From NCBI GenBank assembly GCA_028826165.1, contig JAPDFW010000110.1, positions 1 to 64,000 of the forward strand: a DNA stretch of 64,000 bases, written 5' to 3'. A model generated the notes under the pieces. The model had not been told where the DNA came from. It was given only the letters and a program-made list of their open reading frames with translations, and ran no database searches. Every line of letters starts with the position of its first letter. Within the stretch, counting starts at the first letter, position 1. A program made the position numbers and the translations under genes. The DNA is from Anaeramoeba ignava BMAN (lineage: Eukaryota > Protista > Anaeramoebae). This document shows, piece by piece, positions 1 through 64,000 of this stretch.

Positions 1-3000
1 TCAGGTTTCATTAGAGCATAATCTTATTATAAATTTGATTTCTTATTTTTATCAAAATTAAAAAGAAACTTGTTCTATTCATAAAAATATTTCAATTGCA
101 GATTGTCTGAAATGATAGATTCTTTTATGCATTTCTCTGATTTGCTTTAATTTCCAACTTCGATTCTTTTCAAAATATCAGCATCCTTATTACTATTATA
201 TTTATTAACAGTTTTAGACTTAATTACATCAATAGCATCTTGATCTTGATAATTGAATCTGGTGTAATTTCAAAATATCTGTATTTGAAACTAAAGGTGT
301 GATTATTTGGCATTTTTATTCTAATTAGTGGCTTTTTCTTCGAAAAATTTGATTTTATATTGGAATTCCCATCTGATATAGTTTGCAAATTAGTTTAAAT
401 CTCCACTTACTATTTTAGAACTTACAATTTCAATTCCTTCAAACTCTTCCAAATTATTTTCATTTTCTCCATCTCTATTCTCCATTTCATCATTTTCACT
501 TTCATCTTGTGTTTCATGTGCGAAATTTTGATTAAAATCTGCAATTGTTGATTCGCTACTTTTTTTGCTTCCATTTTCTCATTCATTTCATCAACTTTTT
601 ATCTACCAATTTCTTTGAACCTTGATCTTCTTATTAAAACTTCAAGAATGATCAAAATTATAATTTTGGTTTAAATTTTCTTCTGCGATGTGAAAGAATC
701 TTCTCTTTATCAATTTCAATGTATTCCTTTTTGTTTTTGTGAATCCGAATTTGCATTTAAATCTAATGATCCCCAAGGTCCTCTTTCATTTGTAAGATTT
801 TGATATGCCAATCTCCATTTCCCTACTTGCTTTCTTCTTCATTTTTTCTTTTCAATGAAATAAATCTCACAATTCTTTGGTTTTCTTCCTTTACTTTCGA
901 TGAAAACCATCTGATAAAGATCTCTTTTCTTTTATTGATTTGATTTTCTGATCTAATTTTTCAAATAACTTCTCATAATTTTCATGATCCAAATCGTTCA
1001 TTTTTGTATCTTTATGAATGTAATAAATCTCTTGATCATTCTTCATCTTTTTGATTCTGGATGGAAAACTTCATTGATCATTTGATCCATTTCAGGTTGT
1101 TAAAATTAAATATCCATAACTAACACATTCTTTTTTGTTTCAATTCAAAACCTTCACAATGGATTTGTTTTCTTGTTTTGTATTTTCTGTTGTATTTTCA
1201 TTATCAAGTATCCTCCCTTTCACACTAACTTCAGAGAATTGAATATTTTGGGTTGCCAGTAAACAACAATAAAATCCCAATTTTATCGTTTCCTTTTTCA
1301 CTTTTAAATGGTTTTCTTTTTTTGATCTTCGATTCAATCAGAGCATAAATAAATAAAAAGTGACAGGCCCCCTGTTTGTTTGTATTTTATTTCCTGATTT
1401 TGATTAGGAATGATACTGTAGATAAAGAAAATAACCAAATAATACTTCCATACTTTGCATTGCATTCCCCAGTCTTAATCAATTCCATCATGGCAATTAT
1501 AATTGTAATTTGAAGAACATTTTTTGTTTTGGTTTTATCATTCAAAAATAAAAAGTAATTCTCATTTTCAAAAACTCCCAATTTTTGAAGAAAATTAATA
1601 AATTTAGATGATAAATCGTAATCTTCCCACTTATTAATTTCCGTCTCAACTCTTGACTGAAAACGAAACATAACATCTCCATATTCTCTATGCTGTAAAA
1701 ACATTGATTTTAGCTCTTCTGCATTATAATTACCAAGTTTTTTACTCAAACGATTTGTTTGATCAATCTCGTTTTTAGCATTCATTACTGAGAATCTCAA
1801 AAGATAATTGGCTGTAAATTGTTTGTTTATTTCCTTTTGTGAATGCTTTTTTTGCTGTACATTTTCTTGTGTTTTGTTTTCTTCTATTTTTTTTTCTTCC
1901 AAATTTCTTCTTGGAATGATTTTAGGTGTGAAAAAGATAAATTGATAAATTGAATTAATGCAGATATATTAATGTTTGTTGAAGATGTTTTGCTCCATTT
2001 TTCTCTTTCATAAAACAATATTCTTGTAATATTTTGAAAGTTTCAAAAACAGTCTGATTAATTTCTTTTCTAATTTCTTTCCTTGTGATTTGCTTCTTTT
2101 GCAAAACATCAATATGCTCTTCTTTGATTTTATTCAATCTTCTTCTTTCTTTCCATTTTGATTTGTGTTTCTGTGTTGTCATTCTTGGTGATAAAAAGTC
2201 GATTCTTCACCTTTTTGTTATTTTTGATTTTCATTTTCATTCTCAATTAGTGAATTTTGATCAACCATTTCAATCAACCAATTTTGCCACATTTGTTGTT
2301 GAATAAAAACAGAGCAATTATAATCACTTTTCTTCAGCAAATAAAGAATTTCTTGCATAATTTCTAAGGAATAAAAATGTTCTGGTTCTTTGATAATAAA
2401 TTGGAATATTGTTTCTAAAATCCACGGTTTTTGAATCTTTATTTCTTCGTTGTTTTCAATAATTTCTTCAAAATTATGGTTTGTCGAAAGAAGCATTTGG
2501 AATAGTATTTGACTGATTTTCTTGGTGAATTTATACTTCAATAAAATACTATGAATGATGTAATATCCTGATTCTGGATAAAGACGACTTGTGTATTTCT
2601 TTTTGTTTTGAATATTCTCATTGAAAAAATCAATATGCCAAATTATATGAAGAAATAATTCTCTCAATGAATCATCTTCAATATCAAGAAAAACAATAAA
2701 TGCATCCATATATCCAATTGATGATAATGCTTCAATCACTTTTGAACTATCATTTTCATGCAATTCATCATGAGAAACAATACTATTCTTCTCCTCTTTG
2801 GATTTTTTACTGGATTTAGTTTGATTATCATTTTCTCCTTCTTTGGCTTTGACTTTTGTTGTGTCAATTATTGTTTTTCTTTTCTGTTCTTTTTCCAATT
2901 TGTTTGCTTCCTTTTTCCTTTCCAAAACTTTTTTGCACATTAAATTTTCTGAATTTTGTATCAAGTCATGAAAAAATATTATCACATCTTTCATTTCTTC

Positions 3001-6000
3001 TGTATGCATTATATCATACATCGCAATACAATATTGAATAATTGACTGAATATCCTCAACTCCAACATGATTTTGGAATTTGTTTTTCAACAAATTCAAT
3101 AAATTATTTCTTAGATTTACAACTTCTTCATTTTTGGGTCTATTCCAAGAAATATTAGAATTTTTTGATACATTATCCTTTTTAGGTTCTATTCCAATAG
3201 AATAAGTTTCAGGTGATAACCAATAGTATAATCGAAGTAAATTCATAATTTGTTGTGTGTGAATTTTGGATCTATTGAAAAATATCGTTTCTTTTTTTAT
3301 TAATAAATTATCCATAATTTCTTGTATAATTTGATTCTGAATTTGATAATCTGTGTAAATCCAAATATCAAAATTGAAAATGAAAGTGTGAGTTAAGTAT
3401 TCAATTAATTCAGGTTTTGCTGATTTCAAAATGATAGTTTGAATGGTTTTAATAAATTTTTCATTAATATAATCTGGTGGAAGTCCTTCAAGAATATTAC
3501 CCAAAATTAGAAATCCTGATGATGAAATCATATCTTCTTGATTTGCTGGACTTCCAATTAGTACATCAGCAATTAAATCAAAAATGTTCTCATTGAAATT
3601 ATTTTCAGATTTTGATGTTATAAAATCAATTATTTTGTTTGAAGTATTTGGATCCTCACTAAAAGGATATGGATTTGGATTTTTATTTTTAATTGATTTT
3701 GTATTTTGTTCATTTTGGTTTTGCAATTTGTGGAAATATTCCCTAATATTAAATGATGATATTCTTTGTTCCAATTCTTTAATAAGTGTTTCGAAATCAA
3801 ATTGCATTTCTTTGTGAGAAAGTTCAAAAAATAAAGGAAAAAGCAATTTAATTCCTCCAAGACAATAAATAATATCATCTAAATTTCTGATCACACATTT
3901 AAACATTGCAACAATTTTTGTCTTTTGAATAACAGGATTTGGATTTTGATCGAAACAATATTTAAAATCACAAGCTTTACTATTAAAATTCACAAATAAT
4001 TTGTCTGTTAAACTCCCATCAAAAAGACTAAAGACAGGAGATGAAAAAGAAACTGTTTTGTGTTTAGAAGTTTGAGATTGCTGATTTTGAGCTTCGAATA
4101 ATTTGGGATATAAAGAAGGGTTTATGGATTGTTCTTCAAATGACCACATGTAATTAGCTCCAAGTTGATAAATCCCAGATATTTGATTTGCATTTAAAAC
4201 ATCATCAAATATATATATTGTTCCCATTTGCCCAAAAAATGGGTTTTCTCGAGTTGATTGTTTTTGATTTTCTGATTGATTAATTTGGAAATTAGAACCA
4301 ATCTTGTTGTAAATTAAATGGTCTGTTGTAGATGGATATTTCAAAGATGATTTAAAAACTTGAGCTCCATCAATATATATATCTTTGTTTCTCCTGATGA
4401 AGACCATCTTGATAAAGATTGTGAAAAAGTGAAGAAAAACCATTGTTTAAGAGACATATCAAAAGGATAAACCAAGAAATCACTTTCTGATTGATTTGTT
4501 GTAACTTTAATAACAAAATCCATTTTAGGCTCAACAAGATGCATTACTTTTTGTTCGCTTGAATCTATGTTTTTATTATCCTTCTTATCACTATACTTTG
4601 AACGAAGAGCAAAAAATGCTTCGATTCCTTGTCCATTTTGTGTGAGGAAACTAAATATTCTTGGTTCATAATTTGGTTTGTTAAGTGGATCAATAAAACT
4701 TTCAATTCTCATCCATGTTGAAAAAGTATATCCATGAACAAGTGGCCATTTTTCTAATTTTGGGAATACAAGACATGATGATCTTCCATCAAAATCAAAA
4801 AAAACTTTGGGTTGTCTTCTTCTTTCTGCATGTCTTTTAGATAAAATCTTCTTCAAAACTAACAAAAATAGATGAGAATAAGGCGAATAAGCTCCTGATT
4901 TAAATTTTTTAAGATGACTGAACAAAAGATTTAATTCATTAACTGAAATGTAATGTGAACCAAGAATAGCTAATAACCCAATTACTCTTTCAATAAGAAT
5001 TTGATTTGATTTCTGGATTTCTTTTTCTCTCTTTGCTTTAGGAAGTAAATGCTTCTTGATAAATAATATTGGTATTTGATCAATCAAAAGAGAAATTAAT
5101 CCAGAATCACAACAGCAGGATGTGTTATGAATAGATTTATTGCAAATATCAATAAATGTTTCCAAAAGATGAAGAAATAGTTTTTCTGTATTTGGCTGTG
5201 AATATAAACGAAATAATACAGGAACAACATCTGGGTTTTGGATAATGAAATTTGTTTCCTGATCAAAAGTATTATCATTAAAATCCTTTTTGAATTTGTT
5301 ATCATTTTCCTTGTTGAAAACATTGTTATTTACAACCATATTCATTAAAAGATTATAAATTGTATCTGCCTTTTCTAAATAATTTGATTGAGCTATCAAA
5401 TTTTCTAATGTTTTGTATCCAACATCCTTATTAAAATAAATGATGTTTTTACGGTTTGCTCTGAAAATTTGGATAAGAAGACGCAGAATATCAATTATTA
5501 ATTTATTTGAAGATTCTTGTGTGCTAAGAAGAGTTGCAGTTAATTTAAATATCCCAACTTTAACTAAAATTGATTGAAGAGCTCTCTGATTTTGGATAAT
5601 GGAAAGAGTTAATGTTTGCAAAAAATCTCGAATCAATATCAAATATCTTATATTTTTGTTTGTTTGTTCTTGATATGAATTAATAAATGTTTGATGCATC
5701 CTCGAAATAAATTCAATTATTAACATATAAAAATCAATCCATGAATGATTTTTTGTTTTAGGAGTTGATACAAAAATATTTTGGAATTGCTTCATTATAA
5801 ATCGTCTTGTTTTCACTTCAAGAAGATTATTTAATAATATTTTTATCGAAGCAAATTCGCTATTTTTGTTATTGCGAATAAATTTGTTGATGATTTTTGG
5901 ATTTGAAAAAAATAAATTGATAATATCGTATATATGAAAACGAATTTCATAAATTAAATCACTAGAAAACGTTTTGGTTCTTTTTAGATAATTTTGGTGG

Positions 6001-8886
6001 TTTTCTTTAAGATTATCTATATATTCTTGATCAACTGATAAATTTTGATTTGATTTTCTTTTCTGAAGTTGTAAATAAATTTGTTCTTCTTGTAACTCAA
6101 AATTTAATACACAAAGTTCATCAATAGCTGCCAATTTTTGAAGTGATTCTTGTGTTATTAGAAGTTTATTTTTCATAATTGACAGAAGTGTTTTTATGCA
6201 TTCTAGAACAATATTCAAATTTTTTGCATTATCTTTTATCAATTTGATTAAGATTTGGCATTCGTAAATATTGGATACTATTTGGTTTGTTGCCACATAT
6301 GAAATTAAATCAAACATAAAACCCTTCAATGAATGAAATAAATCAAGAGAAGGTTTAGGACCAATAAAATAATTATTAGTTTCATAATAAAAGAAATCTG
6401 AACAGAAAATATTCCACATATTATATTCATTTAAAATATCTAAAGCAGCTTGATCTAATATTGTTGAAAATAACATGAAAACTTCCAACTAATTTATTCA
6501 AAAAAATAATAATAATAAAATTTATTAGAATAAAAATGAATTTTTCTTTTTTCTGATTATATAAAACTTTTTTTTTACTTGTAAATCTGGTGATATGATT
6601 CTTATAAAATCACGATATTCTCGATTTGCATAAGATTTATGGAAATTATAATTGAAAGTATCCAAACAAACACAAAGAATTTGATCTTTAATTCTAGATA
6701 TGGATTGTAAACCTGATTTCCATCTTTGTAAATTTTCCCAATTTGAATCACTTTGAATAAGATCCTTTTTTCCAATATTTTCTTTGATTGTTTTTTGGTT
6801 TGTATTCTTGTTGTCTTCTTTTATTAATAATGAATTGTTTGCACTTTCAATGCAAATATCTCTAAAAACTTGGAATAGTCTATGAAGTTTATGATTAGTT
6901 TGTATATCATGTGGGAATTTTGGTTTAGTTGTATTTTTAGGTTGAGAAAAATCGTCTGGATTAGATAATTGCAATATTTGAGGTAAATCAGTTTGAAAAG
7001 CTTGTAAATTTGTTGGGAAAATGAAATTTTTGCGAAGAAATGAAGAATTATTAAGAGAATTTGAACGTTGATTAGTTTTAGTATTTTGTTTATCTTTAAT
7101 TTTTAATAAAGTTTTTTCTTTTTCTTTTGCTTTCATATCTTCAATTTTTTTCTGAATTCGTTGTTGTTTGTTTTTAGTAAATTCTTCAACATAATCTTGA
7201 GGAAATGAATAAGCAACCCAAAGAATTAAATCGCAAAGTCTTGAAAATTGAGAATTTTTCCCAAAAGAAGTTTCAATTTTAGTATTTTCTTTAATTAATT
7301 CTCTAAGTGTTTGCAAAACAATAATTTTAGTTTGAAATTCAAGATTTTTGAGAGTTGAAATTTGGAAAGTTTGATTAAAAGTGAAGATATTTTCATGAAT
7401 AACAACATTTTTGATATTATTAAAAATTGAATCAAATGATTTTAAATAGATATTTAATTTTTGTTTTTCAGAAACTTTTTCAATTTTAACATTTTCAAAA
7501 TTGAAAAGTTGGATTTTTGGAACAGAAAGATTAGGTCTTGTTAAAATATTCAGTATTGTATCCGTAATTCTCATACTAATATCATCAGGAATTGAAACAT
7601 AAATTGATAAATTTAGTAAAATGGAAATTAAATTGATTTGTATTTGATATTGGTGATGGTTTAAAAGGAAATTTTCAGAAAGATGGTAACTATTATCAAG
7701 AAAAGCTAAAATGAAGCAATTTTTTTATTTAAAAAAATTTTGTTTGTTTTTCATTCAATAATTTTAATACCAATTAAATAATCTAATAACCCAAAATTAA
7801 CAATCCATTGTAATTTCAACTCAGAATTAATTGAAAATAATTGTTTTTCCAAAGAAGTATTTAAATCATTAATAAAATTAAGGTTTGAAAGAACGCATGT
7901 AATTTTTAAAACTTTGTGTAATAAAAATTGTAAAAGTAATTGGTGTTTTGTTTGAGAAGGAGATAGTTGATAAATTTCCAAATTTTCATTTGTTTTTTCA
8001 AATTTAGTCTATATAATATAATATAAAATTAAAATTAAATTAATAAAATGGGAAGAACTGAATAAATAATTTTCAATTTTACATCAGCAATGAATATTTT
8101 AAAATAGGAATTTGCTACATTTGCCAATTCAACCAAGAGATTAAATAAGAATAAATTTTCAAATGAATTTCTATTAAATTGAGATTTGATTAAAATATCA
8201 ACCATATCAAGAGAATTTGCTGATAAAATATCTGATTGTTTTGATTCAAACAAGTTTATTCCTGATTCTTTTTCCAAATCTAATTATAATTTTTTTTTTA
8301 ATAATTTTAATTTCATTTAATTTAATAATTTAATTTTTACGAGAATCAAGTAATTCTTTAAAAGTTAATAATCCATTCATTGTTTCTGTTATTAATTCAG
8401 TTGGATGAGCTAAATCATTATTGATTGCATTTTGTAATGTTAAATGAAATTCTTTTTCAGAATTTTTTTTATTTTTTTTATCCTTTTTCTTAGTTTTATT
8501 TTGTTCATTTTCATTAATATTTAAATTGGAATCAATTAAATTTTTGTTTTGATTTTGAATAATATCTTCAGGTGACCAATCTTTATAACTTTCAATAAAT
8601 AAATTTGAGAATTCAAAAAACCAATTTGTTCTTGCTTCCTTTTTTTTTTTTTTTAATTATGAATATAAAAGAAAGTTTAAATGGATATTTTGAATGAAAA
8701 AAAAAATACTGGATCTGTTATTTGTTTTCTTTTTTCCCATAAATTTTTTAATTTTTCTCCATTTGGAGAATGTTTAATAAAATTATCTTCTGTTTCATCT
8801 TGTATTGTTTGATTTGTTTGACTTGGAATATTTTGTTGAGTTTTATTTTGTGATTTTTTTTTAAATAAACCTTTAAAAAATGACAT
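1..8886 (-). CDS. Neurobeachin/LRBA-like BEACH-family protein (5' part; BEACH/WD40 end lies beyond the left edge); multi-exon, many indel breaks
   Basis: ConA-like domain VFFDFDGRSSCLVFPKLEKWPLVHGYTFSTWMRIES; DUF4704-like IIYCLGGIKLLFPLF; ERGPWG near 780; PH-BEACH-like RSWKLKQIREMHKRIYHFRQSAIEIF at ~85-165. GT-AG introns near 8639-8709, 8280-8340, 8009-8082, 7706-7770 and 6489-6578 join the track ORFs. Confidence 0.9.
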
Positions 8887-9073
8887 ATTTTTTTTTTATA
8901 TTATATATTATTTAAAAGAAAAATATAAACGAAAAAATGAAAAAATGAATTTTGAAAAAAAATTTTTTTATTATTAAAAATTAATCCAAAAAAAAAGAAA
9001 AAGAAAAAAATTTTCGAAAATTTTTGATTTTAATTTTAATTTTAATTTTTGATTTTAATTTTGATTTTAATTT

Positions 9074-9393
9074 TTAATTATTTTGATTTTCATAATCTCT
9101 TAAAGCAATTTCATATTCATTTTTTAATTGTTGAGCTTGATCTTGATAAATCTAAAATAAATCAAAAATTAATCAAAAATTAATTAATAAAAAATTAATA
9201 ATAAATTTTTTACTTGTTTTTCTTCATCAGTTAAAGATTTCCAAATTTCTGCTAATTGTTTTGTTAATTCACTCATTTTCATATTAGGATTTTGTTGTTT
9301 AATAGTTTCCCTATTTTCTCTACAAAAAATAAGAAAAGCACTTAAAGGTCTTTTTGGTTTTTGTAAATTTTTTTGATTAGAAGAAGAAGACAT
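9074..9393 (-). CDS. Small single HMG-box protein (NHP6/HMGB-like), 2 exons
   Basis: KPKRPLSAFLIFCRENRETIKQQNP...LAEIWKSLTDEEKQ; GT-AG intron ~9152-9213, then IYQDQAQQLKNEYEIALRDYENQNN*. The likely ATG is 9393, not 9519. Confidence 0.93.
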
Positions 9394-9542
9394 TCTTTTT
9401 TTTTTAAAAAACAAAAATGAAAAGAAAAGAAAAGAAAAAAATGAAAAATAAAAAAAATAAAATTTCTTTAAATAGAAAACTTTTTTTTTTTTCCGATTTA
9501 TTTTTACAACAAAAAACAATTTAAATTTAAAATAAATTTCCT

Positions 9543-11144
9543 TTAAACTCTTTCTTTTTTTGTTTTACTATATTCTTGATCAATAATTAAAAAAAGTTGG
9601 TCATTTTTTAAAGAATTTAAAGAATGTTTAAATGTTTCTAAATTTTGATTATAATTTTGAATTAAATAATTCATAAATTTTCGAGTAGAATTTTGAGTAA
9701 TAATTTTAAATTCTTCACGACTTAATTTATTTTTCAAGTATTTTGGTTGTAAATATGTTTTGATTTCACAAACAATCATTAAATGAATATTTCTAAGTGG
9801 AGAAAATTGAAGATCAACAAGTTGATTTTTGAATAAAATATCTGATGAAAATTTTTGATTTTTTAATTGATTTTTTAATTGATTTTGATTTTGATTTTGA
9901 TTTTGATTTTGATTTGAATTTTCATTTTGGTTTTGATTTGAATTTTCATTTTGATTTGAATTTTGATTTTGATTTTGGTTTTGATTTTGATTTTGATTTG
10001 AATTTTCATTTTGGTTTGAATTTATCAAATTTCTTTTTCTATTATTTTGAAATTCTTTTTCTTTTTCTTTTTCTTCTCCATTTCTAAAATCATTTTTTCT
10101 CACATTTTTTGAAATTAATTCATAATGAGAATAAACCAAGTTTTGTTCTTGAGAATTTTCTACACTTGAATAATGAATATTTTGTGAAGAAGTTGAATCT
10201 AAACTCGAATTAAAATTTATTTTTTCATTTTTTTCATTTTTTCCATTTTGAAAAGGAATTTGTGCTTCTTTTCTTCTTTTGATTTCATGATTAATTAAAG
10301 GGAAAGGACTAATAATTTTTTGATTTAAAAATTGTGGGAATTGTTGATTTGAATTTGAATAATATACAGATGGAATATTTTGTGAATCTTGGGTTTTTGA
10401 ATCGTTTTGACGAGAAGAAGATTCATAAAAAGCATGAGAAGTCAAGAAACTAGGCATTGAATTTGAGTTTGGAATTGAAGGGGAATTGAAAAGGATATTT
10501 TGGGAATTATTTGGAGTTGAAATGAATCTGAAATTTTGATTGATATTTTGATTTTCTTTTTCGTATGAAAAATTGGAAAAATTTTTTTGTGAATTTTGGG
10601 ATAATTTAACAACTTCCAAACGAGAGAATATAGGTGTTTGACTGTTTCGAGGAGTTTGTGTTTGTGATTTTCTTGATAATATTTCTCTTTCTTGGTTAGA
10701 TAGTTGAGAAGTTAAAGGAATTTCTGAATCTTCTTCAATTTCATCTTCAAGTGAATTTTCTGATTCAATTGAAAAATTTTGAATTTCTTGAATTCTTTGT
10801 ATTTTTTCATAACGATTTGATTGGAGATGGCCAATTATTTGGGATAATCTGATTCTGATTATTGATTCATTTTCATTTTCATTTTCAATTTCTTCAATTT
10901 CTTGATTTTCTTCAATTAATTTTTTTTTCTTTTTCTTTTTGATTTGAATTTTTTTGATTTCTTTTGTTTCCATATCAATTATATAGTCAAATGTTTGTTT
11001 GCATAACGGACATTTATTTGATTGTTTAGACCATTCTGTAATGCATTCTAAACAGAAAATATGTCTACAAACATTAGGTTTTGTTGGTTTTTGAATGTCT
11101 CCTAAACAAATTGCACATCTTTCTTTTTCATTTGAATTTTGCAT
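9543..11144 (-). CDS. RING-HC E3 ligase with C-terminal SRI-like domain (SCAF11/PHRF1/Asr1-like architecture)
   Basis: CAICLGDIQKPTKPNVCRHIFCLECITEWSKQSNKCPLCK; C-terminal CEIKTYLQPKYLKNKLSREEFKIITQNSTRKF resembles the SCAF11/PHRF1 Pol II CTD-binding region. Confidence 0.8.
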   Translation of the reverse strand: MQNSNEKERCAICLGDIQKPTKPNVCRHIFCLECITEWSKQSNKCPLCKQTFDYIIDMETKEIKKIQIKKKKKKKLIEENQEIEEIENENENESIIRIRLSQIIGHLQSNRYEKIQRIQEIQNFSIESENSLEDEIEEDSEIPLTSQLSNQEREILSRKSQTQTPRNSQTPIFSRLEVVKLSQNSQKNFSNFSYEKENQNINQNFRFISTPNNSQNILFNSPSIPNSNSMPSFLTSHAFYESSSRQNDSKTQDSQNIPSVYYSNSNQQFPQFLNQKIISPFPLINHEIKRRKEAQIPFQNGKNEKNEKINFNSSLDSTSSQNIHYSSVENSQEQNLVYSHYELISKNVRKNDFRNGEEKEKEKEFQNNRKRNLINSNQNENSNQNQNQNQNQNQNSNQNENSNQNQNENSNQNQNQNQNQNQLKNQLKNQKFSSDILFKNQLVDLQFSPLRNIHLMIVCEIKTYLQPKYLKNKLSREEFKIITQNSTRKFMNYLIQNYNQNLETFKHSLNSLKNDQLFLIIDQEYSKTKKERV

Positions 11145-11279
11145 AATTTTTTCATAAACTACAATAATAATAATAAAGAAGAAACGAAAAAAAAAAGAAA
11201 TAAAAATGAAAAATGAAAAACTAAAAAAAATTTTTTTTTTCTTTTTTAAAATATCCGTTACTTTCTTTTTCCGATTTTG

Positions 11280-12060
<781 letters not shown>

Positions 12061-12247
12061 TATTTAATTTAATCAATCTAATTTAATCCAAATTCAAAAT
12101 CCAAATTCAAACAATCCACTTTTTATTGATCAATTTCAAGTATTAAGAAAATAAAAAGAAAATAAAAAGAAAATAAAAAGAAAATAAAATGAAAATATTA
12201 AGAAAATATTAAGAAAATATCAAAAATTTGTTTTGTTTTGTTTTGTT

Positions 12248-12613
12248 TTAAAGAAGATCTCTTTTTCTTTCATCTCTTGCTTCACTTCTTTCTTCAGTTT
12301 GTTTTTTTTCCTTCAAATTTTGTTGAGATTTTACAAATTTAAAATGAGGATGATTGTTTCTTAATGAATTTCCTTTTGTTCTAATTCTATTCTTCATTTT
12401 TTTCTTTTCTTGTTCTCTTTCAAATTCTCTTCTCCTTTCTTTAATTTTTCTTTTTTGTTCCATTTTTTTTTCTTTTTTTGCTTTTTTTTTCTCTTTTTTT
12501 GCAATGTTTTGATTTCTTTTATTTCTTTGTTTTAAATGAATTTTGTTTCCATTTCCTGTTTCTTTTTTGAAGTTAATTAAAGAAATATCAAAATTTTCTA
12601 AAGTTTTTTCCAT
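12248..12613 (-). CDS. Small basic coiled-coil hypothetical protein
   Basis: 121-aa ATG ORF, K/R/E-rich, divergent from the PARG gene; no recognised domain. Confidence 0.6.
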   Translation of the reverse strand: MEKTLENFDISLINFKKETGNGNKIHLKQRNKRNQNIAKKEKKKAKKEKKMEQKRKIKERRREFEREQEKKKMKNRIRTKGNSLRNNHPHFKFVKSQQNLKEKKQTEERSEARDERKRDLL

Positions 12614-12811
12614 TAATTTTGTTTTTAAAAAATAAAAATAAAGATAAAAATAAAAATAAAGATAAAAATGAAAAGAATTTGATTTAAATTTTTTCTTTTA
12701 AATTCTTTTCTGTCTACTTTTTCATTATCCACTTTTTTCTTTTTTAATTTTTAATTTTTTTTAATTTTTTTTAATTTCTTTTTTTCCTTTTTCATTTTTT
12801 TCATTAATTAA

Positions 12812-15800
12812 ATGTCTTTTTATAAAATTCAAGAAACAAAACAATATCCAGAAATTGCACACAATTCACAAAAAATTATTGAACAGTATTTTAAAATTAA
12901 AAATTAAAAATTAAAAAATTAAAAATAATTTTAAATAATTTTTATTTAAAGAATTCAAAGAAATATTGAAGAAAGAAAATCAAGTGGAACAATTAGACAA
13001 AAAATTCAAGGTCAAACAATTCAATGTTGTGATCAATTGGGGTTTATAATTAATTTTAATTTAATTTTAATTTTAATTTTAATTTTATAAATGAATTTTA
13101 ATTTATTTAGATATAATACTCCTTCTGGAAAATCAATTACATTTGATAAGAAATTTATTACAAAACAAATGAAAGATTCAATTATGTTCCCAAAACCATT
13201 TAAAATACCAAAAAAAAAGAATCAATTTGAAACAAAATTTCAAGTTTTAGATCAAGATTGTGTTGTTGCTGCTAAAATGATAATTGAAGAAGGAATTTCC
13301 AAACAACTTCCTTTAATTTTAAATATGGCTAATCCAGATCATCCTGGAGGAGTATTATATTAAAATCAAAATCAAAATCAAAATTAAAATCAATATAAAA
13401 ATCAAAATCAAAATCAAATTCAATATCAAAATCAAAATCAAATTCAAAATCAAAATCAAATTCAATTTAAAAATCAAAATTAATATCAAAATCAAAATCA
13501 AAATTAAAATTAAAATCAAAATTAAAATTAAAATTAAAATCAAAAATCAAAATCAAATTCAAAATCAATATCAATATCAAAATCAAAATCAAAATCAAAA
13601 TCAAAATCAAAAATTAAAATTAAAATCAAAATCAAAATCAAAATTAAAATCAAAATTAAAATTAAAATCAAAATTAAAATTAAAATTAAAATCAAAATCA
13701 AAATCAAAATCAATATCAAAATTAAAATCAAAATCAAAATCAAAATCAAAATCAAAATAAAAATCAAAATAAAAATTAAAATTAATATCAAATTCAAAAT
13801 CAAAATCAAAATCAAAATTAAAATCAAAATTAAAATTAAAATCAAAATAAAAATCAAAATCAATAAAAAATCAAAATCAAAAATCAAAATCAAAAATCAA
13901 AAATCAAAATCAAAATTAAAATCAAAATCAAAATTAAAATAAAAATCAAAATTAAAATCAAAATCAAAATCAAAATCAAAATCAATTAAAATTAAAATCA
14001 AAATCAAAATTAAAATTAAAATCAAAATCAAAATCAAAATCAAAATCAAAATTAAAATCAAAATCAAAATCAAAATCAAAATTAAAAATCAAAATCAAAA
14101 TCAAAATCAAAATCAAAATCAAAATCAAAATCAAAATCAAAATCAAAATCAATATCAAAATTAAAATCAAAATTAAAATCAAAATTAAAATCAAAATTAA
14201 AATCAAAATCAAAATCAAAATTAAAATTTTGAAGGGATTTCAACATGGAGCTGGTTCACAAGGTTAATTGATTTTATTAAAATTTTATTTAATTGAATCA
14301 AATTTATAACTTTTATTTCAAAAAACAAAAAAAGAGGAAAATGTTTTTCGAAGAAGTAATTATATTCAAATTTTAACACCTTTTTATTTAAAATCATTTT
14401 CCCTCAAACGAAAATGGAAATATCCTATTCCTCAATTTGGAGGTATTTATTCGCCAAGGTAAATCAAAATTAAAATTAAAATTCAAATTAAAATTCAAAT
14501 TAAAATCAATATCAATATCAAAATTAAAATCAATATCAATATCAATATAAATATCAATATCAATATCAATATAAATATCAATATAAATATAAATATAAAT
14601 ATAAATATAAATATCAATATCAATATCAATATCAATATCAATATCAATATCAATATCAATATCAATATCAATATAAATATCAATATAAATATCAATATCA
14701 ATATCAATATCAATATCAATATCAATATCAATATAAATATAAATATAAATATCAATATCAATATCAATATCAATATCAATATCAATATCAATATCAATAT
14801 CAATATCAATATCAATATCAAAATCAAAATCAAAATCAAAATCAAAATCAAAATCAAAATCAAAATCAAAATCAAAATCAAAATCAATTAAAAAATCAAA
14901 ATTAAAATCAAAATGAAAATTCAAATCAAAATCAAAATCAAAATTAAATTCAATATTAAAATCTAAATCAAAATCAATATGAAAATTTTTAAGTGTAATA
15001 ATGTTTCGAGATTCAGAAGCAAATGGATATGAATTTTTAGAAGAACCATTTTTAGTTTCTTTTATTGCAGCAGCAGCTTTATATGATCCACCAGTCCAAG
15101 AACGAGATGGAAAAATTTGGATGGATGAAGCAACAACAAAAATCATGATGAAAAAAATTGAAAGTTTATTAAGTTGTGCTTTACATTTTGGACATGATAC
15201 ACTTGTTTTATCTGCTTGGGGTTGTGGAGCTTTTAAAAATCCTGCTCATCATGTTGCTAAAATGTTTTGGGATGTTTTCCATCAACCTCAATTTCAAGGA
15301 TTGTTTCAAAAAGTTATTTTTGCTATTTTTAATGATGAATATGCTTTCCATTCAAGAAATCCTCTTGGAAATTTCTTTCCTTTTTTATTACAATTTGGAT
15401 CTGAAAAAGATATTCAAGATTATGAAAATGAGAAGAAAAAAAAAGAAGAAATGAAAAATAAGGAAAAAGATGAAAATATTGAAAATATTGAAAATGATGA
15501 ATCAAGTGATGAAAACAATGAAAATATTGAAAACAATGAAAATATTAAAAACAATGAAAAAGATGAACAACAAAAAGATGAATCAAAAGTTGAATCAAAA
15601 GTTGAATCAAAAGATGAATCAAAAGTTGAATCAAAAGTTGAATCAAAAGATGAACCAAAAGTTGAACAACAAAAAGTTGAATCAAAAGATGAACAACAAA
15701 AAGATGAATCAAAAGATGAATTAAAAGTTGAATCAAAAGATGAATTAAAAGTTGAATCAAAAGTTGAATCAAAAGTTGAATCAAAAGATGAATCAAAAGT

Positions 15801-16158
15801 TGAATTAAAAGTTGAATCAAAAGTTGAATCAAAAGTTGAATCAAAAGATGAACAACAAAAAGATGAATCAAAAGTTGAATCAAAAGATGAATCAAAAGTT
15901 GAATCAAAAGATGAACAACAAAAAGTTGAATCAAAAGTTGAATCAAAAGATGAATCAAAAGATGAATCAAAAGATGAATCAAAAGTTGAATCAAAAGTTG
16001 AATCAAAAGTTGAATCAAAAGATGAACAACAAAAAGATGAATCAAAAGATGAATTAAAAGATGAATCAAAAGTTGAATCAAAAGTTGAATCAAAAGTTGA
16101 ATTAAAAGTTGAATTAAAAGATGAATCAAAAGATGAACAACAAAAAGATCAAAATTAA
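12812..16158 (+). CDS. Microbial-type poly(ADP-ribose) glycohydrolase (TIGR02452/DUF2263 macrodomain) with acidic repeat tail; 6 exons
   Basis: Introns 12886-12951, 13042-13110, 13352-14234, 14263-14334 and 14459-14993 are all GT-AG and phase-consistent. The spliced product reads LNMANPDHPGGGFQHGAGSQEENVFRRSNY...GGIYSPSVIMFRD...LVLSAWGCGAFKNP...VIFAI. Confidence 0.93.
13352..14234 (+). repeat. (AAAATC/AAAATT)n microsatellite filling PARG intron 3
   Basis: 883-bp intron made almost entirely of the hexamer. Confidence 0.92.
14459..14993 (+). repeat. (AATATC/AAAATC)n microsatellite filling PARG intron 5
   Basis: 535-bp intron of hexamer repeat. Confidence 0.92.
15560..16150 (+). repeat. Coding 12-bp repeat (ESKV/ESKD) in the PARG C-terminal tail
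   Basis: GAATCAAAAGTT / GAATCAAAAGAT units. Confidence 0.9.
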
Positions 16159-16374
16159 ATTTAAAATCAAAATCAAATTTAATTTTTTTCATTTTAATCT
16201 AAAATTTAACAAAATTGCTCTTCCAAATTTCTTTTATTCTCCTTTTTTTTTTGAAAAAGAAATTCCTAAATTCAAAGTAAAATCCAAAAAATTTTTAAAA
16301 ACTTTCTCTTATTTTTCTTTAATAAAGAGAAATAAAATGATTTTGAAAAAAAAAAAGAATTAGAAACGACTTTC

Positions 16375-17472
16375 TTAATAATCAAAATCTTGATTATCAT
16401 CTTCTTTATCACTTTCTTGATTATCATCTTCTTTTTTAATTTCTTGATTATCATTTTCTTTATCACTTTCTTTATCACTTTCTTGATTATCATCTTCTTT
16501 TTTAATTTCTTGATTATCATCTTCTTTTTTAATTTCTTGATTATCATCTTCTTTTTTAATTTCTTGATTATCACTTTCTTTATCACTTTCTTGGTTATCA
16601 TCTTCTTTTTTAATTTCTTGATTATCATCTTCTTTTTTAATTTCTTGATTATCATCTTCTTTTTTAATTTCTTGATTATCATCTTCTTTTTTAATTTCTT
16701 GATTATCATCTTCTTTTTTAAATTCTTGATTATCATCTTCTTTATCACTTTCTTTATCACTTTCTTGATTGTCATTTTCTTTATTTTCATCTTCTTTGTC
16801 TTGAGTTGAAAGTGTTTCTAATTTCTTCTTCATTTCTTCTTGTTTTGTTTGAAAATTAAGTTTTGTTTGATTGAGTTCTTGTTCCAATTCTGGATTTTGA
16901 ATTGCTTTAATTTTTGGTTCCATATTTTGGATTGCTTCTTGAGCTTTTTTGTTTAATTTATCAAAAGATCTTTGATATTTTTTCAAATCCTTATCTTTTT
17001 TCTTATCTTTTTTCTTATCTTTTTTCTTATCTTTTTTCTTATCTTTTTTCTTTGATTTTTTATTTGATTTTTTCTTAGATTTTTTATTTGGTTTCTTTTG
17101 TTTGTCAGTTTTTTCAATTTTCATTTTTAATTTATCTTGTTTGTTTTCAAGTTTCATTTTTTGTTTTAAAAAATCTAATTGAGTTTTATAATCTTTTTGA
17201 ATTTGTTGTTTTTTTCTTTTTTTTTCTTTTTTCTTTTGTTTTTTTAATTTTTTTTTATTAACTGGTTTTTCTTCTTTTTCTGAATCAGTTTCTTGACTTT
17301 CTTCTTGGCTTTCTTGTTGGTTATCTTGTTGGCTTTCATTTTGATTCTCTTGATTTAAATTTTGGGGGTTTGTTTCTTTTTCTTCAATTTCAAAATTATT
17401 TTCATTTTGATTTTCATTTTGATTTTCATTTTGATTTTTTTCAGTTGAATTTGAATTTGGGAAATAATCCAT
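16375..17472 (-). CDS. Low-complexity K-rich/acidic hypothetical protein with 27-bp (EIKKEDDNQ) repeats
   Basis: 365-aa ATG ORF with a non-repetitive coiled-coil middle; repeat at ~16390-16770. Confidence 0.65.
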   Translation of the reverse strand: MDYFPNSNSTEKNQNENQNENQNENNFEIEEKETNPQNLNQENQNESQQDNQQESQEESQETDSEKEEKPVNKKKLKKQKKKEKKRKKQQIQKDYKTQLDFLKQKMKLENKQDKLKMKIEKTDKQKKPNKKSKKKSNKKSKKKDKKKDKKKDKKKDKKKDKDLKKYQRSFDKLNKKAQEAIQNMEPKIKAIQNPELEQELNQTKLNFQTKQEEMKKKLETLSTQDKEDENKENDNQESDKESDKEDDNQEFKKEDDNQEIKKEDDNQEIKKEDDNQEIKKEDDNQEIKKEDDNQESDKESDNQEIKKEDDNQEIKKEDDNQEIKKEDDNQESDKESDKENDNQEIKKEDDNQESDKEDDNQDFDY

Positions 17473-17663
17473 TTTAACTTAAAAGAAAAGAAATGAAAAG
17501 AAAAATGAAATAATTAAAATTAAAATTAATTTTAGTTTTTCTTTTTTTGCTTTTTTTAATCAATAAGAAATAACTGTATTTTCTTTGTCATCTTTACCAT
17601 TTATTTTATAAAGACAAGAATAAGAAATAATTTTTTCGTTTTTTACATTTTTATTCAAAATAA

Positions 17664-18555
17664 TTTTTATTCCACTTTTTTTTAATCAAATATTTTAAAT
17701 TGAATTTGAATTGATTTGAATTTGAATTTGAATTGAATTTGAATTGAATTGAATTGAAATTGAATTTGAATTGAATTTAAATTAAATATTGAATTGAATT
17801 GAATTTGAAATTCAATTTGATTTTTATTCCACTTTTTTATTTGAATTGAATTTAAATTGAATTTGAATTGAATTAAATTGAATTTGAATTGAATTTGAAT
17901 TGAATTTGAATTAAATTGAAATTGAATTGAATTTGAATTGAATTGAATTTGAATTTGAAATTGAATTGAAATTGAATTGAATTGAATTGAATTGAATTGA
18001 ATTTGAAATTGAATTTGATTTGAATTGAATTGAATTTGAATTTGAATTGAATTTGATTTTTATTCCACTTTTTTATTTGAATTGAATTGAATTGAATTGA
18101 ATTTGAATTTGAATTGAATTTGAATTGAATTTAAATTGAATTTGATTTTTATTCCACTTTTTTATTTCATTTTTTGAATTGAATTTGAATTTGAATTGAT
18201 TTTTGAATTGATTTTAATTTGGTTTTTATTTTGAATTTTTATTGACTTTTGATTTTTATTCCACTTTTTATTGAATTTTTTGAATTGAATTTTGAATTGA
18301 ATTGAATTAAATTTGAATTTGAATTGAATTTTGAATTTGAAATTTTGAATTTGATTTAAATTGAATTTGAATTGAATTGAATTTGAATTGAATTTGAATT
18401 GAATTTGAATTTGAATTTGATTTTTATTCCACTTTTTTATTTGAATTGAATTTGAATTTGAATTTGATTTTTATTCCACTTTTTTTTTTGAATTTGAATT
18501 GAATTTGAATTGAATTTGAATTGAATTTCAATTTGATTTTTATTCCACTTTTTTG
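17664..18555 (+). repeat. Array of 8 TTTTTATTCCACTTTTT motifs embedded in TTGAA/TTTGAA microsatellite
   Basis: TCCACT at 17671, 17828, 18064, 18153, 18260, 18428, 18475 and 18544. Confidence 0.88.
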
Positions 18556-18617
18556 ATTAAATTTGAATTAAATTTGAATTTGAATTAAATTTTAAATTCA
18601 TTTTTCATTTTTAAAAA

Positions 18618-20273
18618 ATGATAAACAGAACAAAAATAACACTATTAATACTATTTACATTATCAATATCATGTATTCTAGTAACAGTTTTTGTTAAAGT
18701 TCATCAAAAAACAATAAAAGAAAAAACAAATTACGCAATAGTAATTGACGCAGGATCAACAGGAAGCCGACTACACATTTTTTACTGGGAAACACCCAAC
18801 GGATTCGACACACCATATATAGAGGAAATGGAAACCTTTAACGAAACAGAACCAGGAATATCAGATTGTTTAAATAACTTAACGCAAATTGATTTTCTAA
18901 TAGGAAACTTACTTGACGCAGCAATCCAATTTATTCCTCAAGAAAATCATCAAGAAACACCAGTTTTTTTAAAAGCAACTGCAGGAATGAGGCTTTTAAG
19001 CAAGCAAAACCAAGATATTATTATTCAAAAATGTCAAGATGTTGTTTCAAAATATCCTTTTCTTTACAACCCGCAGGAAATACAAGTTATAAGTGGCGAA
19101 GATGAGGGATTATATGGATGGATCAGTATTAATTATTTGGCGGGCAACTTTTTAAATTATGTCGAAAATAAAGTCACTTACGGATCTTTAGATTTGGGCG
19201 GTGCTTCAACACAAATAGCTTTTATTCCAAAAGAAAATCAATTACTTTATAATTATTCAAAAAGTGTTCATATCAATTCAACAGATTATATACTTTATTC
19301 AACATCTTTTCTTGGATATGGAATCACAGAATCAAATATTGATGTGATTGATTACTTAATATCACAAAATGAGTATTTAGTTGAGGATGTGATTCAATCT
19401 CCCTGTTTTCCTTTAGGATTAAATGCAAATTTTTGCAGAACAAATGGAGACGATTGCAGGACAATCAACGGAACAGGGAATTTCTCGCAATGCTCAGACA
19501 TTATTAAGCAGGCAAAATTCCCAAATGCTTCCTGTCAATATCCGCATTGTTCAATAAATGGAACTTTTCAACCTGAAGTTACTGATTATTATTATGCAAC
19601 TTCAGTTTATTATTATGTTAATGAGTTTTTTTTTGGAAACTCAAATAACACCTCGTCAATTCAAGACATTCAACAGCAAGGGATTGCGTATTGCAATCTC
19701 ACATTCTCGGAAATCATCAACAAATACGGAAATGATAGTGATCTTCTTCCGTTTCTGGAAATATATTGTTTTGATTCAGCTTATTTAACTACTCTTCTTC
19801 ATTCTGGCTTTGGTTTCCAAACTTCGGGCCAGCAAACCATCAACAAAGTAGACTCTATTAATGGTATTTCTGTCTCTTGGACCTTGGGAGCAATCATTGC
19901 TGAAAATCAATTTTTCGAATATTCAACTCAATCATCTAGTTCTCGTTTTGTTACTAAAATTCCAGGAATTATTTTGGTTTCTTTCTTTAGTCTTTTCATT
20001 GTTGTTCTTCTTATTCTTTATTGTCGTCTTCGTTCCAAATCAAAAAAATCTTCAATTTATCATTTTTCTGATCAAGATGATGTTGAAGATTTGCATTCTT
20101 CTGATGATTATAAATTTTCACATATTGATAAATATAAAGATGAAGAGATTAAAGAAGAAAACTTAAGATTATATGATAGTCAAGAGATTTTTAATTTAAT
20201 TCAATTTAAATCAAAAGAATTAAATAATAAAATTTTTTTCCGATTTAATTTTTTAATTTATAATTTTTTATAA
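18618..20273 (+). CDS. GDA1/CD39-family NTPDase (apyrase) with N- and C-terminal TM helices
   Basis: Apyrase conserved regions VIDAGSTGSRLHIF, LKATAGMRLL, ISGEDEGLYGWISINYL, LDLGGASTQIAF, SWTLGA. The exact stop is uncertain because the last ~25 codons look non-coding. Confidence 0.96.
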   Translation: MINRTKITLLILFTLSISCILVTVFVKVHQKTIKEKTNYAIVIDAGSTGSRLHIFYWETPNGFDTPYIEEMETFNETEPGISDCLNNLTQIDFLIGNLLDAAIQFIPQENHQETPVFLKATAGMRLLSKQNQDIIIQKCQDVVSKYPFLYNPQEIQVISGEDEGLYGWISINYLAGNFLNYVENKVTYGSLDLGGASTQIAFIPKENQLLYNYSKSVHINSTDYILYSTSFLGYGITESNIDVIDYLISQNEYLVEDVIQSPCFPLGLNANFCRTNGDDCRTINGTGNFSQCSDIIKQAKFPNASCQYPHCSINGTFQPEVTDYYYATSVYYYVNEFFFGNSNNTSSIQDIQQQGIAYCNLTFSEIINKYGNDSDLLPFLEIYCFDSAYLTTLLHSGFGFQTSGQQTINKVDSINGISVSWTLGAIIAENQFFEYSTQSSSSRFVTKIPGIILVSFFSLFIVVLLILYCRLRSKSKKSSIYHFSDQDDVEDLHSSDDYKFSHIDKYKDEEIKEENLRLYDSQEIFNLIQFKSKELNNKIFFRFNFLIYNFL

Positions 20274-20334
20274 AAAATTTTTTTCATTTTTTTTTCATTT
20301 TTTTTTTTTCATTCTTTAAAAAAAAATAATATAA

Positions 20335-23300
20335 ATGGAAACTAGACAAAAAAGAAAATTGAAATTACAACAACAAGAAAATGAAGTTATTGAATCATCA
20401 CAACTTGAAGAAGCAAAAAGATCTAAACCAACAACTCCAATTAAAAACAAAAGCAACTCCAATTAAAAACAAAACAAAAATAAAAGCAAAATCAGCAACA
20501 CCAAAAAAATCAAAAATAAAAATTCCTAAAAAAACAAAATCATCAACAAAACAAAAAAAATCAAAAATAAAAAAACACAAAAAAGATGAAGATGTTTTTT
20601 TAAATCCAACCGATTTTTCAATTCAAAAAGATGGATCAATAAAATTAGCTTCAAAACAAACAAAAACAATAACTTGGGTTATTGAGGAATTAAATGAATG
20701 TTCAATAAATGAACTTTCCCAATTTATTCGGAAATATCAATTAGAAAATCAATTTGCAACTCAATCAAAAGAATTAGAAAAACAACTTATGAATTCGATT
20801 CAAGAAAGAAAAAATTTGGAAGAAATTTTCCAATCAAAAAATAAGTTGGAGGAAAATATAAAGGAAAATACAAAGGAAAATATTATGAATATTGAATTAA
20901 AAGAAAATTTGATTCAAAATCAAAATCAAAATCAAAATCAACAAATAATTTTAGATGAAAAACAACTAATAAAAAAACTTGTTTTGATGGTGTTCCTTTT
21001 TAATTATTTCCAACAATCAGATCGTGGATTTGGAAAATTCAATGAAAATAAATCCGTTGTTTCTGTAAAATTTGGAATTAAACAAAAACCAAAAACATTG
21101 GAACAACTTTACAAATTCACAATGAATCAATTAAGAGATGTTGCAAAATATTATCAAATTAGTTTGAGAGGATTAAAAAGAAAGCAAGAAATTGTCAATC
21201 TTTTGCAATTATATACACTTAATCTGAGTTCTTTAAGAAGAAAATGCAGGAAAAGACAAGAATCCATTTTAGGCACAAAAAGAGAATTAGTTGAAAGAGT
21301 AAGAGCAAATGACATCTATAAAAACCAAACATTTCCTCAAGAAATTGGAGAAGATCTTCTCGTCAAAATTTTTGCATATCTTCCCATCAAATCATTAATG
21401 AATTGCTCCGTTGTTTGCCAAGATTGGGCTCGTGCTGCAAATTGCAATTCTTTGTGGAAGAAAATTTATGATCAAAAAGTCGGTGTTCAAGATGAATTTC
21501 TTGATCAAAATATTTCTTATAAATCTCAACTTATCCAAAAATTGAAAACTCGTTGTTATTATTGTGATTATATTCATGCAAAACAAAAGGTTCACGATAC
21601 TTATTTTTGTGAAAGTTGCTTTTCAGCATTATCGAATTTCATTCTTCGTACTTATGATTATAGAAAGCACTTTTTTTTATGTAGAATATCATTTCAAAAA
21701 CAAAAAAACAATAATTTATTATTAACATTTTAAATATTTTTTTATATCATTTCGATTTACAAACAAACAAACAAAAAAAAAAGCCGTAAAAGATTCACAA
21801 AATATCCAAGATTTTTCACTTCCAAAAATTATTCAATTAGTAGAAGATATTTATGGATCAACAGATTTACCCAAAAAATATCGAAGAGCACTTCGATTAC
21901 ACCAAAATTTAGAATATTATGGATGTCCATATCTTCCATTCTCAAAGAAAATTTCAACATCCGAACAAACAAAGAATTTGGCAATGAGATGGATTCAGGA
22001 AATTGACCGATCCATTTCAGGATCAAAATTAACAACCCAAATCATCAATGAATTGCTTGAAACAAAAAAAGCAAATCTCCAAAAATCACTTGAATCAATT
22101 AATTTGCAAAATCCTGAATTACTCAAGTATTTGGATAATTATATCAAGTTGATTGACGGTTATTCCCTCGAAAAACCTGATCAAGAAATCATTCAGAATG
22201 GAATCGATAAATTTTTTCTGGATTTTCAAGAAAAACTATTTCTTCACTTCATTTCTTTATGTCCAACAGTTGTCAATCCCCAATTATTTCGTCCAGAATT
22301 CAGTTCATTCAAATTCATTTCAATTTCTAATGAGTTTGAAAGGATTCAATCAAGATTGCAAGAAACACAACTCATATTAACAAATTTACAAAATTGCAAT
22401 ATGGATGAAATTTATGAACAATATAGTGAAATTCACAACGATATTGAATCAATCAGAAAATATTCATTTATTGTTCTTCTTCGTAATGAATCATGGATTT
22501 TCTCTCAATATCGACAAAAATTCATAATTGAAAACATCGAAACACTGCAAACAGAATTTATTCGTTTCATCAAAAATACTGATGGAAATCAATCCAATAA
22601 AGATGTCAATTTGATAGATTTGGTTTCTTTTAATATGAATGATGAAAATGAAAATGAAAATGAAAATGAAAATGAAAATGAAGATGAAAATGAAAATGAA
22701 AATGAAATTCAAAATTATAATGAAGATGATGATGAAAATTTGCAAATATTGAATTTTCCTCAAGAAAGTATCATTTGGAATTTCATTCTCTTTTTCAAAT
22801 CTGATTTAAAAAACTATTCCTATTCAAATATTTCAAATTTTGATTTGGGTTCAAATTTCTTTAACGCTTTTAACCAATTATTCCAAATCAAACTCAAGGA
22901 AATTTTCAAAGTCATAAACGACGAAATTATTCGGGAAATCAATCAATATTTCTCGCAAATCATTGCGTCAATTTCACAAGGAAAAGGATATATTCCTGAG
23001 GAAGAAAAGAAGAAAACAATTCAATGCACAATCAACTTGGAGTTTACACTTATTAAGAAATTCTTTATTCGTGTTTTAATTGAACATATTTATTATTCAC
23101 ACAATTTCACAGACGAATTACAGGATCATATGGTGAAAATTTGCCAAGAAGAAATTTCTAAAATTGAAGCGCAATTGCTTGAAATGAACTTTATTCCGAT
23201 CGAAAATCCGAATTTTAAAGAAAGTGGGGAATCTTTAAGGAATTTTGTCAATTCATTAGCAACAAAACTTGCGGTTGTTTTTCTTCAACCCAAAATTTTG

Positions 23301-24344
23301 AAACTTGTATCAAATGGAATTTTGGAAAGATTCAAAGATGGTCATTTCCACAAACAAATTATCAAAAAGGATGATCAAATTAAAAAATATCGAAACGGCG
23401 CTCATTTAATTGCAAACTTATCTGAAGATGTTCCGCATTTTGTTGATTTGATTGCGGAAAAATACACTTTATTTATTGAGCAATTACAAAAAAGATTGTT
23501 TGAAACTAAAAAATGTAAAATTGACACAAATGTCGGGTTTCTTATTCTTTTTGAATTGGATCCCTATTTGATTACATACATCAACACCAAAGTTGTTGAT
23601 CCACTTGATCCACGCCGTCTTGTCGATAAATATGAAAAGAAAATAGAAAAACTTGCAAATGAATATGTCCAGAGGATTTTAGATGATCCAGAACTTGTTT
23701 TCAAACAAAAATTGGAGCGTTTGAAAAAAATGCAATTTGAAAATTATTATTTTAGTGTTTCATCTTCAAAAAAATCAAAATGGAAACTTGATACTTTGCT
23801 TTCAACTTCGGCCGCAAATAATTTTTTTGAGAAGGAGTTTTATACAATTTATTCTTCCGAAGATTTAAAGTATTGTTATGATCAAATAATAGCAGAACTT
23901 ATTAAAAACAATGTAAATGAAGACACAACATTTCAAATCAAATGGAATCCACATCAAAGAAGATATTATTTAATGGAATATATCAAAAATCACTTGAAAT
24001 GTGATTCAAACACTGCTCAAATGTTCATCTCAACAGAAATTGCTCAAAAATACATTAAGCAGGGAAGTAAAAATCATACACTTGAAAAAATTGCGTTTTC
24101 CATCTTTGCAAATGCTGTCAAAATGAATAGAAATTCCCCAATTTATATTTATTATCAAATATCTCAAGCTTCTTCAAAAAGTATTTTATTTGATCAAAGA
24201 TATTATGAAGTTTTAACACAATTCCCCAAAGTTTTTCAGTCTGATGGTTATCATTTAACTCTATCATCTTTTTCCAAATTTGATATTTACTCCATTTTTT
24301 TGACAAAATGGTTTCAAAACAAATTTCCTTATTGGTTCAAATGA
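20335..24344 (+). CDS. Large SAP-like + F-box + CxxC..CxxC protein (joins track ORFs 20381-21733 and 21978-24344)
   Basis: ATG 20335 (METRQKRKL) with an indel near 20445; GTKRELVERV (SAP-like); IGEDLLVKIFAYLPIKSLMNCSVVCQDW...LWKKIY (F-box); CYYC..CESC. Phase-1 GT-AG intron 21681-21783 links in frame to the downstream ORF. Confidence 0.82.
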
Positions 24345-24406
24345 TTTTTTTTTAAAAAAAAATAATAAAAGGAGATTAAAATTAATTTGAAAATGATTTT
24401 TAATAT

Positions 24407-25396
24407 TTAATTTGTTTTCTTTCTCAACTCTAAAATCATTTTTTCAAATAAATCATTTGAAAAATTAAGTTTTTGATTTGGTTCTGGTTTATATTCTTCT
24501 AAAATATTAAAAAATTTTGAATCTGTATTAACACCCCAAAATTGTAGATTTGATTTTTGAATATTTAAATTTGGATCTGTTGATTCTTCTGAGAAAAAAT
24601 TTGTTAATTTAAATTTTGGTAAAAATTTTGATTCAACTGGATCAAAAATGGTTTGAATTTTTTTGGGGATTTTTTCATTAATATTTAATTCAGAATTGGT
24701 ATTATTTTTTGGTGTTGAATTTTGATTTGATTTCAACTTTGATTTATAATCAAAACGACTTTGTTTTTGATTTTTTTTGTTTTTTCTCCAATTTAAATCA
24801 TTAAATGAAAAATTTCTTTCTTGAAAAAATTGTTGATTTTTTTGAAGATTCATAAATTCTTGAAATTGAATAAAATCATAGAATTGTAATTGATTTGGTA
24901 CAAAATTCCTTCTCCATTCAAAACCTGAATAATTTTCTGGATTTGAACTCCAATTAAATGATAATTTTCTTAAGAAATTTTGAGATTTGAAAACATTTTC
25001 TAATTTTTTTGGAATTGTTTTTTTGTTTATTTGTGTAAAAATTGATAAGAGTTCTTTTTTACTGTATTTAATTAGAGAATTTTGATTTAAATTTTGATTT
25101 TGATTTTGATTTTCATTTAAATTTTGATTTTGATTTTGATTTTGATTTTGATTTTGATTTTGATTTTGATTTAATTTTTGATTTTGATTTTGATTTTGAT
25201 TTTGATTTTGATTTTGATTTTGATTTTGATTTTGATTTTGATTTTGATTTTGATTTTGATTTTGATTTTGATTTTGATTTTGATTTAAATTTTGATTTCT
25301 ATTTTCAAATTGATTTTGATTTTGAGTTTGATTTAAATTTTGATTTTGATTTTGATTTTGAGTTTGATTTAAATTTTCTTCTTGAATTGAATTCAT
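24407..25396 (-). CDS. NQ-rich protein with YxxxxLL eIF4E-binding-type motif (4E-T/GIGYF-like N-terminus)
   Basis: KYSKKELLSIF follows the poly-NQ tract; FEWRR and LNWRK motifs; otherwise low complexity. Confidence 0.6.
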   Translation of the reverse strand: MNSIQEENLNQTQNQNQNQNLNQTQNQNQFENRNQNLNQNQNQNQNQNQNQNQNQNQNQNQNQNQNQNQNQNQKLNQNQNQNQNQNQNQNQNLNENQNQNQNLNQNSLIKYSKKELLSIFTQINKKTIPKKLENVFKSQNFLRKLSFNWSSNPENYSGFEWRRNFVPNQLQFYDFIQFQEFMNLQKNQQFFQERNFSFNDLNWRKNKKNQKQSRFDYKSKLKSNQNSTPKNNTNSELNINEKIPKKIQTIFDPVESKFLPKFKLTNFFSEESTDPNLNIQKSNLQFWGVNTDSKFFNILEEYKPEPNQKLNFSNDLFEKMILELRKKTN

Positions 25397-25485
25397 TTAA
25401 AACTTCAAAAAAAAAATGAAAAAAAAATTTTTTTTAATTTTTTCATTTTTTTCATTTTTCTTTTTTTCTTTTCTTTCTTTTTGAA

Positions 25486-26498
25486 ATGGATCAAAATCAA
25501 CAAAAAATGTTTCTTTATTTAAAAAATAACGAATTATCTTTTCCAATTTTAAATCAATTTTCAAAAACACAACAAATTCAACAAATTCAACAAAACTCAC
25601 AAAAAGAAACATTATTTCAATATTCACCAACAAATTTCCAAGAAAATATTGAAGAAATTTTTCATAAAAACACCAAAAAATCATTTAGAAACAATATAAA
25701 AGAAAAGAAAAAGAAAAAGAAAAAGAAAAAGAAAAAGAAAATAAAATAGAAAAAGATAATCAAATAGAAATTGCCATTTTAATGCAAATGAAAAAAAACG
25801 AACAAGAAATCAATTCAGAACTTTCAAGAATGAAACAAGAAATCAATAATGAAAAAAAAAATTTATCACTTCTTAAACTTGATTTAAATATTAATATTTG
25901 GAAATTGGATGAATCAAGTAAAGCCATTATTGAATTACATCAAAATCTTGAAAATCAAATTGAATTACAAAATAAAATTGAAAGAAAAATTCAAGAAAAT
26001 CAAAAACAAATCAAAAGTGTGGATTATAAATTATTACAAATTAAACAACGAATTTCTTCAACACAAAATGAATTGCAAATGATAACTTTATATTTATCCA
26101 GATTGAAAAATTATACAAATGAACAATATCAAAGTATTCAATATAAAATTGCAGAATTTACAGAAATTTTAAGAAAATCTCAATCAGAAAAATCTCAGTT
26201 GGATTCTTTTGCTAGTTTAACTCATTATTCAATTTCAGAACAAAATAAAAAATTAAATGAATCAATCCAAATTAAAAATCAAATTGAAAATCAAATTAAT
26301 CAAATTCGTTCAATTAATTATCTTTATCAAGCAAGAATTAAACAAATTCAAAAAGAAATTGAAGAAAAAAATAAAACCATTGAGGAAAAAAAAAATTTAA
26401 TTGTTTTAATGGAAGAAAAAGCAAATAAAATTGCAATTGATACAATTTTAAAAGAAATTGATTTGAAAGTTGGTATTATAAATTCCTTGAAAAATTGA
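25486..26498 (+). CDS. Coiled-coil hypothetical protein (two track ORFs probably joined across an indel in an AAAAAG repeat)
   Basis: Heptad-like Q/E/K/I-rich 238-aa ORF; the upstream 87-aa ORF breaks inside the (AAAAAG)n run. Confidence 0.65.
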
Positions 26499-26519
26499 AA
26501 AAAAAAAATTAATTTTTAA

Positions 26520-27540
26520 AGAAATTTTAGAAAAGATTTTTTAGAAAAGATTTTTTAGAAAATTATGAAAAAAGATTTATTACAAAACAATTTATTAAAA
26601 CATTTTAGAAAACTATGAAAAAAGATTTATCAAACAACAATTTATCACAAAACATTAACAAAAAACAATTTATCAAAAAAAAGATTTATCAAAAAACAAT
26701 TTATCAAAAAAGATTTATTAAAAATAATTTATCAAAAAGATTTATTAAAAAAAAGATTTATTAAAAATAATTTATCAAAAAAACAATTTATCAAAAAAGA
26801 TTTATCAAGAAAGATTTATTACAAAACAATTTATCAAAAAAGATTTATCACAAAACATTAACAAAAAACAATTTATAAAAAAAAACAATTTATCAAAAAA
26901 AACAATTTATCAAAAAAGATTTATCAAAAAAGATTTATAAAAAACAATTTATAAAAAACAATTTATCAAAAAAAAGATTTATCAAAAAAAGATTTATCAA
27001 AAAAAGATTTATTAAAAATAATTTATCAAAAAGATTTATTAAAAAAAAGATTTATTAAAAATAATTTATCAAAAAGATTTATCAAAAAAGATTTATCACA
27101 AAACATTAACAAAAAACAATTTATCAAAAACAATTTATCAAAAAAAACAATTTATCAAAAAAACAATTTATCAAAAAAGATTTATCAAGAAAGATTTATA
27201 AAAAAAAGATTTATTAAAAATAATTTATCAAAAAAAACAATTTATCAAAAACAATTTATTAAAAACAATTTATCAAAAACATTAACAAAAACAAATTATC
27301 AAAAATTTATCAAAAAAATTAAAAAGATTTACCAAACAAATTATCAAAAAGATTTATCAAAAAAATTAAAAAAAGATTACCAAACAATTTATTAGAAAGC
27401 AAATTAAAAAACAATTTATTAAAAACAATTTATCAAAAAGATTTATCAAAAAGATTTATTAAAAAGTAATTTATCAAAAACAATTTATTAGAAAGCAAAT
27501 TAAAAAAAGATTATCAAACAAATTATCAAAGAATTTATAA
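26520..27540 (+). repeat. Intergenic minisatellite, ~13-15-bp units AAAAAGATTTATC / AAAACAATTTATC
   Basis: Direct inspection. Confidence 0.88.
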
Positions 27541-27706
27541 AAGAAAAATTGATTAAAATTTTTCTCTCTTTTTTTTTTTCTGATTAAAAAATTTTCTTCT
27601 TTTATTTGATTGAAAAAAAATTTTTTTTTGAATTTTTCAAAATCATTTTCTTTTCTTTTCTTTTGTTTTTTTTTCCTTAAATAATAAATAAATAATAAAT
27701 TTTAAA

Positions 27707-29514
27707 ATGAAAAAATCAAAATTTAAAAAACAAATTCCTTTTTATTCTCCAGTTGCTCAACAAATTAACGATTCAAATAAAATGAAAAAAAATTCACAAC
27801 TTAAAAAATTGATTGAAATTCATCCAAAAAGATTTGATTTTATTGATGATCTCATGAAATTACAACAAAAACAAACTCAAAATCAAATTCAAAATAAATT
27901 TGAAAATCAATTTCAATTTCAATTTCAATTTCAAAACCAATTTGAAAATCAAAATTTAAAACAAAATCAAAATCAAAATCAAAACCAATTTGAAAATCAA
28001 AATTTAAAACAAAATCAAACTCAAAATCAAACTCAAAATCAAAATCAAAACCAAAATCAAAATCAAAACCAAAATCAAAATCAAAATTTAAATCAAAATC
28101 AAAATCAAAATCAAAATCAAAATCAAAATCAAAATCAAAATCAAAATCAAAATCAAAATCAAAATCAAAATCAAATTTGAAAATATAAATCAAAATAAAT
28201 ATCAAAATCAAAATCAAAATCAATTTCAAAATCAAAATCAAAATCAAAATCAAAATCAAAATCAAAATCAAAATCAAAATCAAAATCAAAAAATCAAAAT
28301 CAATTCAAAATCAAAATCAATTCCAAAATCAAAATCAAAATCAAAATCAAAATCAAAATCAATTGAAAAATCAATTCCAAAATCAATTTGAAAATGAAAA
28401 TCAATTCCAAAATCAATTCGAAATTCAAATTCAAAATTTCAATAAAATTCAATCAATAGAAATTCTTGAAAAAAATTACAAATTAATTTGTTATCATTTA
28501 ATCAATTTATTGAATTTAGAAGAAAAACATAATCCAAAAAATTTCAACCATTACAAAAATAAAGAATTAAAGATTTATCGAGCAAAAATCATTTCAGAAA
28601 TTTCAGAATTATGCTTTTCATTAGGATTTTTACAAGAAACATTCTTTACTTCAATAAATTGTCTTGATAGTTTCATTTCAAAGAATCAAAAAACAAACTC
28701 ATGGAAACCAAGTTTATTAGCAATAACTTGTGTGTTAATAGCAGCAAAATTTCAAGAAGATTATCCAATTAAAATTTTGAAGTTGATTCAAGGAAAAAAT
28801 ATTTTAGAAATTAGTGTTCGTCAAATCAAACAAATGGAAAGAACCATTTTAGATTCAATCAATTTCTCAATCAATAGAGTAACTTTGAATTCTTTTGTTC
28901 TTGTTTATTTGAGTAGAGCTCGACTGTTTCAATATTATTTGGAATACAAAATGAATCAAAAAATAAATGATTTTTCCAAAATAATGGAAAATATTAAACA
29001 AGAAGAAACAAATGAATCTTCAAATCAATTCCAAAATGCATTTCTTTGCAAAAATATCAAGAATAATGATTCATCCACAAATATAAATATGATCCAAAAT
29101 TTAAAACCAAACGGACATTCATTAATCCAATCAAAAACAAATTTTGATTTCAAACAAAATTCAAAAATTCTTTTAGAAAACCCAATGAAAATTTATAACG
29201 ATATGATACGATTAATCAATATTGCAATCATTGATTCGGATTCATGTCAGTTTAGTTCAAGTGTAATTGCTAGTTCAACTTTATTATTATTTTGTCCTCA
29301 AATTTTACACATTTCATTAATTACTGGCTATTCTTCTCAACAACTTGAAAAATGTAAAAATTGGATTTCTCAATTTATTCCTTTTATTACAACAACTTTG
29401 GATGAAATGATTGAAATTGAAGAAAAAGAAAGATATGAAAATTATAGATTTCTTCATTTGTATAATATTTTCACTTCAGAATTCACATCTAAATATTGTG
29501 AGAAATATTTGTAG
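27707..29514 (+). CDS. Cyclin, most similar to cyclin E type; NQ-repeat N-terminus broken by indels
   Basis: Cyclin box RAKIISEISELC...QETFFTSINCLDSF...LLAITCVLIAAKFQEDYP...QMERTIL; C-terminal ITGYSSQQLEKCKNWISQF. Confidence 0.88.
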
Positions 29515-29596
29515 TTTTTTAGAATTTTTCAAATCAAATTAAAAAATATTTAGAAAGATAGAATTTTTTATTTATTGATTTTTGGATTTTTGATTT

Positions 29597-31567
29597 TCAT
29601 TTGAAAAAATCTTCCCATTCATCATTTCTTCGATTCTTTTTTTCTTCTCTTTTTTTCTTTGAGTTTGAGTTTGTTTTTCCTTTAAAATTTTTCAATATTT
29701 GGTTTGATCTTAATTTCAAATAAGAATCTGTGTTTAATTGGTAAAAATCAATTGATTTAATGAAATCCTTATAAAAACCAGGAGACAAATCATTTGGAAT
29801 ATCATCATAGTAAAGAAACTTAATAAAATGTTGAAGAAATTGGAACGAACGAGAATTGTAATCGTTCACTTGATTTGAATCATCTTTTACATTTAAAAAC
29901 ATTCCTCGATACAATCCACTTCTTGCAACTAAAACTAACTTGTGGACTTTAATATGTTCATTTCCTAACAAAATTTTAAAATCTTTTGAATCTTCATCTT
30001 GAAACATTTTTTGGAAATCAGAAATCAATCCACTTCTGCTCATTTTGCTAAAAATAACTTCTTTTGAAATTCCTAATTTATCTCCGAGTTTTGCAATTAA
30101 ATCAAAATCTTCCTGATTATTAATAACTCCTGAATAAATAAACCGAAGAAAATATTCTAGTTCTTCATTTGAAAAAGTGGAAAATTTGGGAAAAATTTGA
30201 TCAAGATTTTTTGTTAATCTAAAAGAAAGAATTAGTTTGTGAGCTCCAAATAATTTGTTTGTTGATGAAGAAATGTGGAGATCACAGAATAATTGTTTTG
30301 TGTATAATCTAAGAATTTCATTTGAAAAGATACTCATTGATGAGGATGTTGGATTAGGAGATAAATTACAAGGAGTTTTTCCAAACTAAATTTAATTTAA
30401 ATTTAATATAAAAATTTAAATTTAAAAAAATTTTAATTGGAAAAAAAATTTGGATTATAAATATTCACATAAACTGCTCCATAAGAAATAAGTAAAATAA
30501 TCGAATTGAAAGCTCTTGATCCAAAAAAACACAATCGAAACAAAGGAGTCATATTATCATTATCCTTCAAATTAACATTAGCGCCAGATTGAAGAATAAG
30601 TTCAAAAATTTGAGGATCAGAATTTTGTAATGATAATAAATGAAGAACAGATTCTCCCTTTTGATTAGTTAAATTAACATCAACCCCTTTTTCCAAAAGA
30701 AACTGAAAAACAGAGTATTCGGCATTCAATAAAGCTGCGTAATGAAGAGGAGAATTGCCGAATTTATCGAGATCATGAATATTTGCTCCGTTTGATAATA
30801 AAAATTCAAGAACTTCAATTTTCGCACCATTTGAACAAGCATATAAAAAAGGAGTCACAAGATCCTCATTTCTAGCATTTAAATCGGTTCCATTTTGATA
30901 AAGTAATTGGATCAAATGGAGATTTTTTTCTTTATAACGACAGGCATAATGAAGAGAATTATTTTTTTGCTTGTCAAAAACAGTAGCATCTGCTTTTTGA
31001 TCTAGCAAATATTCAATTGTTTTGATACTTGCATTGTGTTTGCAAGATAAAAGAAGAGGAGTTTCACCTTTTTTATTTGCTTTATTAATTTTTGCTTTAT
31101 TTTGAACTAGCAATTTTATGGTCCCAATTCCGGCAGAAAATTTGCAGGCAAAATGCAAAGGTTGATTTGATTCAGAATCTTTTATATTAGGATCCGCTTT
31201 GTATGAAAGAAGTGTGTTTATTGTCTCTGTTCCTGATTGGATTTTGCAAGCATAATGAAGTGGTGAATGTTGTGAATTATCAATTGAATTTGGATCCGAT
31301 TTGGATTCTAATAAATCCTTCTATTATTTCAGGATGTAATTTTGTTAAACATGCATAATGTAAAGGAATTCTTCCTTTTCGATCTTTTTTGTTAACTTGA
31401 TTTTGTAGTTCTAGAAGATATCCATGGAAAGTTTCTGATGATATTTTTTTTTTGCAAACTATATGAAGAAGAGTTAATTGGTTATCATCATCTCGAAAAT
31501 CTGCATAACGATCAAGAACAACAGATACGTCATTAACAGAAAGTGCTCTATTTCGAAAAAAATCCAT
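29597..31567 (-). CDS. Ankyrin-repeat + tandem BTB/POZ protein (three track ORFs = one gene)
   Basis: About 10 ankyrin repeats (GRIPLHYAC, GETPLLLSC, GNSPLHYAA); indel near 31318; intron ~30386-30468; BTB motifs FGAHKLILSFR and KDFKI...IKVHKLVLVARSGLYRGMF. Confidence 0.9.
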
Positions 31568-31599
31568 TTAAAACAAAATGAAAAATGAAAAACTGAAAA

Positions 31600-32270
31600 A
31601 CTTGAAATTTTATTTTGATTTTATTTTAATTTTGAATTTTAATTTTAATTTTTAATAATTTTGATTTTAATTTTAATTTTAATGATTTAATTTTAATTTG
31701 ATTTTATTTTAATTTTGATTTTGAATTTAATTTATAATTTTATTTTTTAATTTTGAATTTGAATTTGAATTTAATTTAATTTTGAATTTAATTTTAATTT
31801 TAATATTGATTTTGAATTTGAATTTGAATTTAATTTTAATATTGATTTTAATTTAATATTGATTTTGATTTTTTTTGATTTTGATTTTGAATTTGAATTT
31901 AATTTGGTTTGATGAATTTTAATTTAATTTTGATTTTGATTTTGATTTGATTTTGATTTTGATTTTGATTTTGAATTTGAATTTGAATTTGATTTTTTTA
32001 ATTTTTGAATTTAATTTTATTGATTTTGATTTTGATTTTTAATTTTAATTTTAATTTTTGAATTTTAATTTTGATTTTGATTTTATTTTTGATTTTGATT
32101 TTGATTTTGATTTTGATTTTGATTTGAATTTAATTTAATTTTTTGTAATTTTGAATTTAATTTTGATTTTAATTTTGATTTTGATTTTGATTTTGATTTT
32201 GATTTTGATTTTGATTTTGATTTTGAATTTGAATTTGAATTTGAATTTGATTTTGAATTTGAATTTAATT
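31600..32270. repeat. Intergenic (GATTTT/GAATTT)n microsatellite
   Basis: Direct inspection. Confidence 0.85.
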
Positions 32271-33721
32271 CTAAATTTTGGAAGTATCTAAATCAAGAGA
32301 AACTGGACAATGATCACTTCCATAAACATCCTGAAGAATTTTTGAAGAAATAACAGCAGAATTATTAATAATTTTTTTTGCAACAACAAAATAATCAAGC
32401 CTCCAACCTTTATTTTTTTGTCTCATATCAAATCTATAATTCCAATATGAATAAACATTCTTGCAGTTTTCATTCAAATGACAAAAACTATCAATAAAAC
32501 CTTCTTCAAGAAATTTTCGAAAACTTTTTCTTTCTTCAGGAGTAAATCCTGCTGTTTTTTTTAATCCTTTTGGATTATAAACATCTGTATCATTAATAGC
32601 AACATTTAAATCACCAGTCCAAATAATAGGTTTTTTTTTATTTAAATTCTTCAAATATTTTTGCATTTCAGGATCCCATTTTTTTGTTCGATATTTTAAT
32701 CTTTCAAGTTTTCTGCCGGAATTTGGAACATATGAATTGATTAAATAAAACTTTGGAAATTCTAAAGTTAAAACTCTTCCTTCTTGATCATGTTCCTTTT
32801 TCCCAATATTTTTGGTTGCTTTAACTGGATTTATTCGTGAAAATATTGCTGTTCCTGAATATCCTTTTTTTTTCGAAAAATTCCAATATGATTGATAACC
32901 TTCAAGTCTTAAAGATTCTTCAGATACTTTTGTTTCTTGAAAACAAATAATATCTGCATCAAGTTTTTTAATTGATTCTAAGAAATTAGGTTTTTTAAGA
33001 GCAGCACGTAATCCATTAACATTAAAACTAACAATTCGTATAATTTTTTTATCTTCTTTTTCTTTTTCTTTTTCTTTTTCTTTTTCTTTTTCTTTTTCTT
33101 TTTCTTTTTCTTTTTCTTTTTCTTTTTCTTTTTCTTTTTCTTTTTCTTTTTCTTTTTCTTTTTCAATTTGATTTTGATTTTTTTCAATTTGATTTTGATT
33201 TTGATTTTGATTTTGATTTTCAATTTGATTTTGATTTTCAATTTGATTTTCTTTTTCAATTTGATTTTGATTTTGATTTTGATTTTGATTTTGATTTTCT
33301 TTTTCAATTTGATTTTCAATTTGATTTTGATTTTGATTTTCAATTCGATTTTGATTTTGATTTTCAATTTGATTTTCTTTTTCAATTTGATTTTCTTTTT
33401 CAATTTGATTTTCTTTTTCAATTTGATTTTCTTTTTCAATTTGATTTTCTTTTTCAATTTGATTTTTGATTTTGATTTTGATTTTGATTTTGATTTTGAT
33501 TTTGATTTTGATTTTGTTGTTTTTATTCTCTTTTTTTCTTGCTTATTTTTTTTTGCTTTTTCTGGTTTTGTTTTACTTTCTTTTTTTTCTGTTTTTTTAT
33601 TTGGTTTCTCTTGTTGTTTTTCATTTTCTTTCTTTAATTTTTCTTCTTTTGCAAGTTTTTTTTTTCTTTTTTGATTTTTGTCTCTTATTCTTTTTGATCT
33701 TCTTAATTTAACTTTTTCCAT
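32271..33721 (-). CDS. APEX1: AP endonuclease (APE1/ExoIII/Xth family) with basic, repeat-expanded N-terminus
   Basis: Reading back from the 32271-32666 ORF: IVSFNVNGLRA, DIICFQETK, KGYSGTAIFS, DQEGRVLTLEF, NSYVPNSG, IIWTGDLNVA, YSYWNYR, GWRLDYFVV, GSDHCPV. The frame break lies in the repeats at 33060-33510. Confidence 0.95.
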
Positions 33722-33921
33722 TTAAAAAAAAATGAAAAAAATGAAAAAAATGAAATTTTGATTTTGAATTTTAATTTTGATTTTGATTTTGATTTTAATT
33801 TTGATTTTAAATTTAATTTTGATTTTGATTTTGATTTTGATTTTGATTTTGATTTTGATTTTAATTTTAATTTTAATTTTGATTTTAATTTTAATTTTCA
33901 TTTTAATTTTAAATTTTAATT

Positions 33922-36900
33922 TTAATTAAAAATATTTGAGCAAAATTGATAAACATGAGAAATGTTTCCTAATAAAATTTCTTCATCATTATCAAAATTT
34001 TCTTCAATTTCTTTATAAATAATTGTTGTTTTATCTTTAATTGAAAAAAGAAATAATTTTCTAAATGAATTATTATTATTATTATTATTAATATTCAAAT
34101 TTCCTTTAAGTTTCTTAATAAAATCTTTCAAAACACAAATAAAATCAAATATTGGGATTTTTTTTGTAATTTTTTCTAATGAATTTTCCAATAATGAAAT
34201 TTGGAAAGAAGTCATTTCCCATTTGAATTTTTTATCAAGATTTTCCAAAATATTTTCAAAATTATCTTTAAATTGTTTATGAATAAATAAAAGATGTTTC
34301 ATTTTAGCAAATTGTTTAAATTTTGATAAATCATTTTCAATATCTTCCAAATTTTTAAATTCAAATTTAAATTGAAATTCAAGTTTTGTTTTAATAAATT
34401 CTATTATTGATAAATCTTTTAATTTTGAAAATTTATTTTCATTTTTAATATTTTGACATCCCAAAATTATATATTCAATAAGTTTTTCAAAAGTTTCAAA
34501 CAAATTATTCTTTTCTAATTCTTCTTTAATTTGTTTCCATTGATCATGATTTAATTCTTCTTGTTCCCATTTTTTTTCTGTTTCAAGAAATTCTTTTTTA
34601 ATTTCAATTTGTTTTCCATAATAATTAAAATTTTCAATTTCAATTTTGAAAATATTTGTTTCTTTTAAATAATTTAATTTTTTTCTAATAAATTCTTCAA
34701 TATAATCTAATTCTTGAATTAAATTATTATAATTTATAAATTCTTGAAATTCTTGAATATTAAATTTGATAATTTTAATAAAATCTGAATTTAATATTTT
34801 TGGGAAATGAAGAATTGATTCTTTAAATTCTTGATTATTTTCATTATTTTGATTTTCATTATTTTCATTATTTTGATTATGTTGTGAATCTTGGAAAATA
34901 GATTTTAGAAATGGAGATTTAATTAATTCATTATGTAGATTAATTGAATGTTCAATTAATATTGGAATCATTAAATTATAATTTTCTTTTCCTGTTAAAC
35001 AAAAATCAATTATATCTTCTTTTTTAATTTCATCTTTGAAATTATCATCATTAATTTCTTTTGTAATTTGTAAATATTTAATTTCTTTTGAACTTAATTT
35101 CCAAAATTTTTCAAATTGTAAATATAATTTATTGATTATTGGATTGTTTTCTGTTTCAATAAATTTTTGAATTTGAATTACTTTTGCTTCTTTTTTTGAA
35201 ATTTTTCCATTCATTTTTTTCATTATTAAACTTGTAAATTTAATAAATCCTTCAAATAAATTTAATATTTCTAATTTTGAATAATTTTCAATTATAAATT
35301 TAATTAATGGATATTTTTCAAAATCTTCTTCTTTTTTTTGAATGTATAAATTAATAATTGGATATAAATTTGGTTTTGATAAATCAAATAAATTTATTTT
35401 TGTTTTGGATTGTTGTAATTTTTTGTTGATTTTATATTTTCTTTTAATATTTGAAATTATTTTTTCATGATTTTCTTTAAAAATATCAGAAAATATTTCT
35501 TCCAATTTATTTCTTTTTTCAACTTCTTTGAAATTATCTTTTCTTAATAAAAAATTTGGAATTCTCTTTTTGGAAAATAATTTTAATGTTTCATAATAAT
35601 AAAGTATTGATTGATAATTTGTAAGATTTGTTAATTTGGATATAATAAATAAATCATTTCCAATATGAGAAATTAATTGTTTGATTAATTCTTTTTGATT
35701 TTTTGGTTTAAAAACACAATTATTAATCATTGAAATGAAATGATTTGAAAATTTTTCACAAATAATTGAAAAAGGAAGAATTGATGAATGAATTAATAAT
35801 CTAATAATTCTAAAAGTTATTGGATGTAAATTTCGATATGTTAATAATGGATTTGAATTTGGTATTTTAGAAACTGAATAAGATAAAACATTTTCAAAAA
35901 ATTTTGAATTAATTTCATTTTCTTTTAAACTTGATTTACAAAATTCACACCAATTTTGTAATTTAATATTAGAAGATTTCACAAAATTTAAATGTTTATT
36001 TTCACATAATTTCCAATAACCTTTTTCTTTTTCAAATTCTTGTTGAAATGGATGTGATCCCATTGATAAAAAATATAATTTTTCAAGCATTTCTTGTTTT
36101 AATTGTGATTCTCCAACTTCAAATAAAAGATCAGATGAAAATAAAAATTGAAATGGTTCAAGTTTTATATTATCAATAAATTCAACACTTTGGATTATCA
36201 TTTTGAAAATTTCTTTGTTTTCAATTTCTTTTTCAATTTCCCAAAATTTTCGATAAAATTGTGAAATAATATAACTTATTTTATGTTCTGAAACAAATGA
36301 AATATGTGAATATTCGAATTTTAATGATAAATCATTTTCAATTTCTTTTTGTTCATAATAATATAATAATGATTGATCTTTGTTCTTTTTTGGATATTCT
36401 ATTATTATTGAATCATTTCTTTTTGAATTTAAAACATTTTGAGAAATTTCTAGTTTTTTAATTTTATCAGGAATTTCTTTTTCAATAAACTTTTGAAGAT
36501 AATTTCTTCCTTTATCATTTTCAATTTCATTAAAAATAAATTTAATCCATATTTCTCCACTTTTTTTTGAAAAACTATTTTTAAATTTTTGTATTATTTT
36601 TTTTGGATTTCGAAGTAACATTTTTCTTTTTTCAATAAATTTAATAATATTTTGAATTGAGAATTGATTTTTAGAAATTGCAGTTATTATATTTTTTTCT
36701 TTCAAATTTGGTTTTGATTCTTTCTTTAAATTAGGTGAATCTTGATTTTTAAAGAGATTTTGTTGAATAGATTTAATATTGTTTCTTATTTCTTCATTTT
36801 CATTAATAATTTTTATACAAGAAATAAGAATAATATTTTCTGGTTTGTTTTCTAATATTTCTTGATTTGTATTTTCCAAAAATTTATCAATAAAATTAAT

Positions 36901-39900
36901 AATTTCTTTATTATCTTCATTTGAATTTTCGTTTTGAATAAATGAAAGTAAATTTTTAAGTATTGGATAAAAAATTGAATAAATATTTTCAATTTGTTTA
37001 ACTTTTAAAAATATTTCAATTTTTTCTATTGAATAATTTAAAAATTTTTGAATAAATCCAAAATTAAATTTTTTTGTTAATTTTTTCTTGAATAAAAATT
37101 GTTGAAAAATTATTCTTCCATAAAATGTTAAATATTTTGAAAATTTATGGAAAATATTTATAATTTCTTTTCTATATTCTTCAATTTTACTTTTTCTAAT
37201 TGTTCTGAAATGTTTTGTATCATTTTCTTCAATTTCTTCTTCACAAATTGAACATTTTTCATTACTTTTCAAACATAAATAAATTGGTTTTTTTTCTTTT
37301 TGAGATTTTTACAAATTTTGATTTTTATAATTGATATTTTCTGAAAATAATTCTTCAATTAATTCATTTGTTATTTTATTAATCATTAATTCATTTTCAA
37401 TTTTTGATAATTATATTTTTCTCGTGTTTTTGATTTAATTGTTTTAATTGAATTGAAAATTGTTTTTGAAATGTTTGAATAATCCATTCATTATAAAGTT
37501 TTTCAATTTCTTCTTTTTCTTTTTGTTTTTGTTTTATTTCAATCCAAAATTCAAATAATTCTTCAATATTATCATTTTGAATTATTTCTTCTTTATCTTC
37601 TTTTATTTTTTCAATCAATTCTCTTATAAATAATAAAAATGAAAATCTTTTTCTCTTCTCATTTTTTCTTTTTGTTTTAAAATTAATTAATTTGGAAATA
37701 AAAAGTAAATTAATTAATTTTTGATGAATTTTTTCAAAATAAATTTGTTGAATTTTTTGAAATGAAATTGTTTTTATTTTTTCATTGGATTGTTGTGAAT
37801 AATAATTGTTGATAATTCTTCTTAAATTAATTTTTAATTTTTGGAAAATATTTTTTTGTTCTGGATTAAGAACCAATTTGATAAAATCTTTTAAATATTT
37901 TTGAATAATTTCATCATTAAAAGATGAATCAATAAATGTAATAATTTTGTTTTGTTGAGAAATTGTTTCATTTTGTTGAATTATTGAATAAATTATTGAT
38001 GAAAATGGGAATTCTTGTTTAATTGTTTTTGTTTTGTAAATTGGATAACAAGGAATTTCAAATTGTTGAAATATAACATCCCAAATTTCTTTCATTTTTT
38101 CATCTTTTGAATTTAATAAAATTGTTAAATTTTCATTTTGATTTATATTTTGGAAAAATATATCAAAAATTTCAATTAAATCTTCTTTAACTTTATCAAA
38201 TAAAATACTTATAAATTTCTTTTTCTCTTTCTTTTGTTTGAAATTATGTAAAATATCAAAAATTTCCCATTTAAAATTTTCATGTTTTGATTTAATTGAT
38301 AATTCAATCATTTTTCTAATTTTTTGGAAAATTTGTTTTTCATTTCTTCATTCTTAAAAAGGTTTTTTTCAATTAATTCTTTTTCTTTTTTGAAATTTTC
38401 ATTTGTTAAATCTTTTTCTTTTGAAAGAATTATTCCTAAATTTTCTATTATTATTTTTTCTATTTGTTTGTTTTTTTGTAAATAATCAAATGATTCTAAA
38501 AGATTTTGAGGTAAATTTTTAAGATTAAATAATGTTTCAATTTCTTCAATATAATAATGTTCCCAATTTTTTTCAAAATAAAAAGGAAATGATTTAGAAT
38601 TTGAAGTGAAAGATAAATGAATAAATAATATAATATAAGAGTTCTCTATTCTGTTTTGATTATTATTATTGTTTTGAGAAATTATTTGTTCAATTAAAAT
38701 TTTAATTTGATAAAATAATTCAATTTGATTTTGTTTGAAATGAATAATTAAAATATTTTTTTCTTTTGGAATATTGGAAATTAATTCTTCATTTTCTTTT
38801 TTGATAATTTTATCTTTGTTTTGTAAATCTAAAATTTTAAATGAATATTCTGAATATTTTTCTTCAATTTTCCCAATTTCTCTTTTATATCCTCTTGTGA
38901 AAATTATTGATTTTTTCACTTTATTTTTTAAAATTTCTTCATTTAAAAGTTCTTCAAAATTATTGTAAATAGATGAAAAATATTCTTCTTTAATTTGATT
39001 AACTTTTTGAATTTGTTTTTCTTTTTGTTTTTTTGATAATAATTCTTTAATTTCAATCATTTTTTCAAATTTAAAAAATTGAATAATTTTCTTTTTGATT
39101 TTTTCTTCTTGATCTTTTTCATTTTGATATTTAAGAATAAGTGAAGGAAATAAGTTTTGATTAAATTCAATAATTAAATCTTCTTTTTTAATTTTGTTTT
39201 CAGTAAATTTTTTGATTGGATTGAATATTTTGAATATTTTGGATATTGATTCTTTTGGAATATTAAAAGAAGAAATATCAATTAAATGTTTTTCAAATTG
39301 ATTTAATAAATTAGGTTGATTAAATTCATATTTAATTGCTTTTGTTGTTATAATTATTAATCTGAAATTTGGATTCATTTCAATTTTTCTTATTTCATTT
39401 TCAAAAATAATTGTTATATAAAATTTTTCATTTTCTTTAATATAATTTTGATTAAATAAATCATCTAATAATGGATAAATTTTTTGATAATCAAGAAGAA
39501 TTAACATTTTTCCTTCATAAATACATTTTTCAATAATATTTAATGCTTTATTAATTTCTTGATTTTTCTTTTTCTATTTGTGATTCTGATTTTATTAATG
39601 AATTTGAATCAAATAAAATGATTGAATTTCTTGAAAAATATTGTAAAATTATTGAAAAAATTGAAATATTTGGAATAAATATCATTAAATGTCTTGATGT
39701 TTTTATAAAATCTGAATATTTTTGAATTTCATTTTCTTTTGTTAATTTTTGAATATTTTCTTTTATTGATTGAAATGGATTGAATTTTGGAAGTTTTTCA
39801 AATCCTTCAATTTTACTATTTTTCAAAATTTGATTTAATATTTTTGATTTAATTCCAAAATTTCTAAAAAGAGATTCATAACAAATATCTAAAATTCCTT

Positions 39901-42900
39901 TTTTCTTTTGTTCATTTCCATAATAAAATCCAATATTATTAAGGAAATATTGATAATCTTTAATTCCATAAAAATTTAATGGTGGTTGATTTTCTTGAAG
40001 AATTGTTTTAAATTGTTTTGAAATTATTTCATTTTGATTTTGATAAATTTTAGAAAATAATTCAACAAAAATATTAGGATAATTTCTTCGTATTTTTTTA
40101 GAGAATGATTTTATAATTTCTTTTGTTACAATTTCTAATTGATTTCGATTTAAATTTAATAATAAATTTCTTGAAGTTAATCCTGAAATTTCAAAATTTG
40201 TATTTATATTTGTTAATAAAATCAATGTAAATTTTGAATTTGAATTTGAATTATAAATCATTTTATTCATAATTTTTTTGATTTTTGAATGAATCATAAT
40301 TAAATTTTCTTTTGATAAATTTGTGAAATTTTTTAAAATTATTATTGGAATGTTTTGTTGTTGTTTTTGTTTTTTGATGTTTTGAAATTGATTTTGAAGA
40401 TATTCTTGTGTAAATATTTGTGAACATTGAATTTTAAATCGTTTTATTTGTGGAAGTTTCCATTGTTTTAAAATTTGATTTTCATTTTTAGAAGATGAAA
40501 ATGAATTGAAAATAGATTGAAAAGATTTTTTTGAAATTGCTATTTTTGTTTTAAATAAAAATAAAATAAAAATAAAATTTAATAATTATTTTGTTATTGT
40601 TATTGTTTTTGTTATTAATTTACCTAAATTATCAATTATTAATAAAGGTATTTGTGTAAAAAATGAAATAAATATTGATAAAATATTTTCATTAAAATTT
40701 TGATTTTGGAAAAGATTTGTTTGGGTTAAATTAAATTGAATTGATTGAATTAAACTTTTTGTTAATTTATCAATAATTTCTTTAATTTTTATTTTTCTAA
40801 ATCTTTTTTAAAATTTCCACTTATTTTAATCTTTTTGAAATTTTCTTCAACTTTTAATAAAAATTTATCTTTTTCTTCTCCAATAAAATATGATCCATAA
40901 ACAACAAATAAAGATAATAGCATACTTTCTCTAAATATAATTCGATTTGTATTTGATGGATAATTCAATTTTTTGCAAATTTCTTTTTCAATTAACCATT
41001 GGAAAATATTGAGAAATATGAAAACATCTTGTAATGATTGAATAGAATAATTTGTTTTGTTTTGTTGTTGAATATAATTTCTTGAAAAATTAATTGTTTC
41101 TAAAATAATTTGAATAATTTTTTCTTTATCAATATTAATTAAATTTTTTGGAAATTTTTGGTAAATCATTGAAAAAATATAATTATTTTCTCCTTTTTCG
41201 CTTAAATTCCCAAAATCATAAATATCTTCAAAAAATGAATCAGGAATTAATTGAGGTTTTGAAATTATTTCTTCAATTATATTTGATTCATTTGATTCAT
41301 TTGGTTTGATTTGAGAAGAATATTTTTTTGATTGAAATGATTTGATTGAAGCTAATAAATTAATTTCATAGGGTAAATTTAATAAATCAAAAGATCGATC
41401 TATTAAAATTTTCTTTAATAAAATTATGCATTCTTTTGATCCTGTATTGAAATCATTGAATAAAATATTAATTTTTGAATTTGGTTTTTCTTTAATAATA
41501 TTTTCAGCTTTTTCAATAATTTGTTCAATATCTTTTTTGTTTGTTTTAGAATTGATATTTAAAATTATTAATTTTTGTTTTAAGATTTCTTCTAATAAAT
41601 AATGAATTAATAAATTTTTCTCATAATCATTTCCTTCAATAAAAATAACTGGAAGTTTTGCTATTAATCTATAATGAATATTGATTAATTTCATTAGGTT
41701 ATTTGAAGTGATAAATTTTGGATAATCTTTTATATCTTGTTTTGAATTAAAAGAATTGAGAATTTTCAAAATCATTTCTTTTTCAATTTCAATTTTCTCT
41801 TCATCATTTTGGAAATTTTCATAAATTTTAATCAATACATTATTGTTTAAAAATTTTTCTAATTTTTGATTAAATAATGATTTGATTTGATTATTGCTTA
41901 TAATTATCATTTCAAGTTGTTCTTCATTTTTGAGTTGATTTAAAAAAATTGGGAAAGTGAAAAATTTTTGATTCCAATCAATTCTATCTTTTAATAAATT
42001 TGAGAAATCTTCAAATTCATTTGTTTCTAATTTTTCTATTTTTGTACTCCATTTAAGATAACGTGAAGAAATATTAACAATAGAATCTAAATAAAATGAA
42101 AATAAATGTGAAATAAATTTTTCATAAATTTCTTCATTTTCTTCTTTTAATAATCCTAATAATAATAATTTATTTGAATCCAAAAATTGACAATTTTGTA
42201 ATAAAATTATTTGTGATTTTAAAATTGAACAAATAATAAATATTATTCTGAAAGTTAAAGGTTGGCCTGGTAATTTTTGTAAGATTTTCTTTTCAATTAA
42301 ATTAAAGAATTCTTTTTTATCTGGTTCTTGATTAATAAATTCTTTTCTTTTTTCAATTTGAAGATTTTTGAATTGTTTGAAATTATTATTACTTAATTCA
42401 ATTAATTTAGCAACATTTTTCAATTTTTTATCTTCAATTTTTTCAATTATAAAATTTGGATTTAATTTAAATTTAATAAATGAAAATTCATCATAATTAA
42501 CTTGACATTCTTTTTCTTGAAAATATTTTAATGATTGGAAATTATTTAATCCATTTTCTGAATTTTCTTTTCTATTACTTGGAATTTCAAAAGCTAAAAA
42601 ACAATTATTTAAATCTTCTTGATTAAAATCGAAAATGAAATTTGATGATTTTTCTCTTTTGTTTTCAAATAAATTCCACATTGTAAATCCCCAAATAAAA
42701 TCTAAAGTTTCTAAATTAGGTGAAAAAGGTAATTCAATATGAAAAAATTTCTTTTCTTTTTGTTTATCTTTAATAAAATCATTTGATATTTCTTTTGATA
42801 AAATGATATTGAAATATAGATAATTTTCTTTTTGATATTTTTCATTATATTTTTTGTGAATTTGATAAGTTTTTCCCATTCCACTAATTTTAGAAGTAAA

Positions 42901-45900
42901 TAATTGTATTTTTGGATAAAGTTTGTGATATTTTTTGTAAATTTGTGTTATTTTTTTTTTGGAAAGAATTTTGATTTTGTTTGTTATTAAACATTTTGGA
43001 AATTGATTAACAATTCTAAAACTTCCAATTTTCTCTTCATAAAAGAAAATTAATAATGGGAAATGAATTGTGAAAGAAATATTTTGAATTTTTTCAGTTA
43101 ATACTTTTAAACATTCTTGAGATAATTTATGTGAATGAATAATTGAAAATAAATATTTGTTTTTTGGAATATTTTCATATTTTTCATTATAAATTTGATA
43201 AATATTAAAGAAATTGTTAATATCATTTTTTGTTGAATTTGAATCACAAAATAATACATTTTCTTTTAAAGGGAAATGATTACAATATCCTAAATATAAA
43301 CTTGTAACAATTTCATAAATTTCTTTTTCTTTTTCTAATTTATAAAAGAAAAATTTTTGATTTTGATTTTGATTTTGATTATCAAAAATTTGATTAAATT
43401 GAGAATTTGATTTTTTTAAAATATTTTCATCAATTTTGATTATTCTTTGTTTGATTGAATTTTTGATAGGAATTAATTTTTCTAATTTATTAATAAATGT
43501 TTTGAAAAAATTTGAATCAATTTTAATTTGAGAAATTTGAATTTTGAAATTTTTAAATTCTTCATTTTTTAAATTTGGTTTAAATGATTTAAGAAGAGAT
43601 AATGAATTATTGTTTTTGTTTTCAAAATGAAATTCTTTTATAATTGAAAAGATTTGTTCTTTTGAGAAAATTGAAAGAATAAATTGAATATTATTATTGT
43701 TATTATTATTATTGATAAATTCTGAAAATAAATCATCAAGTTGTTTTGTAAAATTTCTTTCTTCTTCAGTTTCTTTTTCTTTTTGTAATAAAATTAATTC
43801 TTCAATTTTTTTAAAAATTTTCTCTAATTTTTTTTGTGAAGGATTTATTTTTTGATAAATTTTGATAATAATTTCAAATATATCATTAAATGATTTGAAA
43901 AGTTTTTCATTATATAAATATTCTTTAAATTCTTCTCTTAAATTTTGTAAATATTTTTTGGTTTGTTTTAAATTATTGTTATTGATTTTATCAAAAATTT
44001 CTTTAAATTCTTTATCATTTTTTAATTTTTGTAAAATTTGAATTGATTGATGAAGTAATTCAAAATTATATTTCTTATTCAATGTACTACCAATAAATTT
44101 ATAAATTTCTTGAAATATTTGACTAATTTTTGATAAATCTTTCATTTCTTTTTCATTTTTCAAATTTGGATTAAAAAAATTAGAATAAAATTCATTTTCA
44201 TATTTAAATAATGGAACAACTAAAATAAACCAATAAGGAATTTTGGAATAATTTTTTCTGTCTTCTTGATATTTTAAAATTGGAGAACAAATTTGTTTAA
44301 TTTTTTTATCTTTAGGAATATTGGAAATTTCAAATAATAATTTAATTTCATTTTCTAATAATTCTTTTTTCTTTTCATTTTCATTTTCTTTTTCTAATAA
44401 TTCTTTTGTCTTTTCATTTTCAATTATTTTTAAGAATAAATTTTCAAATTGTTTGATTTTCATTTTTTGATTTGAAATTAATTTTGTTTTTTTTATCAAA
44501 TCATCTTGAATTTGTTTAATTTTATTTTGTAAATCTTCAAATGAAATTTTCTTTTTTTCATTTATTAATGATTGTTGATATTCATTCCAATAAATCTTTT
44601 GAAAAATTTGAGTTTGTTTCATTTTATAAAAATTTTGGATAATTTCTTCTTTAATTTTCAAATTTTGAATTGATTTTTTAATTTCATTAATTGATTTATC
44701 ACTTTCAAATAAATCCAACATTTCTTTAATTTTTAAAATATCTTCTTCAATTAAAATTGAATATAATTCTTTTGATAAGAAGTTTTTTTGTTGATTTAAT
44801 TGTTCAAATTCATTCTTTTAAAATTTGGAAATTTGGTTTTTCGAATATAACCCAAATTTTTGAATTTTCATAATTTTGAATAATAATTTCAGAAAGTTCT
44901 TTATAAGAAAAATTTAAATTTTTTGATTTTTCAATAAAATTTTCAATTTCTTTTTGATATTTTTTAATTGATTCAAGAAATTCAAATTTTGAAATTGTTT
45001 CATTTTCAATTTCTTTTATAAATAATAAAGCATCTATCCAATTATTTTGTTCTTTTTCTGAAAGTGAATTAAAGAATTGAAAGAAATTTTGAGAATTAGT
45101 TGGTAATTTGTTTCCAATATAAGGTTTCCATGATTCAGTTTGTATTTCTAAGGGAATTTTTTGAATAATATTTTTTTCTTTAATAATATCTTCTTTGGAG
45201 ATTTTATCATAATTTTCTTTAACAAATTTTTCAATTAAATTCTTTATAAATTCATCAATTTGATTTATTTTATCAAGTATTTTTGATTCAATAATTATAT
45301 TTAAACGTTCTTTTTCGTTTTTGTTTGTAAAATATGGTTGAGTTTTTAAATTATTATAAATTAATTCTTGAATATTTGAAATTTCCATTTTATTTTGATT
45401 TTTATTTTGATTTTGATTTTGATTTTGATTTTGATTTTGATTTTGATTTTGATTTTGATTTTGATTTTGATTTTGGGTTCCTTTTTAATTTGGATTTTTT
45501 TTTGAATTTGATTTTGATTTTCATTTTCATTTTGATTTTGATTTTGATTTTGATTTTGATTTTGATTTTGATTTTGATTTTGATTTTGATTTTGATTTTG
45601 ATTTTGATTTTGATTTTGATTTTGATTTTGATTTTGATTTTGATTTTGATTTTGATTTTGATTTTGATTTTGATTTTGATTTTGATTTTGATTTTGATTT
45701 TGATTTTGATTTTGAGAAATAAAATCTTTGCTTTTCTTGTAAAAAATAGTCCAATTATCTATCCAATTCCCTAAATTTTCTGTTTTGTAATTTATAATAA
45801 TCTTAAAAAAGAAATTATTTAATTTTCTTGAAAAAAGTTGAATAAAAAATTTGCTTGGTTCATTTCCTGTAAATTCATTGAAAAAAAGATGAGTTAATTG

Positions 45901-47058
45901 ATCACCATTTTGATAATAATTTGTTTGGAAAAGTAAAGTTGTAGTTTCAATAAAGTCTTCAATATTTTGATGATTAAATAAAAATTGTTGAATTTCATGA
46001 TATATTTCTTCTGGTTTAATATTTGAAAATACTTGGAAATCTTCAATTTGTTTTGATTTTTGACAAAAAAAATCAAATAAGAAGAATAATTTCATTTCAA
46101 ATTCTTTTTCAGAAAAAAGAAAATCAACTAAAATATTCCTTAAATCTTCAATATGTGGTTCTTTTTGTATTAATATAAATGATTGAATTTCTTTTTCAAT
46201 TGGTTTAAAAGAAATTTTTGAGATATTTTGGAATACTTCTTTCTTCAAAATATTATCCTGAATAAATTTTATGAGATAAAAAAATGGAATTAAAAAAATA
46301 AATGGAATGCACACTTTTTGATCTTTTTGGAATTGAATTGAAACTTTTTTAATTAAAGTTGGAACAACTTCTCCAAATTTAATATTTTCATTCACATTTG
46401 TTTGTAAATCTGTAATCTCTTTTTCAATTTCTTTAGTTCTTTCAATTTCTTTCTTTTTCTTTTTCTTTTTCTTTTCTAACTTTTCTTTTTCCTGTTTTAA
46501 TTGTTCAATTTTTTTTTTCGTTTCTAAATCAAATTTAAAAATATTGTTATTTTGAAATATCTGAATTGCTTGACAAAAAATAAGAAAGTTTTTTTTCAAG
46601 TTTGAAATATCTTTTGAATTATCTTTGAAATGTGACTCATGAAATTCATTTTGAATTATTTCTTGAATAATAATTTGACAAATTTCACCATCAGAATATT
46701 CTTCTCTTAAATTTTGATCAATGAAAAAAATAAAAATGTGTTCTTCTTTTTCTTGATTTTTAAATGAAATTTTAATTTTGGATTTTTTTCCAGGAATTAA
46801 ACGAGATGTAATAAAGCATTCTTTATTTTTTTGTTTTTCAACGTTTTTAAATTGTTTTTTGGAATAAAAAATTGTTAAATTTTCTTGATCTTTTTCATTT
46901 TCATTTTGAAAACTTTTTTTGATTAAATTTATTTGTTCGCCAAGTAAAAAAGAAACTAATTTATCATTTTTATTTTTATTTTGTGAATTTGGTTCATAAA
47001 AAAAAGTTGCATAAATATAAAAAGTTTTAAATTGGTTTTTGTTATTTTTTAAACTCAT
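33922..47058 (-). CDS. RNF213/mysterin-like giant (~4,300 aa): dynein-like AAA+ core plus degenerate E3 module; seven track ORFs = one gene
   Basis: Collinear RNF213-like motifs: ENVLFCDSNST, FTSKISGMGKTYQI, FITSNNLMKLINIHYRLIAKLPVIF, LFNDFNT, IYDFGNLSEKGENNYI, SLQDVFIFLNIFQW, ENILSIFISFFTQIPLLI, KIQCSQ, FYGIKDY, LFRNFG, LDDLFNQNY, LLNQFEKHLI, WKLCENKH..CEFC, RNLHPITFRIIRLLIH. One GT-AG intron ~40540-40623; ATG 47058. Confidence 0.88.
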
Positions 47059-47262
47059 TTTTAATTTAAAAAAAAAAGGAAAAAAAATGAAAAAAAAAAT
47101 GAAATAAAAAAGGAAAAAAAAAGTGATTAAAAAAAAAAGGAAAAAAAAAGTGATTAAAAAAAAAAGAATTTCAATCAAAGTCAAAATCAATTATTTTTTT
47201 CTCCTTTATTCTAATTTTTATTTTTTCTCATTTTTTTTTTCATTTTAAAAAAAAATTGGAAA
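47059..47262. promoter_or_regulatory. ~200-bp bidirectional promoter between the RNF213-like and C2CD3-like genes
   Basis: Divergent ATGs; TTTCATTT motifs facing each ATG; duplicated AAGGAAAAAAAAAGTGATTAAAA at ~47110 and ~47137. Confidence 0.65.
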
Positions 47263-50200
47263 ATGAATTTACAAACAAAAAACAAAAAGCAACAAAAGAA
47301 AAATAATCAAAAAATAAGAAGAACAATTCCACCAAATTCAATAGGAAAAATAAAAGGATATTTTATAATTCAAATCCATTCAATTTTATTAAAAAATCAA
47401 AATGAAAAAATTCTCATTTCAATTCAATTTCCTGAAGAAATAAAACCAATTATTATTAAAATTAATCAACAAAATTATTCTATTAAATATGAAATTACAA
47501 CTTCAATGCTTAATCTATGTAAATATTTTTCTAGTTTCCAAAAATTATTGATCAAAATTTACAAAGAAAAATTGGATAATTTTTTTGCAAGAATTTTTGT
47601 TAATTTTAATAATTTGTTACTCTTAAATAATCAACCTCAAAATTTCACTATTTCTAATTTAAATAACAAAAAAATTGGAAATATTAAATTATCTTTGAAA
47701 ATTATTCATTTAGAATTTGGTGATATTTTAGATTTCAAAGAAGAGAAAATTTCAAGAAATATTTCCAATCAAAAAATTAATCAAGAAATTCAAAATAATT
47801 CCAATCAAGAAATTTCAAGAAATATTTCTAATCAAGAAATTCAAAATGATTCAAATCAAAAAATTCAAAATAATTCAAATCAAAAAATTAATCAAGAAAT
47901 TCAAAATAATTCAAATCAAAAAATTAATCAAAAAATTCAAAATAATTCTAATCAAGAAATTTCAAGAAATATTTCCAATCAAGAAATTCAAAATATTTCA
48001 AATCAAAAAATTAATCAAGAAATTCAAAATAATTCAAATCAAAATATTTTTAATCAAAAAATTCAAAATAATTCAAATCAAGAAATTCAAAATAATTCAA
48101 ATCAAGAAATTCAAAATAATTCAAATCAAGAAATTCAAAATAATTCAAATCAAAATAATTCTAATCAAAATATTTCTAATCAAAATAATTCTAATCAAAA
48201 TAATTCAAATCAAAATAATTCAAATCAAGAAAGCAAAATAATTGCTAATCATAATTCACACATTTTAATTATTCAAGTTCAAGATTTACAAATTTCTTAT
48301 CATTTTAAACAATATTTCCAACATAGTTATCAAGAAAAACAAGAAATTCAAATTGAAATTTCTATTTCAAATTTAAACAATGAGAACAAACAAACCCAAA
48401 TTTATTCAAATCAAAAATTAAATTCTTTATTGGAAAAAACATTTTTTCCTAATAATGCTTATAATAACCATATTATTCATTCAAATAATAAGAATATTTT
48501 TCTCGTCAACAACAAAAATTTACTTGTTAAATTTTTTCTTTATTCTTTTATCAACAAAACAAAATCCAAAAAATTATTTGGAATTGGGAAATTATTTTTA
48601 GAAATTGAAAACAACTTTGAAAAACAATTTATAATCAAAATTTTACCAGTTAATCAATTCAAACAATTTTTGGAAATTGGAAACTTAAAAACTTTAATCC
48701 AAACAACACATAAATTATTCACAAATGAACCAACAAAAAATTATCCAAAAAATGAGATCAAAAAAGAAGAAGTTTTATTATTTCTTTCAGCAAGAGAAGT
48801 TCAAGATTTAATCCCAAGAACAAAAGGATTGAGAAATTTATTTTTAATTATCAAATTTGATTTAATTCAAAAAAATATTCAATCATTAATTACTTGGGGG
48901 AAATTTAATCAAGGTTATGATTTAAATTTTAATTATAAGTTCCATATTAATTCAACTCAAATTCATTCAAATCAAAAAAACAAACAAAATCAAATTGAGA
49001 TTAACATTTATGATCTTCATAAACAAGAAATGCAAAAAGAATATCTTGGAACAATTTTAATTCCTTTAGATTTATCAAAAATATTTCAAGAAATTGATTC
49101 CTCTCAAAAACAAAGAGAAGAAAATTATTTTGAAATTTTAGATAATTTTTTTGAATTTATTCATCCTTTCACAAATGAAATTTATGGGAAATTGAAAATT
49201 ATTTTATCCCTTTCATTTCCTAAATCAATTCAAACAAAAGAATTAAATAATTTAAATTTAGAAGAAGATAAAAAACAATCAATTTTAACAAAAGAATTAA
49301 ATAATCTAAATTTAGAAGAAGATAAAAAACAATCAATTCAAACAAAAGAATTAAATAATTTAAATTTAGAAGAAGATAAAAAACATTTAATTCTAACAAA
49401 AGAATTAAATAATTTAAATTTAGAAGAAGATAAAAAACATTCAATTTTAACAAAAGAATTAAATAATTTAAATTTAGAAGAAGATAAAAAACATTTAATT
49501 CAAACAAAAGAATTAAATAATTTAAATTTAGAAAAAGATAAAAAACATTCAATTCAAACAAAAGAATTAAATAATTTAAATTTAGAAAAAGATAAAAAAC
49601 AATCAATTCAAACAAAAAAATTAAATAATTTAAATTTAGAAGAAGATAAAAAACATTTAATTCAAACAAAAGAATTAAATAATTTAAATTTAGAAAAAGA
49701 TAAAAAACATTCAATTCAAACAAAAGAATTAAATAATTTAAATTTAGAAGAAGATAAAAAACATTCAATTCAATCAATGGAAAAAATAATAGGATTACAA
49801 TTAAGTTCCACAAATTTAAATTTTCAAAATCCATTTCAAAATCAATTTCAAAATCAATTTGAAAATCAATTTAAAAATCAAATTCAAAATCAAAATCAAA
49901 TTCAAAATCAAATTCAAAATCCATTTGAAAATCAATTTCAAAATCAATTTGAAAATCAAATTCAAAATCAATTTGAAAATCAAAATCAAATTCAAAATCC
50001 ATTTGAAAATCAATTTGAAAATCAATTTGAAAATCAAAATCAAAATCAATTTAAAAATCAATTTGAAAATCAAATTCAAAATCAATTTGAAAATCAAATT
50101 CAAAATCAATTTGAAAATCAATTTGAAAATCAATTTGAAAATCAATTTGAAAATCAATTTGAAAATCAATTTGAAAATCAATTTGAAAATCAATTTAAAA

Positions 50201-50859
50201 ATCAATTTGAAAATCAAAATCAAAATCAATTTGAAAATCAAAATCAAAATCAATTTGAAAATCAATTTAAAAATCAATTTGAAAATCAAAATCAAAATCA
50301 ATTTGAAAATCAAAATCAAAATCAAAATCAAAATCAATTTGAAAATCAAATTCAAAATCAATTTGAAAATCAAATTCAATCTATTCTTTTCAATTCTTTT
50401 TGTGAAGAAACTCAAATTCATATTTTAATTGAATCTATTCATAATCTTCCCCAATCCTCAAATCAAGAACTTTCAATTTTCATCGAATTTCAAAATATAA
50501 TTTACACAACATTTTTAAACAAAAATTTAACAATTCCTTATCAAAATCAAAATCAAAATCAAAATCAAAATCAAAATTCAAATCAAAATCAAAATTCAAA
50601 TCTAAATTTAAATCAAACTCAAAATCAAAATTTAATAATGAAAGTTCTTTTTTTCAATCAAAAATTTCAAAAAGAAAAAAAACCTTTTGCTCAATCTTTA
50701 ATTGATTTATCTCCTTTGTTTTCTGGTTTATCTTTAATTGATTCTTGGTATCATATTTTTGATTTAAAAGAAAATAATTTTAATAACAAAATTTTAGCTC
50801 AAATTAAATTGAGAATTCATTTACAAAAATTTTCTCATTTCCAAATTTTATCAAAATAA
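47263..50859 (+). CDS. C2CD3: C2CD3-like multi-C2-domain centriolar protein
   Basis: N-terminal [21 protein letters not shown]...[16 protein letters not shown] resembles the C2CD3 N-terminal C2 domain; C-terminal [25 protein letters not shown]...AQIKLRI resembles C2CD3 VDLSPLLSG...GWYNITD...GQIKV. Confidence 0.72.
49224..49775 (+). repeat. Coding 54-bp tandem repeat x~10 ([18 protein letters not shown])
   Basis: 18-aa period visible in the translation. Confidence 0.92.
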
Positions 50860-51004
50860 AAATAAAAATAAAAAAATAAAAATAAAATTTGAAATTGTTT
50901 TTAAGTTTTTCTTTTCTTTTATTAACAAAAATATCAAAAAAAAAACAATTTTTTTCAATAAAAACAAAAAATTTCAAATTAAGTTTGATTTGTTTTGAAT
51001 TGAT

Positions 51005-52773
51005 TTATTTACAAATTACTGGTTCTTGATTTTGCCAATTAATAAATTTTTCTTCAATCATTAATGAATAATAAGAAAATAATTGAGGATCGTTTGAAAA
51101 ATAATTTGAAAGTTCTTCATAAAGCTCTTTAAAAGAATCTAAAAAAGATGAAATTGCAAATTCTTGATTTTCAATATTTGTTTGAATATGATTTGATGAT
51201 AAATAATCTAAATCTTCCAACATTTTCTCAAAATTTTTTTCAAAATGAATTTTATCCCATAAATTAATTATTTGATTATTTTGATTATTTTCATTATTTT
51301 GATTATTTTGATTATTTTGATTATTTTGATTATTTTCATTTAATTTTGATTTTGATTTTGATTTTGATTTTGATTTTGATTTTGATTTTAATTTTGAATT
51401 TGATTTTTCATTATTTTTATTTTTTGAATGTCTTTTTGAATGTCTTTTTGATTTTTCATTTTTAAATTCATTTTGATTTAAATTATTTGATTTTTCATTT
51501 TGATTTTCATTTAAATTATTTGATTTTTCATTTTGATTTTCATTTTCATTATTTGATTTTGTGATTCTATTTGAAATTTGATCGATTTTATTTTGATAAG
51601 CAATATAACAAATTAAAAGCATTTCTTTGAAAGTTTGATATATTTCATCATTTTCAAAATTCAAATATTGAATTCTTTTATTTTTTCTTATTTCTATTTC
51701 TGATTCTGATTGAGATTGTGATATTGATCTCATTTTGGAATTTGATTTTTTTGAATTTTTTGAATTTTTTGAATTTTTGTTTCTCATTTTTTCTTGTTGT
51801 TTTGCTATTTATTTATTAAATAAAAGAAATTATTTTTTTAATTTTTTTAATTTAATTCTTTTAATTTAATTTTCTTACCAAATTCCATTAATTCTTGTTG
51901 TTTTTCTTTTGATAAATTTTGATTTTTTTTTAAAGCAATTTGCATTTTTCGATCCTAAAATTAAAATTAAAATTAAAATTAAAATTAAAAATAAATTTAA
52001 AATTAAAATTATATTAAAATAAAAATTTAAATTTAAATTAATTTACATTTGTATTTAATTCTGGATTTTTTTCAATTAATGTTTTAATCATTGTTTCATC
52101 CCCTTTTTCACAACCAAACAAAAAGCAAGTTTTTTCAGAAATCTAATAAAATTAAAATTTAGTTTAAATAAATTATTTTTTTTTTTAATTATTTTTTTTA
52201 ATTATTTACCAACTAATTAAATTAAATTAAATTAAATTAAATTAAATTAAATTAGTTTATTTTTTCATTTTTAATTTATTTTTTATTTTTATTTAAAATT
52301 TTACTTCTTTTGCAAAAAGAACTTTTGGATTTCTTTTTATTGAATCACTAATTGATTTATAATAAATTGGAAATAATTCTTTTTTATCTGGTGGATCTCT
52401 TAATAATTCAAAAAAGACAGGAGTTCCCTAATTAAATTTAAATCAAAAATAATTTTATAAAAAAAAAAATTTATTAAAAAAATAACGTTTTTTTTTTTAA
52501 TAAAAAATAAATAAAATTCTTATTTACATACTAAATAAAAAAAAAGGGGAAAAAAAATAAATAAAAAAAGGGGAAAAATTTTAGTTATTACGTTTTTTAA
52601 TTGTTTTTGTTTTTATTTTTGTTTTTATATTTATTTTTATTTGGCTTTTATGTTATTTAAAAGCTTACATTTGTTATTTGACTTGGATCATTATTTTGTA
52701 ACCATTTTCTGAACTGTTTATAATCTTGATTTAAAATTAAAATCCATCCTTTATCTGCAGATGTATCACTCAT
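51005..52773 (-). CDS. Ankyrin-like small multi-exon gene with two candidate 3-nt exons
   Basis: Exons 52773-52669, [52530-52528], 52427-52305, [52212-52210], 52142-52047, 51954-51879 and 51804-51005 splice in frame: MSDTSADKGW...QITN[Y]GTPVFFELL...AKE[L]ISEKTCFLFGCEKGDETMIKTLIEKNP...AKQQEKMRNK. Confidence 0.75.
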
Positions 52774-53119
52774 TTTTATGTTAAATTAATAAAATTTTTT
52801 TTTTTTATTTTATTTTAAAAAAAAAAATGAATAAAAAGAATAAAAAGGAAAAAAATAAAAAGGAAAAAAATGAAAAGAAAAAAATGAAAAAAAAAAAAAA
52901 GAAATTTTTTTGTTTTAAATAAAATTTCTTGCCCCCTTAAATAAAAAAAAAAATTATTTATTAAAAAATTCGACAACTTTTTATCGGTTTTTGATTCATA
53001 ATACCTCAATTATTTGCAAATAAATTATCTATTTTTAATTTAAAAAAAAAGGTTTCAATTCTTTTTTTGTTTTTCCTAATTTTAAAATCTTGAAAAGAAA
53101 AAAGGAAAAAAAAAAAGCA

Positions 53120-55300
53120 AAGATTTAGAACATATTTAATTAATATTTAATCAATGATCGATTATATTTTTATTATTTTAGAAATTAAATTAAATAATAT
53201 CCATTTTCCATTTATTTTTTCCTAATTCAAAAAAAAAAGCAAAAATCGGAAAAAAAATTGTCCAATTTTTTTTAAATTAATTTTTTAATTCCAAAAAAAT
53301 ATAAAAATTTAAAATAGATTTAATTAATATTTAATAAATGATCAATTATTATTTTTATTATTTTAGAAATTATTTTAAATAATATCCACTTTCTTATTTA
53401 TTTATTAAATAATAAATTTTAATTAAATTTTTTTTTAAATTAATTTTTTAATTCAAAAAAAATATAAAAATTGAAAATAGATTTAATTAATATTTAATCA
53501 ATGATCGATTATATTTTATTATTTAGAAATTAAATTAAACAATATCCATTTTCCATTTATTTTTTCCTAATTCAAAAAAAAAAGCAAAAATCGGAAAAAA
53601 AACTGTCCAATTTTTTTTAAATTAATTTTTTAATTCTAAATAAATATCAAAATTGAAAATATATTTAATTAATATTTAATCAATGATCAATTATTATTTT
53701 TATTATTTAGAAATTAATTTTAAATAATATCCATTTTTCTTATTTATTTATTAAATAATAAATTTTAATTAAGTTTTTTTTTAAATTAATTTTTTAATTC
53801 AAAAAAATATAAAAATTGAAAATAGATTTAATTAATATTTAATCAATGATCGATTATATTTTTATTATTTTAGAAATTAAATTAAATAATATCCACTTTT
53901 CTTATTTATTTTTTAAATAATAAAATTTTAAATTAAGTTTTTTAAATTAATTTTTTAATTCTAAATAAATATAAAAATTGAAAATAGATTTAATTAATAT
54001 TTAATCAATGATCAATTATTATTTTTATTATTTTAGAAATTAATTTTAATAATATCCACTTTTGTTTTTATTTATTAAATAATAAATTTTAATTAAGTTT
54101 TTTTTTAAATTAATTTTTTAATTCTAAAAAAATATCAAATTGAAAATATATTTAATTAATATTTAATCAATGATAAATTATATTTTATTATTTTAGAAAT
54201 TATATTAAACAATATCCATTTTCCATTTATTTTTTCCTAATTCAAAAAAAAAAGCAAAAATCGGAAAAAAAACTGTCCAATTTTTTTTAAATTAATTTTT
54301 TAATTCTAAAAAAATATAAAAATTTAAAATATATTTAATTAATATTTAATCAATGATCAATTATTATTTTTATTATTTTAGAAATTAATTTAAATAATAT
54401 CCACTTTTCTTATTTATTTATTAAATAATAAATTTTAATTAAGTTTTTTTTTAAATTAATTTTTAATTCCAAAAAAATATAAAAATTTAAAATATATTTA
54501 ATTAATATTTAATCAATGATCGATTATATTTTTATTATTTTAGAAATTAATTTTAAATAATATCCACTTTTCTTATTTATTTATTAAGTAAAAATTTTAA
54601 ATTAAAGTTTTTTTTTAAATTAATTTTTAATTCCAAAAAAAATATAAAAATTTAGAACACATTTAATTAATATTTAATCAATGATCAATTATTATTTTTA
54701 TTATTTAGAAATTAATTTAAATAATATCCACTTTCTTATTTATTTATTAAATAATAAATTTTAATTAAGTTTTTTTTTAAATTAATTTTTTAATTCCAAA
54801 AAAATATAAAAATTTAAAACACATTTAATTAATATTTAATCAATGATCAATTATTATTTTTATTATTTTAGAAATTAATTTAAATAATATCCACTTTTCT
54901 TATTTATTTATTAAATAATAAATTTTAATTAAGTTTTTTTTTAAATTAATTTTTAATTCCAAAAAAAATATAAAAATTTAGAACGCATTTAATTAATATT
55001 TAATCAATGATAAATTATATTTTATTATTTTAGAAATTAAATTAAATAATATCCACTTTCTTATTTATTTATTAAATAATAAATTTTAAATTAAATTTTT
55101 TTTAAATTAATTTTTTAATTCCTAAAAAAATATAAAAATTTAAAATATATTTAATTAATATTTAATCAATGATTAATTATTATTTTTATTATTTTAGAAA
55201 TTATTTTAAATAATATCCACTTTCTTATTTATTTATTAAATAATAAATTTTAAATTAAATTTAATTCAAAAAAATATAAAAATTGAAAATAGATTTAATC
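53120..55300. repeat. Tandem satellite of 13 units, two variants (~163 bp and ~183 bp)
   Basis: Anchor TAATATTTAATCAATGAT at about 53141, 53325, 53488, 53670, 53833, 53995, 54157, 54340, 54503, 54668, 54830, 54994 and 55156. Confidence 0.93.
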
Positions 55301-55336
55301 AATTATTTGGAAATAAAAATATTTGTTAAGATGAAT

Positions 55337-58300
55337 TCATTTCTCCTCTAAAAAATTTATTAACTTCTCATGAACTTTTGCGAAAATTTGCAAAGGATCA
55401 AATTTACGAATCAATTCTCTTCTTTTCTTTTCCAATTCTTCTTTCTTTTTCTCCAAATCAAGTTCAGTCAAAACAATAGAAACTTGAGTGATTTGTTTAT
55501 TTGCATTTGAATTAGAATCATTTTTTTTTTTTTGATTTCCAGAACGATTAGAATCAACAACTTGGTTCGGCAAATTTGAATTAAAATTTGAATAAGAATC
55601 ATTTGGTTTTTGGATGAGCAAGAATTCGTCATTTAAAGCAGACATTTTATTAAGATTCCCTTTTGTTTCAACTACAAAATCCTTGACAAATTTTTTTTCT
55701 AAGTCGACTCTTCTCGACAAAATACTGTCTGCAATTTCGATCGAAAAATCAACTGAAGAAGACATTATACTTTCCAAATTAACTTTTATTTGCTCCTTTA
55801 AACAAGTGGCAAAGGCAGTGACATTGACAAGCGGCTGCATATAGCTGTCAAGTGAACTTTGTCTAACGTATTTAAGAAAAAACTCTCTTATCAAATCAAG
55901 ATCACTTAGAATAAGATCTCTTGTTGCTGGACTCAAATTTTTGTTTCCAGTCGCCATTCGAAAAATATACCAAACGCTGATTTCTTCAAGTAAAAAATTG
56001 CAGATCTTCTTGAGAGAAAATTCCCAAATGTGATTATAAAGATCTTCAAAATAATCCTCAAGTGTGCCAATAACAAGAAGCATGACTTGATTGTCTGCTT
56101 GAGAGAACCAGTGATCACTGAAAAACAGATCAAATGCTGATTGAAGATCCATCAGAATGATCTTTGCTATTTTGCTTGTTGAAATCATTGAGATTTCATG
56201 GAATCCATCTGCAACAATTTCTGGATCCAAATAACTCATCCCGGCAACGGAATTTGGGGACACCCGAATAGCCTCAATTCTCTCAATTGGGAACTTTTCT
56301 TCATCATCCGAATTGATTACTCTTGCCGCGTATTCTGGATCTAAAAGACCCAGCAATTCTTGTTTCCATGTGTTTGTATACTCAACACAATTATATGAAT
56401 CATTGACAACTGCGCAAAGATATCCAAAAGGAAGCTCCTGGAATCCTCCTCAATTAGTTGTCTTTGTTCCATTTGAAATTCCCGAAGCATATATGCGCAG
56501 GAAAGTGCTATTTCAAACAAGAATTTCCCGTTTTCTGATACATCAAGTGCTGTTTGCATTTGTTGAGATATTGTTTTGAATAGATCAAGTGGTGTTGGTG
56601 TTGAATATATTGGGTTGTCTTCAATATCGTTGAGCTCTCTGTCTACACTCAAAATATTCAGGAACCAACTTTTCATTTTTGACTAATTTTTGAAAAATTT
56701 TGGAAAAATCATTTTGACATTTTTTTTTTTTTTTGGGAAATTTGATTTTTGTTTTGATTTTTTCTTAAAAATTTTTTTCAAACCTGCATATGATGATGAA
56801 ACCTATCAGTTAAATCTCCAAGTCTTTCTATTAATTTTGGTTTTGTTTGTCGAATTCCAAAACGAAGTAAGAATTTATTATATGTTTTGATCCAAGATAC
56901 TTTAATTTTATGAAACAAATAATTAAACAATTAAAGAATTAACTAAAAAATTTTTTTTTCTTAAATTAAATCCAACCTAAAGTCAATATCTCTTCAATTT
57001 CAATATCAGGACGAGATGAGAAGATATGAAACTTCTCAAAAACTTTTAAATGATAAGCAACTGAACATTCAAATACAATATTATATTTTTTTGGAAGAAG
57101 TGGTTCCACATAATCTTTAAAATCATCCAATTCTTCCAGAAGATCTAATATTTTTTCTAATGATTCTCCAATACTTTCAATATCTCCAAATTCTTGTTCA
57201 AATCTCGCATAAATTCTTTCTTGAATTTTGTGAATAAATTCTTCTCTGAAACTTTTAATTTCCAAAATTTCTAAAACCAATTTAAATCAAACCAATTTAA
57301 ATCAAATTAAATCAATAAAAAATTTTGAATTTATACTATTTTCCATTGAGTCTTCAATTTCTAGAATCATTACTGATGTTTTTATTAGCATAGGATTTTC
57401 CTAAATATTTTAAATATTCCAAAAATTTGTATTGATTTTTTCAATTGATTTCAGGATTTTTTTGATTTACTCTTGAAAGTTGAAGAATATTTTCTGCAAT
57501 TTTCCAAATTTGATTAAAAAAAGCATCACAAAGTTTTTGAATTTCATTGAACCAAAAAAATAGCATATTTGAATCTTTTTCTGTATCATTTATAAAATCT
57601 ATTGCATTTTGATTTTCATTCTTTTCTTCTTTTTGAATTTCATTTAAGCAATCAAGCCTTAAAATCATTAATTCTCGAATTTTTTCATAATTTTCAAATA
57701 GTAATCTTTCATTATTTAAATGTGCTTCTATTTTTCTCACTTCATCTCTTATTAAAAATAACTTTCTTAATTGAATTAGTGTATTTCTCATATTTCTTCC
57801 TACCATACTTAATATTCTAATTTCACTATAATTTGGAATTAATCCTTTTTAATTTTATAAATAAATTTTAGAATAAATTTTTAAATAAATTTTTAAATAA
57901 ATTTTTAAATAAATTTTTAAATAAATTTATAAATAATTTTATAAATAATTTTTAAAATAAATTTATAAATAATTTTTGAAATAAATTTTCAAATAAATTT
58001 TTAAATAAATTTATAAATAATTTTATAAATAAATTTTGTAATAAATTTATAAATAATTTTTGAAATAAATTTATAAATAAATTTTTGAAATAAATTTTTA
58101 AATAAATTTTTGAAATAAATTTTGAAATAATTTCAAATAAATTTATAAATAATTTTATAAATAAATTTTTAAATAAATTTTGAAATAAATTTTGAAATAA
58201 ATTTATAAATAAATTTTGAAATAAATTTATAAATAAATTTATAAATAATTTTTGAAATAAATTTTGAAATAAATTTTGAAATAAATTTTCAAAATAAATT

Positions 58301-59531
58301 TTTAAATAATTTTTATAAATAATTTTATAAATAAATTTTTAAAATAAATTTTTTAAATAAATTTTTAAATAAATTTTTAAATAAATTTTAAATAAATTTG
58401 AAATAAATTTAAAAATAAATTTATAAATAAAATTTTTAAATAAATTTATAAAATAAATTTTAAATAAATTTTGAAATAAATTTTAAATAAATTTTGAATA
58501 AATTTATAAATAAATTTTAAATAAATTTGAAATAAAATTTTGAAATAAATTTTGAAATAAGTTTTGAAATAAATTTTAAAATAAATTTATAAATAAATTT
58601 TTAAATAAATTTATAAATAAATTTTAAATAAATTTATAAATAAATTTTGAAATAAATTTTGAAATAAATTTTAAATAAATTTTGAAATAAATTTTAAATA
58701 AATTTTTGAAATAAGTTTTGAAATAAATTTTAAATAATTTTTAAAATAAATTTTTGAAATAAATTTTAAAAAATTTTTAAATTTTTATTAAATAAATTTT
58801 AATAAATAAATTTATAAATAAATTTTTAAATAAATTTTTAAATAAATTTTGAAATAAATTTATAAATAAATTTATAAATAAATTTTTAAATAAATTTATG
58901 AAATAAATTTTTAAATAAATTTATAAATAAATTTTTAAATTTTTTTAAATAAATTAATAAATAAATTTTAAATTTTAAATAAATTTTAAATAAATTTATA
59001 TAAATTTATAAATAAATTTTTAAATAAATTTTTTAAATTTTTCTTTTAAATTTAAAAATGAAAAATGAAAAATAAAAAATGAAAAATAAATTTAAAAATA
59101 AATTTTATAATAAATTTTTATTAATAATTTTAATAAATTTTTTAAAATAAATTTTTTTAAATAAATTTTGAAATAAATTTTGAAATAATTTCAAATAAAT
59201 TTTTGAAATAAATTTTGAAATAAATTTTTAAATAATTTTTAAAATAAGTTTTTTGAAAATTAAAACCTTGATTTTGATTAGATAAATTTTTAATAGATTT
59301 AAAATGTTCATGAATGCTTTTAACAGTTTTGTCAGAAACTTGAAGTAAATCAGCTCCTTTTTGAGCAGAATTTATTTGACTTTGCATCATTGCTTGTAAT
59401 TTACTATCAATTTCTGCTTTTACTTTTTCTGTTTGTTCTTTTAATTCATGAATTTTTCTTAAATCTGTTGGATGTGCAATTTCTACTCCAATTCTATTTT
59501 TAGCTTCTTTTTTAGCTTTTTCTTTTGACAT
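55337..59531 (-). CDS. SEC6: Exocyst complex component 3 (Sec6), 6 exons
   Basis: HPTDLRKI...KAEIDSKLQAMMQSQI, YSEIRILSMVGRNMRNTL, EILTLVSWIKTY, MKSWFLNIL, TPTPLDLFKTISQQM, IGTLEDYFEDL. GT-AG introns incl. 57845-59266 are phase-consistent; indel near 56440. Confidence 0.88.
57845..59266 (-). repeat. 1,422-bp Sec6 intron 1 filled with an ~11-12-bp AAATAAATTTT(A/G) repeat
   Basis: CAAG|GTTTTA donor and TTAAAAAG|GA acceptor bracket the repeat. Confidence 0.88.
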
Positions 59532-59589
59532 AAAAATGAAAAAAATGAAAAATGAAAAATGAAAATGAAAAATGAAAAATGAAAATTTT

Positions 59590-60070
59590 AATTTATTTCA
59601 ATTTATTTATTTTAATTTATTTATTCCAATTTATTTATTCCAATTTATTTATTCAATTTATTTATTTCAATTTATTTATTCCAATTTATTTATTTTTTCC
59701 AATTTATTTATTTCAATTTATTTATTTTAATTTATTTATTCCAATTTATTTATTTCAATTTATTTATTCCAATTTATTTATTCCAATTTATTTATTTTAA
59801 TTTATTTATTTTAATTTATTTATTTTAATTTATTTATTCCAATTTATTTATTCCAATTTATTTATTTCAATTTATTTATTTCAATTTATTTATTTCAATT
59901 TATTTATTTTATTTATTTATTTTAATTTATTTATTTTATTTATTTTAATTTATTTATTCCAATTTATTTATTTCAATTTATTTATTTTAATTTATTTATT
60001 TCAATTTTATTTATTCCAATTTATTTATTTCAATTTATTTTATTTCAATTTATTTATTTTAATTAATTTA
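59590..60070 (+). repeat. Minisatellite (AATTTATTTATTCC/TT)n
   Basis: 14-bp units; similar sequence recurs at ~61340-61650. Confidence 0.85.
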
Positions 60071-62248
60071 TTTATTTTTTTTAAGAGATTGTTTTCAATT
60101 TATTTATTTCAATTTTTTTTTATTCAAATTTTTTTATTTATTCAAAAATTTATTTATAAAAAATTTATTCCAATTTATTTATCTTAAGTTTTATTTAGAA
60201 ATTTTATTTAAAATTTTTATTTATTTCAATTTATTTATTTTAAAAATTTTTTTTTTTATTTATTCCAATTAATTTATTCCAAAAAATTTATTCCAAAAAC
60301 ATTCCCCAATTCATTTATTTAAATTTAATTAAAATTAGAAATTTATTTATTTTAATTTATTTATTAAATTTTGCAATTTTAATTTATTTATTTTTCAATT
60401 TATTTATTTCAATTTATTTATTTTAAAATTTATTTTAATTTTTTAAATTTTTAAAAATTCAATTTTTTTCTTTTCAAATTTATTTTTAAAAAAAACAATT
60501 TCAAAACAAAAATATTCAAAAAGAAGGCAAAATTAAATTTATTTTTCCAATTTATTTAAATTTTTTTTTATTTATTTTATTTTAAATTTCATTTTTGATT
60601 TTTTATTTTTTTCATTTTTATTTTTACATTTTTATTTTTATACATTTTTCCAAATTATTTAATTTAAAAATAAATGTTCAAAAATTTATTTTAAAATTTC
60701 TAATTTTTTTTTCATTTTTTAGATAAACAAATTTTAAATTAATTTTTCAAATTCCAAATTCAAAGAATTATTAAAAATTCAAAAATTTTCAATCAGTTTT
60801 CTTTATTGATCTTGTATTGAAAATCAAAAATATTTATTTTGATGCAATTTTTAAATTTTTCTTTTATTAAAAATTTTTTTATTTTTTTGATTTTTCCTCA
60901 ATTTATTTTTAATTTTATTTAATTTTAATTTTATTTTTTTTTAATTGATTTTATTTTATTTTATTTTCAATTTATTAAAAATTAATTTATTTTAATTTTA
61001 TTTAATTCAATTTATTAAAAAGTTTATTTATTTTAATTTATTTATTTTATTATTATTTAATTAATTAATTTAATTTTCAAATTCCAATTCAAAGAATTAT
61101 TAAAATTTCAAAATTATTTTAATTTATTTAATTTTAATTTGTATGAAAATCAAATTTATTTATTTTATTATTTAATTTTATTTATTTTAATTTTATTTAA
61201 TTTATTTCAAATTATTATTTAAATTGATTAATTTTTATTAATTTAATTGATTATTTTTATTTTATTAATTTTAATTTATAATTTTTTCCAATTTATTAAT
61301 TTAATTTTTTTTAATTTATTTTATTTTATTAAATTGATTTAATTTTATTTATTCCAATTGATTTATTTCAATTTATTTATTTTTTTATTAAATTTAAATT
61401 CCAATTTATTTATTCCAATTTATTTATTTTTAATTAATTTATTTTAATTTATTTATTTTCAAATTAATTTTTATTCCAATTTATTTATTTTAATTTATTT
61501 ATTTAAATTTGATTATTTCAATTTATTAATTTCAATTTATTTATTTCAATTTATTTATTAAAATTGATTTATTTTTTTATTTTATTTATTTTAATTTATT
61601 TATTAAATTTATTTATTTCAATTTATTTATTTCAATTTAATTATTTTTTAATTTAATTTAAATTTTTTTAAGAGAATGCTAAATTAATTTTTTTGAATTA
61701 AATTTATTAATTTTTGATTTATTCAAAAATTTTTTTGTCAAAAATAATTATAGAAAAACAACCCAAAAATTAAATTGGTTCTTTTTATCTTAAGTTTATT
61801 AAATTTTACTCTAAAAATTTTTTTTAAATTTTATTTATTTTAAATTAAAAAATTTTTCTTTAATTATCCAAAAATAACTAAAACATCCCAATTCATTTTA
61901 TTTAAAATTAAATAAAATGAAAAATTCTTAAAGGAAAACTAAATTAAATTTGCAACGTTTCATTTTTGGATTATTTAATAAATTTTAAATGTGATAAGTA
62001 AATAGATTAAAGTTTTTCCTTTAAAAATTTAAAGAAATTAATTTCGATCAAATTTATTTTAATTTTAAACAAAAAAAAACAAAACAAAAAAAAAATATTC
62101 AAAAGAAGGCAAATTTCCTATTTATTTTCACAAGCATTTAAATTTTTTTTTTCTTATTGATTATTTTGATTTCATTTTTGATTTTTCCTTTTTCATTTTT
62201 ATCTTTACATTTTTTTTATTTCTATACACTTTTTTTTTTTCCAAATTA

Positions 62249-64000
62249 ATGGGAAACAAACATAATCAATCAATTAAAAAAATAAACTGTTCAAAAAAAT
62301 TCAAACTATTCAAAAAAAAGTCTAATTGTTTGGCTTTATTAGATAAACATTATAAATTAATTAGTTCAAATTCCAAATTCAAAGAATTATTAAAAATTCA
62401 AAATGAAGCTCAATCAGTTTTCTTTATTGATCTTTGTACTGAAAAGAATTGATTAATTTATTAAATTATTTTTGATTTTTGTTAAAAAGAGTTTGATTAA
62501 TTTTTTTACAAATTTAAATTTATTTCAATTTTATTATTTAATTGATTAAATTTAAATTTTATTAATTTAAATTAAATTGATTAATTTTATTAAATTTAAT
62601 TGATTAATTTTATTATTATTTAATTGATTAATTTTATTATTATTTAATTGATTATTTTTATTAAAAATTAAAATTGATTAATTTTATTATTATTTAATTG
62701 ATTAATTTTATTTAAATTAAATTGATTAATTTTATTAAATTAAAAATTTTTTAATTAAAATTAAATTTATTAATTTTATTAAATTAAATTGATTAATTTT
62801 ATTAAATTAAATTTATTAAATTAAATTAAATTGATTAATTTTTATTAAATTAAATTGATTGATTTTATTAAATTAAATTGATTAATTTTATTAAATTAAA
62901 TTGATTTATTTTATTAAATTTAAATTGATTAATTTTATTAAATTAAATTGATTGATTTTATTAAATTTAATTGATTAATTTTATTAAATTAAATTGATTA
63001 ATTTTATTAAATTTAAATTGATTAATTTTATTAATATAAATTAAATTGATTAATTTTATTAAATTAAATTGATTAATTTTATTAAATTTGATTAATTTTA
63101 TTAATTTTTAATTAAATTTTTTAAATTTAAATTGATTAATTTTATTATTATTAAATTAAATTGATTAATTTTATTAAAATTAAATTAAAATTGATTAATT
63201 TTTATTAAATTAAATTAAATTGACAATTTATTAAATTTAATTTAAATTAAATTAAATTGATTAAATTTTATTAAATTAAATTGATTAATTTTTTATTAAA
63301 TTAAAATTAATTTTAATTTTATTAAATTAAATTGATTAATTTTATTAAATTAAATTGATTTATTTTATTAAATTAAATTGATTAATTTTATTAAAATTAA
63401 TTGATTAATTTTATTAAATTAAATTGATTAATTTTATTAAATTAAATTGATTAATTTTATTAAATTAAATTAATTTAATTGATTTTATTAATTTAAATTG
63501 ATTGATTTTATTAAATTAAATTGATTGAATTTTATTAAATTAAATTGATTTTATTAATTTTAATCTATATTCTTCCAAAAAAAATTAGTTTTCATCCAGT
63601 TTGTATCGAATTTCATATGAAAGATTTACTTAATGAAGAATTTTGGGTTCAATTATTTGTAATTTCTTTTTCCTTAAATTTATTTTTATTTATTTATATT
63701 TTTATTTATTTTTATTTATTTAAAGATTTGTCCTAAAAAAAAATCCAAAAAATCAAACTTTTTCATTTCAATTGAAAAAATAAAATTTCTTGAAACAAAA
63801 TCATCTCAAAATTTATTTTTAGAACATGAATACAAAGCAACTTCCGTCTCTGATTCAGAAAATGAATATTCAACTCAATCATTGGATCATTCAAATTCAA
63901 AAGAGAAAAATAAAGATGATATTCCAGAAAGTTCAGATGATTCAACAATTACAGAAGATTTTATTTCTTGGGATCCAACATTTTCTATTTACACTTCTCT
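62249..64000 (+). CDS. PAS-like domain protein with MG N-terminus (possible myristoylation); structure uncertain, runs off the right edge
   Basis: Exon 1 LALLDKHYKLISSNSKFKELL...FIDLC; later IEFHMKDLLNEEFWVQLF (PAC-like); GT-AG intron 63659-63725; open acidic frame to the window end. The first donor site is not cleanly identifiable. Confidence 0.55.
62500..63560 (+). repeat. Minisatellite (AAATTAAATTGATTAATTTTATT)n inside the presumed first intron of the PAS-like gene
   Basis: ~23-bp units by inspection. Confidence 0.85.

What the first reader, a model, noticed from the sequence alone, without database searches (positions are those of the whole stretch)
33922..47058. Full-length RNF213/mysterin-like giant in a protist that looks like a pseudo-enzyme
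Seen: about 13.1 kb of nearly continuous coding sequence with RNF213-like motifs in the correct order. The AAA2-type P-loop SGMGKT (~42868-42886) is intact. The AAA3 Walker A/B positions read IFIEGNDYEKN and ILFNDFNT (~41440-41660), versus IMGETGCGKT and FFDEANT in RNF213. The AAA4 positions read IPLLIIDNLAISK and IIILKNF (~40325-40660), versus IPLFLVGKPGSSKS and VVLDEVG. Established: in mammalian RNF213, AAA3/AAA4 are the hydrolytic sites, AAA2 is a nucleotide-binding site, and the protein coats intracellular bacteria and ubiquitylates them. Inference: this is a hydrolysis-dead scaffold, decoy or regulator of an RNF213-type cell-autonomous antibacterial system. That would be notable in a bacterivorous or symbiont-hosting protist. 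The frame has no convincing in-frame nonsense codons apart from indel breaks, which argues against simple decay.
Basis: partly seen in the sequence, partly recalled or inferred. Interest (0 to 1): 0.85.

Follow-up and report, generated by a model that had tools for sequence, protein, structure and literature searches.

The report
Catalytically dead RNF213-like giant gene
This 13 kb gene of the symbiont-hosting anaerobic amoeba Anaeramoeba ignava is a true relative of the human antibacterial giant RNF213. It has lost the ATP-binding and ubiquitin-transfer residues yet still looks protected by selection, and it is one of at least 75 RNF213-like places in this small genome.

Summary
Window 33922-47058 (minus strand) encodes a roughly 4,300-residue protein collinear with an intact 4,182-aa paralogue, which matches solved RNF213 at E=3e-95. 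A profile built only from the window's own clade also matches RNF213 (E=3e-36). It places EGNDYEKN / LFNDFNT on the AAA3 Walker A/B motifs and DNL|AISKK / IILKNF on those of AAA4. The AAA2 P-loop (GMGKT) is kept. The RZ finger keeps its CHCC zinc ligands but has Ser at the catalytic Cys.

The organism is Anaeramoeba ignava, which has at least 75 RNF213-like places. The dead-AAA3 genes form one well-supported, deeply branched clade that includes a full-length, transcribed member.

The window copy is one of at least five copies that are 96-98% identical. Between copies, nonsense changes are almost absent (0 seen against 33 expected), and missense changes are nearly neutral (omega 0.67-0.85). The eight or more frame breaks are private 1-4 nt indels in A-runs. 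Their number per copy does not track substitutions, and the assembly is Nanopore R9 with light Pilon polishing.

Best reading: a fast-evolving pseudo-enzyme gene, not simple decay. A recently decayed pseudogene remains possible. Other first-stage notes flagged sister copies elsewhere in this genome.

The parts
33922..47058 (-). Whole RNF213-like gene (about 4,300 codons), read as 8 ORF pieces plus one intron
   Evidence: ORF map; collinear tblastn to intact paralogue C70; ATG and stop positions
45361..47058 (-). N-terminal piece with long NQ / KI low-complexity repeats. Its frame register drifts inside the repeat.
40789..44721 (-). 1,310-codon open piece holding AAA2 and AAA3
   Evidence: direct phmmer hits to 4,300-5,300-aa giants; Foldseek top 8 hits are all RNF213
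42868..42885 (-). AAA2 P-loop SGMGKT, intact. GxGK[TS] is kept in every paralogue read.
41614..41646 (-). AAA3 Walker A position: IFIEGNDYEKN in place of GETGCGKT
41443..41466 (-). AAA3 Walker B position: ILFNDFNT in place of FFDE(F/A)NT
40625..40651 (-). First half of the AAA4 Walker A position, IPLLIIDNL (GKPG lost)
40540..40623 (-). 84-nt GT..AG intron (phase 1) that splits the AAA4 P-loop. Paralogue C93 has an intron at the same position.
40517..40539 (-). Second half of the AAA4 Walker A position, (A)ISKKSFQ
40325..40345 (-). AAA4 Walker B position: IIILKNF in place of VVLDEVG
35929..36015 (-). Degenerate RZ finger, WKLCENKH...CEFC. The CHCC zinc ligands are kept, position 11 (the catalytic Cys) is Ser, and one residue is deleted before CxxC.
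   Evidence: residue roles from bioRxiv 10.1101/2021.05.10.443411; no Pfam ZnF_RZ hit
44810..44820 (-). Frame break (window +1 nt relative to C138), in an A-run
40789..40800 (-). Frame break: window has A5 where C138, C4, C61 and C59 all have A6
39551..39570 (-). Frame break (window +1 nt relative to C138)
38308..38340 (-). Frame break (window -1 nt relative to C138)
37305..37435 (-). Patch of four window-private deletions (4, 1, 2 and 1 nt). C138 reads through here as part of one 1,835-codon ORF.
33922..37272 (-). 1,116-codon C-terminal piece (E3-module equivalent)

Best explanation
The locus is a member of an Anaeramoeba ignava-specific subfamily of RNF213-like giant proteins that are pseudo-enzymes. 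The six-AAA core fold and the structural AAA2 ATP site are kept. AAA3 and AAA4 can no longer bind or hydrolyse ATP: in AAA3 the P-loop glycines and the Ser/Thr are lost, and although a Lys still aligns at the Walker lysine, acidic residues now fill the loop. In AAA4 a Lys is likewise kept but the glycines and Ser/Thr are gone, and the Walker B Asp-Glu is replaced in both modules. The RZ finger keeps its zinc ligands but has no nucleophilic Cys. Such a protein cannot perform the ATP-gated, RZ-dependent ubiquitin transfer of canonical RNF213. Inferred, not shown: it acts as a non-catalytic partner of the many canonical RNF213 paralogues in the same genome, as a co-assembling regulator, adaptor or decoy on the structures they coat. 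The window copy is one of at least five 96-98% identical copies that evolve fast at the amino-acid level while their reading frames are preserved. Its frame breaks are most probably uncorrected Nanopore homopolymer errors.
For: Family: intact paralogue against RNF213, E=3e-95; RZ Pfam 5.5e-17; window collinear with it. The window's 831 aa directly hit 4,300-5,300-aa giants, including a choanoflagellate and a jakobid protein. The dead-clade-only profile hits RNF213 at E=3e-36, motif on motif. The Foldseek top 8 hits are all RNF213.

Dead motifs. Almost every non-Anaeramoeba relative keeps the AAA3 Walker A lysine and the Walker B DE. Ahel et al. show that Walker A mutants of AAA3 or AAA4 abolish E3 activity and that Cys4462 is the nucleophile.

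Selection: the dead-AAA3 rows form one clade (100/100) with internal branches of 0.5-1.1 changes per site. The clade includes a 3,846-aa annotated protein whose transcript is in EukProt. Window against C138: 339 codon substitutions, 0 nonsense against 33 expected, P about 1e-13. Five copies: 1 real stop against 12 expected. 3n indels outnumber non-3n indels in exons, about 21 to 14.

Frame breaks as artefacts: all are private and lie in A-runs. Private non-3n indels per copy are 2, 2, 4, 6 and 18, against private substitutions of 29, 24, 88, 31 and 35. The assembly is R9 Nanopore with Racon, Nanopolish and two rounds of Pilon at mindepth 5. A conserved neurobeachin-like gene in the same window also carries a 2-nt frameshift in an (AT)5 run.
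Against: Eight or more frame breaks in 13 kb is far more than in single-copy paralogues of similar homopolymer load, which have zero breaks in ORFs of 8-12 kb. Uniform assembly error therefore does not explain them; one must assume worse polishing in this 17% GC, multi-copy sequence. Missense evolution among the young copies is close to neutral (omega 0.85 pairwise, 0.67 on private changes). A real pseudogene of the same cluster exists: C35 has 10 stops and large deletions. GenBank annotates the window gene and C138 only as fragments. The decoy or regulator role is pure inference.
Confidence: 0.6

Rival explanations
1. This copy is a recently dead pseudogene of the dead-motif subfamily. The frameshifts are real slippage mutations in A-runs, accumulated after a redundant young duplicate lost constraint.
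For: Eight or more frame breaks are present. Single-copy paralogues in the same assembly have unbroken ORFs of 2,800-4,182 codons. Omega is near 1. The 17% GC content equals that of non-coding DNA. The sister copy C35 is clearly decayed. In very AT-rich genomes, indel mutation in repeats can outpace substitutions (general knowledge).
Against: No nonsense change is seen in the window or in C138, C4 or C61, against 33 expected pairwise and 12 expected among private changes. Indel load is uncoupled from substitution load across copies. At every window break the other copies keep the frame. 3n indels are enriched in exons.
Confidence: 0.3
2. The frameshifts are real, but an intact protein is still made through transcriptional slippage or programmed ribosomal frameshifting at A-runs.
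For: The breaks lie in or next to A5-A8 runs. ORF preservation against nonsense would fit a gene that is still translated. One transcript-derived ORF of a sister paralogue departs from the genomic frame right after a poly-K tract.
Against: The breaks are private to each copy and go in both directions (+1, -1, -2, -4), which argues against any dedicated signal. Assembly error is a simpler explanation. There are no RNA data.
Confidence: 0.04
3. It is a working ATPase and E3 whose catalytic residues sit at other positions, so the motif alignment is wrong.
For: Overall divergence from RNF213 is large. phmmer of the window pieces alone finds no PDB hit.
Against: The profile alignment puts the dead strings exactly on the Walker motifs, flanked by conserved residues: PVI..G....K..LI.YL, F..FN, IPL..(I/V)G. 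There is no other GxxxxGK[ST] in the AAA3/AAA4 region. There is no Cys at or near the RZ nucleophile position.
Confidence: 0.02

Closest known systems
RNF213 / mysterin (human, mouse; PDB 6TAX, 7OIK, 8S24, 9G08)
   Same: Giant single chain with an N-terminal arm, a dynein-like six-AAA core and a C-terminal E3 module with an RZ finger. AAA2 keeps a P-loop. The whole AAA3 to AAA5 region is alignable, and Foldseek ranks RNF213 first.
   Different: The Walker A and B motifs of both regulatory/hydrolytic modules (AAA3, AAA4) are replaced. The RZ nucleophile Cys is Ser. Pfam detects no RING or RZ domain. The protein is about 900 residues shorter. It is multi-copy rather than a single gene.
Canonical RNF213-like paralogues of Anaeramoeba ignava (C70 4,182 aa; GenBank KAJ5067471.1, 4,503 aa)
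   Same: Same genome and same architecture, 30-32% identity over AAA2-AAA3, and sister lineages in the tree.
   Different: They keep GETGCGKT, FFDEFNT, GKPGSSKS, ILDEV and a full RZ finger. Their GC content is 23-32% against 17% here.
Degenerate AAA modules inside dynein, midasin and RNF213 itself (AAA1/5/6 of RNF213; AAA5/6 of dynein)
   Same: The AAA fold is kept as a structural ring element after loss of nucleotide binding.
   Different: There, at least one module stays active. Here both modules that are active in RNF213 are lost, along with the ligase nucleophile, in a separate paralogue.
RNF213 expansion in chemosymbiotic deep-sea bivalves (BMC Biol 2023, PMC9993606)
   Same: Copy-number expansion of RNF213 in a host that houses bacterial symbionts.
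   Different: That is an animal lineage, and the passages retrieved mention no catalytically dead subfamily. Here the host is a metamonad protist, with at least 75 places in 42.8 Mb.

Membership tests
RNF213 family (homology) | Significant sequence similarity to RNF213 across the AAA core | tested here: met
   The window pieces alone give no PDB hit. The window's 831 aa do hit 4,300-5,300-aa RNF213-like giants directly, E down to 4e-10. The dead-clade-only profile hits RNF213 at E=3e-36. Paralogue C70 hits at E=3e-95.
RNF213 family (homology) | Collinear giant architecture: N-arm, AAA2-AAA3-AAA4 and onwards, then the E3 module with an RZ finger | tested here: met
   tblastn of C70 residues 864-4095 matches window 43344-34213 in order. 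Motifs occur in the expected order.
RNF213 family (homology) | Fold of the AAA core resembles solved RNF213 | tested here: inconclusive
   The Foldseek top 8 hits are all RNF213 (E 3e-16 to 5e-14), ahead of dynein (about 1e-8). However, the model has mean pLDDT 54.7 and TM scores below 0.2. Only the AAA3 part (residues 530-650) is confident.
Active RNF213-type enzyme | Walker A (GxxGxGKT) and Walker B (hhhhDE) in AAA3 | tested here: not met
   EGNDYEKN and LFNDFNT stand at the aligned positions.
Active RNF213-type enzyme | Walker A (GKPGSSKS) and Walker B (hhhhDE) in AAA4 | tested here: not met
   DNL|AISKK and IILKNF stand at the aligned positions.
Active RNF213-type enzyme | RZ finger with CHCC zinc ligands plus the conserved nucleophile Cys (mouse C4462) | tested here: not met
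   CHCC is present, but Ser stands at the nucleophile position. Pfam ZnF_RZ is not detected, even at E<=1.
Active RNF213-type enzyme | RING domain | tested here: inconclusive
   No Pfam RING hit in the C-terminal piece. Only a CSIC...H remnant is seen at 37234-37254. The canonical paralogue's RING region did not align to RNF213 by phmmer either.
Pseudo-enzyme (functional, non-catalytic homologue) | Catalytic residues lost but the gene is maintained by selection | tested here: met
   This is met at clade level. The dead-AAA3 clade is monophyletic, old, and includes a 3,846-aa member. Among the young copies, nonsense changes are depleted: 0 against 33 expected, and 1 against 12 expected.
Pseudo-enzyme (functional, non-catalytic homologue) | This copy is expressed and has an intact frame in vivo | not testable with these tools
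No independent assembly or transcript of this copy is in the protein collections. A transcript exists only for a sister dead-clade gene.
Processed or unitary pseudogene | Frame disruptions together with nonsense codons, and omega near 1 | tested here: inconclusive
   Frame disruptions are present in the assembly and omega is 0.67-0.85. Nonsense codons are absent. The intron is retained, so the gene is not processed.

The most novel reading that the evidence does not exclude
Anaeramoeba ignava keeps its sulfate-reducing symbionts in symbiosomes. It may run a large RNF213-based cell-autonomous system in which a lineage-specific, rapidly diversifying, multi-copy clade of catalytically dead RNF213 paralogues acts as decoys or dominant modulators of the canonical ligases. 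These could, for example, shield symbionts from ubiquitin coating or trap bacterial effectors that target RNF213. That would be a protist analogue of the decoy or pseudo-enzyme layers in plant and animal immunity.
Probability: 0.15. Interest if true: 0.85.

Novelty: new variant of a known kind. Interest (0 to 1): 0.6.

Why it matters
RNF213 is known as a vertebrate interferon-induced ligase that coats cytosolic bacteria. Its deep evolutionary history and any non-catalytic relatives are barely described.

Here a free-living, symbiont-bearing metamonad devotes roughly 2% of a 42.8 Mb genome to at least 75 RNF213-like places. One clade has switched off both regulatory ATP sites and the ligase nucleophile while keeping the fold, the AAA2 site and the reading frame.

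If these proteins are made, they are natural 'Walker A dead plus Cys dead' variants, the same states that biochemists engineer to dissect RNF213. They also offer a handle on how a host tunes an antibacterial coating system while tolerating resident bacteria.

In the paper library searched, no paper linked Anaeramoeba with RNF213. Only automatic GenBank product names do.

Tried and rejected
- **Direct searches on the window pieces.** Pfam on all seven pieces gave nothing above threshold. phmmer of the two largest pieces against PDB gave only chance-level FAN1 hits or nothing. Homology had to be shown through paralogues and profiles.
- **Counting stops with tblastn.** This was misleading, because alignments ran on in the wrong frame through low-complexity sequence. 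I replaced it with nucleotide alignments read in the homologous frame.
- **C59 as a heavily decayed copy.** The first genome search suggested this (49% identity, 54 stops). At nucleotide level it is 97.8% identical, with 23 small indels and one stop, so I rejected the 'old pseudogene' reading for it.
- **Uniform assembly error.** Rejected as the full explanation. Single-copy paralogues with 6-7 homopolymers of 6 or more bases per kb have unbroken ORFs of 8-12 kb.
- **Haplotig or allele explanation for C138.** Rejected, because homology stops at the gene borders.
- **Telomeric position of the window.** No telomere-like repeat at the window start.
- **Independent Illumina-based contigs or transcripts of this copy.** None were found in the protein collections.
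- **Census of all paralogue motifs.** Only about 14 loci plus the annotated proteins were scored.
- **Steps not taken.** The spliced and frame-joined protein model was never assembled or submitted; all searches were exon by exon, by reference.
Full report
**What is there.** The minus strand of window 33922-47058 carries a string of long ORFs (609, 192, 1310, 248, 399, 304 and 1116 codons) at 17% G+C. One break is a real 84-nt GT..AG intron at 40540-40623, which splits a codon inside the AAA4 P-loop. Every other junction is a change of frame with no intron signals.

**Is it RNF213-like?** Taken alone, the window pieces match no Pfam family, and the two largest match no solved structure by phmmer.

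- A six-frame search of the window's own genome found dozens of paralogous places.
- One of them, on contig C70, is a single uninterrupted ORF of 4,182 codons. It matches human and mouse RNF213 chains at E=3e-95 over the AAA3 to AAA5 region. It also matches at E=7e-16 over the RZ finger and the following domain. It carries Pfam AAA_5 and ZnF_RZ, the latter at 5.5e-17.
- The window gene is collinear with residues 864-4095 of that protein.
- The window's own 831 residues, searched by phmmer against 1.84 billion representatives, directly hit proteins of 4,300-5,300 residues at their positions around 1,900-2,300. These include a choanoflagellate protein and a jakobid protein.
- A profile built only from the window's clade hits RNF213 at E=3e-36.
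- An AlphaFold model of the AAA2-AAA3 part is poor overall (pLDDT 54.7) but confident in AAA3. Its eight best Foldseek matches are all RNF213, ahead of dyneins.

Family membership by descent is therefore secure.

**The motifs.** In the clade-only profile alignment and the paralogue alignments, the window reads as follows.

| Site | Canonical | Window |
|---|---|---|
| AAA2 P-loop | GxGK[TS] | GMGKT (kept in every paralogue read) |
| AAA3 Walker A | GETGCGKT | EGNDYEKN |
| AAA3 Walker B | FFDEFNT | LFNDFNT |
| AAA4 Walker A | GKPGSSKS | DNL\|AISKK |
| AAA4 Walker B | VILDEV | IILKNF |

- The RZ finger keeps the four zinc ligands (C, H, CxxC). It has Ser where the strictly conserved nucleophile Cys stands (mouse C4462), and Pfam no longer recognises it.
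- According to Ahel et al. (bioRxiv 10.1101/2021.05.10.443411), Walker A mutants of AAA3 or AAA4 almost abolish E3 activity, and C4462 accepts ubiquitin. This protein therefore lacks every residue known to be needed for RNF213 catalysis.
- Among 131 relatives found worldwide, almost every non-Anaeramoeba protein keeps the AAA3 Walker A lysine and Walker B DE, with occasional conservative variants. Only A. ignava proteins show the dead AAA3.

**Organism and family.** Protein hits carry GenBank names from Anaeramoeba ignava, several of them 'E3 ubiquitin-protein ligase rnf213'.

- A. ignava is an anaerobic metamonad that houses Desulfobacteraceae in symbiosomes. Its genome is 80.65% A+T (PMC11550330).
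- The two genome searches together give 75 distinct RNF213-like places on 45 contigs, a lower bound. Ten of them lie within 6 kb of a contig start.
- No paper in the library holds both 'Anaeramoeba' and 'RNF213', and the genome paper's supplements do not mention RNF213.
- RNF213 expansion has been noted in chemosymbiotic bivalves (PMC9993606).

**The dead state is old and maintained.**

- In a maximum-likelihood tree of the AAA2-AAA3 region, all dead-AAA3 sequences form one clade (100/100). This clade sits inside the A. ignava expansion and has internal branches of 0.5-1.1 changes per site.
- The clade contains a full-length annotated protein of 3,846 residues (KAJ5069738.1). This protein still has an AAA4 Walker A (GRPGNSKT) but has KE in place of DE, and no RZ nucleophile. 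A transcriptome ORF from EukProt matches it at 97%.
- The replacement string at the AAA3 P-loop, G-N-[DE]-Y-E-K, is itself conserved between sub-clades that are only 45% identical overall.
- The window's cluster has gone one step further and has also lost the AAA4 P-loop.

**Pseudogene or pseudo-enzyme for this copy?** The window gene has at least four sister copies, on C138, C4, C61 and C59, at 96-98% nucleotide identity. It also has a more distant copy on C35. Homology to C138 ends at the gene borders.

- *Window against C138, whole gene.* There are 339 codon substitutions and dN/dS is 0.85. The synonymous-to-missense ratio equals the neutral expectation. No nonsense change is seen, where a spectrum-matched neutral model expects 33 (P about 1e-13).
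- *Five copies.* One real stop is seen against 12 expected among private changes, and missense omega is 0.67.
- *Indels in exons.* 3n indels outnumber non-3n indels, about 21 to 14. The 84-nt intron alone holds three non-3n indels.
- *Frame breaks.* Every frame break in the window is private. At each one C138 reads through (for example as one 1,835-codon ORF), as do C4, C61 and C59 where they were read. C138 in turn has its own private breaks elsewhere. Most of the breaks are length changes in A-runs.
- *Indel load against substitution load.* Private non-3n indels per copy are 2, 2, 4, 6 and 18. Private substitutions are 29, 24, 88, 31 and 35. The two do not track each other, which is not what neutral decay on a clock would give.
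- *A true pseudogene for contrast.* The C35 copy has 10 in-frame stops and many large deletions.
- *Assembly method.* The assembly was made from R9.4/R9.5 Nanopore reads (ABruijn, Racon, Nanopolish) with two rounds of Pilon at --mindepth 5. A conserved neurobeachin-like gene in the same window also carries a 2-nt frameshift in an (AT)5 run.

The simplest reading of all this is that the frames are open in vivo and the breaks are unpolished homopolymer errors in very AT-rich, multi-copy sequence.

*Evidence on the other side.* Single-copy paralogues with comparable homopolymer density have unbroken ORFs of 8-12 kb, so the error rate would have to be locally elevated. Amino-acid evolution among the young copies is close to neutral. 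I therefore give about 0.6 to 'intact, fast-evolving pseudo-enzyme gene' and about 0.3 to 'recently decayed copy of a pseudo-enzyme subfamily'.

**How it would work.**

- *Shown.* The protein keeps the RNF213 fold and the AAA2 site, and lacks the AAA3/AAA4 nucleotide sites and the ligase nucleophile.
- *Inferred from RNF213 biochemistry.* It cannot be switched on by ATP and cannot form the ubiquitin thioester.
- *Inferred further.* In a cell with dozens of canonical paralogues, it would act by binding the same targets or partners as a regulator, adaptor or decoy. Near-neutral missense evolution, preserved frames and recent copy gain would fit an arms-race or tolerance role towards bacteria. 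None of this is tested.

**Limits.**

- The spliced and frame-joined model was not built or submitted. Every search used single exons or ORF pieces by reference.
- Other first-stage notes of this scan describe sister RNF213-like genes elsewhere in this genome. None had been followed up.

Noticed in passing
window 2218-7574 (minus), break near 4370-4385: A neurobeachin/BEACH-type gene (Pfam Neurobeachin, DUF4704) is split into overlapping ORFs by a 2-nt excess in an (AT)5 run, inside the conserved '..IYIDG..' motif. This is probably an assembly error in a conserved gene. It is useful as a gauge of assembly quality.
   Followed up: partly
G000, 45 contigs: There are at least 75 distinct RNF213-like places in a 42.8 Mb genome. 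Ten lie within 6 kb of a contig start, and the C138 copy sits 1-2 kb from a contig end. The family therefore tends to break the assembly, and it may be clustered or lie near chromosome ends.
   Followed up: partly
L006 = G000:C59:250014-255359: This copy is 97.8% identical to the window but has 23 small non-3n indels and only one stop in 3.9 kb. It looks like an unpolished stretch of Nanopore consensus rather than an old pseudogene.
   Followed up: yes
L005 = G000:C35:106990-111714: This copy of the same cluster is 83% identical. It has 10 in-frame stops and many 30-95-nt deletions, so it is a genuine decayed pseudogene.
   Followed up: yes
L008 / L009 = G000:C64:420467-426031 and C127:107579-113143: This is a second pair of dead-AAA3 paralogues, 99.1% identical. 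C127 is open for 1,409 codons. C64 has three small frame-breaking indels within 300 nt.
   Followed up: partly
P0012 against P0136: A transcriptome ORF of a dead-clade paralogue is identical to the genomic protein up to a poly-K tract and then departs in frame. This is either a poly-A length disagreement between RNA and genome assemblies, or slippage.
   Followed up: no
window 47263-50859 (plus): This divergently oriented neighbour starts about 200 nt from the RNF213-like ATG. It has a C2CD3-type N-terminal C2 domain followed by very long NQ-rich and '[14 protein letters not shown]' tandem repeats, also at 17.6% GC.
   Followed up: no
window 9543-11144 (minus), 20381-21733 (plus): A RING-finger gene and an F-box/SAP gene lie in the same window. 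Also present are a GDA1/CD39 nucleoside phosphatase (18618-20273), a cyclin (28363-29514) and a Sec6 fragment (55337-56356).
   Followed up: no
window 58000-64000: G+C falls to 7-11%, which suggests satellite or extreme low-complexity DNA.
   Followed up: no
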